A stretch of DNA of 64,000 nt from Mytilus trossulus (Eukaryota), in NCBI RefSeq assembly GCF_036588685.1, contig NC_086386.1, positions 77,996,001 to 78,060,000 of the forward strand, given 5' to 3'. The notes under the pieces are model-generated. The model was not told the DNA's origin. It saw only the letters and a program-made list of their open reading frames with translations, and did not search any database. The translations under genes and the position numbers were made by a program. Numbering within the stretch: the stretch's first letter is position 1; every line of letters begins with the position of its first letter. Shown here in pieces: positions 1 to 64,000 of the stretch.

Positions 1-278
1 TAATCGACCAAACAGTTCAACACCTGTATCTATGTCAATTCAAAAAAGAAAAAAACTGTTTTGAAACACAAATTTAGCACAAAAACCTTTGCCGTACTAT
101 AAAGATACAACTTGTGAAGAACAGGGTAAAAAAAAATATACCATGAACAAAAAAACTGATGGGAGAAAAGCAGAAAATTAATGGATATTTCTGACAAGTT
201 CAGACTGACCATGCTGACTGCATATTCTATTGATCAGCATCATAATGTTATTCATTGTATGATTATAAATTTAATGCA

Positions 279-346
279 GCATCACTTGCATCCATCGTCT
301 GAGCATCACTTTGCATCTGTTGCCATGGCATCACTTGCATCCATCT
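279..346. repeat. Three ~24-25 bp tandem copies of GCATCACTTGCATC(C/T)
   Basis: Visible direct repeats at 279, 303 and 328. Confidence 0.7.
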
Positions 347-3300
347 TGGGCTAATTAGTAGAAGTTTATTGTTTTCAGTTGAATGACAACATCAGTGGTA
401 ATGTACAGAGAAAGGTTCAGTTTCCATCAATTTGCATCTCTCAAGTTTTTCATGTTCGGCCAAAATGCATGGAAGTTTAACTAAGTTATCATGGTTATAT
501 TCAGCCAAACATGCTGTTGACAATAATTGAGGTTTTGTTCATTACACTTTCCATTGACAAATGTTAGATAATCTGTCTCGCCAACAACTGTCTGAATTGC
601 AAATGATTCAATGTACCAGCACAAAAGTTGCTCTTCATATTTGTGAAACATGTTAAAGGCTATAGACGGCAATGTTTTTTAATATAGATAGATTGTCCGT
701 TTTAGGAAAATAATTTGACTACAGTTAAAAAGATCTGACAAAAACAAAAATCCTGCTCCAAGAAAACCAATTGGAATAACATTTTAGATTAAAACATGTG
801 TATTAACAATCAGGTTCAAGTTAGTTTTTATTGGTATCTTCAAACTTTTGGTTGATTGCTACTGCAGTTGGAGAGAAAAAAACAACATGAAAATAGTTAA
901 AGTGCAAAAACTCCCGTCAAGACAGTCTGGCAGAACAACAAAAATATTTTGTGAAATAAAGATCAAATCTGAAAAGAATTGTTTGTTTTTCTGTAATTTG
1001 TTATCCATGCTTCACTTGGCATCCATATTGTCTTCATGGTTAATATTAGGTAATCATTTACTTGGTAATAAACATGATAAATAAAAGTGTTATAATACTA
1101 ATAGCCATTGAAACAATGACCCAATCTTTTTTCTCGTCAATAGTTCATAAAAAGAGATAGGAAAAAATAATTTCAAACATTCTTTTGGTTCATAAGTTAG
1201 TTGTTGAGTTCATTTGTGTAGTATTTGATATGTTTATGGCTAAGATTTATGTGTGGACAATTCCTCAAAGTTTGAAAGCTGGATTGGTCCTCACTTTGAA
1301 GTAAGCTTTCAGTTTGGATAGGATTCTGCCACCTAAATTTTGCACTTATATATTTATACAATTTAAGAGTTCAAAAGAAAGCATTTATTGACACAAAAGT
1401 CACTTTTTGCAGCACAAGATCATTGTCAGTTTGTTCAATTTTGTCATTACAATTAGAGATAATAGCTTTCAGAGCAACAACTTGGGCCCTTCAGATCTTG
1501 ATTGTTTTTCTTAGCAATTGTTGGTTTATTAAAACTAGTACCAACATCATTTGAAAATGTAAGATAAATTAATGTTGCCAATGGCCAATGTGAGCATTTG
1601 GCATCTGTCGTCATCTGTTAACTTTTTCAAAGATCACCTTCCAATCATGTTAATGTTTGGATGTAACCCTGCCTGTCAACCAACTAGAGTAACTGGGGTA
1701 AAAAATAGAAAATTTTAAGTTGTGTTCATTATCTTTAAAATTCATATAGATGCAGAAAATCTGACAAAATGCAAACATTGCTTAAGATGTTGAGTTCATC
1801 CTACTGACATTATTTCAAAACTGTCTGACCTTAACTTTCAAGACTGATTGCCCTTAAAATGTTGAATTTTTCCACTTTTTAAATTTTTGCTCTTTGAACT
1901 TTTGAATAGAAAAATTATCAACAAACCAGATCTCTTGAAGTTATTGCCCTTTAATGATGATTTTCCCCCAAATAAAACCTTAATAAGTAATAGCTAAAAT
2001 TAAGGTAAATGTACACAAGATTAAAAAAAATGAAAAAAAACCCAACCCTAACCATGCTTTAAATGAGTGCTTTTGGTGCTGTCATGACCGGGAGAAAGTC
2101 CTGTTTATAACTTCCTAGCAAGTTTTTATTGTAAGTGTGAAAAAAGAGAACTGTCAATGCAGTGGGTTCCCAAATTTTTGATAGTAAGATTGAAGGGAGA
2201 GGACTTTATGCTTTAATCTACTCATCAGTTTATTATAGCCTTGTTTAAAAAATTCAAAAAGGGAACATTCATTTCATTATGTCTAGTTTATTATTGGTTA
2301 ACCAGTATATTACTATGACTGTAATCAAATGTGGATCAAGGATTATGAAAAGGGATGGAGTTAAGTGAAATGGGAACTGGCAAAAGTCTTGCATTTGCAA
2401 TAAATAAAGCTTTATTGGGAAGTGGTTACCCTAATAGGACCTCTGGTTAATTAGGTTGGTTGATTGCATTAAAGATGTGTTGAATTTCATTTGAGATGAA
2501 AAGCACTTTGTTATCTCCTCTGAAAATACCATAACTTCCCAGAGACCATTTTATGATTTTTATGTGAAATATTAATTTGCCTCACTTGTACCCATTGTTC
2601 TTGTGCAATATATACCTACAAATGGCTCATGTGTAACTGATGTCAAATTTGCATTGAATTTTATCACTGTGATATAACTTCTTTCATTGAAGATTTTAAA
2701 AAAAAACTGATGCAAATCCATGATTTCCAATAAAGGGGGCCAGGTCTGTCAAACTAGGTAATGCTGGGAATGGGACATTGCCTTGATTGGCACTGAAATC
2801 CAAATTCTGATAAGTTCTGACTTTATGTGGCAGATTTGTTCATCGTGTGGGGAGGGGGGCTCCCACTTGGTTTAAAAGTAATTGATCCAATTTATCATTT
2901 ACATTAATATTACGTCGGTGAGGATATAAGTTCACACTTGCACTGTCTGTGTTGGACTCCAAAATCAAATTATACAGATTTTCAGTTGTACTGAAATTGG
3001 ATAGCTCTGTCAGGATTCCTTGGGTCCTCCACCAACAAAATGACTGCCACAACTTGGCTGATAGTATTGTAAGTGGTTTCAGAGACCAACCAATCAATCA
3101 TACATTTCTGTGAACAAGACCAAGGAGAATTTAATACTAGTATGCTGATAGAAAAATTGAGTTTGTAGCAAAGAAAGAGGAAGACAAGTTTTTTCAACCA
3201 TATTTTAACAAATTCAACTTTGAAAGCCAAGATGCCTGCCACGCTTATATAATCACATTAGGTGAAGTTCTTAAAATCTGCTTGGTGAATCTTACAAACC

Positions 3301-3685
3301 AACTTATTTTGCTAAGAGTTCAAAGAATTGGTCTCATTGACTTGTTTTGCACTGCTATTTTGGGTTTATTGACTAAATCATGTTGCAGGAGTTAAGGTCT
3401 ATTTTGAATATTTGAAGGATATTCATGTAGGTGTTTTTCTAAGGTTGCAGGTTTGCATTCATTCATTATTGAATGGATATGGTGTTTGAATCTGAATATG
3501 TTCATGATGTTGGTTGAAATTTCTTTACTTGGAAATATCCTGGAAAAAGAGCGCTTGTATGTGAGCATTAACTTGCTGCCGTATATAAAAATTGTTTTTG
3601 TGTTCACCAGTTAATTGTGGAAACGGGTTTCACCTTCAGGTAACATTGCCGTTAATTTTCAATATAATTTGATCCAAAAAAATAG

Positions 3686-3868
3686 GTAGATGAAAAGACT
3701 AGACAGTGTATGTTTAAAGTACGACAGACCTGGAATCAACATTTTTCCAGTAGAAGGATGTATGCCTTGGATGTTAGGGTGAACAACATTGACCATGCAT
3801 GGCCACTGACCGCACCACCACCTAGTATGTCCAGTAGTATCCATGTCAATCCTAGGTTTCTTGCACAG
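3686..3868 (+). CDS. PCF11: PCF11 exon: C-terminal half of CTD-interacting domain (CID)
   Basis: tag|GTA GAT...GCA CAG|gtagga, 183 nt. Translation matches the Pcf11 CID end. Confidence 0.92.
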
Positions 3869-6800
3869 GTAGGATTCTGTCAAATGCTGTCCACTCATTT
3901 CTCATTTTTATGTGCTTCATTTCCATCCTTTTAATTTAAATTGAACATAATTTTGATATATTAAGGGGTTCAAAGTTCATATGATTTGCTAAATTTTGAT
4001 ATAAAGAAAACATTTTGTCAAGTGTTTATTAGTAAGGAAGTTAGTCAGTAATAACATATAATAATCAAATTAAATGCAGGATTTAATCAAACTTATTGGT
4101 GTTCATCAAGTACTTACTTTCTAGCATGTAACAAAATCAATTCTTTGATAAATAAGGTCCATCTCCTTGGTGAGGGTGGGACCAGGACCTATTTTTGGAC
4201 GTTGGGTTTGAGTGTTTATAAAATCTGGATCGATCTTTTCACAATCTGGCAATTCTTTATTCGGAATGTTTGGATTTAAAAAAAAATTAATTCTGTACCT
4301 CCTGGATTTTAGGATCAGGACCCCACCCTCCTTGATTAGTTTATGACTAAAATAAAAGATTGAAAAATATTTCAACAAATACTGAGAAGCCTTTCTGATA
4401 CTGAAGAAAAATTAACATACTTTAGTACATATATTGAATAATGTAGGATCATCTAGTGGGTCTCATTGGGGTGTCTTCTAGTGGGTCTCATTGGGGTGTC
4501 AGGGTTATGCAGGATTGCCAAATTTTTGTAAGTGTGACACGTGAAAGTCAAACTATTGTGCAGTGAAAACGTGAAATGAAGACTGGCAGGACATGGGAAA
4601 TTACAAAAAAATGAGAATTGTTAAGTACATAATGTTTACGGGATACAGGAATCTACACCCCCTTTCTATAACTGTCCTTGCACACAAATTTGAATGCAAA
4701 GTAATAATAACACTTTTGATGAAAAGCCCAGTGTTGCTGACGGGTTTTATAAGCATCTTTTCTATCATAAAAACCCTTTAAAAAACAACATTGAAATAAT
4801 TTAAGAAGGGTGGCTATTTCTTTAAATTTGAAAAAGTTGCCCTTAGATTATTTTGTCTGTTCAATTTGGCCTTTTTAATGTTTTTATTTTTGGCTTTCAT
4901 AACTTGTCACACTAGAATATATGTTCTGTAAGTTATTCCAGGTAAACACATGTAAGGAGTATAGCACTTCAATAAATGTTGCATGTTTTATAGTTAACAG
5001 GAAAGTAAATAATGTATGTATGATTGCCAATGAGACATAAAAGATCAGGATGTAAGCAAGTGTAGGTCATGGTATGGCCTTCAACAGTGAGGAAAACTTT
5101 TCCATATTGTAAGCTATATAAAGGCCTTGATAAAATGTAAATCAATTTGAACAAGAAAACCAACAACTGGATTTATGCTTTAACTAAAAACAAATCTGGC
5201 AGACAGCAACCATTGACTATATGGAATAACATGCTTTGAAACACCAAATGATCAATTAGGAGGCATCCAACATCCAATGGATTTAGTGTAAAAGACTGTA
5301 AACAGTCAGGGGAAAACATAACCTTATGCAATGACTAGATACTGGACAGATTGTAGATCCATGATTATATACATGTATATAACAATACTATTTCGTCTAC
5401 TTTTTGTCGAGCCTTCGACTTTAGTCGAAAAAGCGAGACTAAGCGATCCTACATTCTGTCGTCGTCGGCGGCGTCAACAAATATTCACTCTGTGGTTAAA
5501 GTTTTTGAAATTTTAATAACTTTCTTAAACTATACTGGATTTCTACCAAACTTTGACAGAAGCTTGTTTATGATCATAAGATAGTATCCAGAAGTAAATT
5601 TTGTAAAAAATTATTCCATTTTTTTCCTTATTTTACTATAAATGGACTTAGTTTTTTCTGCTGGGAAACATTACATTCACTCTATGGTTAAAGTTTTTAG
5701 AATTTTAATAACTTTCTTAAACTATCCTGGGTTTGTACCAAACTTGGACAGAAGCTTGTTTATGATCATAAGATAGTATCCAGAAGTAAATTTTGTAAAT
5801 AAAAAAATCCATTTTTTCCATATTTTACTTTTAAATGGACTTAGTTTTCCTGCTGGGAACCATTACATTCACTCTGTGGTTATAAAGTTTTTAAAATTTT
5901 AATAACTTTCTTAAACTATCCTGGGTTTGTACCAAACTTGGACAGAAGCTTATTTATGATCATAAGATTGTATCCAGAAGTAAAGTTTGTAAAAAGATTA
6001 CTCCGTTTTTTCTGTAATTTACTTTTAAATGGACTTAGATTTTCTTACAATCATAAAATAGTAACAAGAGGAATATTTTTATTGATTTTTTTCCTCATTA
6101 TTGTTGAGCCTGCGATTTACAGCAAAAATAGGCGAGACACTGGGTTCTGCGGAACCCTTACAAATTTTTAAGTATTAATCATCAAAAAGCAAATGCATCT
6201 ATATAAATATTCTGTCACCAAACACTTTGACAAAAATTAGTTGTCTCATTTAATTTTCATTAAAAAATACATACAAAAAAAACCCAAAAAAAACAAACTT
6301 GAACCACATAATTTATTGGAAAAATGTCATTGGATATTTATCAGTTTGACAAACTTTGATCATTGAGAAGATTGATATTTCCACAATGAAAGAACATGAG
6401 CCAGCTGTTTTTGTTTCAGAGTTATCTACCTGTAATGTAATTTCCCACCTTAAATCATTGATTATGTTTTTAGCAAAAAGAAGAGCAAGGTTTACCCTTG
6501 CCTGAGGAGCCAGATGATGAGGATGAAGCTGAAATGAGGAGACAACTGATTGCCAAGCAAGCAGAAATATTGAAATTACAACAGAAAAGACTAGAATTAG
6601 AACTGAAAGAAACTGAAGCACGTCTCAAATCTCAGGTAAAAACGGTACGTATTCAAAACTGAATGCATCCATTGACAAAACATCTGCAATTTGTTAACTT
6701 TTGATGAAATTGCAGCTATTCATTTTTTTTTTAGACTGACTGTGAAAAAGCTTTTTCCAAAGCACAAAAAAACTTATATATTAATAGAGAAAAAGAGGAT

Positions 6801-9800
6801 ATGGGGTATCCATCAAAAACACAAAATTAATACATGCTCAGCATCAACAACAAAAACACCGAAACCAAAGGAACAGCGCTTTTATTGCTTTTCTTCATCT
6901 GATGTTTTGGTTATATGCACTGGTGAGTTGCTGTCTCATTAATATTGATATCACAGACAATAAGGTGTGATGACTGAGAAGGAAACAGCTATCAACAAGA
7001 GTCATCTGTATACCCTTCAACGATGAGACAAACCCATACTATATAGTGGGATTAATAAAAACCTGACATAAAAGTGTCAAGCAATAAAAATGAAAAACAA
7101 AGCCTGTTTTATTACTTTTAATTCAGGACATGTATTTTAAGAAAAATCAGTGAGTCTGGTCAAAGCAGTAAAAAAAAAGGAATGTGACACATAACCCAAC
7201 AACAACCATTTATCAATGTCTCCTTTTATTAATAATATTCTGTTGTTCTGTTTTAGCCTGACTCATCAGATTCAACTGACTTATTTGTTGGTGTAGAAGC
7301 ACCAGCTGAGACAACAACTTCTATATCAAGAGATCCTCGGATACAAAAAGACCCTCGAATACAAAAAGATCCTCGTCTAAGAGATCCCAGAGTATGTAGG
7401 GATCCAAGAATGAGGTCAAAGCCAGCACAGCCTGAACTTCTCCCTAGTAGTGAGGAACAACCTCAGTTGACCTTTTTTGGTCCCAGCACTAATGTTCCGT
7501 TGAATCAGTTTGGTGGAAGGGAAACAGAGCCTCCGACATTGTTGAGTGAATCCGCTATGCCACCTCAAATTACACATCAGCCACCTGTCATGACTTCTGG
7601 TACAGGAATGTTGCCGTTTCCAATGCCTAGCGCCTTATTGCCACGGCCAATGCAGACCGCTTCACCGTTTTTATCTGAGTTTGGTAATCAAAATAACCAA
7701 GCCATACCAAGTATGAAACATGAACCTATGGAACAAAATACATTCAGTCCGAAAAAACAATATAAACCAAAGCCTGATGTAGAAGTCAAAAAGGAAAAAA
7801 TTACTCCGGAAAAAGTGAATTCTAGCCCAAAAGGATTAGAAAGCACAGTTAAAGTGAAAGTTGAAAAAAGTCTAGGTGTATCACCAAGAAAAAAGAAATT
7901 AGACCCGAGAAAGGCTGCCAGTGAAACAAGAGTAAAAGAATCCAAGGACCAAGAGGTAAAAAATTTAAAAGCAACGAGTAGTCAAAGTCAGGAAAAAGTT
8001 AGAAGCACAAATAATGACACTAAACCACGCCATGAAAATCATGATAAGGGCAGAGCAAGAAACAAAGATACTCATGATAAAGGGAAATCACCTAATGACG
8101 AGGAAAAAGTAAAAAGTAAATCAAGCCCTAGTGAAACTCAACATAGTAAAAATAAACGGACTAGGGGAGACTCGGAACGTGAAAATCGGAAAACAAGTGA
8201 AGAAAGAAATGGAAAAAGCGAAAGCAGAGAACGAGAAAATAGTTGGAAAGATACTCGTAGTCGAAGGAGTAAGTCGCCAAGAAAGAGCAGAGAAAGGTCA
8301 AGGTCTCCTGTCAAAGAGACCGTAAAAGGATCTAAAGTTCAAACGCGTAGTAGTAAAAGTAGAAGTAAGACTGATTTAAAACAGGACACCAAAACTCAGA
8401 ATGAAGAACCCATGGAAGAAACACATAAAATTGAACATAGAAAACCCATATCTAGTTTGCCAAGGATACCTAAGCGTACCGGTACAGATGTTGATGAAAG
8501 AAGAAAGGATAAAGATCAAGATGAACGTCGACTTTCTGGTTCCAATAAAAGGGATCTTGATGAAAGACGCGATTATAGAGATGGAGACTCTGGCCGAAAC
8601 AGTAAAAAAGCCAGAATCAGTCAGGAAAGAGGCGTTCCTACCATGGAACCAGTTCACATTCATACCAAGCTAAATGAAGATTTAAGGTGAGCAGAACATT
8701 TTATTGGGACATTATAGATGAGGGCTTTGACTGGGGTTCTTAAGTTCAATATTCTTCAAATTTCTACATCTTTATTTATTTTTAAAAAATATTAAACATA
8801 ACCTGTACAATGCTCATAAAAACATTTTAGTTATTTGGTATTCTGTAATTGGGTGATTTTTTTATGCTATACATTGTTTATTTCTGTTATTATATTTATA
8901 CCTACTTTCTGTTGTATTCCACAAGTATAATTTATACTTTAGCACAACATTTATACTCTCTACTTATTTGTTTTTGTTTAATTTTTCTTTGTAAAGTATT
9001 ATCTATTCTGTTAATCCCAACCAGACCCTCATAAATTATATATGGTTCAAAAAAAGAAAAGTTTCTCAGCCATGAGATAAAAGCCTGTAGATAGCATGTT
9101 TATTCCTAGACAGCGTTAGTTTATGGCGTCATAGTGTTCTCACTCTTCTTGCCTCTATGTGTTAAGATATTAAAAACCATTCTCAGACGAGTAACTTGAA
9201 ATGGAATATTACATCACCAATTTCAAAGATTAAAGCAACATTAAAAAAATTAGAACTGATCAATTATAAATAGCAGAATTGCTTGTAACATCAGTAGATA
9301 CTCACAATAAATAAAATCAGGTTAATTTTAAGATATACAAACTGTAGACACAAATCAAATAGAACATAAAAAAAAATGCAAAGGAAGAAATAAGCATGAT
9401 ATCATAAGTATGAATATCTTTCCAAGAGAGCTTTCAGTAAATACAAATAAAATAAACAATTAAAAGTGCAATGTTAAAGATGTGAAATATTCCATAACAA
9501 ACATTCTTGTTTTGAATCACTGACTGTCCCATAACAGACCTGCATCTGCACCAGTACAGAAAATAAGATGTGGTATGAATGCAAATGAGACAGCTATCAA
9601 CCAGAGTTCTATTGAACTGGATGAAAGCAATTATCAACTTCTAAACATTCTAAAGATTCATTGTTGAATTTTTACAATTTCTTAATTTGTTATTTTTTTT
9701 CAGTGCCTTATTTGGAAATGAAGACCAGGATTACAGACACGCTGATACAATTTCGCCCAGAGGAGGTGGGCAGGTAGGATGGGCAAGATACAAGGCTGAT

Positions 9801-12800
9801 CATCCACAGGACTTCGACAGTCGTAGATCAAGTATAGAAGACATAGATCAGAGACAAGATCCACTCGATCAGAGACACCAAGCACCCAAGGTTCCAAGAG
9901 ATACTGATTTCAGAACACCACCCTTCAGTAGACCTCCAGGTCGAAGTCCTGGTTATAATGAACCAGTGCAAAGGATTGGACAGCCTCCTTCTGAAGAGGA
10001 TGTACCACAAGAATTGAGAATTGAGAATCGAGAACAAATATTAAGAAAAATGGAAATGAGAAGAAAGTCTGGAGAACTTAGTCATCAGGAACTTCAAACA
10101 GTTTTAAGAAGCTTATCTGAATTTGATACTCTGCAAGAACAAAAACGACATCACCATCCAGGACATGAACCGCCTCTTCTAGAACCTGAAATTCATAGAC
10201 GAGATGAAAGAGTACTGCCACTTAGACAAAACGAGCCTTTGATGGAGTATAACTCACCTGGAAAAGCACCTATTCCTCGACAAAATGAACCGTTGATGGA
10301 GTACAGTTCTCCTCGAAAAGACAGAAGTCACCAGCATGATGCAGATATAAGAAGGGACCAGTTTAGAGGACCTGATAGACCAAAAGATGACAGGGGTCCA
10401 AGAGAGGAACCAGTAAGACCAAGCTTACTTGGACCTGGACCTGGTCCTAGATTGAATAAAGAGCCGGATGTTATTGGATCTGATAGAGACAGACCTATCC
10501 CTGGTCCTGACCCTGCTATGAATTTTGATGTGGACCTCCGAAAGCCCCCTCAAATGGATAGAGGCCCACTTATAGATAGGAGACCTGATGTTGAGGTAGG
10601 AAGGTCACCAGTAGATAGACCCAAAGAGGTAAAACCAAGTCTTCTAGGCCCTGGACCTGTTATTTTAAAGGAGAAAGAACCATTGATTACCCCTAAACTA
10701 GATCCTGTCAAACGTGATGTAGAGAAAAAAGAGAAAGTTTTTAAACCTAAAGAGAAGAAGAAAGAAGGTGCTGGACTGGCTGTAGGAGCAATGTTGGAAA
10801 TGTTGAGATCAGAAAATTCTCCAGATAATTCACAAGATGCACCTATGCCCAAGCCTGTAGTTCCCGATGCTCTCAAGGCTCCTGCAAAAGAAAACCGTGA
10901 ACAAAAAACTCATAGGGGATCTCAGAAAGAAGAAAGAAGATCAAAATCCCATAGAGAGCATGGAAGAAATGAAAGTCACAGAGATGAAAGGCGTAGAGAC
11001 AGACCCAGAGATGATAGACGTAGAGAAAGGGATGCTGCAAGAGATGAAAATCGTAAAGATGGTTCTAGAGATGAAAATCGTAAAGATACTCCAAGAGATG
11101 AAATTCGTAGAGAACCTCCTAGAGATGAAAGAGTACCACGTCTAGTTCCTAAACCTATTTATGACCCTGACAGAGATGACAGATGGATGATGCCAGGAGG
11201 GGTGAGGATAAAAGACGGAGTACTGAATATATTCCCTGATGGCACTGAAGAAATTGTTGTAAATGGTCAGCCACATCATTACAGAATGGGAGGACCAAAA
11301 CGTATCATTCCTTTTAAAGGGGATCAGTTGGAAGCTTTCATTGAACAAACAAGAAGAACGCTTCTTATAAATGGTACTGCTGTATACAAAGTTGCTGACC
11401 CAGTGAAGGAAGTTTTCTGGGGCCCAGGTCCTAATCAAAGAGCTCAAGTATTTTATCATGGAAATCCCAGGAACATGTGGATTGATGGATTTTTGTATAA
11501 TTTGCGCATAGATGCACCACCTAAAATAATTCGATTCCGTGATAAGGAACATACAGTTTTGATAGATGGGCGAGATGGAATGCTATTGATAGACAAAAAA
11601 GAATATGGAACATATGGCGGGAAGCCAAGATTTGTTCGTTTGGATGATGAAAGAGTAGAAATGAGATTTACTCCTCCGCCTAAAAATATAGTCATTGATG
11701 GATTGCAATGCCAGATAAGACTTGATAGAAAAATTCCTTTTATTGTAATGGATGGTGTTGCAAGGGGTATTCGATTCGATGGACCCCCTAGAGATGTAAT
11801 AATAAACGGACAGAAGTTTTTAATTCCCACAGACAGGGCAGTTGAGGTCTGCATTGATGGAATATTTCATATGGTAGCATTTGGAGGTCCCTCTCATGAA
11901 ATTATTATAGATGGAAATTGGTATGAGTTGCAGTTTAATGGACCCCCAAGAGAAATAACTTTAGGAAATCAACGGCTCCTGGTTGGGCTGCCGTGTCCAC
12001 CACCAGATGTGAAAATCTTAGACCCAATTGAAAATCAGACCCTTAAAGAACCTGATGTTGAGAAGAGTGGAGGCAAACGTGACAAGAGACATGGATCAGA
12101 TGACAGAAACTCACCATCATTTGGCCAAAAAAAGCCTGTATCCATATTAGACATGGATATTGCAAAACCTCCAGGACTTAGGAATAAGGACAGATTAAAG
12201 GGATCACCTCTGTATGATGAAAGGTCCAGAAGTCCAGATAGTCATAAAGATAGAAGACATAGGAGACATAGTCCAGACAGAAGAGGAGGTTCTCCACAAA
12301 TTAATGATCAGTTTAATGGACCCTCCATGAATCAAACTGGTCCACCTCAGCCTAGACCACCGTTTATACCAGGTCAGCCGTTTAATCAAGGAGGACCAAA
12401 TCAGCCATTCCAGCCTGGACCCAATCAACCATTCCCACCAAATCAGCAATTTCCAGGTCCAAATCAGCCTCCATTTTCATCAGGACCAAATCAAAGATTC
12501 CCACTAGGTCCTAATCAACCACCATTTATGCCTGGTCCAAATCAGCCATTTCCATCTGGACCAAATCAGATTTTTCCACCAGGTCAAAATCAGCAAATGC
12601 CAGGTCCAGGAGCTATGCCACCTTTCCAAATGGGCCCAAGGCCTATGATGCAAGATGAGGGTTCTCAGGGTCCACATCCAATGTTTCAACAAGGTCCTCA
12701 AGGCCAGCCATTACAGTCTATGCCTGGTATGCCACCCAATATGCCAGTGATGAGTCAGTCTATGCCTATGCCAGGTCAACCTATGCCTATTCAAGGTCCA

Positions 12801-15800
12801 CCGGTGTCTGTTGCAGGTCAGCCGTTGCCAGGTCAACCAATGATGCCACCAGGATCAGTTCCAATCAGTGTCATGAATCAGCCAATTAATCCAGGTTAGT
12901 CTAATAAACTTAAGAAATATGTTTTTAAACTAGAAAAAACACAACCATATTACTAGGGGGGGGGGGAATAGTGACAGAGAGAACTCAAATCAGTGTTCTA
13001 TACAAGTCAACAACAACTTGCAGTAAGGTGCAATTTTTGGTAAATTTTGAAAATAATATGGAAACTCCAGAAACTTTTTTTTTTCTTAACCGAAATGCTT
13101 ACATTTTAAATATCAAACACTAGGACATGTCTTTCAGTTATGAGAATTTGGATATACTATTTGTTATGTATTTACTTATTGAAAAAGACTTTATTTAATA
13201 GATTCCTATTCACAATACCATGGATTCATTATTATTCTTGGGGGTTTTACCAGTTTAAACGTGAACAACAAATTTAATGTCAAAAGAAGTAACAATTATT
13301 TACTGTAAATTCAGAAATTATTGCATGCATTTATTATTGCGATTTTGTCATTTTAGACTTAAATTTGATTTTATTTTTTGCGATATACAGAAAAAACCTG
13401 TTTTATTCATATAAAAAAATTCAAAATGCGAGGCTTAATTATTGCAATTAAAAGATTAAAACCCTGTCGCTGTTTTTGCAATAATAAAAACATTGCAATA
13501 ATTTCTGAATTTACAGTATATATATTTTGCAAATTCTTGTAAAACCATGAAATCAAATACCCTTGAAAATAAATGAATCCTTTAAATTTGTAATTCAATT
13601 CTAGTGGTGATCGTAATCTTTTTGATTAATTCTGATTCACTATAAGCACTTGTATGTTTTAGGAATAATGAGTCAGCCACTTGGAGGACCACCAAATCTA
13701 ATGCCGTCCCAACAGCCACCAAGTAAGTTTAACATTTTAAATTCATTGTTTCAAATTTAATTTTGAATTGTTTCAAATTTACTTTTGAATAGGCAGTTTT
13801 TAGAAATCTGATGATCACAATAACTCAGTATATGATTGTTGCCAGGCCTTGAAGGCATAAAACTTTGCTCAGTGCTAGGAGCACAAAAATCATGCTCGAA
13901 ACATGAAATCCAGCAATTCGATTGGTTGATTTTCGATTCTGAGTACAAAAATTGTGCTCAAAAGTTTTATGGCCGTGAGGCCTGGTGTAGACCACATTTG
14001 AAAATATTATATGAAAACTGATTGCTTGTCCAAAAGTCTTGTCAGCCCGTGCTGGTAAAATTTCTATCAGGTCAATAGATTACTGTGGATACATTAATAT
14101 AAGTTGAATACCAATTTTCATGGATTTCATGAAACAAGGGAACCGCGAATTTAAATATTCAAGGAATTGCAAATTTTCTAAAGGAATGTAAACAAACTTT
14201 GCCAAAACCACAAAATTAAATATCTACAAATATGCAAGTTTTCTTCAATCCATGGAAATTGTTCACAAAAATAAAGAATCCACAGAATATACAGAATTAA
14301 AAGAAAATAGTACATGGGCTGTGGCTGCAAAAGTTCAACCAAAAACTGTATAGGACAATGTAAGAGGAAAACAGTTTAACTTGTGTGATGTCTTATTATT
14401 AATTAAGCAAGTTTATTTACAAGTAAGGCCATAAAAAAGAATATGTATGTTTGCCCTAACCCTACCTACCAAGAAAAAAGCTGCCTACTTAAAATCCAAA
14501 ATCTTTTATTGCCTTGATTTGATTTATTTTTAATCAGATTGGCATGACTAAAGACATCTGACACTTCAATTTCTCTTTGTAAAAAAAAAAGAAAGAATAT
14601 GCCTACCTATCTACTCACTGTCTCAACCTTTGGATAGGGTTTGGGCAAACCAAAATATTTTTAAGTATGGCCTTACCATTTTCTGAAAAGAAGCGCATCA
14701 TGAACAGGAAAAAAAATGACCATAAAATATGACACAGATAACTAAACTATCCCTACATATGTCTGTTTATATTTTAGCATTGCAACCTGAGCCATTGAAT
14801 GTCGAGTCTTTACTGCAAAGACTTATCAAAGTTGGTCTGATTGCACAATCTGGAGAAAAGGCAAAAGAACTAAACTATCCCTACATATGTTTGTTTATAT
14901 TTTAGCATTGCAACCTGAGCCATTGAATGTGGAGTCTTTACTACAAAGACTTATCAAAGTCGGTCTGATTGCACAATCTGGAGAAAAGGCAAAAGAAAAG
15001 GAACAAGAAAAAGAAAAGGAAAAGGAGGAAAAGAAATCAGAGAGTGAATCTCCACAAAAGAAAGAAGAAGAGTCGTCAGATGGGAAAGAGAAAAAGAAGC
15101 CAGTGGTAAGTGAATTTAAGAATGAAAAAATGTTGCATTATATGTAAAAATAAGAAGATGTGGTATAAATAAAAATAAGGTGTGGAAAAATAAGGTGTGG
15201 TATAAATAAAAATAAGGTGTGGTATAAATAAAAATAAGGTGTGGAAAAATAAGGTGTTGTATAAATAAAAATAAGGTGTGGTATAAATAAAAATAAGGTG
15301 TGGAAAAATAAGGTGTGGTATAAATAAAAATAAGGTGTGGTATAAATAAAAATAAGGTGTGGAAAAATAAGGTGTTGTATAAATAAAAATAAGGTGTGGA
15401 AAAATAAGGTGTTGTATAAATAAAAATAAGGTGTGGAAAAATAAGGTGTGATATAAATAAAAATAAGAAAATAATGATAAGTGGGCACAGTATTTATACA
15501 AAAAAAGGAGATGTAGTTTTATTGCCAATAAGACAAATTATGTTGAATTTAACAACTATGGGTCACTATATGGTCTTCAACACTGAGCAAAACCTATACC
15601 ACATAGAAAGCTATTAACAGCTACGAAAACACTTATATAAAAAAATTCAAATCAGAACAAATAGGGTTCAGTTTATAACTTATAAATAGTAAGCAATACC
15701 AGTTGTGGATTTTTTTTTATAAAGTACTAAATAATCTACTTTATAACTAAACATTTAATTTGCTCTATAGATTTACAGAGTGTTTATTCATTTATTGACG

Positions 15801-18800
15801 CCTTGTATACTATAAATATATTTTGTGTTTTCAGAGACTTAAACTTTCAAAACCTCAGAAGATTCCTGATTTAACAGAAATGAAAAGCAATATCCTTAAA
15901 AAGTAAGTATAACATGAATAATACTGTTTGTTCTTAAACTGGGGGGGGGGGTGTGTCTCCTCACGATTCACGAGTTGATTTTTTTGTCAGTCACGAGTCA
16001 CAGAAAATAAATTTCCATGATCACGGATCACAAAAATATAAAAAAAAAATCTGTAAAAAAAGGATCACGATAGCGAAAATGTGCAAATCACGAAGAAGGA
16101 AAATAACCCATCAGGCCCCTTGTTAAATAGCTCCTAACATTCATTTTTCTATATATATATATTAGTTACTATCAAATATTTAGGTTTGAGTCGTCCTGAT
16201 AAAGTTTTACCCAGAAGTTTTACCCAGAAAAGTGCTTCAGACACACAATATTTATTTTCATTGCAACTGTAGAATAAAAAAAAATAATGAATGCATCTGC
16301 TACCTGCTACCGGCAGTATTAAAATTGCAACAATAAAATAAAATTAAAAATGCATCTGCAACCGGCAGTTTTAAAATGCAATACCATGAATCATTAATTA
16401 TGTTTTTTTTTACTTTTCAGGCAATATATAGGTGTTATTCAAAGGATGTACTCTGGTATCCAGTGTACGTCATGTGGTACAAGGTTCATGGCATCGCAGA
16501 CAACACTATACAGGGAACATTTAGACTGGCACTTCAGACAGAATCAGAGGGAAAAGAAGGGAGCTAAGATTTCAAGATACAGATCCTGGTTTTATGAATT
16601 AGCTGTATGTTATTTTAATTATGACCCATTCATGGGCATTATGTTTTCTGGTTTGTGCTTCCTTTCATCTGTTTGTTCGTCCGTCTGTCTGCCCCGCTTC
16701 AGGTGAAAGTTTTTGGTCGAGGTAGTTTTTAATGAGGTTGAAGTCCAATCAAATTGAAACTTAGTACACATGTTCCCTATGACATGATATTTCTAATTGT
16801 AATGCCAAATTACAGATTTTTACCCCATTTTCATAGTCCATTGAACATAGAAAATATTGGGTGTACTATGGACTCATTTTGTTTCATCTTAATTTATAAG
16901 CACACTTAGGCCTTTTTTTTTTAATTAGTTGGTTTACGGACAACTAGTGTCAAAGGTTAGGGTCGGAGGAGGTAAAAAAAATAAAAATAAAATAGCAATC
17001 TTAGATTTTTTTTTTGTTCACGTATAACTGTTCTGAAAAATTTGAGTCGGAGGAAAAAAAAAAAAAAAAATGCTGTTCATTCATGACATTACAGGGGTTG
17101 AGGAGGAGAAATAGTTTAGCTCTTATCTTGATATGCTTTGCATTTGATGGATGGATGGTCAATTGTTGTTTAATGTCTAGTGGCTAATCAGATGCATAAT
17201 TAGGATGAGAATATGATAATGAGAAATGAAATGCTAAACTGACACACTGAGCCAGAATTTAAATGTGCTAGCTCACAAGGTAACAGTTCCCCCAAAGATA
17301 TGTTACCTTACCCAGACACATTATTCTGACTCCTTTAATAATTGCAATTGCAGGGTGCTTGGCGAAGAAGCAGCAGATACCAATTTTTAAGTCTTGAATA
17401 TGGCATCGCCGATTGTTTGCTTAGGTTTGCATTTGATAAAAGTGCTCTCAGTACGTTGACCATCAAAGTTAATATTCAACTGAAAGTAGATGAAGCCGTC
17501 AGACTCCATGGTCCTCCCTCGTTGGGTTTTTGAATTCGTCTGTGTCATTTCGAAGCTTTTCAAAATACGCCGTTCACTACAAACGCTTTATTGACACAGA
17601 CAAAACGTTTTGGAACGCCTCGGATTTTTTTATTCACAGCACTCGAAAAATCGGGTCGGCGGAATAAAAAACAACACGAAATCAAAATTTTAATTTTATT
17701 TCACTTTTAAACAAAATCGGGTCGGCGGATCCGTAAACCAACTAATTAAAAAAAAAAGGCCTTAAAAACCTATTCATAAGTATTTGACATCATTACAAAA
17801 TGTTGCTTAATGCACCAACAAAACAAATACTTAACCACCAAGTTTAATTCATGAAATAACCCATATTTTTATATAAAAGAAAGATCTAGTTGTTACAAGC
17901 TGATACAAAATTAGATTAAAGAAAAAGAAGTTAATAGATAAAGGAAGATGTGGTGTGAGTGCCAATGAGACAACTCTCCATCCAAATAAAAATTTATAAA
18001 AGTAAACCATTATAGGTCAATAAACAGCCTTCAACACGGAGCATTGGCTCACACGGAACAATAAGCTATAAAGGGCTCCAAAATTACTAGTGTAAAACCA
18101 TTCCAACAGGAAAACCAACGGTCTAATCTATATAAAAATCGAGAAACATGTATAAAGTACATATTAAAATGACAACTACTGTACATGAGATTCCTGACTT
18201 AGGACAGGTGCAAACATTTGCAGCAGGATTAAATAGTTCATATTTTGATAAGCTATGTGTTTGATCAGTCTTTTTATCTGAACTTTTCATTTTTGTTGGT
18301 TTTTCTTTCAATCGAACAAATAAATAAGACTGTTTTTAATTTCTGTCTCTTATTTCATTCCTGATTGTTTACTTGTTTTACAGGATTGGTTAGAATATGA
18401 AGATGTTGGTGATTCTGAAGAAAGAGGTAGGTTATTCTTCACCTATACTACAAATACTTAAAAAAAAAAGGGCCAGTTACTGAGCATTAAGGTGGTACCC
18501 AACACTTTAATTAAAATAAATTTGGCTCGTTTAATTTTCTTAAAATTTTGATAAAGTATTTACTTTGACCCTTTGACAAAAATATAAAAATTTCAAAAAA
18601 TTTGAACCAACTGGTTTATCAGAAAAATTACACTGGTTATATAGCAGTTTGACAAACACTAATTTTCATCTTTGAAAAGCTTAATTTTCCCTTACACAAC
18701 GTCATTAAAACATTTAGCTGATTTTACAGAGTTATCTCCCTGTAGTGTTTGGTACCACTTTAACATGTATTTTATAGTATCAACAGAAAATTATGTTAAA

Positions 18801-21778
18801 TACAAGCGTTCTTACATTAACTTACAGTTTTTGTGTTAAAATAGATTGAATCTCATCGCTACAGTCAAAAATAAAGAGTGGCCTTACTTAAATGGGCACA
18901 AATTCATATGAACAAAGCAGGATCTTCACTGCACCCGGTCTTTATTTGGTAAATAGAAAGCGCATGATCAAACTAAAAGTTTGGATTGGACAAAGCTGTA
19001 TGTGCTTCATCAATTAGCAACAAAATAGATTTATTATGTTTGTAATAAATTAATTGACATAAAAAAACGATAAATATGATAAAGCCAAATTTATGAATAA
19101 AAAAATAATTACGATAAAAAAAAACGTTTTAATAAAAAAAGTCAAATCTTTGAATTCTCAATTTGACATATGTGATTCGTTTTATTTTCCAGCACATTCA
19201 AGCTTGTTTGAACAATTGGCAGCACAGGCTCAAGAGACACCAGACAAAGAGTCTGCACTACCTCAGGGAGAAGACATTCTACATTGTCCTGCAGCTACAG
19301 GGGAGGATTCTGCTGATGTAAGTCTTTAGCTAATCACCTGAGTTCACATCTGGTTTTCAATTAGGCTCTTCTTGCTCAATCTTTCATGTAATTTGTGTTC
19401 TTTTTTTGTCATTTAGTTTTCTTTTTCAACATGCAGGTTTTGACTGCACACATGTTAACTTCTCACTTTTTTTTCATTTGGGGATGGGTGTCAAAAGCAA
19501 TCTTTCCCTGGTTTAGTTTAGAGCTGACTGTTTTACCATTTTTCTTCATGGAAGTTCAAATTTTTAAGCCAGCTATAAAAATAAGCTGAAGCATTTTGAG
19601 ATTTTCATTTTTAGTTTTAAAACCTCATATTATGGTAAAAAAAAAGCATAAGTAAGAAAATGTAACAAATAAGTCAACCTCAATTTTGAACTGGTATGAG
19701 TTTTGAGTAATAATGTATTATTCTTACAAGAGTAAATTGTATTACAAAAAATAATGTTTTTTTGTTGTCTATAAGCTCCAAAATTTAAAACCTATATCAG
19801 TATTATTTCTTGAAGTGTATTGATTGGATTAATAAATTAAAGTTCATTTCTTCTTAATTCCTTTTTTATAAAAACATATTTTATAATTTCGGTGTGTGTT
19901 GTGTGTGGGGATGTTTTATTGACTTATTTGTATATTTTAGGTGTGTGTTGTGTGTGGGGATGTTTTTGAACAGTTCTTTGATGAGGAATCTGAAGAATGG
20001 CATTTAAAGAATGCATTACGGTCTGCTGGCAAGGTAATTCAAATAGAATAGTTAAAAGAAACTAAGATTTATTCATAGAAATAATTGTAAGGATATTGGA
20101 AATGAGATTATTATGTAGGGGAAAAAATAAGTTGATAGACCAGCAGATATATTTTGATTTGTTTCCTGGCTCTTAGGTTTGTTTATCAATCTGTTTAATA
20201 ATTCTATTTTTGAATGCCTCCGCTGTAACGGAAGGGACAATAAGTTTTACCCTTATCTCTACATACGTCCCAAAATTGTTTTCTTTTCTCTTGAGTTTCT
20301 CTCAACCAAATGTTAAGAAACTTGCTGATTATCACAAAACACCAATCAAGTTTGAATTTTGGTGGTGTCACTTTAACCGTTCTAGAATTCCTTTTATAAA
20401 TCATGTAAATGGAAAAATTACCAAAAAAAATGTTTTCCGTTCTCCAACTTAGGTTTGCCTCAACCAAATGTTATGAAACTTATACACAATGCTTATCACC
20501 GCTTAAAACACATATCAAGTTGAATTTTGCTGGCATCACTTTAACAAGTATCAAGTTATGCCCTTTATAAATGAAAAAAAAATGCAAATTTTTTCCATTC
20601 TTCAACTCAAGTCTTCCTTAACCAAACATGAAAACTACACACAATACTCATTGTCATAAAACTCATATCAAGTACATATTTGGGTAGCGTCACTTTTATC
20701 GTTCTTGAGTTATGTCCCTTTATAATGTTGTAAGCAAGCAGTGCAACATCTGTGTCCATGGGTACACATTCTCCGTTTATTTTTAAATATTTTAGCTAGA
20801 CTTGAACATGGGTCTGCCAAAATGTATGACTTGGGGGTGTTTCCCAAAAATATAAAATATTTTATGTTAGGCAGGGAACAGCACTATTATCTGACTCTGA
20901 ATATTTGCACATTTTTCAAAAATAATTTTTATACATTTAATTTTTCAGACCTACCACCCAGTGTGTTATGAGGATGCTCAAGAAGTAAGTAATATAATAG
21001 AAATACTTAAATTTATTTTATGTAGGTGAAATAATAATATCAACTAGGCAGTTTAATTTTTCTATTTTTGACCACTAGCTGATACAGTTTAAAAACCACA
21101 ATGCCGGTACAAGTAGTACCTATAGTGAAAAAAATTATAAACAGTCGAAAAATTTCTGGGTATAGAGAATAACAAAAGATATTCAAATTTACCAGTCAAA
21201 AACAAATCAACAATGCCATGTCAAAAAATATAAACGACGAAAAAGATCAAGAAAATGAAAGACTGAGCAACACTAATCACACCAAAACCAAGGGTGATCT
21301 CTTGTGTTCCAGAATGGTTAGTAGATATGGCACCAGATGTATATCTACATTATCTCTACATTTAAAAGAGATTTTCAAAAGTTAATGAAAAAAAATTGTT
21401 TTACATCATGATAAAGTTTATAACTTTCTAAAATGATATTGATAGCATTATGCCCTTTCCATAAAGATATTGTCCATAGATAAATTGTTAATTAGATAGA
21501 CTAGTTTAAAATTTGAAAGAAGATGTATATGATAGAAATTAAACAATTATCACTTTTTTCAGAATTCTACTCCAAAAGAAGATCCAGGCGCCAATCCCAT
21601 GATGTTACAAATACAGAAGGAACTTGGAATGATTCCTGCCGACACTGTTGTCTCGTTCCCCGCAGCTAACGTGATCTCGGTCTCACAACACGACCATACG
21701 CCCAAAGATATTAATCCTGATACACCACCTGAACCGGAAGGTGACACTACCACCAAAGAGGAGATGGCTCCGTCATGA
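3686..21778 (+). CDS. PCF11: Pre-mRNA cleavage complex II protein Pcf11 (multi-exon, 5' part of CID lies upstream of or was not found in the window)
   Basis: Hand-spliced GT-AG exons with consistent phases: 3686-3868, 6474-6644 (or 6635), 7257-8686, 9704-12894, 13663-13722, 14906-15105, 15835-15902, 16421-16604, 18384-18426, 19193-19317, 19941-20033, 20949-20984, 21563-21778 (TGA). Total 6000 nt, in frame. Motifs: CID C-terminal end (VDEKTRQCMFKVRQTW...YALDVRVNNIDHAWP...IHVNPRFL), coiled segment (RRQLIAKQAEILKLQQKRLELEL), RDPR repeats, zinc finger 1 (CTSC...HLDWH), Clp1-binding RSWFY..DWLEYE, zinc finger 2 (CVVC...EEWHLKNA...YHPVC). Confidence 0.95.
5401..6169 (+). mobile_element. Non-autonomous Helentron/HINE (DINE-1/pearl-like) element with internal ~192-bp tandem array
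   Basis: Inserted in a T-run. Short GTC/GGC microsatellite near the 5' end; core units start at 5483, 5675 and 5867; 3' hairpin gggttc-tgcg-gaaccc at 6142-6157. Confidence 0.7.
6474..6644 (+). CDS. PCF11: PCF11 exon: helical/coiled-coil segment
   Basis: ttttag|CAA...; QKEEQGLPLPEEPDDEDEAEMRRQLIAKQAEILKLQQKRLELELKETEARLKSQ. Two in-frame donors (after 6635 gtaaaa, after 6644 gtacgt). Confidence 0.88.
7257..8686 (+). CDS. PCF11: PCF11 exon: RDPR repeats and charged RS/K-rich region
   Basis: Acceptor ttttag ends at 7256, donor AG|gtgagc. Includes ORF 7410-8690. Confidence 0.9.
9704..12894 (+). CDS. PCF11: PCF11 large exon: charged region, beta-rich FxGPP/IIDG repeats, PNQPF/PGQP low-complexity region
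   Basis: ttttcag|T GCC, donor G|gttagt. Corresponds to ORF 9687-12899; phase matches the flanking exons. Confidence 0.9.
13303..13516. mobile_element. MITE with perfect TIRs and TA target duplication (Tc1/mariner-pogo type), nested in an older MITE (~13216-13580)
   Basis: ta|ctgtaaattcagaaattattgc ... gcaataatttctgaatttacag|ta. Confidence 0.85.
13663..13722 (+). CDS. PCF11: PCF11 60-nt exon (GIMSQPLGGPPNLMPSQQPP)
   Basis: ttttag|GA...A|gtaagt, phase 1-1. Confidence 0.8.
14081..14287. mobile_element. Degenerate MITE (ctgtggat...atccacag ends)
   Basis: Imperfect terminal inverted repeats tactgtggat / atccacagaa. Confidence 0.6.
14427..14672. mobile_element. PIF/Harbinger-type MITE
   Basis: taa|ggccat...atggcc|tta, with an internal inverted pair gtttgccctaaccct / agggtttgggcaaac. 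Confidence 0.65.
14740..14995 (+). repeat. 128-bp tandem duplication covering a PCF11 splice acceptor and exon 5' end
   Basis: Copies 14740-14867 and 14868-14995 differ at 4 positions. Confidence 0.95.
14906..15105 (+). CDS. PCF11: PCF11 exon (LNVESLLQRLIKVGLI + EK-rich)
   Basis: ttttag|CA...GTG|gtaagt. A duplicate acceptor lies 128 nt upstream (see findings). Confidence 0.85.
15147..15470. repeat. Minisatellite of 22-bp (TATAAATAAAAATAAGGTGTGG) and 15-bp (AAAAATAAGGTGTGG) units
   Basis: Directly visible; ten 22-bp-type units with a partial 59-bp higher-order period. Confidence 0.95.
15835..15902 (+). CDS. PCF11: PCF11 exon (RLKLSKPQKIPDLTEMKSNILK)
   Basis: tttcag|AGA...AA|gtaagt; PDLT motif that precedes zinc finger 1. 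Confidence 0.85.
16421..16604 (+). CDS. PCF11: PCF11 exon: C2H2 zinc finger 1 and start of Clp1-interaction region
   Basis: QYIGVIQRMYSGIQCTSCGTRF...HLDWHFRQN...RSWFYELA; canonical splice sites. Confidence 0.93.
16619..16885 (+). mobile_element. Short HINE-like element
   Basis: 5' short hairpin, CTGT/CCGT microsatellite and degenerate 3' hairpin; same layout as the other HINE-like copies. Confidence 0.5.
16909..17761. mobile_element. PIF/Harbinger-type non-autonomous element with ~30-bp TIRs and TTA TSD
   Basis: tta|ggcc(t)n aattagttggtttacgga ... tccgtaaaccaactaatt(a)n ggcc|tta. Confidence 0.85.
17147..17395 (-). mobile_element. 5'-truncated SINE fragment nested in the Harbinger-type element
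   Basis: Short tandem tail (gatg)n, and body motifs (gtgctagctcac, gacacattattctgactcc, gaagcagcagataccaattttt) that I recall from molluscan tRNA-SINEs; not searched. Confidence 0.5.
17934..18230 (+). repeat. High-copy dispersed repeat (atagatataggaagatgtggtgtgagtgccaatgagacaact... family)
   Basis: Near-identical copies at ~30309-30506, 44609-44800 and 48166-48460. Reverse or degenerate relatives at ~27255-27585, 44465-44600, 5010-5215 and 15500-15660. Confidence 0.85.
18384..18426 (+). CDS. PCF11: PCF11 exon (DWLEYEDVGDSEER)
   Basis: ttacag|GAT...G|gtaggt. Confidence 0.88.
18491..18759. mobile_element. MITE with TTAA TSD (Kolobok/piggyBac-like)
   Basis: ttaa|ggtggtacccaacact ... agtgtttggtaccact|ttaa. 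Confidence 0.75.
19193..19317 (+). CDS. PCF11: PCF11 exon (AHSSLFEQ...CPAATGEDSAD)
   Basis: ttccag|CA...GAT|gtaagt. Confidence 0.87.
19941..20033 (+). CDS. PCF11: PCF11 exon: zinc finger 2 N-part (VCVVCGDVFEQFFDEESEEWHLKNALRSAGK)
   Basis: ttttag|GTG...AAG|gtaatt. Confidence 0.92.
20207..20785 (+). mobile_element. HINE-like element with ~3 degenerate core repeats; related copy at ~24615-25115
   Basis: Repeated core (caaccaaatgttatgaaact...atcaagtttgaattttgg...tcactttaacc) and 3' hairpin tgtgtcc..gacaca in both copies. Confidence 0.65.
20949..20984 (+). CDS. PCF11: PCF11 exon: zinc finger 2 C-part (TYHPVCYEDAQE)
   Basis: tttcag|ACC...GAA|gtaagt. Confidence 0.9.
21563..21778 (+). CDS. PCF11: PCF11 terminal coding exon
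   Basis: ttttcag|AAT; NSTPKEDPGANPMMLQIQKEL...APS*; TGA at 21776-21778. Confidence 0.87.
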   Translation, partial: NSTPKEDPGANPMMLQIQKELGMIPADTVVSFPAANVISVSQHDHTPKDINPDTPPEPEGDTTTKEEMAPS

Positions 21779-24480
21779 CCCGAGTTGATAAAACAAAACT
21801 AGTCATTCCTTATCTGTGATTCTGTGTGTACTCTTTTATAGATATTGTGAAGATGTTGAAAAAGAGTTGAAGAAGAGAGAATGGTTTGAAGTGCTTTCCA
21901 CGATTTGAACTATGAAATTTCATTGCTAGGCAATTTGTATGATTTCTTTATGCATTCTATGAATGGTACAGAAAGTAAAATTTGTTTGTGAACTTGGAAA
22001 CAGGAACAACAACACAATTAAAAGTCACGGCGGATCACCTGACTTTCTAGCTAGTTCTTTGAATGGATCAGGCTGTTATCTGTGGAAGACAGTTTGGACA
22101 CCAGGGATACAGTTTTAAACTAGTTCCATTTAGCTCTTAAGCAAAGAATTGAAGGTGTATGGTGGTCCGAGCGATACCTTTCAGTGTAAACTATTAAAGT
22201 GATGACAGCTGGCCTTGATATTGGTCAATTTTCAGTGTAATAGTCATAGTATGATGTTCTACTGTCTCAGCTCAAAATATTGTATTATAGTACATGATAT
22301 TTTTCATTTTGTTAATTGCAAATTTTTGTTTTGAAAGCATCGATTGTTAACACTTCATTTTGAGATCAGTTTCTGTTGATTTTGTAAACAATATTTATTT
22401 GTTACAAGGGTGTCACAAACTTGTTATAAAATTATACTGGTAATTCATGTAAATGGCTATGTAAAAGGTTTATTGTGACTTGATTGTTTAAAATGTTGAG
22501 AAAACAAAAGTTACAAAAAAAGTAAAAATATGAAAGAAAAGTGTATTCTAAAGGTGGGATGTTATTGGCTATTTGATTTTTTTGTCAATTTAAATACATA
22601 CATTTCATTGAACCATTTGCGTGATCATTTCCTATACATGTTAAAAATCCAGTATATTTTGTGGTTTTGAAGTTGTTTTCCTAATATGCACTGATATGTG
22701 ATAAAATTGTCCTTACATTGAAAAGTAAATGCTTAAAAATGGCATATGAAGTTGCATTTAAAGGCAAGGTTCACAAGAATGAGGGAGGTGATTTGAAAAA
22801 TGGTGTAAGGAACACAGAAAAAAAGGATATATACATTAACATTCATTTCTCATTATCATTTTCTCATTATCATTCCAAAAATAAAGTGCTATGAATTAAT
22901 TTATTTGTATAAAGTTTTGATTTGTAAATTATTATTGTTGAATCAGATAATATTCCAGAACTATTCCTGGAGCAAATTTACTTCAAGGAAAGATTCAAAA
23001 AAAATGTACAAAGTATTTGTCTTGAGTTAGAATTGTTGTTTCTAGGTACAGAATTTATATTGCTTCTATTTACAGTGAAAAAAATATACTTTTTGGGGCC
23101 AAAAGAATAAGTGTATGAAAGGGCATTCTTACCTGATACTTAACTATGTTGGGTTATTTTTGGACATTATGCATTGTTGCAACACTTACAGTACATGTCA
23201 AATAAATTTTGTCATGGTTAATAAAATTCTTGTGATAAGGCTTATTTGTTGAAAACACTTTTGCTATAATTGTTATGCATGTTAAATTGAGTTTGTTCGA
23301 AAACAGTTGAAAACTTCAGAACTTTCATTACGGAAAAAAACCCATTTGTTATCAAGCTCGAAATAAAATCATTCATTTATCAAGTTCAAAATAAAATCAT
23401 TCATTTGAAAAATTTTGGGTTGCAGAATGCATTATTTATAAAGGGTATTTGGGAAGAAATTCCTAGTATATTATTCATAAATTAATAAATTCAAGAAAAC
23501 GTAAAGTTAACAAAGCATTTCTAACAAAGAGAAAAAAATGCTATTGTTGATAATTTATGTCATAAAATAATATTGGATTATTAAAAAAAAAATGCGTTGA
23601 GGCAGAGTTAGCATTGTTTTGTGTGAATTAGTAGACTTACATTTAAAAGTGTTTGGTATTTAACAAAGTGCAATAATGTAAGTAGTTATTTGATGAGTTG
23701 ATTTTTTACTTTATTTTTATACATGTACTTGCAGTTGAAAACTCATTTTAATCAGACATTAGCAATTGTCACAATAATTCATTATTTTTCACAAATTCAG
23801 AGTTTATTTTTTCATGTATTTTTTCCATTGTATGAATGTAGGATGAATGTGAATTATTTTAAGATACTTATTGTTTTTGTTTTAAACTGAATTCTTAAAA
23901 TCAGCAAATTGTATTCGGATGGTTGAAACATTGACAAAGATAATTGTTTTTGAAAAATCTTCTATTTATTGGCAGAGGAAATTTATATTTATGAACCAGT
24001 ACAAATTTGGTTTCGAATTCTATTTATTTTCTGGTTCTTCTTTTAACACTTTTTCACTGAAAAAATGAATTTAATCAAAAAGTAGATAAATGACTCAAAT
24101 CAACACTAAAATTATTATTGATTAAAATAATCTATAAAAAAAACTTTTTGTATGATATGAAAATTCTTGTGGATAATTTCTTTATAGATTTTAAGATTTA
24201 TTCATTATAAAGATAAAACTAAGTTTTCATTAGTTGATTTATTCATTATAAAGATAAAACTAAGCTTTAATCAGTTAAGGATAGAAACAAGGTATTTAAG
24301 GTAAATTGTTGTTTTAAATGATGAGTTTGAAAGTGTTAGTTATTTTATTGTTGTGTTGAATGGAAGATTGAATATATATGCTGTGAATGAAAAGTTTGTA
24401 TGTCTGAATGTTGATATATTTTTTACAATCTTATCCTACAAAGGAGGCAATAAAAGGATATAAAATTGATAAATGTGTTT
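21779..24480 (+). other. PCF11: Probable long (~2.7 kb) PCF11 3' UTR with several poly(A) signals; distal AATAAA at 24449-24454
   Basis: U/UGUA-rich stretch with no recognisable transposon after the stop. The distal AATAAA is followed by GU/U-rich sequence, and repeats resume at ~24620. Confidence 0.5.
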
Positions 24481-24614
24481 GTTACTTTGATTATTGACAC
24501 ACCTGCTGTTCTGATATCATCCTCCAGAGTACATTCATATCAGCTGTTTGACCTAAATTACTTTTACCAGAACTTATCATTGGTTAAATTGTTTCCTCAG
24601 AGCTTTAGGTCAAT

Positions 24615-25115
24615 TTTTTTTTGCCCCTGCCTTAGCGAAGGGACTCAAGTTTTACCCTTTTCTGTCTGTATGTATGTCTATACTTGCGTCTTAAAGTTGG
24701 TTTCCATTCTTGAACTTTAGTTTGCTTCAACCAAAGGTTATTAAACTTATACACAAAGCTTATTACCACAAAATACATATCAAGTTTGAATTTTGGTGGT
24801 TTCACTTCAACCGCTCTAGAATTATGCTCCTTTACAAATGGAAAAAAGGATATCGGTTCTAAAAATATCAATAATGTATTCATTAAAAGTGTTTTTTAAA
24901 ATTGGAGATATATTCCTTTGTCCATAATTGTAGTTGAATTACCTACAACCAAGGCTTTATACATTGTCAACTGGAAAAAATTATAAATAATCTTTAATCT
25001 TCGGTGCTTACAAGGACTTTGATTAATGTTCTTCAGTATTGTCCCTTTATAACTTTATATGATGTGCAAGTGGGGGCATCATCTGTGTCCCATTGACACA
25101 TTCCCCATTTAATTT
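24615..25115 (+). mobile_element. HINE-like element, same family as 20207-20785
   Basis: Shared 5' gaagggac..aagttttaccctt, microsatellite, core and 3' tgtgtcccattgacaca hairpin. Confidence 0.65.
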
Positions 25116-26392
25116 TTAGGTTAGGTGGTCAGAAAAAAGTCTTGATCAAAGGGCAATATGTACAAAGGCAGTCTTCTTGTAAAAAATATGCTCAGCACAG
25201 TGGAAATTGTCAACTGAAAATCTTAATTGACTAGCATTATTGGTTTTCCTACTGAAGGTGGATGGTTCTATTCAGGCACTCTGGCTTCATCTACCAGTTA
25301 AAACTTATTGCCAGGAAATAGCAAAGAAAATTGTGTTAAACACTGATCAATCTATGACTACCCAAAGAGATTTACTTCAAAAGGGGCAACATTTTTCCAA
25401 ACCAACAAGCATGGTTGTCCTAACTTACATTAAATTACATCAACAAAGAGACATGCCTAGGAAAAACTTCCATAAATCAAATTGTATTGATCATGTTGAT
25501 GCATGGTTTTTATTATGTATGAAGGATCACATGATAAAAAGTATGTTTTTGTGTTTTTTTGGTCGTCTGTAATTCAAGATGGCTAGCAGCCACTATACAA
25601 GACTGATATACAAAGGACTACAGAAAGTAACTGCATAAAACTTTCCCATAAAAACTCATTTGATGCAAAAACCTTGATAACTGTCATAACTGAAACATCT
25701 TAGAAATTTGATCAAAACTTAGTAGAAATGTTCAAGATGAATTGAAACAATTATAAAAATCAGTTGGCTAGACTAACTACAATACTGTTAATCATCTGGT
25801 CTTCATATCGGCAAAATATTGAAATCATGTGAGAACAAAAAATCATATTTTATTAAACAAAACAAACAAAAAACATTAAAAAAAAATTCCATAAAACAAA
25901 AAAAAGAAATAAAAAAACCTTGAAAAAAATAATGTTATCTTCTTCTCTCTCCATACTAGACTGGGATCACATGGCTACACCTTCCTACGCTTTTATAAAT
26001 AGTACTTTCTTCTTACAGACCTGAAATGAGAAAAGTTTGCATTAAAGCATTCATATAATATGTATTTCTCTTATGAATAAAGACCGTTTTTGTAAATTAA
26101 AGATGTTTCACTTTGTAATTATATAACTACTGATGTCACCTATTGTTATTTGTATATGTATTGTTTTATATATTATTGTAAATTATATGCCATATGTATA
26201 TATTGTATTTGATGAGCCATAGTTTCTAGTTAATAAAGAATTTAAATTAGAAATGATTTTTTTCAATCAGTAATGAAACCAGCAGGTTCGGTCATTTTGT
26301 ATAAGGGGAGAGGTTTCAACCCTGGCTCACCATAAAATGTTTACATAATTGTTATTTTTTTAAAGAAAAATCTACCTTTAGACCCCCCCCCC

Positions 26393-26423
<31 letters not shown>

Positions 26424-26543
26424 ACACTAGATCAATCAATTTTCAGCAAAAACAAAAACACTGCAATAAGATATGGGAAGGCGAGCGTACGTCCCCTTGT
26501 CCCCTTTCCATTGGAAAATATATCATTTCTAATATGAACTTGT

Positions 26544-29500
26544 TCAAGCATTTTCCCATTCGCTCCGCCCAAAATTGTATTCCCGTTTATTGAAATACGC
26601 TCTTTCGTACATCCTAGGCCTGACATTCAGAGTTAGAGCAGAAATCTCAATAATAAGATGTTTTATTGAGCTTCCATTGAACCAAGTAGTATTACCTTCA
26701 ACAATGAGTAATCTGTCTACATCATCTTCCGCTTGGTCCAATAAGTAACTATTATATTCATTTACTGATTTCAATGACTTCAACTCACTCTCTGTTAAAT
26801 AAAATTTTACAAGTTCTGAAGATTATATTCATTTTATTTGTATGAGAAATCATGCAAATTTCATAACGTATAACGATCTACTAGCATTGTAATGATGTAA
26901 ATAAGATATGGATATATTTATGTGAAATGATAGCTAATGAGTTAACTATCTACTATAGACCAAAGGACGTGGATGTAAGCAAATACAGTTCACCTTGCAC
27001 GATAACAAGGAGCAAATCTTATAATGTATAGCCACCAAAACATGACAAAAACATCCCCCCCCAAAAGAAGATAAACCCCCAAAAAGAAAAATGATTTATT
27101 TACAGAAAAATAAATCAAAAGAAAACAAAATATGATAAAAAGTATTCAACAACATCCACTCAAATACACGATGAAGCAGGGTTTATCTGATGAGTTAAGC
27201 CTTCTTCAACTGAATGTAATGTTCGTTCTTATTTTGTACCTTTACACCACCGTCCCAGGTTATAGTAGGATTGGGCTCCTGCTAACATGCTTGACCCCGT
27301 CACATACTGTTTGAATGTGCCTGTCCCAAGTCAGAAGGCTGTAATTCAGTGGTTGTCGTTTGTTGATATGTTACATATGTGTTTTTCCTACATTTTTTTG
27401 GTATACAAATTAGGCCATTAGTTTTTCTCGTTTGATTTATTTTACATTGTCATTCGGGGCTTTTATAGCTGACTTTGCGGTATGAACATTGCTCATTGTC
27501 GAAGGCTGTATAGTTGTTAATTTCTGAGTCATTTGGTCTCTTTTGGAGAGTTGTCTCATTGGCACTCATATCACATCTTCTTTTTGAACATTCAACTTGT
27601 TTGAAGTTGCCAAATACAATTCTTCATTAGATTTCAGGATGAATCACATATTATTGATTTCCTTTTAAAGGTGACCATTAGATCAATCAATCAATCAATC
27701 AATCAATAAATTAAACATGCTTCTGAGACAATCAATCAATTCATTGATCAACCAACCAACCAAACAATCGATCAACCAACCAACCAATCGATCACTCAAT
27801 TAAACATACAAACAAAGAAACAATGAATCAACCAATCAATCGATCAATCAATTAATCAATTAATTCTTGCTTGGTTTCTTCAACTATTAAAATCAAATTC
27901 AAATTGTCAATCTTTAGATCAATTATATAATACTCAATCATTGTTTTATTCAAAATTATAAAATCTTACCAATAAATTTTTTAAGTCTGTTTAGTTCCGC
28001 GTGAACTTTTGTCTCTTCGACATGAGCAAGCATTGTGATCAGTGGAGTCTCATAATAAGGGGCTGCCTCATTATTCCAATTTTTCTTAAAACGGGAAAAT
28101 TGGACAGACAGCCCCTCAATTTCTGCCATCTTTTGATCCACGTCTTGATCAAGTTTGCCGCAGGATCTTGCTAGTCTCCGTAACGGCATCTCAAGGGTTG
28201 AGTTTTTACTTCTAGCATCTAGATACATAAATATATAAATATTACTTTAAAAACATCCCAGTTGTTCGTTTGTATTTCCTCTGTATTTAAAAATACTTTT
28301 AAAAGTGTTTTAAGATTACGGAGGTTTTTCACCAGATCTGGCAAACCTTCATAGTGGCATCTCAATAATAAAAATAATAATAACCGAGAATCTTAAAACC
28401 TGATTTGTTGAGCAAAACGACGGCTGTCACATGTGCTTACCCTTCCGGAAAACCCGAGATCTCCTCTAGTTTTTGATGGGGTTCGTGTTGCTTATTCTGT
28501 AGTTTTCTATGTTGTGTCATTGTACTAATGTTTGCCTGTTTATCTTTTTCATTTTTAACCATGGCGTTGTCAGTTTATTTTCGATTTATGAGTTTGACTG
28601 TCCCTCTTTTTATATCCATATTACTTTAAAACATGTCCCCAGTTGTAATGTTCATTTGTATTTACTCAAAAATACCATTGCCAGTGTATTCAGATAACGG
28701 ATTATGTGTTTTTACGCTCTATACCTTACATGTACCTATTTTCTGGAATAAAATACATAAAGAATCGACAGTTGTCTAACCCTGATTTCATCACCTATCA
28801 ATCATTTAATCAAGTTATGACATAAACAATTTTTAAAGACTATATTCTGGTTAATAATAGAGAAATTATAGATGCATCAAGCTTGTATTTCTATCACCTA
28901 TCAGTCAAGTATCAGAAATTTATTTCACACACAGGAAGCGGTGTAACGGAATTTAAACGGTGCTTTTAAGCTTGATGTATCTTATCGGTTTTTAAAAGAA
29001 GAAAAAAATTGTCTTAACTGGTCATTTACAAAAGATGTAGTATTACCTTCAAGATATGGTTGTAATCCAGATATAACTTTATCGTTTTGAATACATGTAG
29101 TTTTCATAAATGCCAGTTCTACAAAGAAAAATAAGATGAACACATAAAATACGTTTCTCAGAGACCAAAGTTAACTGCTTTTAAAAATTTAAATCTGTAC
29201 ATTTACATGTAGTGTATTTTATCTAAGGGAACGACCATTCGACTTAAAAAAGTGGACGGTGTCTCTAAATAATAGAAATATTCTGTTCCCCAATTTGATA
29301 AAAAAAAATAATATATACTAGTGATCTGGCCAATTAGATGAGAAAAAAAATCTGAATTTTGATTCCCCCAAACCTCGTAGTGCTAAAAATTGAAAGAAAA
29401 TAGATTGATAGCGTAAAAACTAAAAAAAAAAAATTTCGCGCTAAAACATTTCTGACCCACGACAGACAAAACACCATAATCCCTCTTGTGAAGTTAAATG

Positions 29501-32331
29501 CGCCAGTGTTTGAAAGAGGGCATTCCATTCTCTATTCTTACATTTTTAGACCATTTTCTTTATATTTCGGTCTATTTTTCTCAAAATTAACCAATGCCTT
29601 TGAGACAAAGATGAGTAGCGATGCTTCAATTGTCCTTGTGTTTAAACCACCTTTTACATGTCAGGTACTGTTTAATCACAATGTCCGTCAACATGGTCAA
29701 GCACCGGTTATTCCAAACTCCGTCAATTAAGTACCGTTTAATCAAAACTCAATCAAACACCGTTCAATCCAAAATCAGTCCCGTCACAAACAGTTCAATC
29801 CCAAACTCCGGCCAAATACCATTTATCCCAAACTCCGTCAAATACCATTTATCCCAAACTCCGTCAAGTACTGTTTAGTCCCGAATCCCATCAAATAACG
29901 TTTAATCCCAAACTCCGTCAAATACTGTTTTAAAAGTCCCAAACTCCGTCAAATACTGTTTATTCCCAAACTCCGTCAAATACCATTTCATCCCAAACTT
30001 TGTCAAATACCATTTAATCCCAAAACTCCGTCAAATACCATTTAATCCCAAACTCCATCAAATACAATTTAATCCAACACTGACTCCGTCAAATACAATT
30101 TAATCCCAAACTCCGTCAAATACTGTTCAATCTCAAACTCCGTCAAATTCCATTTAATCCCAAACTCCGTCAAATACCAATTAATCCCAAACTCCATCAA
30201 AAACCATTTAATCACAAACTCCGTCAAATACCTTTTAATCCCAAACTCCGTCAAATACTGTTCAATCCCAAACTCCGCTAAATACTGTTCAATCCCAAAC
30301 TCCGTCAAATAGATATAGGAAGATGTAGAATGTGCCAATAAGACAACTTTCCATCCAAGTTACAATTTAAAAAAGTAAACCAGTATAGGTCAAGGTACGG
30401 TCTTCAACACGGAGGTTTGGCTCACACCGAATAGCGAGCTATAAAGGGTTTAAAAAATACTAGTGTAAAACCATTCTAACGGGAACACCAATGGTCTAAT
30501 CTATATGAAAAAGTACCGTTTAATCCTTAAATCCGTCAAGTATGGTTTAAAACTTAACTGTGTCAAGTATTGTTTAATCCTTAACCCCGTCAAGTATTGT
30601 TTAATCCCAAACTCCGTCAAGTAGTGTGTAATCCCAAACTCCGTCAAGTAGTGTGTAATCCCAAACTCCGTCAAGTATTGTGTAATCCCAAACTCCGTCA
30701 AGTACCGTTTTTATCCTAAACACCGTCAAATTACAAATATCGTTATTAATCCAAAAATCCGAAACAGTGGTGATGGTGCTTCGCAAAACTATTAAAAATT
30801 CAACGCAATGGTGATTAAAAAAGCCGTGGTTTCCCGTTACTTTAGATAAAAAAATATATCTTACTTTAGGGACAGTCTACATGAACATGATGAATAAGTA
30901 TACTAAAATATTATTCCTTCAATGATTTAAATGCTTTATATAGCTAACCTTTTATTAGCCTTCCATTCAGTTGACGGCGTTTGCGGACAAGATAAGCTAT
31001 CATAAAACATATAAAAACCAAAGCGACATCTACGGGATCAATGGTATCCTAAAAAGTAATAAGAGCAGCATAAACATGAAGTTTAAAGCAAGACTGAAGG
31101 TCAATAGGGGGCACTGTTAACATGTGCTTCCGAATTAGTTTCTTTAATCTTATTAATTTAATTTTGTGTTTTTATATCGTTATCTTTCAATCTATATGAT
31201 GTATACATGGTATATGTACGCTCGAATTGATTTGAAAATATAAATGCGTATGGAATGTCTGTTCTCAACAAAACTCGTCTTGCAATGGTGTGTCACTTTT
31301 GCTTAGTGTTGAAGGCCTCAGTGTGACTTTGAGATGAAGAATAGCAATTAACTATCGTTTCTTTGCTTTGGTTTTGACAATTGCTTTAAGTTGTTTTATT
31401 CGTTTTTTTTCCCATATTATTAGGTATCTGAAGTTAATACATTTCTTCGTAATTACCACTATAGACTTTAAGCAATCAGTAATCAATCAATCATATACTT
31501 ACCTCAATATGTCTTACAACATCATTACCAGTACTTAGCAAACCATCGATTTCAAGGAATTTCGATCTGAAAAAAAAAAGAAAACGAAATAAATAAATAA
31601 AATTAATTTAAAACCGTCCGTTTTATAAGGGAACAACCATTAAATGATTTAACTTTAGGGGTCTAAATCCAGATCTTCTTCACACCCCATAGTGTCAAAA
31701 AATTTTTGGTTCATACAAAAAAAAAACATAAACAAGATAAATAGTCTGTTTTTAAAAAGAAATAGAAACCCAACGGTTGAGATATTGTTTGTGATCCGTA
31801 AATATATGAATAACTTTCTATGGTAGATTCTACTTGTATTTGAATGGAGATGTAAGTCAGAATGAAAAGCATATTTCTCTAATAGTTAGATTTTATCGAG
31901 CATATATAGTTGGTGCATGGTCCCGTGGTAAAGTGTTAACCTCATATAGGAAAGGTCGTAGGTTTTTATCCTTTGAATTGCTGAACTTTTACATGGAATG
32001 AAACAATAAAAATAATAATAATGATAATAAATATAAGAAAATAATGATAATAATGATAGTATAATTTACTTACTTTATATAAATACATGAAATAAAAATT
32101 TTAAGAACTATAGTATGATTGTTTTTTGTTGTAGTTATATTTTTCAATTACAATCGCTGCAATATTGAAGTAGGTAGTTTCAAAAATATGCAATATTCCT
32201 TTTAAAGATATATACACCAAGAATTCGATAAAAGTATAAAAGGAAAATGTGTCTACATACCTAAGCAATGACTCTTTACGAACGGTTGTCGCTTGGAGCA
32301 GAAAACATAGAAAGATAAGGGAATAATGCAT
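26544..32331 (-). CDS. Uncharacterised single-pass membrane protein with predicted helical/coiled-coil cytoplasmic region (6 exons, ~267 aa)
   Basis: Exons on -: 32331-32261, 31566-31503, 31048-30949, 29118-29047, 28218-27970, 26791-26544. All are GT-AG, phases are compatible (2,0,1,1,1), 804 nt with no internal stop. Hydrophobic N-terminus MHYSLIFLCFLLQA; TM-like VALVFICFMIAYLV followed by RKRR. Confidence 0.72.
27682..27862. repeat. (ATCA)n/(ACCA)n microsatellite region
   Basis: Directly visible. Confidence 0.9.
29700..30760. repeat. ~27-bp minisatellite (AATCCCAAACTCCGTCAAATACTGTTT) interrupted by a dispersed-repeat insertion at ~30309-30506
   Basis: About 30 visible units. Gives the spurious YLTEFGI ORFs and lies in intron 3 of the membrane-protein gene. 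Confidence 0.95.
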
Positions 32332-32875
32332 CTCTAACTTTCTCGATTGTATATTTTACGTCTCTAATCGTCCTCAGTCAATATATAATCTCCCGAAAAT
32401 CTCAGACGTTGTCAAAAGTAACGTTACACGTCATAAAGACAGACGAATGTAACGCAATCTAACAAACTGACGGCCTTGTTCATCGTAATATCTTAAAATA
32501 TATTTGGAACAAGAAAGGGGGACAGGGTGGTTTTTTATGGTCGGGTGGGCGGGGTTTTAAGATAACAAATGTCAATGTCAATTTAATCAAGATGATCAAA
32601 ACATGACTGTACTTTTATCTTAATTTCAACTTTTCTATTTGTGTTTATGTTTGTGCTGTTTATTTTTTTTTGTTCTCTTAATTTTGCAGTGGAAGATTGC
32701 CGAAATACCCCACTCGGAAATTTTTGAACGTAAAAAAAGATAAAATAGCAAAACGGGATTTTTTTCCAAACTCTACCAATTAATATTGACTTACAAATGC
32801 ATAATTCACAAGCGATGTTTTTTAAAGAATATTTTGACAAAACTGAACCAAACCTGTACCTAAAACTTTAACTAA

Positions 32876-33118
32876 GGCCACATAAAATAAAATTGTGTTT
32901 CCTTCTACATCTTTGAAAAAATGAGGTTAGGTTTATAGGGAATAGTTTTTATTTTACAATCCTTTTTTACATTGAGTCTATGGGAGAAACATTCTGGCTT
33001 TAACAGTGCTTATTTGAAATGCCGAAAAAAATACCCTTTAACGTAGGCTATATTTCTAATCTTTGATTATCAGGTAGGTAGGGAAATAGGAAACGTACCT
33101 ATTATACTTAATTAGGCC
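32876..33118. mobile_element. PIF/Harbinger-type MITE between divergent genes
   Basis: taa|ggcc ... ggcc|taa; resembles 14427-14672. Confidence 0.55.
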
Positions 33119-33491
33119 TAAAAGCGAATCATCATTTCACTATTTGATTTTCATTGATTATTGAAACAATAATCATATAAATATATATTTTTTTAATTTC
33201 TCGTAGCTAATGCCCCTTAAGAGCACACCTCAGCTGTGCATTATCTAGTTTATTGCACAATAACAAATACGAAATGGTGCCTTTGTCTGGTGTTAAGTAT
33301 GTTTGTTTATATTTTGTATTTTATTTACGCGAAAAAAACCTGGTCCAACTCTGATAGACACAATCCGATTAACCTCGATAAAAACATTTCCCGAGCTTAT
33401 CAATATACCTACCGTGATACATTTAAGTTGATTAATAAGGGGAGTTAAGTTTATTCAAAACAAGGAAGTTGTTTGTTAACCCGTGTTAGAT

Positions 33492-35513
33492 ATGGCAACG
33501 GCTGCAACAGGTGAACAAGAATTTGACATTTTCACTTGTCCTATATGTTTAGAGAAACTTAAATCTCCTAAAAGTTTACCGTGTTCTCACAGCTTTTGTG
33601 AAGTATGTATCGGTGAGTTTATTTTATCGACAGAACGTCGGACGGGACATAAACTTTCGAGTTACCCATGCCCCGTTTGTAGAGCAGATGTTACGTCCAC
33701 CAATCAAGAAGACGAAACATCACAGTGGGCATCGACTCTCCCGCAAAATTTATCATTTCCATCACAAATGGACCAATCAGAATCTAAGAAACAAGAGTGT
33801 CATCTATGCAAAACAGAAAATAATCAAAACGTAGCAGCACACTGGTGTCGGGATTGCAGTGATGCCTTTTGTGATGACTGCTTACGAATTCACAACCGTA
33901 TGAAATTTTCTGCAGATCACAAGATTGTGAAAATCGAAGAAATTAGTCAGTGTGCCAGCGTAGGCGAGTCTGATTTTAGTTTGATATCCGATTCATGTCC
34001 GATTCACAAATCTAAAATTTTGGAAGCGTTCTGTTTCGACCACCAGACACTGTGCTGCGTGCTCTGTCTAACATTGCAACATAGGAAATGTGAGAAGGTT
34101 CATGCAATTGATGAAATTCAAAATCTTGACAAAGATATTATATTATCTCAACTGAAATCAGAACTAATCGAAATGAAAAATAAAGTCAATGAATTCAAAA
34201 CAACAAGAGGTATTCACAAGAAAAAACTCGACGTTGTTTTCACCGAAATGGAATTGAACGCAAGAAAAAATATTGATTGTTTGAAAAAGAAGCTAAACAG
34301 TCTCCTGGCTGTGTTTGTAAAAGAACTGAACTTAAAACGCGAAGAGCAGAGAGTTTCTTCTGAAGAAAAGATGGATGCATTTGATAAACTTTTAAGTTAT
34401 ATTGAACAGTTACAAAACGCGTCAAAAACTGTCGAAGATCATTGCAATTTGAATCAAACATTTATTTTCTTCGAACGATCCAAAACTGATATCAAAGCTG
34501 TAGTAAAGGAATCAAGGGATGTAATAAATACAGAGTCAATTGATAATGCTGCATTTACTTTTTGCAAAATACTGGAACAAGCATCAAATGTTTCTTCTCT
34601 CGGCATAATAAAGTTTTCAAGATCTATCTCGATTGAAAGGAATACATTTGATAGACAGTTATACCCTTCTAAAAGTATTTTACTAGTTAAGAGTATGCCT
34701 CCACTTTGCTATGACAACATTTCGCTTAAACGGACTAAGTCGTTTAGTTTAAAAGCGTTTGCCATTTATGGGTGTGTTTTTGCTTCGGATACCATTGTTG
34801 TTTTGGGTGGAAGGGAGGCCTGTATGGGAGTGCAAAAAGGAAAAGTTAAGGTTCTCGACATAACAAACGGATCTATCACATCTGAATACAGTATTGAAGA
34901 AACAGTTAAAAGACTTTCGTACGATATTGAAAGTAAATCACTTTTTATTTCATGCTATGATTCTAAACTTCTCAGTGTGAAGTTTGCCAAAGACTTAAAC
35001 TCACCAGTAAATATTAAAACAATGGCACAAAATGTTGGTGCTACATGTGTTTTTGAAAAGAATCTGTACGTCGTCGCTGATAATGCCTTGCAAAAAGTAG
35101 GCATCGAAAAGGCAAAGGAAGAAGCCATTTTAAAAACATGTTTTAAAACTAATACCGACTGTAAATCTCTTAACGGACTGGACATCGACTGCAAGAACAA
35201 ACGTGTGCTATACACATCTTCAGCTTATGAGGTGGTATGTGCATCATTAGAGGGGGAGCAAATCTTTTCGTATAAAGAAAAAGATATGAAAATTTATTGC
35301 GTAGCTGTCTTTTCAAACGGAGAAATATTAATAGGTGATAAGAGTGGATCGGTTCACGTTTTATCAAAAGACGGTAAACAAAAAAGAACAGTTGTCAATA
35401 AATGCCATAAAGTAGTACCCATTTGTGATATCTGTTTAGACAAATCGAACACGCGTTCGATTATTTGTGGACCTGATTTCATAGAAATATATGATATCTT
35501 TTCTTTTAAATAA
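33492..35513 (+). CDS. TRIM-family E3 ubiquitin ligase (RING - B-box1 - B-box2 - coiled coil - NHL/beta-propeller-like), intronless CDS, 673 aa
   Basis: First ATG at 33492. C3HC4 RING CPIC...CSHSFCEVC...CPVC; B-box1 CHLC...WCRDC...FCDDC..H..H; B-box2 CPIH...FCFDH...CCVLC...H; heptad-rich middle; beta-rich C-terminus. Confidence 0.92.
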   Translation: MATAATGEQEFDIFTCPICLEKLKSPKSLPCSHSFCEVCIGEFILSTERRTGHKLSSYPCPVCRADVTSTNQEDETSQWASTLPQNLSFPSQMDQSESKKQECHLCKTENNQNVAAHWCRDCSDAFCDDCLRIHNRMKFSADHKIVKIEEISQCASVGESDFSLISDSCPIHKSKILEAFCFDHQTLCCVLCLTLQHRKCEKVHAIDEIQNLDKDIILSQLKSELIEMKNKVNEFKTTRGIHKKKLDVVFTEMELNARKNIDCLKKKLNSLLAVFVKELNLKREEQRVSSEEKMDAFDKLLSYIEQLQNASKTVEDHCNLNQTFIFFERSKTDIKAVVKESRDVINTESIDNAAFTFCKILEQASNVSSLGIIKFSRSISIERNTFDRQLYPSKSILLVKSMPPLCYDNISLKRTKSFSLKAFAIYGCVFASDTIVVLGGREACMGVQKGKVKVLDITNGSITSEYSIEETVKRLSYDIESKSLFISCYDSKLLSVKFAKDLNSPVNIKTMAQNVGATCVFEKNLYVVADNALQKVGIEKAKEEAILKTCFKTNTDCKSLNGLDIDCKNKRVLYTSSAYEVVCASLEGEQIFSYKEKDMKIYCVAVFSNGEILIGDKSGSVHVLSKDGKQKRTVVNKCHKVVPICDICLDKSNTRSIICGPDFIEIYDIFSFK

Positions 35514-35807
35514 AAGATAAAACATTTGTAGATTTCATTATAATTATGATGATAAAAGTAAATCATTTTACTTTAATAACTACAAATTGATATACATATA
35601 TATATATATATATAAACGTTAAAACAATATAAAAAAATCATTATATTTTTTTTTAAATAAACAATACAAATTCACTGTTTACGAAAAAATAAAATAGATA
35701 TAGTTAATATTAGACAAAAATGATATATTACATTTCATTATGGAAAAGGAAATCTTACTATTAAAGGGTTGGTTATGAAACTTTATCTTCGCTGCATATT
35801 ACAAATC

Positions 35808-35868
35808 ATAAAATTGAGAATGGAAATGAGGAATGTGTCAGAGACAACAACCCGACCAAAGAGTAGAC
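35808..35868 (+). repeat. 5' part of a dispersed repeat split by the LINE; continues at 41528-41880
   Basis: ...acaacaacccgaccaaagagtagac | caacagccgaaggcc... reads as one continuous element when the LINE is removed (family recognised from memory). Confidence 0.55.
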
Positions 35869-38685
35869 TATACAATACTATACAATACAATACAATACAA
35901 TACAATACAATACAAATAGTTTATTTACGTCTCACCATTATAATCCACGAATACATACAAAAATATAAAATATTAATGCCATTCTAAAATTAGTTATGAG
36001 AGACAGGATTAAAATATATATATTAAAAAATTATTAAAAATAAATATCACTGTACACCTAGACGTCTTCTATCTTAAATAAATTTGCAGATTTTGGCACT
36101 ATAAATAATAATACTATCACAGTTACTGGCTAGAACAATAGACAATTTATTCAGGTTGGAAAAATTAAATAGTTTGAGTGTTCTGACAAAATATTTTAAA
36201 AAGTTCATTTCGCAGATGATCCTTCAACGGATACTCTAACAAGACACGTTCCTCAGTTTCAACAATGTTTTTACAAGTTTCGCAAGTCCGTTGTTGCACG
36301 GGTAGCCTCTCACATCGTCCAGTCTCTAGGCGGATCGGTGCAACACCACATCGAAACTGCGCGTATACTCTTCTAGGCGATGGAACTATAACTTTGTGCA
36401 TGTATTCCTCTGTGTGTAATGACGTTTTAAAAGTTCTATATTTCCTCAACTTATTTCCACCGTTACCATTCCTTTGAGATACAGTTTTATTGAGTTAGTT
36501 GGACCATTCATCGTACAATTGAGATAAAAGTCTGTCATACAGTACATTCTCAACCAAGGCTTAATCCACATTTTTGGTGTTATACAGGATCATCATGTCT
36601 GCTGATAAAAATTGTTGACGTATTCTATAGTTCCAGTTTTTACATTTACGTCCGTTCAAGCTACAAACTTCTGACCACTCAAAAATTTTGTAGTTAAATC
36701 TATTACGGTCCATTTTTTTTCGCCTACACCACTGGTTACTGACACTGTTCCATTGTTTTATAATAGCTGACCAGTATCCATCCCGAGTCACCTATTATCG
36801 CCGTATGCTCCATAGCTGATAGTGCTCCAAACTGTTGAATCGTATAGTTTAGAAAATGTTCGAAACGGAAAACCTCCAAACTATTTATGTTTCGAAATTA
36901 AAAGTCATAAAGCTCTGTTTGCGGCAGCTGCAACATGTTAAGCCATGATCTGGTAGTCCAAATGTTCTGTTAATACGAGTCCAAGATATGTATACTTATC
37001 GACTGTTTTAAAAGTTATATTTCTACATTTAAAAGTTGCTGCAGATCTTGGTAAAGAATTCGGAGACATTTGGCTTGTTTCCATTCACTGTCATATTATT
37101 GTTGACCTACCATATATCATTGAATCAAATAACGTTTGCAGTTCGTTTTCAGCATTGGCAAATAACACTAGGTCGTCAGCATATAATAACATCGAAACTT
37201 TTTCACCTCCAATATCAACTCCTAAATTATGTTAAGATGTTAATTAAATGTGTCGCAAGGTCATTAATGTAAAAATTGAAGAGTTAATGGCGATCATAAA
37301 CAGCCCTGGTTAGGCCGCAACTCACATTAAACCAGTCTGTTTTGCAACCATTTATCCTCACACAGCATTCCACACTTTTATACAAGGACTGAATAGCGCT
37401 ATATATATTCCCTTGAATACAAATACTAAGTTTCCGAAATAAAATGGTACGATCAATACAATCATATGCTTTGTGGAAGTCTATATATGCAACAAATGTT
37501 GATAATCGATTACACTTTCTTGTTTCTATAATTGATGTGAGCGAGGTAACATGATCAATAGTGCTCCGTCCTTTCCGGAAACCGTTCTGAACATAACATA
37601 AAATGTTATTCTCGGATTCCAATGCATTCAGTCTATTATTTAACACATGAAAATAAAGCTTATAACATACAAGAACCAACGTAATCCCTCTTTAATTCAT
37701 CGGATCCCGCGCATTTCCTGTAGACGATTTTGGAATAGGGTGTATAATTCCTTTAGCCCAAATCTCTGAAATTATTCCCGTGAAAAACATTTGTTAAAAA
37801 GTTTATGCAAGAACAGTATCACGCTGACATTTTTAAAAAGATCAGCTGGTATTTCATCCACATCGACTGCTTTGTTTATTTTCAAGCTACGGACTGCTCG
37901 CTGCACTTCATCGATACTTATTTCATCATTTAGTTCATGTAATCCTCTACATTCGATATCAGGCTCATGAATACGTTGCGAGTCTATTAATGTTTCCGGT
38001 GCATTACTGTCATCGTTTGCATTTGATAAACCATAAAACGCATTTTTCCATTCTGATAGAACACTGTCTTTATCATTCGTGATTTCTCCATTCTGTAATT
38101 GTACTTCCATTGGGATAAGTTTACGTCGTTCTTGTCCAACGCCGATTCGTTCAATTTCTTTCCAGATTTCGCGTTGCTTACCACCTTCAAGTTCATCAAT
38201 TCTCAATACTTTATTTCTCTTACGTTGTGCTTCACTGTCAAAATTTTTCCTTTTCAAAATGAACACTTTTCTAAACTCGCGTTTTCTCGACGTAATCTTA
38301 CATTTAATTATGTCTTTTTCCGCTTCACAGACTTTGTTCCAAAGCACAGTAAGTTGATCGGACCTCCAAGGTTTCTTTGTGCGCCTCTTTTTACTACTTA
38401 GTCCATCATATAGTTTAACAGTTTTGTAGTCTAGGCAATCGTTCATTTCGTTTTTTAGTATATCTACAAAATTTCCATACAATTTATTGATGCTTCTGAT
38501 TCACCGTGTTCATATACAACTGTAGAATTAAATCTTCAATATCTCGTAACCGATTATCCAAAAAAGAGCTTAGGATGTTAGAAAAATCGAACTTTTTCAC
38601 TTCTGTTTCTTTACTTTTGTTTTCATCATGAGACTTTGTCAATTTGTCAAACACATATTCTCCGCTAGAAGAGAATGGTCGGGAT

Positions 38686-39044
38686 TTGTCTATCCCAAAT
38701 TCATGTATTTGGTTTTCATGTTATATTTGTTATTCTCGTGGTGTTTTGTCTGATGCTTGGTCCGTTTCTGTGGGTGTTACGTTTCGCTGTTATGTCGTTG
38801 TTCTCCTCTTATATTTAATGCGTTTCCCTCGGTTTTAGTTTGTTACCCCGATTTTGTTTTTTTTTGTCCATGGATTTATGAGTTTTGAACAGCGGTACCA
38901 AGTCAGGAATATGACAGTTGTTATCCATTCGTTTGATGTATTTGGACTTTTGATTTTGCCTTTTGATTTTGGATTTTCCTTTTTGAATTTTCCTCGGAGT
39001 TCGGTATTTTTGTGTTTTTACTGTATACTACTGTTGCCTTTATT
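38686..39044 (+). mobile_element. Penelope-like element terminal fragment inserted in the LINE (with a further nested piece ~38895-39022)
   Basis: Reverse complement of 40105-40330 and of 54326-54555. Confidence 0.75.
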
Positions 39045-40104
39045 TGAAACACATTGGTCAACTGAGTCAAACAAATTGTAGTTTTGCATTAGCTCAGACA
39101 TCGTAGAAACCTCAAAATCGGAAAATCGACATACATTTTCATATGGCACAATACAATAGTCTACAACGGACGAACCGCGAGTCGACACATCTGTATAATT
39201 ATTACGTTTGGTATTTCTTCCGTTTAAGATACAACAGTTGCAATTTATGAAGAAATCATATAAATTTCTCTGTATGCATTTGAAACGTAATCAATGACGT
39301 CACGCTCTATAATATCATCAACCCAAGGAATAAATAAAGTCTTTCATATCATCACATCTGCTGTTCAGGTCTCCGCACATAAATAACAAACCCGTTTTTC
39401 CATATGTATGAATCTGACTAATTCTTGGGCGTCAACATTACGGGTAGAACCTACAGGTGGTTAATAGCAAACACAGGCATTAAACTGAAATTTTCCATCT
39501 TTGTCGGTTATATTTATCCACATCACACCTTCGACTGATCTATCAAGAATGCATATATCATAAAAGGAGAGAAGATCATTCTTCACTAAAAAGCCTACGC
39601 CTCCTGAGCCATTTAATGCACGCTTATGTATTTCAGTCCTATTGTGACCAAACCATGTAGGTTAATAGTTTTGTCTCCTTTAAGATGGGTTTCTGCAATT
39701 TCAATCTAATCAAAACCTTATCTTTGCACGTAAGTGGCACGTATTAAATGTATATCTGGGTTATTGTCTACGTTGTTTAGACTCTGACGTTCCACAATCC
39801 ACATCGCCACTAATATTTTCCATTTCGGTTATAGCCTCTGTGTTGATAGTTCCCGCGTGGACGGCGTTGAAAATATTCATCTGAATCTCTATTATAATTA
39901 TCTTGTTCTGATCGGTTTTCATATTGTCGTTCGTGGTGCCGCTGGCTTCCATCACTGTAGTCATTCTGTTTCCGTATATTTTCTGCTGTTTTAACTTGTA
40001 CGCTAGAGCCCCTCAGTTCAAGTTGGTGTTTCCCAATTGTTCGAACAATGATCCTCAAATTTGAATTCATCATTCGCTGAGACTTCAGTAGATCATGTTC
40101 CATG

Positions 40105-40460
40105 AATAAAGGCAACAGTATTATACCGCTGTTCAAAACTCGTAAATCTATGGACAAAAAACAAAATTGGGGTAACAAACTAAAACTGAGGGAAACGCAT
40201 TAAATATAAGAGGAGAACAACGACACAACATTAAAATGTAACGCACACAGAAACGGACTAAGCATTAGACAAAATTCGATTAGAATAACAAATATAACAT
40301 CAAAACCAAATACATGAATTTTGGATAGAAAAGTACCGTGACACGTCTTATAGTAATGTGAACTAACACTCAAATTTAAGAGAAAACAAACGACATAACG
40401 GAAATACAACGTTAAAATGTTACACACACAGAAACGAACTATGATGTAACAATGACCATT
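40105..40460 (-). mobile_element. Penelope-like element terminal fragment interrupting LINE ORF1
   Basis: Nearly identical to 54326-54685. LINE ORF1 resumes on the other side (IFIE|HDLLKSQR). Confidence 0.8.
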
Positions 40461-42294
40461 TTCGATAAAAATGTTTTTGAAGTTTCTGCTATCCTTAAGT
40501 TTTCGTTTTTCTTCCATTGCTTTTCTTTTATCATCACTCGAATGGAATGCGATCAACACGATGCCCGTAACATTGCCCTGTCTGCTTATTTTGCGTTCTG
40601 CTGATTTTATTTTTACGTCTTTGAGTATAAGGCCATCATTTATTAAGCCGGTGACTTTACTTATTATATTTTCACCCCTTGTTTCCGGTAAATTTCGAAT
40701 AATAACATTTAAACGCGTATCTGTTCTTTTTTGCATTTCAGCGGTTGTCTTTGGCAATTGTGTTAAAGAGTTTGTAGCATTCGTCACTTCTTTGCGCAAA
40801 ATCTCTATTTCCCCTTAAGGTTGTCCTTTAAAGTTATGATGTTATCGTCTGTTTTTTTTCCACTTATTTTGTAAACGTTTTTCAGCTTTCGATAGCGGTA
40901 TCGACTTTCTTGTTAATCATGTCACTGATTTTCTTTGTTATACTTGTTTCAATTTTATAGATCCGTGTCGTCATTTTATCACAGAACGAGTTCATACTGA
41001 CCGTTAGATCAAACACCATGGCCTTAAGATCTTTATCCTCGGGACTTTTACTTGAAATGAGTTCACTTGTCACTGACTTTGTGTTATCGCCTTCTATTAT
41101 ATACACTTTATCATTCATTGTATTACTACGCAGCTTTTTCACGTCTCGGCTATTGTTTTCATTTGAGAGTCGCCGTTTTCCTACTTTTTTCTTGTATTTG
41201 AAATCTGATGTACTTCCAATAATAGAGTTATCAAAATTACTCACGGGTCTTTCTTCGTGAATATCGGCTTAAACGGATTGAAGTCATTGCCTCTTCGACG
41301 TACTGCTCCGCCAATTCTTTACTCATAGGATCCATTCTTATATATATACAAAACTGTCCACTGATATATCGTTTTGGCTTTAACTTACATATAATGAATA
41401 TAGTTTATACTATTTAAGTACTCCAACTCACAATAGACTATAGGAATAGGTATGAATCCACAACAATCACTATAATTTCATCAGAACAGAAAAAAACCAA
41501 CATCTACATTCATGCACATGCGCATACCAACAGCCGAAGGCCATCAATTGGCTTTCAATGCAGCAAGAAAATACACACCCTTATGCATGCATCAGCTAGC
41601 CTCTAAACAAAAATATATACTAGTTTAGTGACAATGGACGTCATACTTAACTTCGAAATATATAAAAGAAACAAAAATAAAAAATCATTCAAGACTAACA
41701 AAGGTCAGAGGCTAATGAATTTGGACAGGCGCGAAAATGCGCCGGGGTTAAACATGTTTTTAGATCTCACCCCTTAAATACCTCTGCCCAATGAAAAAAA
41801 CAAACACGCAACAATACGCACAGAAAAATTTAGGTTAAAAGAAGTCCGAGTCCGGTGTCAGAACATTTTTAATGCCAACGAATTTACAAATTGATAAGGT
41901 TGGTGCTATACTGGGCAGCGAGCATCAGTCCAACTTCTCCTTCATACTTGATTTCATATCTATTGTCATTTTCTAAAGGTTGGAAAATTCTTATTGAAAC
42001 TAATCATATCAGGCATTTTTTCCCGATTTTAACAACATTTTTTGTGTATTTCAATCCGATAAAACATGTGAACAAACTACAAAATTAATGCTCAAATGTC
42101 AGTGTTATAATTTGATAGACACATACTTCGTTTATTATTTAACTAATATAGATAGTCAACCATAACTGAAAGTTTCAACTGATTTTTATATCAGAGTTAT
42201 TATCATTGAAAGTTGATGCTACATTTTTTAGCATAAAACAAAAAAATGTTCAGCATAATAAGAAGGACACTTAAATGAGCGGAAACGGATAACA

Positions 42295-42590
42295 GAAATA
42301 CGAAATACGAAATACGTTATATTTTATTAAAGAAAGCTCAATTATGAACATAATCATTAATAGCATAGATACAACAAAGAATAACATTTAAATAATCTTA
42401 ACTAAAATAAATACTACACAAGTATCAAAGTATATGTGTTCCAAGGGGGAGTAAAAAATATCAGTAATCATTTTACATTATAAGCAGCAAACAAAAATTT
42501 CACACTTATATTCTATGTAAAAAACAAATGTTTATATACTTAGCTATATTTTTGCATTCATCAGTGTCTCCATTACCGATAGAGTGCTTC
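42295..42590 (-). mobile_element. Probable 3' end of a truncated LINE with (TATTTCG)n tail
   Basis: Three gaaatac repeats next to a minus-strand AATAAA. Confidence 0.4.
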
Positions 42591-43453
42591 ACCAAAGTCC
42601 TTCGACAGTAGAGCGATAAACACATTGTTCGTGTATACCAACATAAACCAATCCTACAACTGTCACACGACTGTCGAACGACAATCTCTCGATTGTCGCA
42701 AGGCAGTCCTGATACAGTTGCATGATTGTCTGACACAACTTTAATTGTCTGTCGTACGACATTGGTACGTTCGTCGTGCAACATATTTTCGATTTATTTA
42801 GAAGAAAACAATTCGGTGGGAATGAAAGTTTGGAAAAACATACCATCTGCCATTTAAAGAGGATGGCTATTCAACCTGAACGAAAACGCTTGGCCCTGCT
42901 GGATATGCGCCTTGCCGGCTTCCAACAAGAGCAAACTATATTGATTCGAGCCCATTCGAACAGTATAGGAACCAGCGACATGCTGGTTTAAATTCGCCGA
43001 ACAATTTTAGTATAAAATTATACGAAAAACGTTGTTTACTTGAACCGAACTTATAATGACACTGAAAAATTTTAAAAGCAAATGGCAAATGACACGCAAT
43101 AAATCGTACCTTCTTTTTATACTATTAGTTCGGAGTCAAACATTCGAGTGACCCGCGACTGTTTTGTTTTGTTTTTTTTATTTTTCATTTTGTTATGTAC
43201 TATAAATATGTAGTTTTATGGCAATAAAATTTTGAATTGAATACGAATTGAATATTGAATCTAACCAGGCCACCAGTACCAGATATAGACATACTTTTTT
43301 TCAATTCTTTAGTTTAAACAAAGTTGATACCCATTTCATAATTTTTAAGAAACTTCTTTACACATGTGCATTTTTAAAACTTTCAAAATACCAGTATTTA
43401 CTAACAATTTGTATAATAAGGAATTGTGATTCGATCCAGTCACTATAATGTAA

Positions 43454-43570
43454 GGTTATTACATGATTATAGGGGAATATTGTCCTGATTAGAGTTTTAT
43501 ATTGCACGAAATTGCGAGTGCAATATAGTTTCTACGACGGACAATATTCCCAAATATTAATCCAATAACC
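43454..43570. repeat. Long imperfect palindrome (end of a non-autonomous DNA element)
   Basis: ggttatt..gggaatattgtcc..tatattgcac / gtgcaatata..ggacaatattccc..aataacc. Confidence 0.7.
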
Positions 43571-46247
43571 CTTTTATTGTAAAGCAATATAATATTTTAA
43601 TATCTAAATTGGTGTAAACTAAGATTTTGTTGTTGATGACGTCATGAATTTTTAAGATTTATTACACTAGTGCAATGATATATACTCAAATGCAGTTAAC
43701 TTAAGCGTTTGATAGTTCATTGATAACATTCTGACGTATCACAAACAAACAACTTGTTACGTCTCATTGCATCGGCCGAAAGATTTAAATACATCAACAA
43801 TGTAGTCAGTGTGCACGTGAATTGACACAGGTGACCGACAATGGAATTTACTATGTTACTACGAACGTAAAAACAATGATTTGTATAGTTAACAAACCTT
43901 TGGTCAAAAGAATTAAATAAATGTTTTGTTAACTTCAAATAGTGGGGTCGAAATATTATACTGATAATTTGTTTTAAGTAATAGTTCTTTATGCATGCAG
44001 CAACTCAATTATCTCGAACCCGGCATGATGAGAAATATAAGGATAAAATAAAATACATGTGCCGCTTTTATACGGATGAATATATGAACCACTTTTGATT
44101 TCTTTCATACTGACGATAGGTTATAATCCTAACAATGTCGTTGTCACTAATAATAAGTATCTCATAATACTGATCCATTACAATAATTAATGAGGGGTTG
44201 CACTGACATTCCGCTTTTATTATTTGCATGCTATAAAACATACACACAGTAGCTATAAGCGTACCATAAACGGAGGAAATTGTCCCCCAAAGATAAAAAC
44301 GAAATAACTTTAATTGTATCATTTGTGCACCTGAATGAATTCAGTGAGGGCATGTTGTTGTAATAAATTGAAATGTTACATCGGCGAGGAGTATTTCTTT
44401 TGTATGTGTGGAACTTATTACTAAATTAATACTTGTGAGAAATGTCTTAGTTTATAAGGAACAATTCTCGTTTGAATTGTTTTACATTGTCATTTCGGGG
44501 ACTATGCGGTATGGGCTTTGCTCATTATTGAAAGCCGTATAATCCTATAGTTGTAAATACTAGCATCTGTGTCATTTTGGTCTCTTGTGGAGAGTTGTTT
44601 CTATTTACATAGATATAGGAAGAAGGGGTGTGAGTGCCAATGAGACAACTCTCCATCAAAAAACATTTATAAAAGTAAACCATTTTAGCTCAATGTACGG
44701 CCTTCAACACGAAGCGTTGGCTCACACTGAACAACAAGCTATAAAGGGCCCCAAATTACTATTGTAAAACCATGCAAAATGGAAAACCAACGGTTTAATA
44801 TTTACAATATATAATTTGCGTTCGTTTTTCTACCGAGAATAGCAAAACCTCAAGTATATCGTTGGAGTTTATAAACTACATTTAATCACCCCCTGTGTCA
44901 TGATTGGCCATCTCCGTTTTTTTCATAACAAAGCGTGGTTGGTTACATTATATGAATTCACTTACTATTTCGGGATTTTATTTTCTTCAAGTAAACGGAA
45001 TCAGAAAAAAAAAATCACTTTCCTATGTCGAATAGTTATACCTAAAACTTGTCAAAGAATATGAAAAGTGTTTGATTCATTTTTCAAGTTCAACGTTAAT
45101 TAATCCAGTCAATTGAGTAAAAGAAAAGGCAGGAGCAACAATTTGTGGGAGTCAATGAAAAAATATGTGAATTGATTATTTTTTTTATTGAACTTTTGAT
45201 GTCGTCCCTTGATTTAAAGGAGACATTTAAATTGAATATTTTAACTGTTAAGATTTTAAAGTTTAAACTTTACTACCAATTGCAGAAAATTATAAAACCA
45301 ATGAATTTCACATACACATTTATAAAAGCTAGAATTGATGTATGCGAATACGACGATGGAAGCTTTAAACGACCTTGACCAGCTACGTGAATATAAATCA
45401 GTCCATTCAACGTTATAGTACGTGTGTTCTATTTTCAAAGGTTTGAATTGACCAATGAAAATGATCGTTCCTTAGAGCATTAATCTAATAAAGTTTGTTT
45501 GACTGATTATGTCGCACGACCTTTCGCGAAGCTTAGTCGCAGTTAGGTGTAATTTAATGCACGCTAACCTTTGGTTAATTTCTGTGGGAAATATTATTAT
45601 AATATTGCTATGCAATAATGTAGAATACTACTCTAATTTTTCATCAATACAAAACTGGATTTAGATGTTTTATGTTATTTTGAATTAAAATTAAATATTC
45701 TATTCAAAAGTAGATAACATATTTTTTTATTTGTTTTGAATCGCATTTTCCTGCATAAATGTTATTAAAATAAGCATATGTCTACCACTTTGTTAAACAT
45801 TTCTCCTACAAGTACGTCAGTTTGTTTGAATAGGTATTGATTATTTTAAATACTGTACGTGTTAAATAAACTTTTTTCAACTGCTAATCAATATATGACA
45901 TTTTAATAAAAACAAATAAAATACTCGGTGGAATTCAAGGGTAAACTACACACTAACCTGTTTATTGTATGCTTTGATATACTGTATATAACAGAGATTA
46001 TTTAAAGCTCACCATCGATACTAGTTCTTTGATTCGGACCGGATAAAAAGATTAACTCTTTCTGGTACAATTTGCACAGACTCTGCTTTTAGCTGTAGTT
46101 TCTTTTATTATATTAAAGTACAATCTAAATATATATTTATGCATCTCAAAATGTATTTTGCCTAGCCTAGAAAATGTTATATTGACATTTAAGGTAGATA
46201 AGTTGTTATGTGTGTTGAAGTCTTTTATCTATGCTATCAAATCAATT

Positions 46248-46764
46248 ATGGAAACGGGTATACATTTAACTGATATGTTCACTTGTCCGATATAAATCTC
46301 CTAAATAAATACCTTGTTCACACAGTGTTTGTGAAATATGTATCGGTGAGTTTATTCTATCAACAAAACGTCGAACAGGGCATACACTTTCAAGTGTCCT
46401 GTTAATAAATCAGTTGATATGACAAACAATCCACAAGACTAAACATCGCCGTGGGCATCGACAAAATGTATAATTTTTAGATGAGCTCAGTATAACAGGC
46501 GATAAACATAAATGTGTTTCCAAAGAAACGTTGAAACCTGTCGAAAATTTACTGGGTAGCATTGTGTCATTGATGAACATAACCAAATCTGTACAAGATC
46601 ATGGCTCGTTGAATCAAATGTTTATTCATTTGAACAAATCGAAATCTGAATCAAAGTTTAAAATCGAGGAAACAAACAAAACTTTGGATGCAGAATCAGT
46701 TGAGGAAGCTATATTTGCTCTTAATGAAAGAATACACCAAATAGAAAAAGAAAACAGGTTTTAA
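46248..46764 (+). pseudogene. Decayed paralogue of the TRIM gene (RING remnant joined to coiled-coil remnant)
   Basis: 46278-46460 aligns by eye at nucleotide level with 33530-33736 (e.g. gtatcggtgagtttatt, gtgggcatcgac), with deletions and stops. ORF 46531-46764 (TKSVQDHGSLNQMFIHLNKSK) matches TRIM SKTVEDHCNLNQTFIFFERSK. B-boxes and propeller are absent. Confidence 0.85.
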
Positions 46765-47222
46765 GAGTATTGTAATGTGCCAATTATAGTACGGAGGCTT
46801 TGTGAGAAATTGTGCACATCCTGCTTCAAGCATGAAATTTGGCATAGACCTTCCTTAACTATTACTCTTTTATTTCAGATAGGGAGGCATTTGAAAAAAA
46901 TGTCTCTCTTACGGGAAAATTCAAAATGGCGGACATAATACTAAAATCAGTCCAACATCGAAGGCTAGTATGTGAAAAGGTATTATTATCGGTCGTTCCA
47001 CTGTCTATATCACTCTGTTCAGCTCTTAATATTATTCCGTATCATGTGTGACGTCAAATACGTTGACCCGGCCTTAATAACTTTGACCCGGACATATCGG
47101 CGACGTCATAATGTTTGAACCGACGTTAATAACTTTGACCCCAACTTATCAAGTCATCTTTTGTGTACTGGTGAACCAAAGAAAACACTTCCGAAACACG
47201 GAAATATAGCCCATATAAATCA

Positions 47223-47381
47223 ATTATCAGATTATCTGCATATTGATATTGTAAAATATCAGCTGATTGACATTAAATGAAGGCTTTTTGATCTCGTTCG
47301 CTACGCTCACTCGACAAAAAGCTTCATATTATGTCTCGCAGCTGATATTTTACGATATCAACATGCAGATAACCCGATAAT
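47223..47381. repeat. Long hairpin/palindrome (~160 bp)
   Basis: ttatctgcatattgatattgtaaaatatcagctg ... cagctgatattttacgatatcaacatgcagataa. Confidence 0.8.
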
Positions 47382-49209
47382 CGGTACTTATCATGCTAAT
47401 ATCAAAATATTTGGTACACTCCTTTGTTTTTTTTCCACTTTTGGATGTATTATATAGATTAGATGTCTTTAAAAACCTACAATCTCCTTTATTGAATGCG
47501 GTCGAGCATCATGTCAAAATATTACCAATGCAGTTTGGTTGAAAATATTTATAAACACATAAATGTAAATGTCTTTGTGCTTGACGAATATGAAAGGTTA
47601 TAGAAGATATATATGAATTCTATTTGTACAAAATTACAGATAGTTCAGTTATAAAACTGAGGCTGTCACTCAGTGATCTTGACTCTCTTTTTACAGTGCA
47701 TTTTTGTGCAATATCTGTTTTTTTATCCGCTGTCGCTATTTGGTTGTTGGTATTATTATGTCAGTTTTTTTCCCGGAGTTTTTAAATAAAAGTGGGACAA
47801 AACCCTAAAATCGTAAAAAACTGGCATTCTACTTATAACTATTCTTATATTATATTGAGAAGTAAATCGCTGTAAGTATGAAAAAGTAAACGAATTATAC
47901 ATCCGACATTAAAAACAATTCTTCTATTGACAAACTTATTATAAATATTCACCCTCTTCCAAATGACTGTACCAAGTCAGGAATATGACAGTTCTTGTCC
48001 ATTCGTTTTTGATGCTTTTTGATTTTGCCATGTGGTTATGGACTTTCCGAATTGATTTTCCTCTGAGTTCAGTATTTTTGTGATTTTACTTTTTTCCGCT
48101 AATAATAATTTTTTCAAAAACAAAGAGAAAACTTGGATGTTGGCTAAGTCATATGTTACAGTCAAATAGATATAGGAAAATGTGGTGTGAGTGCCAATGA
48201 GACAACTCTCCATCCAAATAACAATTTAAAAAAGTAAACCATTATAGGTCAATGTACGGCCTTCGACACGGAGCCTTGGCTCACACCGAACAAGCCATAA
48301 AGGGCCCAAAAATTACTAGTGTAAAACCATTCAAATGGGGGGAAACCAACGGTTTAATCTATATAAAAAAACGAGATACGAGAAACACCTATAAATTACA
48401 TTAACAAACGACAACTACTGTACATCAGATTCCTGACTTAGGACAGGGTCAAACATTTTTGTTGATGATTGATAGTTTGAAACAGATGAGTATTTGTTAC
48501 GTTTTAATCGCGCTTTAAGACTATGTAAGGTTTTCGTATAATCATAATGTACTTATTGAATTGAACAATTTCATGATATCCCGAAACAAGAAACTTTTTT
48601 TCTCACATGACCATTACAATTGCTGATCTATCTATGCTCCATTACGATTTCTTTAAATGGTATATTTGAAATGAATGACGTTTTCGGAAATTAACCTTTT
48701 TAATTTGTATTTTGCATAAACTGAATATGACATTTTAGAGAAAAAGGAAAGACCGAAACAAAGAAAAATAAGTACATCAGGATAAAGACAGTAATGACTG
48801 TGAACGATTATATTTTAGCTAACGTTTCGATATAAACATTTCAGGAAGACTGGACGTGACATTACTTTATCTTAAAAAGCTATATTATAACAAAGTGATA
48901 GGAAAGCTCGCCAAAGAAAAGTGTAATGTATTAAATGAACATTTAAACTTTATACTTTACTTTAAAGCACACTTGTAATGAATGTTTTCGTTTTAATGGT
49001 CGAGTTAAGATAAATAAATACTGTCCGACTGTCTATTGACTTAAAATGGATGACAGTTGTTAATATATCAAAATCAAAGTTATACCTGTCTAGTAGTTCC
49101 TTTGAGTTCTATAAACAATTTTTTAATTCAGATGAGTACTTGCATCGATTAGTTATAGATTTATTTTCCGAATTCTGAATTTCAGAAGTGATTTAAAGGA
49201 ATTTATCAT

Positions 49210-49985
49210 ATATTTAGTACAAAATACAGCTATTTTGTATATCTAATAAAGGTTCTTTTGTCCAGTCTGTATCACCTACCCTGTATCGCATACCCCGTAT
49301 CGCATGGCTAAACCCGTATCGCATACCCCGTATCGCATGGTAAAACCCGTATCGCATACCTTTTTTTTTTTTTTTTTTTTTTTTAAACTAAAGTCAGTTC
49401 TTTTGGAGTTTTTTTTGCTTTTAAAAGAATTTTTTTTCTACAAAAAAAAAAATAAAAAAAAAAATATTTAAAAATATTAAAAAAAAAAAAAGATTTTTTT
49501 TTCTAAAAATAGGTCAATTTTTTAAATGACGTCATTGTTTGGTATGTAACGTCACGAACATCAAGTTTTCATATTGTATGTGACGTCACGAACATCAAGT
49601 TTTACAACAATTTTTTTGGCACATTAAATACTATAAAAAATACAAAACACTCAATAATACAATAATAAACAAAATATTTTCAAAACAACAGATTGTAAGG
49701 TAACCTTCGTATAAATAATTGAGCAGTTATTTTAAAGCTTTGAAACAAGACAAAAGCAGAACTGAAGGTAACCCAGTGCTATGGATCAGAAAACAGTTCA
49801 TATAATATAAAACTCTTCTGTTGAAATATATGATAAAGCGTATAATACATGGCAAAATCCGTATCACATGCCGTATCACCCTCGACCAATATCATCCCTC
49901 GGGCCTAAAGGCCCTCGGGCTGATATTGATGTCTCGGGATGATACGACATATGATACGGATTTTGCCATGTATTATTCTCTATAT
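49210..49985. mobile_element. Non-autonomous DNA element with CCGTATCGCAT repeats and a terminal 135-bp hairpin (49842-49976)
   Basis: Five (c)gtatcgcat units at 49282-49360. Perfect 25-bp outer stem ataatacatggcaaaatccgtatca / tgatacggattttgccatgtattat. Confidence 0.6.
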
Positions 49986-50638
49986 AAACGATGATTAAAA
50001 GTAATTATTCGATAAGTAACCATTTTTGTAACGTTGACAATCTGTCCGAAGAATGAATACGACTTTTCATATGAGTATGGTATGTATTATTAATGTAACG
50101 TACTGTAACCTTAACTTGTATTGTGACGGAGGTATTCGAAGGCACTGGCTTTAAAAACTAATTTTCATATATATACATATTTATTATATACAAGTTTCTA
50201 TATATACACTTTCATTTAATTACATTGTTCTATATGGAAACACATCCATTCTCTATCACTAACTATCTTCAAGTCTCCAACATCTCAACATTCACCCGCT
50301 TTTATCATCGAAAAGGCCTTTTCTACTTACATGACTTTCTCACACAATAAATCGTCATTCATCTCCAGACCACGCAAGTATAGGAACAGAATACAAACAT
50401 ACAGAAACATAAATTATAAGGCCTCTAATTAGAAATGATTACAATCAAAACACAGCTGCATCATACATTCAACTCAATGGTTCACGAAAACAATAAATCT
50501 CTTGATCATAGTAAATTAGTGTTTGCAATTGAATACCAATTTGAGATAAGAAATAAATGTGCAAAGTTTTACTCTTTTCTTTTTTTGTGTAACATTTTCT
50601 TTGATTGATACAGCTCGACATGTTGAATTTGTGTATTT

Positions 50639-51820
50639 CTATTGCAATCGTTTTTGATTTAAAAGGCGTGCTGTTTCAACGTTTCCATATTTTTTCGCAA
50701 TTTTCAAAGGCGTAAAGCCCTGATTGTCACATAATGTAACATCAGCATGCATTTCTAATAAAATATGTACAATATCTGTATAACTTTCATCGTATAAAAT
50801 TAATTCAAGAGGGTCATGTTGACTATTGTTTCCTCTACACGCTATATGCAATGGTGACTGCCCATAACTATCACATTGATCAATATCAACGTTTTTCTGT
50901 AATAATAATTTCACTATTTCCTCATGGCCACCCTTGCAAGCAGTATGCAAAGGTGACATTCCAAATTTGTCACATCCTAAAACGTCAGCACAGTGTTGTA
51001 GTAAAAGTTGTACAATGTATGTATATCCCATTTCACAAGCCACATACAACGGTGACCGTTTATACTTATTGCGGATTAAAACATCGGCATTATTGTTCAA
51101 TAACACGTTCACTACATCAATATGTCCTTTAGAACATGCAAAATAAATTGGAGTCTGTTTAGTCCGACCTTGCTGGTTTATGTTTGCTCCTTTATCAAGT
51201 AAAAGCTCAACTATATCAATATGCCCGCCTTCGCAAGCAACATGTAAGGGTGTCTGGCCATGTACATCACATATAGAAATTGAGTTAATTGTCTTCAGCA
51301 ACAACTTTGCGATGTCTAGATACCCTTTACCACATGCAACAAAAAAGGGAGATTGATTTCGTTGGTCACACTGATTTACATTTGCACCCTTTTCAAGTAA
51401 AAGATGTACTGTATCGTTGTTTCCTGTTTGACAAGCCATGTATAATGGCGACTTCCCAAATTTATCGCTCTGAAAAATGTCAGCCTTATTTTCTAGCAAC
51501 TCTTTTACTATGCATGGGTGTCCTCCTTTACAAGCCGCATACAATGGCGTCTTCCCATATTTTGCACTCTGTGTGACATCTGCATTGTGTTTAAGGAGTA
51601 TTGTTACCACGTCTATGTTTCCCCCTTCACAAGCTTCATACAAAGGTGACTGCCCAGCCCAACCACTTTGGGAAACATTGGCCTTGTATTCAATTAAAAG
51701 TTTTACAACTGCTGAATAACCCCCTTTACATGCAAAGTGTAATGCTGCACGTCCATCTTTTCTTTTTTTATTTACATTAACATTCTTTTTAAGTAGCAAT
51801 TCCACTATATTTTGATGACC
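50639..51820 (-). CDS. Ankyrin repeat array (last exon, after the frameshift)
   Basis: ORF 50639-51805, 11 ankyrin repeats; the frame continues upstream as GHQNIVELLL. Confidence 0.85.
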   Translation of the reverse strand, partial: GHQNIVELLLKKNVNVNKKRKDGRAALHFACKGGYSAVVKLLIEYKANVSQSGWAGQSPLYEACEGGNIDVVTILLKHNADVTQSAKYGKTPLYAACKGGHPCIVKELLENKADIFQSDKFGKSPLYMACQTGNNDTVHLLLEKGANVNQCDQRNQSPFFVACGKGYLDIAKLLLKTINSISICDVHGQTPLHVACEGGHIDIVELLLDKGANINQQGRTKQTPIYFACSKGHIDVVNVLLNNNADVLIRNKYKRSPLYVACEMGYTYIVQLLLQHCADVLGCDKFGMSPLHTACKGGHEEIVKLLLQKNVDIDQCDSYGQSPLHIACRGNNSQHDPLELILYDESYTDIVHILLEMHADVTLCDNQGFTPLKIAKKYGNVETARLLNQKRLQ

Positions 51821-54800
51821 TTTTTTTTACATGCAGACATCAACGGTGACTGTCCACGATCGTTAGATTTTAAGGGATCAGCATTCCTATCCAGCAATAG
51901 TTTAACAATATTTGTATGGCCTTCTTTACAAGCCAAAAACAATGTAGAGCGTCCTTGATCGTCAACCTTTGATAAATTTAGATAGTTTCCTATTTTTTCT
52001 CTTGCTGCATAAGCTGTAACACGGTTAGATCGTTTCTTTTTCTTTTTTTTAAAGAATCCAAAACTTTTTTGAAGCAAAAGTTCCACCACTCCTATGTGCC
52101 CCTTTGAACAGGACACCTGTAAAAGAGACCAACCATGTTCACCATAACCATAAAATTTAGCACCGTTTTCAAGTAAAAGTTTTACTACAGCAGTGTGCCC
52201 TCCTTCACAGGCCGCAAATAAAGGTGTTGCCCAACACCAATTACTGAAATTGACATCGCATTCTACATATTTTAAATCAATCAGAACCTTCACTATGTCA
52301 GCAAAACCTTGAGCTGCGGCTTCCATAATTGGTACTGAATACATAGAAGATGAATGTTGTTTCATTGCTAGCCTTACATCAGGATCATGCTGGAAAGCTT
52401 TTATAATTTCTGCTCGAATCGTGTCAATTACTAAATTCTTATTACTTAATGTGCTTACGATGTGACCATGCTTCATATCTCGAATCAGTCTATTCAAATA
52501 CTCTCCCTCCATGTTTTCCGACAACATTATTATTTTGTTATTTTCTTTTCTTTCAAATGATTGAAATCTGTAGTGATCGCGAACAAATGATGTTGGCGCA
52601 TATTTGATGAAGCATTCTTTAAGATATTGCCCATACAGGAAGGCTGCAATTTCATTTATTTTATCATGTATCATTATATACATATTTCCAAACTTTTTTA
52701 AGTATGTCAACTCTAAAGATTCAAAACAACACTGTAAACATTCCCTTTCCCTTTCTAAATTAATATTTATGCCACATTCGTCCACTACATTCTTTATCTT
52801 GTCTCTTTCTAAGATAGGTGCGTATTCCAATTTTAGCCAATCTGGATTGAAACCATTCAAAAATAAGATGCACAAAACTAAAGCACATAGCTGATAATTA
52901 TTCTGCCACGTTATAAATTGTGTTAAATCATCTTTGATAGTGTCAACAGGTGACAAAAATAGTTTCTTTATTTCATCAGAATTTTTCCTAACTGCCAATT
53001 TACACAGCAAGGGAAAGAAATCGAACGTTTCCCGACCCCAGGAGTAGCACATTTTGCCTGGAATGTATCGTTTCACCATTCTCATTTTTTCTGCATTTGA
53101 CAAGCGAAGCTCTGTTGACAGCAAATTGCATTGGCTTCGTTTAAAAAGTGTCAACTTTAACAATTTAACGTGAACATCTCTGTATAAGTGTAATCTACAG
53201 GATACCAATAATTTTGGAGATGACATTTGTGTGCACGATAGATTGTTTTTACCTTCTTCGTTAACTTCGAAAATTTTTGCTAATTTTCCCGAATGATCTC
53301 TCCACAGCTCCACTAAACTCACATTTATTGCTTCTTTGCCACAAATATCATCAACAACAAAAACTTGTTTCGTTGTTGGGTCTCGAAAGTTGATAATATC
53401 TTGCGGTCCTGTTACAAACGGTATAACTTCGTATCCATACTTAAAACATAATTCTAACGCAATATGATGAATGATTGACGACTTGCCAGTTCCCGAGCTA
53501 CCAGTGACAACAACAACGTTTTTTCTTTTATATTTCAGAAACGACTTCACGTACTTTGTAGCCTTGGTGACGACAAACATGTGGTCGTCCTTTTTCCATT
53601 CATCTAAATATTGTTGATGTTGAGCTATTAAAAATGACATAGATTATCTATAATATTATAAAGTGTATTACATTGAAATTTCATGAACTAGTTTGATAAC
53701 CTTAGTATTATATTTGAAAGAATATTGAAGTGGGATTGACTTTCATAGTAAAATTACCAAAATGCTTAAACTTATACATTTGTTTAATGGATTAACATCT
53801 AAGGGTGTTTTACGGGTGTTCGTTATTGGTTAAGGCCGTAATGTGACCTGACCTTATCATTTAATCTTAGATGGATATTTGTCTCATAACCCATTATACA
53901 TTAATTCAATGTTTTGATATCAAATGTAAAACATGAAAGTCAGTAAGGTAAATTCTGTATATCATCGTGCTTTTTATAAAGAGCAAATTCAGACCATCAC
54001 CGACACATCTTTTAATCCAGCTATAAATCTAAAACATCATAATGAGCGAAACATATAAATTGATTTATGTACATTTGTAAAGGCCATATAAATGCATTCA
54101 AATGGAAAATTACACAATTACAATTTCCGAATGAAACTTAGTCTAATGAAACCAAACTTTTACCACATGAACAAGAGTGTGTAATCATTAAGCTTCATAA
54201 CCTGTGTTCACCCAAATAATTTGATGGGATTCCTCTTGTTCAGTTTTTCGTTTTAAAGAATGCTTTGTGGATCAGTTTTTGCCTTTTTATTTTTCGTATT
54301 TAGCAATTTCGTGTCAGTTTACCATAAATAAAGGCAACAGTAGTATACCGCTGTTCAAAACTCGTAAATCTATGGACAAAAAACTAAATCGGGGTAACAA
54401 ACTTAAACTGAGGGAAACGCATTAAATATAGAGAGGAGAACAACGACACAACATTAAAATATAACACACACAGAAACGGACTAAGCATTAGACAAAATCA
54501 GATGAGAATAATAAATATAACATCAAAACCAAATACATGAATTTGGGATAGAAAAGAACCGTGATACGTCTTATAGTAATGTGAATTCACACTCAAATCT
54601 GGAGAAAACAAAAGACACAAGGGAAATACAACGTTAAAATGTTACACACACAGAAACGAACATGATATAACAATGGCCATTTTCCTGACTTGGTACAGGT
54701 CATTTTTAAAGAAGAAAATGGTGGGTTGAACCTGATTTTGTGGCATGCCAAACCTCGCACTTTAATGGCAATGTTAAGTATAACATTAAAATGACAACAA

Positions 54801-57800
54801 CTTAATATTACAGGACTACAATACAAATAAATAGGAGAACGTATTAGACAAAGAAACACATGAATAATAGATAACAAAAGACCTCAGGTTTAAAATTCAA
54901 TACGTCCACACAAGACTTACCAGTGACTCCCAGATATAAAAGTTCGAGTGTCAAAAAAAGTACAAAGTTGTACAGCACTGAGGATCAAAAATTGAAAAAG
55001 GTTGTGCCAAATACGGCTAGGGTTTTCTGCTTGGGACAAGAACATCCTTATTATTTAGAACAATTTATGCTATTGCAAACAGTAAATTTTATCAAATGAA
55101 TATAAAAGATATACATGATAAAACTGAAGTTTTAACTAATTACAGAAAACAAAACCTGGATACATGATACAAAGACCAACACAGAAAATAGACACACCCT
55201 ATTTAGTCCAGGCCTTAACGCAAAAAGTCATAAAAATGACGTCACATACGAAGTGGTGAAAAGACTCAAAAATTACATCACATTTGAATTTCTAAAACAG
55301 CACAAAAATGACGACATATATGAAAAACTATATCTCAAAAATAAGATAGAATTATGATTGATTTAAGATTGTAAGTGAACTAAATACTAATATTACATTT
55401 AAATACAATGCACATTGCAATACTTATTAATAGCAATTAACTATATCATATATATGTCCGATTTGTTTTGAATTTAACTTCAAACGTAAAACATCGTATA
55501 GATTACGTTCAACAAAAGCAAATCTAATAAATAAAGGCGGTGATTAATTTTCTTTACCATAACACATGAATATAATAGAAAAGACGTCAACAAATTTGAC
55601 AAAATCTGATGAGAATTACAAATATAACATCAAACTAAATACATGAATTTTGAATAGATAAGGACACCTCTTATAGAAATGCAAATTCACACTCAGCAAA
55701 ACAGTCACAATCGGGAATAAGTCACGTTCGGTAATTAAAAGATTAGACGACGTAATGACAAACCACAATCTACCATGTGGTAAAAATGTCCTTAGCTAGT
55801 TTGGTCAAAGACACATCGTATGGATCAACTAATTCGTGATGGTGTCCATAAAATTTACGGAGTGTCAATTTTAATCTGTCCTCCTCATAACTTTGTTGGA
55901 GCAGTTTCTTTGTAAGGAGCACACTCCTGTATATGAAGTCCGTATAGTGGAACAAGCACAAGAATAACGTTTCAATTGTGAGATGTAAACACCATACGAA
56001 GGGGCAGAGGGTATGTTACTGCTGCGAAATGGGAAATTGATAATTTGGAAGGTGAAATCGTCCCGTTTATCATAGATGTTCGTGTGAAGTGGTCTATCTG
56101 CGTCAATATTGAGGAAAAGATCAAGGTATGAAGCAGTCCGTCTAGTATCAGTAGTATCCTTAATTTCAAGTTCGCTACGATATATGAGATGTAAGTATTG
56201 GCTGAAACATGGGTTATTCAATGATAGAACATCATCAATATATCGGAAAGTAAAATTAAAGAATTTCGTAAGGTGCTTTTTCTTTTTGTCTTTTAGAAGG
56301 TTTGAATGAATTCTGCTTCATACGAGTACAAAAACAAATCGGCCAGCAGGGGTGCACAATTAGTACCCATTAGAATACCGACTATCTGTTGAAATATAAA
56401 TCCTCCAAAATCAACTAATATCCTGTCGATCAAAAAGTCCAGCATTTTGATAATATCATCTTCAGTATATTTTCTGGAAGATTCAGTGTGATTCTTCACA
56501 AAATATGAATTATTGTAACCCAAAACAAGAAATTTGTATCTAAGATTCCCATTTTTTATAGAAAAAGCTCTTTTTTATGAGATGGTGAAGTCGATCTTTC
56601 AACTGAGCATGGGGAATAGCAGTGTATAGCGTAGAAAAATCAAAAGTCTTTATGTTGCTGCAAAATTGCAAACATTGTGATCGAAGATTAAGCAGTAGAT
56701 CTTTCTAATTTTTGAGAATCCACATCTGGTGGTTAACACCACTGGTAGAATATATCTCATCACAATATTTTTGAAACCCATCTTTAACTGTAGAAGAATA
56801 CTTGTCAGTACTTGAGAAATATGTTTAATCGAACATTTTGTATGTATCGTTCTTTATATGGAGTTTTGTGTAATTTAGGTATCCAGTATAATGAAGGTAA
56901 ATTGTCTTGGGTTTCTTTGATGTTGATACCAAAAGAAAGAAGGACAGATTTATGATTTTGTAAAATTTCGTCCTTGGTAAATGATGTTAAAGAATATGTA
57001 GGGTTACCAGTAGTTTTATTTATTCCAAGCTCTGTTGTGAAACATTGCAAAATATGTTTTTTACATATGAAGACAATATTATTGGAGGCTTTATCTGCTG
57101 GAACAACGACATATTTGTAATGCAAAGAGGATAAAGCATCCACAACATCCGGATTCTTGAAAGGGTTAGTAACTCTTGTACTTATATTACATCGTAAGTT
57201 TTTAATATCACTTTGGTATTTTCCTCTATACAATCGTTTTGTCTATAATACACTCTATTTAAAGTCATCCTTATGTTTGTGTATCGACAAAAAGATCATG
57301 ATACAAAGTCATCCTTGTGTTTCTTTATCAGGGGAAAGATTATGATACGAACCATCCTGTGTTTCTTTATCGGGGAATCGTTCAAGATACGAAAAAAGTA
57401 AAATCACAAAAATACTGAACTTAGAGGAAAATCAATTCGGAAAGTCGATAATCACATGGCAAAATCAAATAACAAAACGTATCAAAAACGAATGGACAAG
57501 AATTGCCATATTCCTGACTTGGTACATGCATTTTGTAGAAAATGGTGGATTAAACCTGGTTCTATAGCGCTAACCCTCTCACTTTAATGACAGTCTCATC
57601 AAATTTCGTTATATTTACATTGTTGCGTTAAATAAACAGACACAATAAATAAAATAGTCAAAACATGGGTACATCAGTCATCATCGTATAACAATTTTAA
57701 AAGGAACAATTTAACAGAACACAAAATCATCTACTATCTAAGAAACACATTCATTGATTTGAGTGTCTGACGTCAGAAAGTTTTATACGTCACATAAATT

Positions 57801-60608
57801 TGTCGTTCAATGTGCATACAAACAATATTTTAATTTACGTATGCAATTTTAGCAAACGAGATTAAAAAATATAAATATTATACCCCTTATATTCTTTGGA
57901 ATAGTATCGTCTTCATACTTCTTTATTTCTAAGGCCAAATCTTCTATCTGCGTGGTAACTTTTTTGGTTATCAACTTCATGTCTTTACCTGGAATAGAAT
58001 CGTTTTAAAAGCATTTTCGACAAACATTTCATGTAAATAAAAGGTCCACAAAATATTATAAACCTGACAAACTTATTGCTAAACTACAATTAAAGTCATT
58101 TTTTTGGTGAAACGAGTTACTGGTGAAAAAAAATGGTTATCCAATTCTTAAAACAATGCATGTATATATCATAAACTTAGCTTTCTTGGCACGATTTTAT
58201 CATTTTGTGCGCAAATATATCGTATAACCGTCAATTATTTTATTCTCAATGTCTGTTATGATTTAACAAATATGGCAGCTCATTAAATGCAGTGTTTTGT
58301 CTCCGAGGTTTACCGATTGTCACCTTATAGTAAACATTCAACAAAAAACATGGAGATTGAGCACGTGTTTTACATGTACAATCAGATAATAGTTAATTTC
58401 AGTGACAGATCCATGCGTATTGCGAACACCGGATTTTTTTACGAGCAGGTTCACTCTAAATTTACTTTGCATAAGGAAAATATGTCGGTGAATTGCTTCC
58501 TGGTAGCAAGCAATTAGAAAACGTTAACTTCTTCTTCTAAATGTGGACAAATTAAAGAATTTTCTGTAGAAAAAAGTATATTTATATAAGTTTAATAATG
58601 AAAATTATCCATTTTGTTATAAAAAAACATATGCATAATTTTTTTTTTTAATTTTAGGTTTCATATGATTTGTTTTTACATTTCTATTCTTTTACAATAT
58701 AGAATAACATTACTTTCATTCACTCTTTTCTTAATTTAAATTCTGTGCAGTCGTTAGTTGTACTATAACACTAGATTGCAATGTACAATTAACTTAATTA
58801 ATAGTTTTAATAGAAATAAACAAGTGGCAAAAGAGAGTACTAGAAACAATCTTAAAGTACCTTCAATTGCCCTAAATGAAAAATGAAAAAGTATTATAAA
58901 CGTATATCGGGAAATAAATGTCTTTAGGTATGACAAGTGAGCCTTGTATTTTCAATCGAAGAGCAATTACTGAGTATTTGCAATATATTGTATTAATTGC
59001 CATAAATTTTCATAAAATGCTTGTTTCATGCGATATTGCATCCAAGCTGATACATTCTTCAACATCCAATTTTAAATAAATATGAGTGTAATCAAGGAAA
59101 CATTTTTGAAATATTTCTTTCTAGGAAAAACGTTCCGTACTTCACGTAAAACCTGAAGTCTTTTGGGGGATATAGATGAGCCTCAGCTTAATATGCTTAA
59201 ACAATAAGTTTCAATATCAGAAATGAGTTCAAATAATTTATATTATTAACTGATTTACCCACAACTAGTTGACATTTTAGTTGTAAAGTCGCAAAACATA
59301 TGTACGCTTTTCATTTGCGACAAGTTAATGGATAATGATTATAAAGGGATGGTTAATCGAAATGAGATGCACCAATTTTAATGCCAGTGCATACAAAAAC
59401 GATTGACTCGTGATTAGTCGTTTTCCTAAAACCGGACTTACATAAGAGGAAAATGTCACATTGTCTTATTTCTATCAAGAAATGATGTAGATGTATTTAT
59501 ACATAATTAATAATTTTGTTTAAGATTATAAAAATTACTGCTGCCATATAAATAACTGACATTTTAAAATATTTTCTGTCAAAGACAAAATATTTCAAAC
59601 GTAATATCTTCGACAAAAATTACGGATTGATATCAAAGACAAATTAGATTTCATTTGAGCACAATCTAAGACAACTTATTACCTTGTGCACTGCATTTAC
59701 TGTGAAGTAGAGTTATGGAAGTTTGAGTTATAGCTGTTTGTGATTTCAATGTCCCTATTTGATTAGAAATTTCGCCACGAAGTTCACACAGATCTTGCCG
59801 AATATAAGTTAAAATGTCTCTGTTGAGATTTATCTGACTCAAATCCTCAAATTTTGGTTTGTATTTCACTCCACCAATCCTGATGATTGCCTAATAAAAT
59901 AGAGAAACACATCAAGTTAGGATAAGTTTGGCTGAGAAAGTTTGCATCTTAGTAAATACACATTCTCTATATTTAGTAAAGGGAAACTTAAGAAAGGTAT
60001 TTTATAAATCATGCAAGCACCACCAACACTGGCAACTAAGCAGATATATATTTATTTTGGATTTATCATTTTGACTGTTTTATATTTTTTAGTTTTCTTT
60101 TACTTTTAAATTGATTGGGGGTTTATTTAAATGACCTTTCTGAAAGGAGAGGACAAAATGTCATTTGACTAAACTATACAATACAATACAACACAACACT
60201 ATAATATGCTTTATTTAAAAACAATCCGTCATATTAACATGTGCAACTAGAGTTGAATACATACAGATACAATCATATACAATCATAGAAACAAAAAAAC
60301 AAACTTTGAAACGGAATATATTAATAATTACTATACTTTAAATAATATACACGATGTAAATCTGTTCTAACATTTTACCTTAGTTATACAAATCCACATC
60401 GTGTTGAAGTCTTCATTGGATAATTCGTCTGTTTCAGTATGGGCCATAAAATTTCTATAGTATTTAATTCTAGCCAAATCTGCTCCATCGCTGGTTTCTG
60501 TAACTGGTGGTAGTTTGTCATAGCCAAGGCATGGTTGCAAGATATTTGTCATGTTCCTCAATAAGCATATCATTAGTGTAATATCGTAATTTTCTGATGA
60601 TGTTATGC
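50639..60608 (-). CDS. HEPN (DZIP3/hRUL138-like) - coiled coil - STAND NTPase (nSTAND3-like) - ankyrin repeat protein; 5' exon(s) not found; one frameshift at A8 run 51821-51828
   Basis: Exons on -: 60608-60379 (SSENYDITLMICLLRN...DLARIKYYRNFMAH), 59890-59683, 57988-57884 (...DTIPKNIR), 53624-50639. GT-AG with compatible phases. Walker A GSSGTGKS, Walker B VFVVDDICG, about 16 ankyrin repeats (xPLxxACxxGHxxxVxLLL). Confidence 0.85.
51805..53624 (-). CDS. STAND NTPase + first ankyrin repeats (last exon, before the frameshift)
   Basis: ORF 51805-53640; the acceptor aatag lies at 53625-53629. Confidence 0.85.
54326..57830 (-). mobile_element. Decayed Penelope-like retroelement (RT at ~57233-55770) in the intron of the HEPN-STAND-ANK gene
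   Basis: PLE-type RT motifs VVVPADKASNN, YWIPKLHKTP, FDFSTLYT, GILMGTNCAPLLADLFL, FRYIDDVL, YDKRDDF, YGVYISQLKRY, with frameshifts. Direct repeat 55598-55695 matches ~54490-54595 (pLTR-like). The left boundary is supported by other copies; the right boundary is approximate. Confidence 0.85.
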
Positions 60609-60999
60609 CTACAATGGAGAATAGAATTATAAAGACTTAAGAGATCACATTTAAAATTAAATAAATACGTTAACAGGAGCTTTTTAAGACGCATCTCTAA
60701 CGTGCAGTAAGCCACTCAGAAACTTATGACGATCACTTATCACATGACCCACTTTGTAAAATATCTCTTTGATTCATACAAAAAAAATATCTCTAAATCT
60801 CACAGTATCAAGATGCTTGATTACTTTATTGACAACATATTTATACGTTTAAAGGACGTGTTTTAGTCAAACAATCGGCAATATCATGGGAACCAATTGT
60901 GCATCCCTTCGTCTGACATGTTTCTTTATTCATCTGAAGATGATTTCATACAGGAAAATGTTAGCAGTATACTTTCCGCTCTCTATATATACACATCCA

Positions 61000-61527
61000 C
61001 ATCGGGACAGCTGCAGTACAGGCGATTTGGTATCACTTTATGTCAGTAGCATGTGTTCGAATCCCGTTTGGTTGATATTTAGACGAGTTGTATATACATA
61101 ATGTACACAGCCATGTTTCACCATCACTGCTGGTGATCCAATGGCTAAATCTGTTGTAGAGTTGTCACTGACTCAGACGTCCTTATAAATATAATTATTT
61201 TCTGTGACTGTATCTTACATTAATTTGTAGGATCCTTTACTATAGATAATGTAGCTGATCTGTAAGAATAACATCTTCACGCCTTATATATCATGTACTG
61301 TAGTATGACGCTAGATTAAAACTGACGTGGAAAGGTAACATCCGGCCACCGATTTTTTTATGAAGCCCAGGTGGTCGTGTTGTCTAGCAGGACGGCTACA
61401 GTGCAGGCGATTTGGTGTTACGATATCTCAGTAGCATGGTTCGAATCCCGGGGTGGGGGGAGGGAAAAAATAATGCGAAATCAAATTTACAGATCTAACA
61501 TTGTTGGGTTGATGTCTAGACGAGCTG
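61000..61527 (+). mobile_element. tRNA-related (Pol III A/B box) repeat, ~1.3 permuted units, flanked by direct repeat tatatacacatcca
   Basis: A-box-like tggtcgtgttgtcta and B-box ggttcgaatcc at 61365-61450; partial second head at 61004-61065; direct repeats at 60986-60999 and 61528-61541. Confidence 0.6.
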
Positions 61528-61902
61528 TATATACACATCCATATATACGAGTCTAAATTGAAAACTACGTTCAAATCTATGATTGCGTTGGATAAAAACC
61601 GCAATTTTTATACATGTGCATGTAAAACAAATTTCGTTGTAGAAGGGTCTAAAAACAGCACAAACAACATTTTTCAAAAGACCAGTGAAATAGTATATTT
61701 CAACAAAACTCATTTGACTAACAGGTCGAAAAACTGATGTTCTTTAACCCTGCTGCCTGCCATTGGCGATTGCTAAATAAAATTGATCACATTATGTAAC
61801 AAAATGGATCTTAATATAAATTTAATACTAAACAGAATTTTTTTTTTTAACTTGTGGCCAAATGTTATGCCACAAACACACGGTGTCAATATATTTTTTG
61901 TA

Positions 61903-61943
61903 CACCAGATCCGGATTTTGCAATAAATGTCTCTTCAGTGATG
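61903..61943 (-). ncRNA. Type I hammerhead ribozyme, mutated copy
   Basis: CAUCA CUGAAGA GACA UUUAU UG-C AAAA UCCGG AUC UGGUG: GAAA changed to AAAA and a 1-nt deletion in helix II; helix I fully paired. Confidence 0.65.
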
Positions 61944-62462
61944 TTAGGGATCGAAACGACATTTGGAAGGTCATATAAAAAATTCCCTCATTTTTAGAAA
62001 AAGTACCCTCATTTTTAGATAGACTTAAGCGTCAATATAGGATGAACGGATCATATAAACCGGAGGGAAAAAATGATACAAGCCCAAACGAAAAAATATA
62101 AACCAGTCTAAATTGAAAACTACGTTCAAACCTATGATTGCGTTGGATAAAAACTGCAATTTTTATACGTGTGCATGTAAAACAAATTTCGTTGTAGAAG
62201 GGTCTAAAAACAGCACAAACAACATTTTCCAAAAGACCAAAAAAGTGAAAAAGTATATTTAAACAAAACGCATTTGACTAACAGGTCGAACAACTGATGT
62301 TCTTTAACCCTGCTGCCTGCCATTGGCGATTGCTAAATAAAATTGATCACAAGATGTAAAAAAATGGATCTTAATATAAATTAACTACTAAACAGAATTT
62401 TTTTTTTAACTTGTGGCCACGATGTTATGCCACAAACACACGGTGTCAATATATTTTTAGTA

Positions 62463-62504
62463 CACTAGATCCGGATTTCGACAATAAATGTCTCTTCAGT
62501 GATG
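62463..62504 (-). ncRNA. Type I hammerhead ribozyme (intact catalytic core)
   Basis: CAUCA CUGAAGA GACA-UUUAU-UGUC GAAA UCCGG AUC^UAGUG: CUGANGA and GAAA core, 4-bp helix II, minimal palindromic helix III, helix I with one mismatch. Confidence 0.8.
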
Positions 62505-64000
62505 TTAGGGATTGAAACGGCATTTGAAAGGTCATATAAAAAGTACCCTCATTTTTAGAAAAAGTACCCTCATTTTTAGATAGACTTAAGAGTCAATATA
62601 GGATGAACGGATCATATAAACCGGAGAGAAAATATGATACAAGCCCAAACGGAAAAATATAAATGAGTCTAAATTGAAAACCACGTTCAAACCTATGATT
62701 GCGTTGGATAAAAACCGCAATTTTTTTACGTGTGCATGTCAAACAAATTTCGTTGTAGAAGGGTCTAAAAACAGCACAAACAACATTTTCCAAAAGACCA
62801 AAAAAGTGAAAAAGTATATTCAAACGCACATCCATATATATATATAGAGATGATGTTTTGTCACTAAATGATGTGATGACTCTGTTAAATGCATTTATGT
62901 GACCTATCGAATTAGACCAATTCTGGGTTTGTATTTATATGAACAACACGAATGGAGTTACATGTGGAGAAGGATCTGATTACCTTTCCGGAGGAGCACC
63001 TTCGATCACCTCCAGTTTTTGTGTGGTTCGTGTTGCTCAGTCTTTAGTTTTCTTTATTATATGTTGTGTACTTCTGTTGATTTATTGGTTTTATTCTTTT
63101 TAGCCATTATATGTTTTGTTTTATTTTCGACTGATGAGATTGAAATTCCCTCTGGTGCTATTCGTCTCTCATTAAGAGGGTAGTGCAAAGTTTGTGATTG
63201 TGGTCAAATGTAGCTCGAACTATAATATATTTTGCCAAATTAGATACCTAGATCATACAGTTGATAAAAGCCAGTGAGGAAAAGATGAAAACAAAATTCT
63301 ACGTTGCTAAAACTGGTTTCTTTATTAATCTCATTTAAAGACAGAGCTTGTGATTCCATGTTACTAGATACATACGCAGGATAATGAGGTCATCAACTTA
63401 ATGTAACAAAAAATGCAAATCATGTGTTAAATCTTCAAATAAGGAATGAATGGTTGCAAAACAGTCATTTAGAACAAAACTCAATCTCTAGTAGGTCTCT
63501 AATAAGACGACGGTATGTCATTAACGTATTAATAAGACATATCCGAAATAAACACCGGGTTTCGGAAAAGGCATTATGTGTGATATTTTTCAAAGTATCT
63601 GTCACGTCTCATCACAATAACATACATTTTATTAATGATTTTCATAATAGAAAAAGTCAACCACTTATGATGATTACCCTATTACCTTGATAAAAACCAA
63701 AGTTAATTACAAATAAGTTTATATTGATTACGATGTTATCTCAACCGTTTTAAACTTCAGTAAAATACGTGACTGATGTTTGTCATTAAACAACATTTTC
63801 CCATTCTTTATAAATTGTTGCTTCTGTTGCATAAAGTCAAGTCAAACGTATTAATACATGGTAAACACGGCCACTTTGTAGTGAATATATTATCACATTG
63901 CACTGTTATTTCATTACCGTTTGTTAGTATTGTGCCCTTTGGTTATAAAGATAAACGTCATGCGTGTTCGTCTTAACTGTGTTATATCTGTAGTAATGTG

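Follow-up and report, generated by a model that had tools for sequence, protein, structure and literature searches.

Just within and beyond one end of a 64,000-nucleotide stretch of Mytilus trossulus DNA (the window) lies a minus-strand gene that, on balance, we read as an NLR-type immune receptor. It combines HEPN, nSTAND3 NTPase and ankyrin-repeat domains with a predicted N-terminal membrane anchor, and HEPN pairs would act as a membrane RNase once the protein had oligomerized. The exons encode intact catalytic-type motifs (RN-x3-H in the HEPN domain; GKS, DD, sensor R and HD in the NTPase), and the gene belongs to an expanded family. The assembled copy is frameshifted, at a point where an orthologue is intact.

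Exon structure and the frameshift

Four minus-strand exons, the last of which runs from 53624 to 50639, are bounded by AG/GT and can be joined without a frame break, and their junctions are identical to those of the public gene model P0043 (M. trossulus LOC134696615, the name given by its source). The preliminary description had these exons splicing in frame across 10 kb. The joins stand, but the last exon itself breaks the frame. The gene start that had been placed at 60608 was not borne out, because the exon beginning there spans only positions 38 to 114 of the 144 in the HEPN profile. Past the window end, the gene continues with two more coding exons. The nearer of these was located by tblastn with relatives and by its sequence, and its 3' part is present in P0043. 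The candidate anchor exon lies about 1.7 kb beyond it.

Table 1. Features of the gene, in window coordinates. Positions above 64000 continue the numbering past the window end.
Feature	Position	Strand	Basis or remark
Candidate anchor exon	L011:2128-2235 (= 66128-66235)	-	ATG-starting, 36 codons, phase-0 GTGAGT donor
Exon for juxtamembrane linker and first half of HEPN	L011:163-419 (= 64163-64419)	-	Phase-0 acceptor, phase-1 donor
Intron leaving the window	60609..64000	-	Leads to the two further coding exons just past the window end
HEPN core exon with DITLMICLLRN and RNFMAH	60379..60608	-	Splice ends, Pfam, motif comparison; weak fold-model match
Exon for final HEPN helix and beginning of probable coiled-coil linker	59683..59890	-	Sequence, relatives
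Exon for linker end, 105 nt	57884..57988	-	Same exon also present in the contig C6 paralogue
Decayed dispersed repeat in last intron, outside the protein	54926..57242	-	Reverse-transcriptase-like ORF pieces
STAND module, first part of last exon	52366..53624	-	Pfam, motifs, fold comparison
nSTAND3 nucleotide-binding domain (NBD)	about 53577-53062	-	Walker A at 53502-53479
Ankyrin repeats 1-4 and start of repeat 5	51829..52340	-	Pfam, pattern
A8 homopolymer, frameshift point	51821..51828	-	Premature TAG at 51807-51805
Remaining ankyrin array, out of frame in assembly	50639..51820	-	393 codons free of stops up to a final TAG

The A8 run shifts the frame of the last exon, so that the spliced frame ends at the premature TAG after 786 codons and the product stops after four whole ankyrin repeats. 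At this position the M. californianus orthologue stays open, and the sequence SACKKGHQNIV is continuous through the frameshift point in the orthologues P0042 and P0044. Identity to the M. californianus orthologue is 89.9% before the break and 90.0% after it. The M. edulis model P0060 and the M. coruscus model P0044 are truncated or gapped. In a search for short allelic proteins spanning the frameshift, none of the 120 matches listed of 213 was near-identical (best, 46%). The frameshift is either a very recent break (a fresh null allele) or an assembly error. Since it sits in the last exon, the gene could still yield a shortened protein carrying four whole repeats.

The earlier count of about 16 ankyrin repeats holds, with 14 found by pattern in the orthologue and two degenerate final repeats read by eye. 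A polybasic insert, FGFFKKKKKKRSNR, follows repeat 3 at about 52062-52021. Two runs recorded as RNA contain fractions of 0.27 and 0.23 of the words of the last exon, which we do not count as expression evidence. The repeat in the last intron is 2.3 kb long and 87% identical to L058. Pfam gave no match there, and its ORF pieces carry YIDD-like and PKLHK motifs that we take to be reverse-transcriptase-like.

Domains and family

The motifs DITLMICLLRN, RNFMAH, GSSGTGKS and VFVVDDICG are all present in the spliced product, and both the domain identities and the effector-STAND-repeat layout proposed in the preliminary description stand. Pfam gave HEPN_DZIP3 (E 2e-22, in the 60608-60379 exon), nSTAND3 (E 5e-19) and Ank. 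The match to PF18738 (DZIP3/hRUL138-like HEPN) was 116 bits against a cut-off of 27 (profile positions 1-139 of 144, E 1e-33). RNFMAH, at 60456-60439, fits the R-(N/D/H)-x3-5-H pattern of HEPN RNases.

Most paralogues keep RxxxxH, but K replaces R in 8 of 30 family proteins and at 3 of 40 genomic loci. N and H were invariant in the 30 proteins, R was present in 22, and RN-x3-H was intact in 37 of the 40 genomic paralogues. The K-for-R subclade has one additional spacer residue in the motif. When 150 distant HEPN representatives were compared, RN..H was parsed in 116, with 27 unparsed and 7 other. Such retention across paralogues and distant HEPNs is the pattern expected for a catalytic site. 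The HEPN fold model had a pLDDT of 89.8. The top three rows of its structure search were Csm6, AbiF and Csm6, which carry HEPN domains themselves (Z 7.1, 6.2 and 6.0, all under 8 and short of what the tool counts as safe), and Foldseek with the same model found no match at E 0.001. A homodimer prediction scored 0.08 against a mark of 0.32 and is counted neither for nor against. In the accessible text of PMC3710099, H and R are described as essential in KEN/PrrC HEPN proteins.

The probable coiled-coil linker shows weak heptad periodicity over residues 159-232, where 110 of 5000 shuffles reach the score (taken separately, the halves give 533 and 237 of 5000). The following NTPase matched PF20720 (nSTAND3) at 69 bits against a gathering score of 27.2, over profile positions 1-153 of 155; Pfam gave no NACHT or NB-ARC match in the product at E 0.1. 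The module has the parts that define a STAND protein: Walker A, a Walker B DD, a sensor-1 R, a winged helix with an HD-type motif (IHD) and a further helical domain. STAND NTPases usually carry GxP, and here its place is occupied by FPL, which is conserved across the family. In the 30 family proteins, Walker A was found in 29, DD in 25, the sensor R in 30 and HD in 27. Compared with 48161 chains, the STAND model matched STAND proteins in its top three places, namely, NRC2 (Z 14.0, rmsd 4.0, 259 aligned), 8bob (Z 13.8) and 6mfv (Z 13.0), and the top Foldseek rows were NLRP3 and EfAvs5. PDB sequence searches gave nothing useful with the STAND module (3 rows, E 0.7-1.8) and nothing but ankyrin matches with the whole model (best 60 of 415).

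The idea of an expanded bivalve family held up. At least 150 NTPase exons were scored in one mussel genome (candidates scored, 150 of 325 and 150 of 424), and the paralogues form tandem clusters. Of the 150 scored HEPN exons, 69 are followed by a same-strand STAND exon no more than 30 kb downstream; 8 have one upstream, and none has one on the other strand. In P0035, a CARD sits on the same STAND-ankyrin chassis. Copy number varies, a P0059-type paralogue not being found in G000, and the gene itself has orthologues in four Mytilus species.

A predicted N-terminal anchor

The product had been called a cytosolic sensor. Because it most likely begins with a predicted membrane anchor, it is better described as membrane-tethered and cytosol-facing. 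The candidate anchor exon was the only one of its kind that an exon scan found in 104 kb on both strands; with no constraint on phase, the background of the scan over 218 kb of each strand was 1 sense and 2 antisense matches. The predicted helix of the candidate exon has a KD hydrophobicity of 2.38. An anchor is annotated in P0302 (M. californianus) and in P0162, the paralogue on C6. Against the N terminus of P0302, the exon was the best of 3297 six-frame segments (score 64 versus 38, reached in 0 of 20000 shuffles). The comparison with P0162 alone was not significant (1507 of 5000 protein shuffles), its DNA score of 80 being merely among the top three of 1972 windows. A tblastn search with the P0162 anchor did not have the exon among the matches listed; the exon scan found it, and the P0302 comparison confirmed it. 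The exon is absent from P0043.

In 33 of the 34 other paralogues examined, the protein starts at the HEPN domain itself, with an ATG just before the EEENY helix, and such an ATG is missing from this gene and from P0162. For three further related exons, the 10 kb upstream gave no anchor-like exon, the best scores being 33-39. We strongly infer that the anchor exon belongs to the gene. The positive-inside rule sets the orientation of membrane helices, and since an acidic residue precedes the hydrophobic stretch and basic residues follow it, an N-out/C-in topology is likewise strongly indicated. The hydrophobic helix is a candidate N-terminal signal anchor, a type of helix that stays uncleaved in the expressed protein.

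Proposed mechanism, alternatives and known systems

STAND proteins rest as autoinhibited, nucleotide-bound monomers and oligomerize when driven by a ligand, and the RNase site of HEPN proteins is composed of two HEPN domains. By analogy, the receptor would rest as an autoinhibited nucleotide-bound monomer until a ligand at the ankyrin array freed the NTPase to oligomerize. The oligomer would bring HEPN domains together into a composite two-HEPN RNase site on the cytosolic face of the membrane, where the cutting of viral or own RNA could lead to translation arrest or cell death. More broadly, and only tentatively, mussels may possess a third class of NLR-like animal receptors, a large one, with an nSTAND3 engine of the bacterial-defense type, a HEPN RNase, an ankyrin sensor and a small membrane-tethered branch for local RNA cleavage. 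If so, cutting might take place locally at membrane-bound ribosomes or viral replication membranes, and a single animal protein would combine the logic of Avs, RNase L and IRE1.

Two alternatives concern the gene as modeled. It might encode the same receptor in soluble form, with translation starting at MFRLM, as it does in P0043, and the anchor exon serving as an alternative first exon that is seldom or never used. For the C6 paralogue, a long isoform (P0162) is recorded alongside a short one (P0002), and the related exon L061 has its own ATG before the motif with no anchor-like exon in the 10 kb upstream. We nevertheless think this unlikely, as MFRLM falls within the first conserved HEPN helix, so that the EDNF motif would be lost, and the anchor exon has an open frame, fits the splice phase and shows homology to P0302. 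It is still less probable that the family evolves by birth and death and that this locus is one of its decaying copies, without a present function in M. trossulus. The A8 frameshift fits such decay, as does the likewise broken M. edulis model P0060. All 324 sampled last-exon words (1.00) occur in a possible source run; by estimate about three of them span A8, and this weakly suggests that the A8 form occurs in reads. Yet the lesion is single, the halves on either side of it are equally conserved with respect to the orthologue, 393 codons remain stop-free, every motif and splice site is intact, and there are orthologues in four species. The decay argument concerns the allele and not the design of the gene.

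The other two alternatives accept the architecture and question what it does. In an NLR-like receptor, the HEPN domain might bind RNA or scaffold partners without cutting, the output being signaling or recruitment. The existence of the K-for-R subclade and a chassis that accepts CARD in place of HEPN are consistent with this; we found no demonstrated RNase activity for any DZIP3-type HEPN in the literature, and PMC8662601, in its accessible text, leaves sensor versus RNase undecided. Set against these is the retention of RN-x3-H in this gene, in most genomic paralogues and in most of the distant representatives, and we give the noncutting receptor a low probability, similar to that of the soluble one. 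Least probable is a nonimmune role as a membrane-tethered, IRE1-like enzyme of RNA processing or stress signaling. An anchor joined to HEPN does resemble the IRE1 KEN domain, KEN is listed as HEPN in PMC3710099 (accessible part), and STAND clades have nonimmune members (10.64898/2026.01.04.697583, available part). But there is no lumenal sensor domain, and a family of at least 150 divergent, often tandem paralogues with effector swapping and presence/absence differences speaks against such a role.

What makes the gene of value is its family and its anchor, not the frameshifted copy. NACHT genes are few (5-20) in molluscs except the pearl oyster, according to the accessible part of PMC9646362, and NACHT-based screens would overlook the HEPN-nSTAND3-ankyrin family. 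If its HEPN domain cuts RNA once activated, an animal receptor would be its own executioner, like bacterial Avs systems. In that case the family would also offer an easy system in which to test DZIP3-type HEPN activity. Its anchored branch poses a question of localization that hinges on one exon. Bivalve HEPN-NACHT receptors are known; for the mollusc nSTAND3-ankyrin form and its anchor, we found no description in the main texts consulted, although supplementary tables (S18-S19 of PMC9646362; those of 10.64898/2026.01.04.697583) may list the architecture. The available parts of PMC7773633 and 10.1101/2023.02.22.529553 held nothing further on the family.

HEPN-NACHT receptors of bivalves and other invertebrates have been proposed as immune (PMC9646362, PMC8662601). 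As far as the accessible texts go (also PMC9334734), they share with the mussel gene an N-terminal DZIP3/hRUL138-like HEPN with Rx4H, a central STAND NTPase, C-terminal repeats, lineage-specific expansion and haplotype copy-number variation, and their function is likewise inferred. The mussel gene differs in having nSTAND3 rather than NACHT, ankyrin repeats (the word "ankyrin" is absent from the text of PMC9646362) and a predicted N-terminal anchor. The DZIP3/hRUL138 HEPN family, of which the gene is a member by Pfam, has fusions to ankyrin and NACHT and is expanded in oyster, but the anchor-HEPN-nSTAND3-ankyrin combination was not found in the available part of PMC3710099. Bacterial nSTAND3 proteins, including Avs5, share the Pfam NTPase family and the tripartite order (10.1101/2025.07.08.663546, PMC11897194, accessible parts), and the nearest nonmollusc Atlas clusters were bacterial nSTAND3 proteins (feature score 0.94; TM 0.76 over 383 residues). 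Avs5 has a Sir2 effector and TPR-like repeats where the mussel gene has HEPN and ankyrin, leaving the NTPase family alone in common. We did not adopt the label "Avs5 homologue" because PADLOC gave no match to an Avs model (its best for the NTPase was PDC-S73, E 3e-9) and Avs5 structures aligned with the STAND model at Z 10.2-10.3, below NRC2 and 8bob.

RNase L resembles the gene in its ankyrin array and HEPN-superfamily RNase motif, and IRE1, which is membrane-anchored, resembles it in that motif (KEN) and the predicted tether; all of them are proposed to be switched on by induced proximity. The mussel gene, however, has a different HEPN family, a STAND switch, no kinase or pseudokinase and a reversed domain order, with HEPN at the N terminus rather than in the ankyrin-pseudokinase-KEN arrangement of RNase L. 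The resemblance is one of analogy, not of whole-protein homology. Nor does the product have the NACHT-LRR makeup of canonical animal NLRs, as Pfam at E 0.1 listed neither domain.

The plant NLRs L6 and M consist of TIR, NB-ARC and LRR. Like the protein predicted here, they are STAND receptors whose N terminus carries a hydrophobic signal anchor (PMC3801107, accessible part). Oyster receptor-like proteins described in the available part of PMC8195603 combine a transmembrane helix and DED-TRADD-N with variable STAND/HEPN/ankyrin tails, but they also have an extracellular domain.

Gene model and a frame break in the ankyrin array

The preliminary description proposed a four-exon minus-strand gene encoding a HEPN effector, a STAND NTPase and about 16 ankyrin repeats. 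This gene is real and its outline was correctly recognized, but it is broken in this assembly and is longer than reported. All four exons have canonical ends and in-frame junctions, and the junctions are identical in P0043, the public M. trossulus model LOC134696615 (846 aa; source name Mytilus trossulus), which matched the study gene exactly over the region searched. P0043 is a predicted gene model rather than transcript evidence. Pfam placed HEPN_DZIP3 on the first of the four exons (profile positions 38 to 114 of 144) and nSTAND3 and ankyrin repeats on the last. The architecture of the family is already present in automatic annotations.

In-frame splicing through to the end had also been claimed, and here the joined frame stops at 51807-51805. 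The last exon consists of two ORFs, 612 and 395 aa from stop to stop, with an A8 run (51828-51821) at their junction, and P0043 also terminates at this break. In P0042, the M. californianus orthologue, and P0044, the M. coruscus model, SACKKGHQNIV runs uninterrupted across the break point. The halves flanking the break are 89.9% and 90.0% identical to P0042, and the out-of-frame part of the array holds 393 codons without a stop. Because the halves are equally close to P0042 and the second is still stop-free, we infer that the frame was broken very recently or that the assembly is in error here. Sampled words of the last exon were present at a fraction of 1.00 (of 324) in the sequencing run marked as a possible source and at 0.75 or less in the others; the word content of that run points weakly to the A8 form in the reads.

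The complete array has 16 repeats; four whole repeats lie upstream of the break. Between repeats 3 and 4 sits a polybasic, aromatic-flanked insert. The orthologues of M. californianus and M. coruscus retain it, the paralogue P0001 retains part of it, and P0045 and P0047 lack it. It could bind lipid or nucleic acid, or serve as a bait loop for proteases.

First HEPN half and a candidate anchor exon

The gene does not start at 60608, as had been thought: tblastn with relatives located the first half of the HEPN domain outside the window, and adding this exon extended the Pfam profile coverage to 1-139. Its reading frame stays open from a phase-0 acceptor onwards, and no ATG precedes the first conserved helix (ENEDNFLRM). 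Three near-tandem copies of a ~540-base repeat lie in the intron separating the two HEPN exons.

The closest gene in the genome, among the candidates scored, was a paralogue on contig C6 (63%) with the same exon layout. Its long isoform, P0162, begins with a hydrophobic helix on its own phase-0 exon, 1.2 kb upstream. We scanned for exons combining an ATG, a hydrophobic stretch and a strong phase-0 donor. At the study locus (104 kb, both strands) this gave a single candidate, 1.7 kb upstream of the HEPN exon, and in 40 kb of the C6 region it gave the annotated anchor exon only. Similarity between the candidate and the P0162 anchor was not significant (1507 of 5000 shuffles). The N-terminus of P0302, an independent M. 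californianus protein and the top match in a search of 1.84 billion representatives, is clearly homologous to the candidate (score 64, against 38 for the runner-up of 3297 segments; 0 of 20000 shuffles). The study protein probably carries a signal anchor. Acidic residues precede the helix and basic residues follow it, and an N-out, C-cytosolic topology is therefore predicted.

As controls, we took the upstream 10 kb of 40 hand-chosen loci among 69 paired paralogous loci, leaving out the study gene and C6. In 34 of the 40 the first HEPN exon could be located, and 33 of these 34 had an ATG of their own no more than ~15 codons from the EEENY helix. The anchor-exon scan, allowing any phase, returned one sense and two antisense matches in 218 kb per strand. 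A hydrophobic stretch preceded HEPN in 6 of 150 HEPN representatives, in differing contexts. Since nearly all control paralogues start close to the HEPN helix and so few representatives have such a stretch, the predicted anchor appears to mark a small branch, seen in three genes.

A HEPN first exon at L061 (G000:C14:16972501-16972716) is 72% identical to P0302; the next 10 kb yielded neither a further HEPN exon nor a STAND match, and the 10 kb upstream yielded no anchor-like exon. L061 may be what is left of an orphaned member of the anchored branch. P0305 is a receptor-like protein with a double HEPN: two domains of the DZIP3 type accompany a transmembrane-like helix and a cysteine-rich N-terminal region.

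Family, motifs and folds

The genome contains at least 150 HEPN-exon matches (scored among 325 candidates) and at least 150 STAND-exon matches (among 424). For 69 of the 150 scored HEPN exons, a STAND exon followed on the same strand at a distance of no more than 30 kb (median 7.7 kb); for 8 it lay upstream and for none on the opposite strand. Among 150 scored STAND frames, 23 were no longer than that of the study gene and 99 reached at least 800 aa. The STAND-ankyrin chassis also occurs with a CARD (P0035). For the P0059/P0001-type paralogue of M. edulis and M. coruscus, whose records give it a contig of the same length as that of the orthologue, the best match in the genome was the study gene itself, at 61% (113 of 513 candidates scored), which suggests presence/absence variation. 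In P0014, an M. edulis model, nSTAND3-ankyrin is fused to a nucleoside diphosphate kinase domain, possibly through the merging of two gene models.

Motifs were counted in 30 proteins picked for their HEPN tag and in 40 genomic loci. The N and H of the HEPN motif were invariant in the 30 proteins, with R in 22 and K (KNFxxSH) in 8. The RxxxxH motif expected among paralogues was largely conserved, as RN-x3-H in 37 of the 40 loci, but 3 had the K form. The K-for-R subclade (L033, L034 and L057 in a contig C13 cluster, P0010, P0015 and others) has KNFLVSH with a longer spacer and the H kept; its NTPases rank among the closest to that of the study gene among the candidates scored. In the 30 proteins, Walker A was present in 29, the Walker B DD in 25, the sensor R in 30 and the winged-helix HD in 27; the family has FPL where GxP is expected.

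The three structures that matched the HEPN model (pLDDT 89.8) best were Csm6, AbiF and again Csm6, with modest Z scores of 7.1 to 6.0; Foldseek returned no match to the model at E 0.001. The best matches of the NTPase model (pLDDT 91.6) were STAND proteins (NRC2, Z 14.0; 8bob, 13.8; 6mfv, 13.0), followed by general AAA+ proteins; NLRP9/NLRP3 scored 11.4, SAMD9 10.8 and Avs5 10.2-10.3. In the Atlas, the clusters nearest to the study protein were mollusc and then bacterial nSTAND3 proteins, a lead on origin that falls short of demonstrating transfer.

Proposed mechanism and neighboring genes

We weighed a soluble form, a non-catalytic HEPN domain, a dead locus and a housekeeping role as alternatives. 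Most likely the study protein works as an NLR-type switch, whose parts are observed and whose steps are inferred from STAND and HEPN precedent. At rest, the ankyrin array would keep the NTPase closed. A ligand would open it and lead to oligomerization, whereupon the HEPN domains could meet via the linker and form an RNase site, and RNA would be cleaved close to the anchoring membrane.

Earlier work has defined the DZIP3 HEPN family, which includes fusions to ankyrin and NACHT and is expanded in oyster (PMC3710099). Pearl oyster is reported to have over 50 proteins of the HEPN-NACHT type, and Rx4-6H is reported in 194 of 202 (PMC9646362). HEPN-NLRs are noted across nine invertebrate taxa, with a call for tests (PMC8662601), and one HEPN-NLR in Aplysia (PMC9334734). 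Avs5 is assigned to nSTAND3 (Avs5 preprint), oyster receptor-like proteins have STAND, HEPN or ankyrin tails (PMC8195603), and some plant NLRs have a signal anchor (PMC3801107). The study gene is of the same kind as the known HEPN-bearing NLR-like receptors but is set apart by its nSTAND3 engine, ankyrin sensor and probable signal anchor. The literature searched, mostly open-access main texts, contained no study of the mollusc nSTAND3-ankyrin family or of the anchor predicted here.

Coordinates of features in the window and in L011, the sequence just beyond its end
Feature	Position	Strand	Remarks
Proline- and charge-rich gene	7257-15147	+	Large exons; glycine-proline repeat-like segment
TRIM-type gene	33480-35513	+	677-aa single frame; RING, B-box, C-terminal propeller-like part
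Broken LINE-type reverse transcriptase pieces	37284-38500	-	RVT_1, E 9e-10 (Pfam)
Polybasic insert	52021-52062	-	
Repeat copies	61500-62950		
First HEPN half	L011:163-419	-	64163-64419 in continued numbering
Candidate anchor exon	L011:2235-2128	-	

The window holds other genes. TRIM-type genes are another family linked to bivalve immunity. The proline-rich gene presumably resembles the 3'-end processing factor PCF11; Pfam gave no match on its 1081-aa frame.
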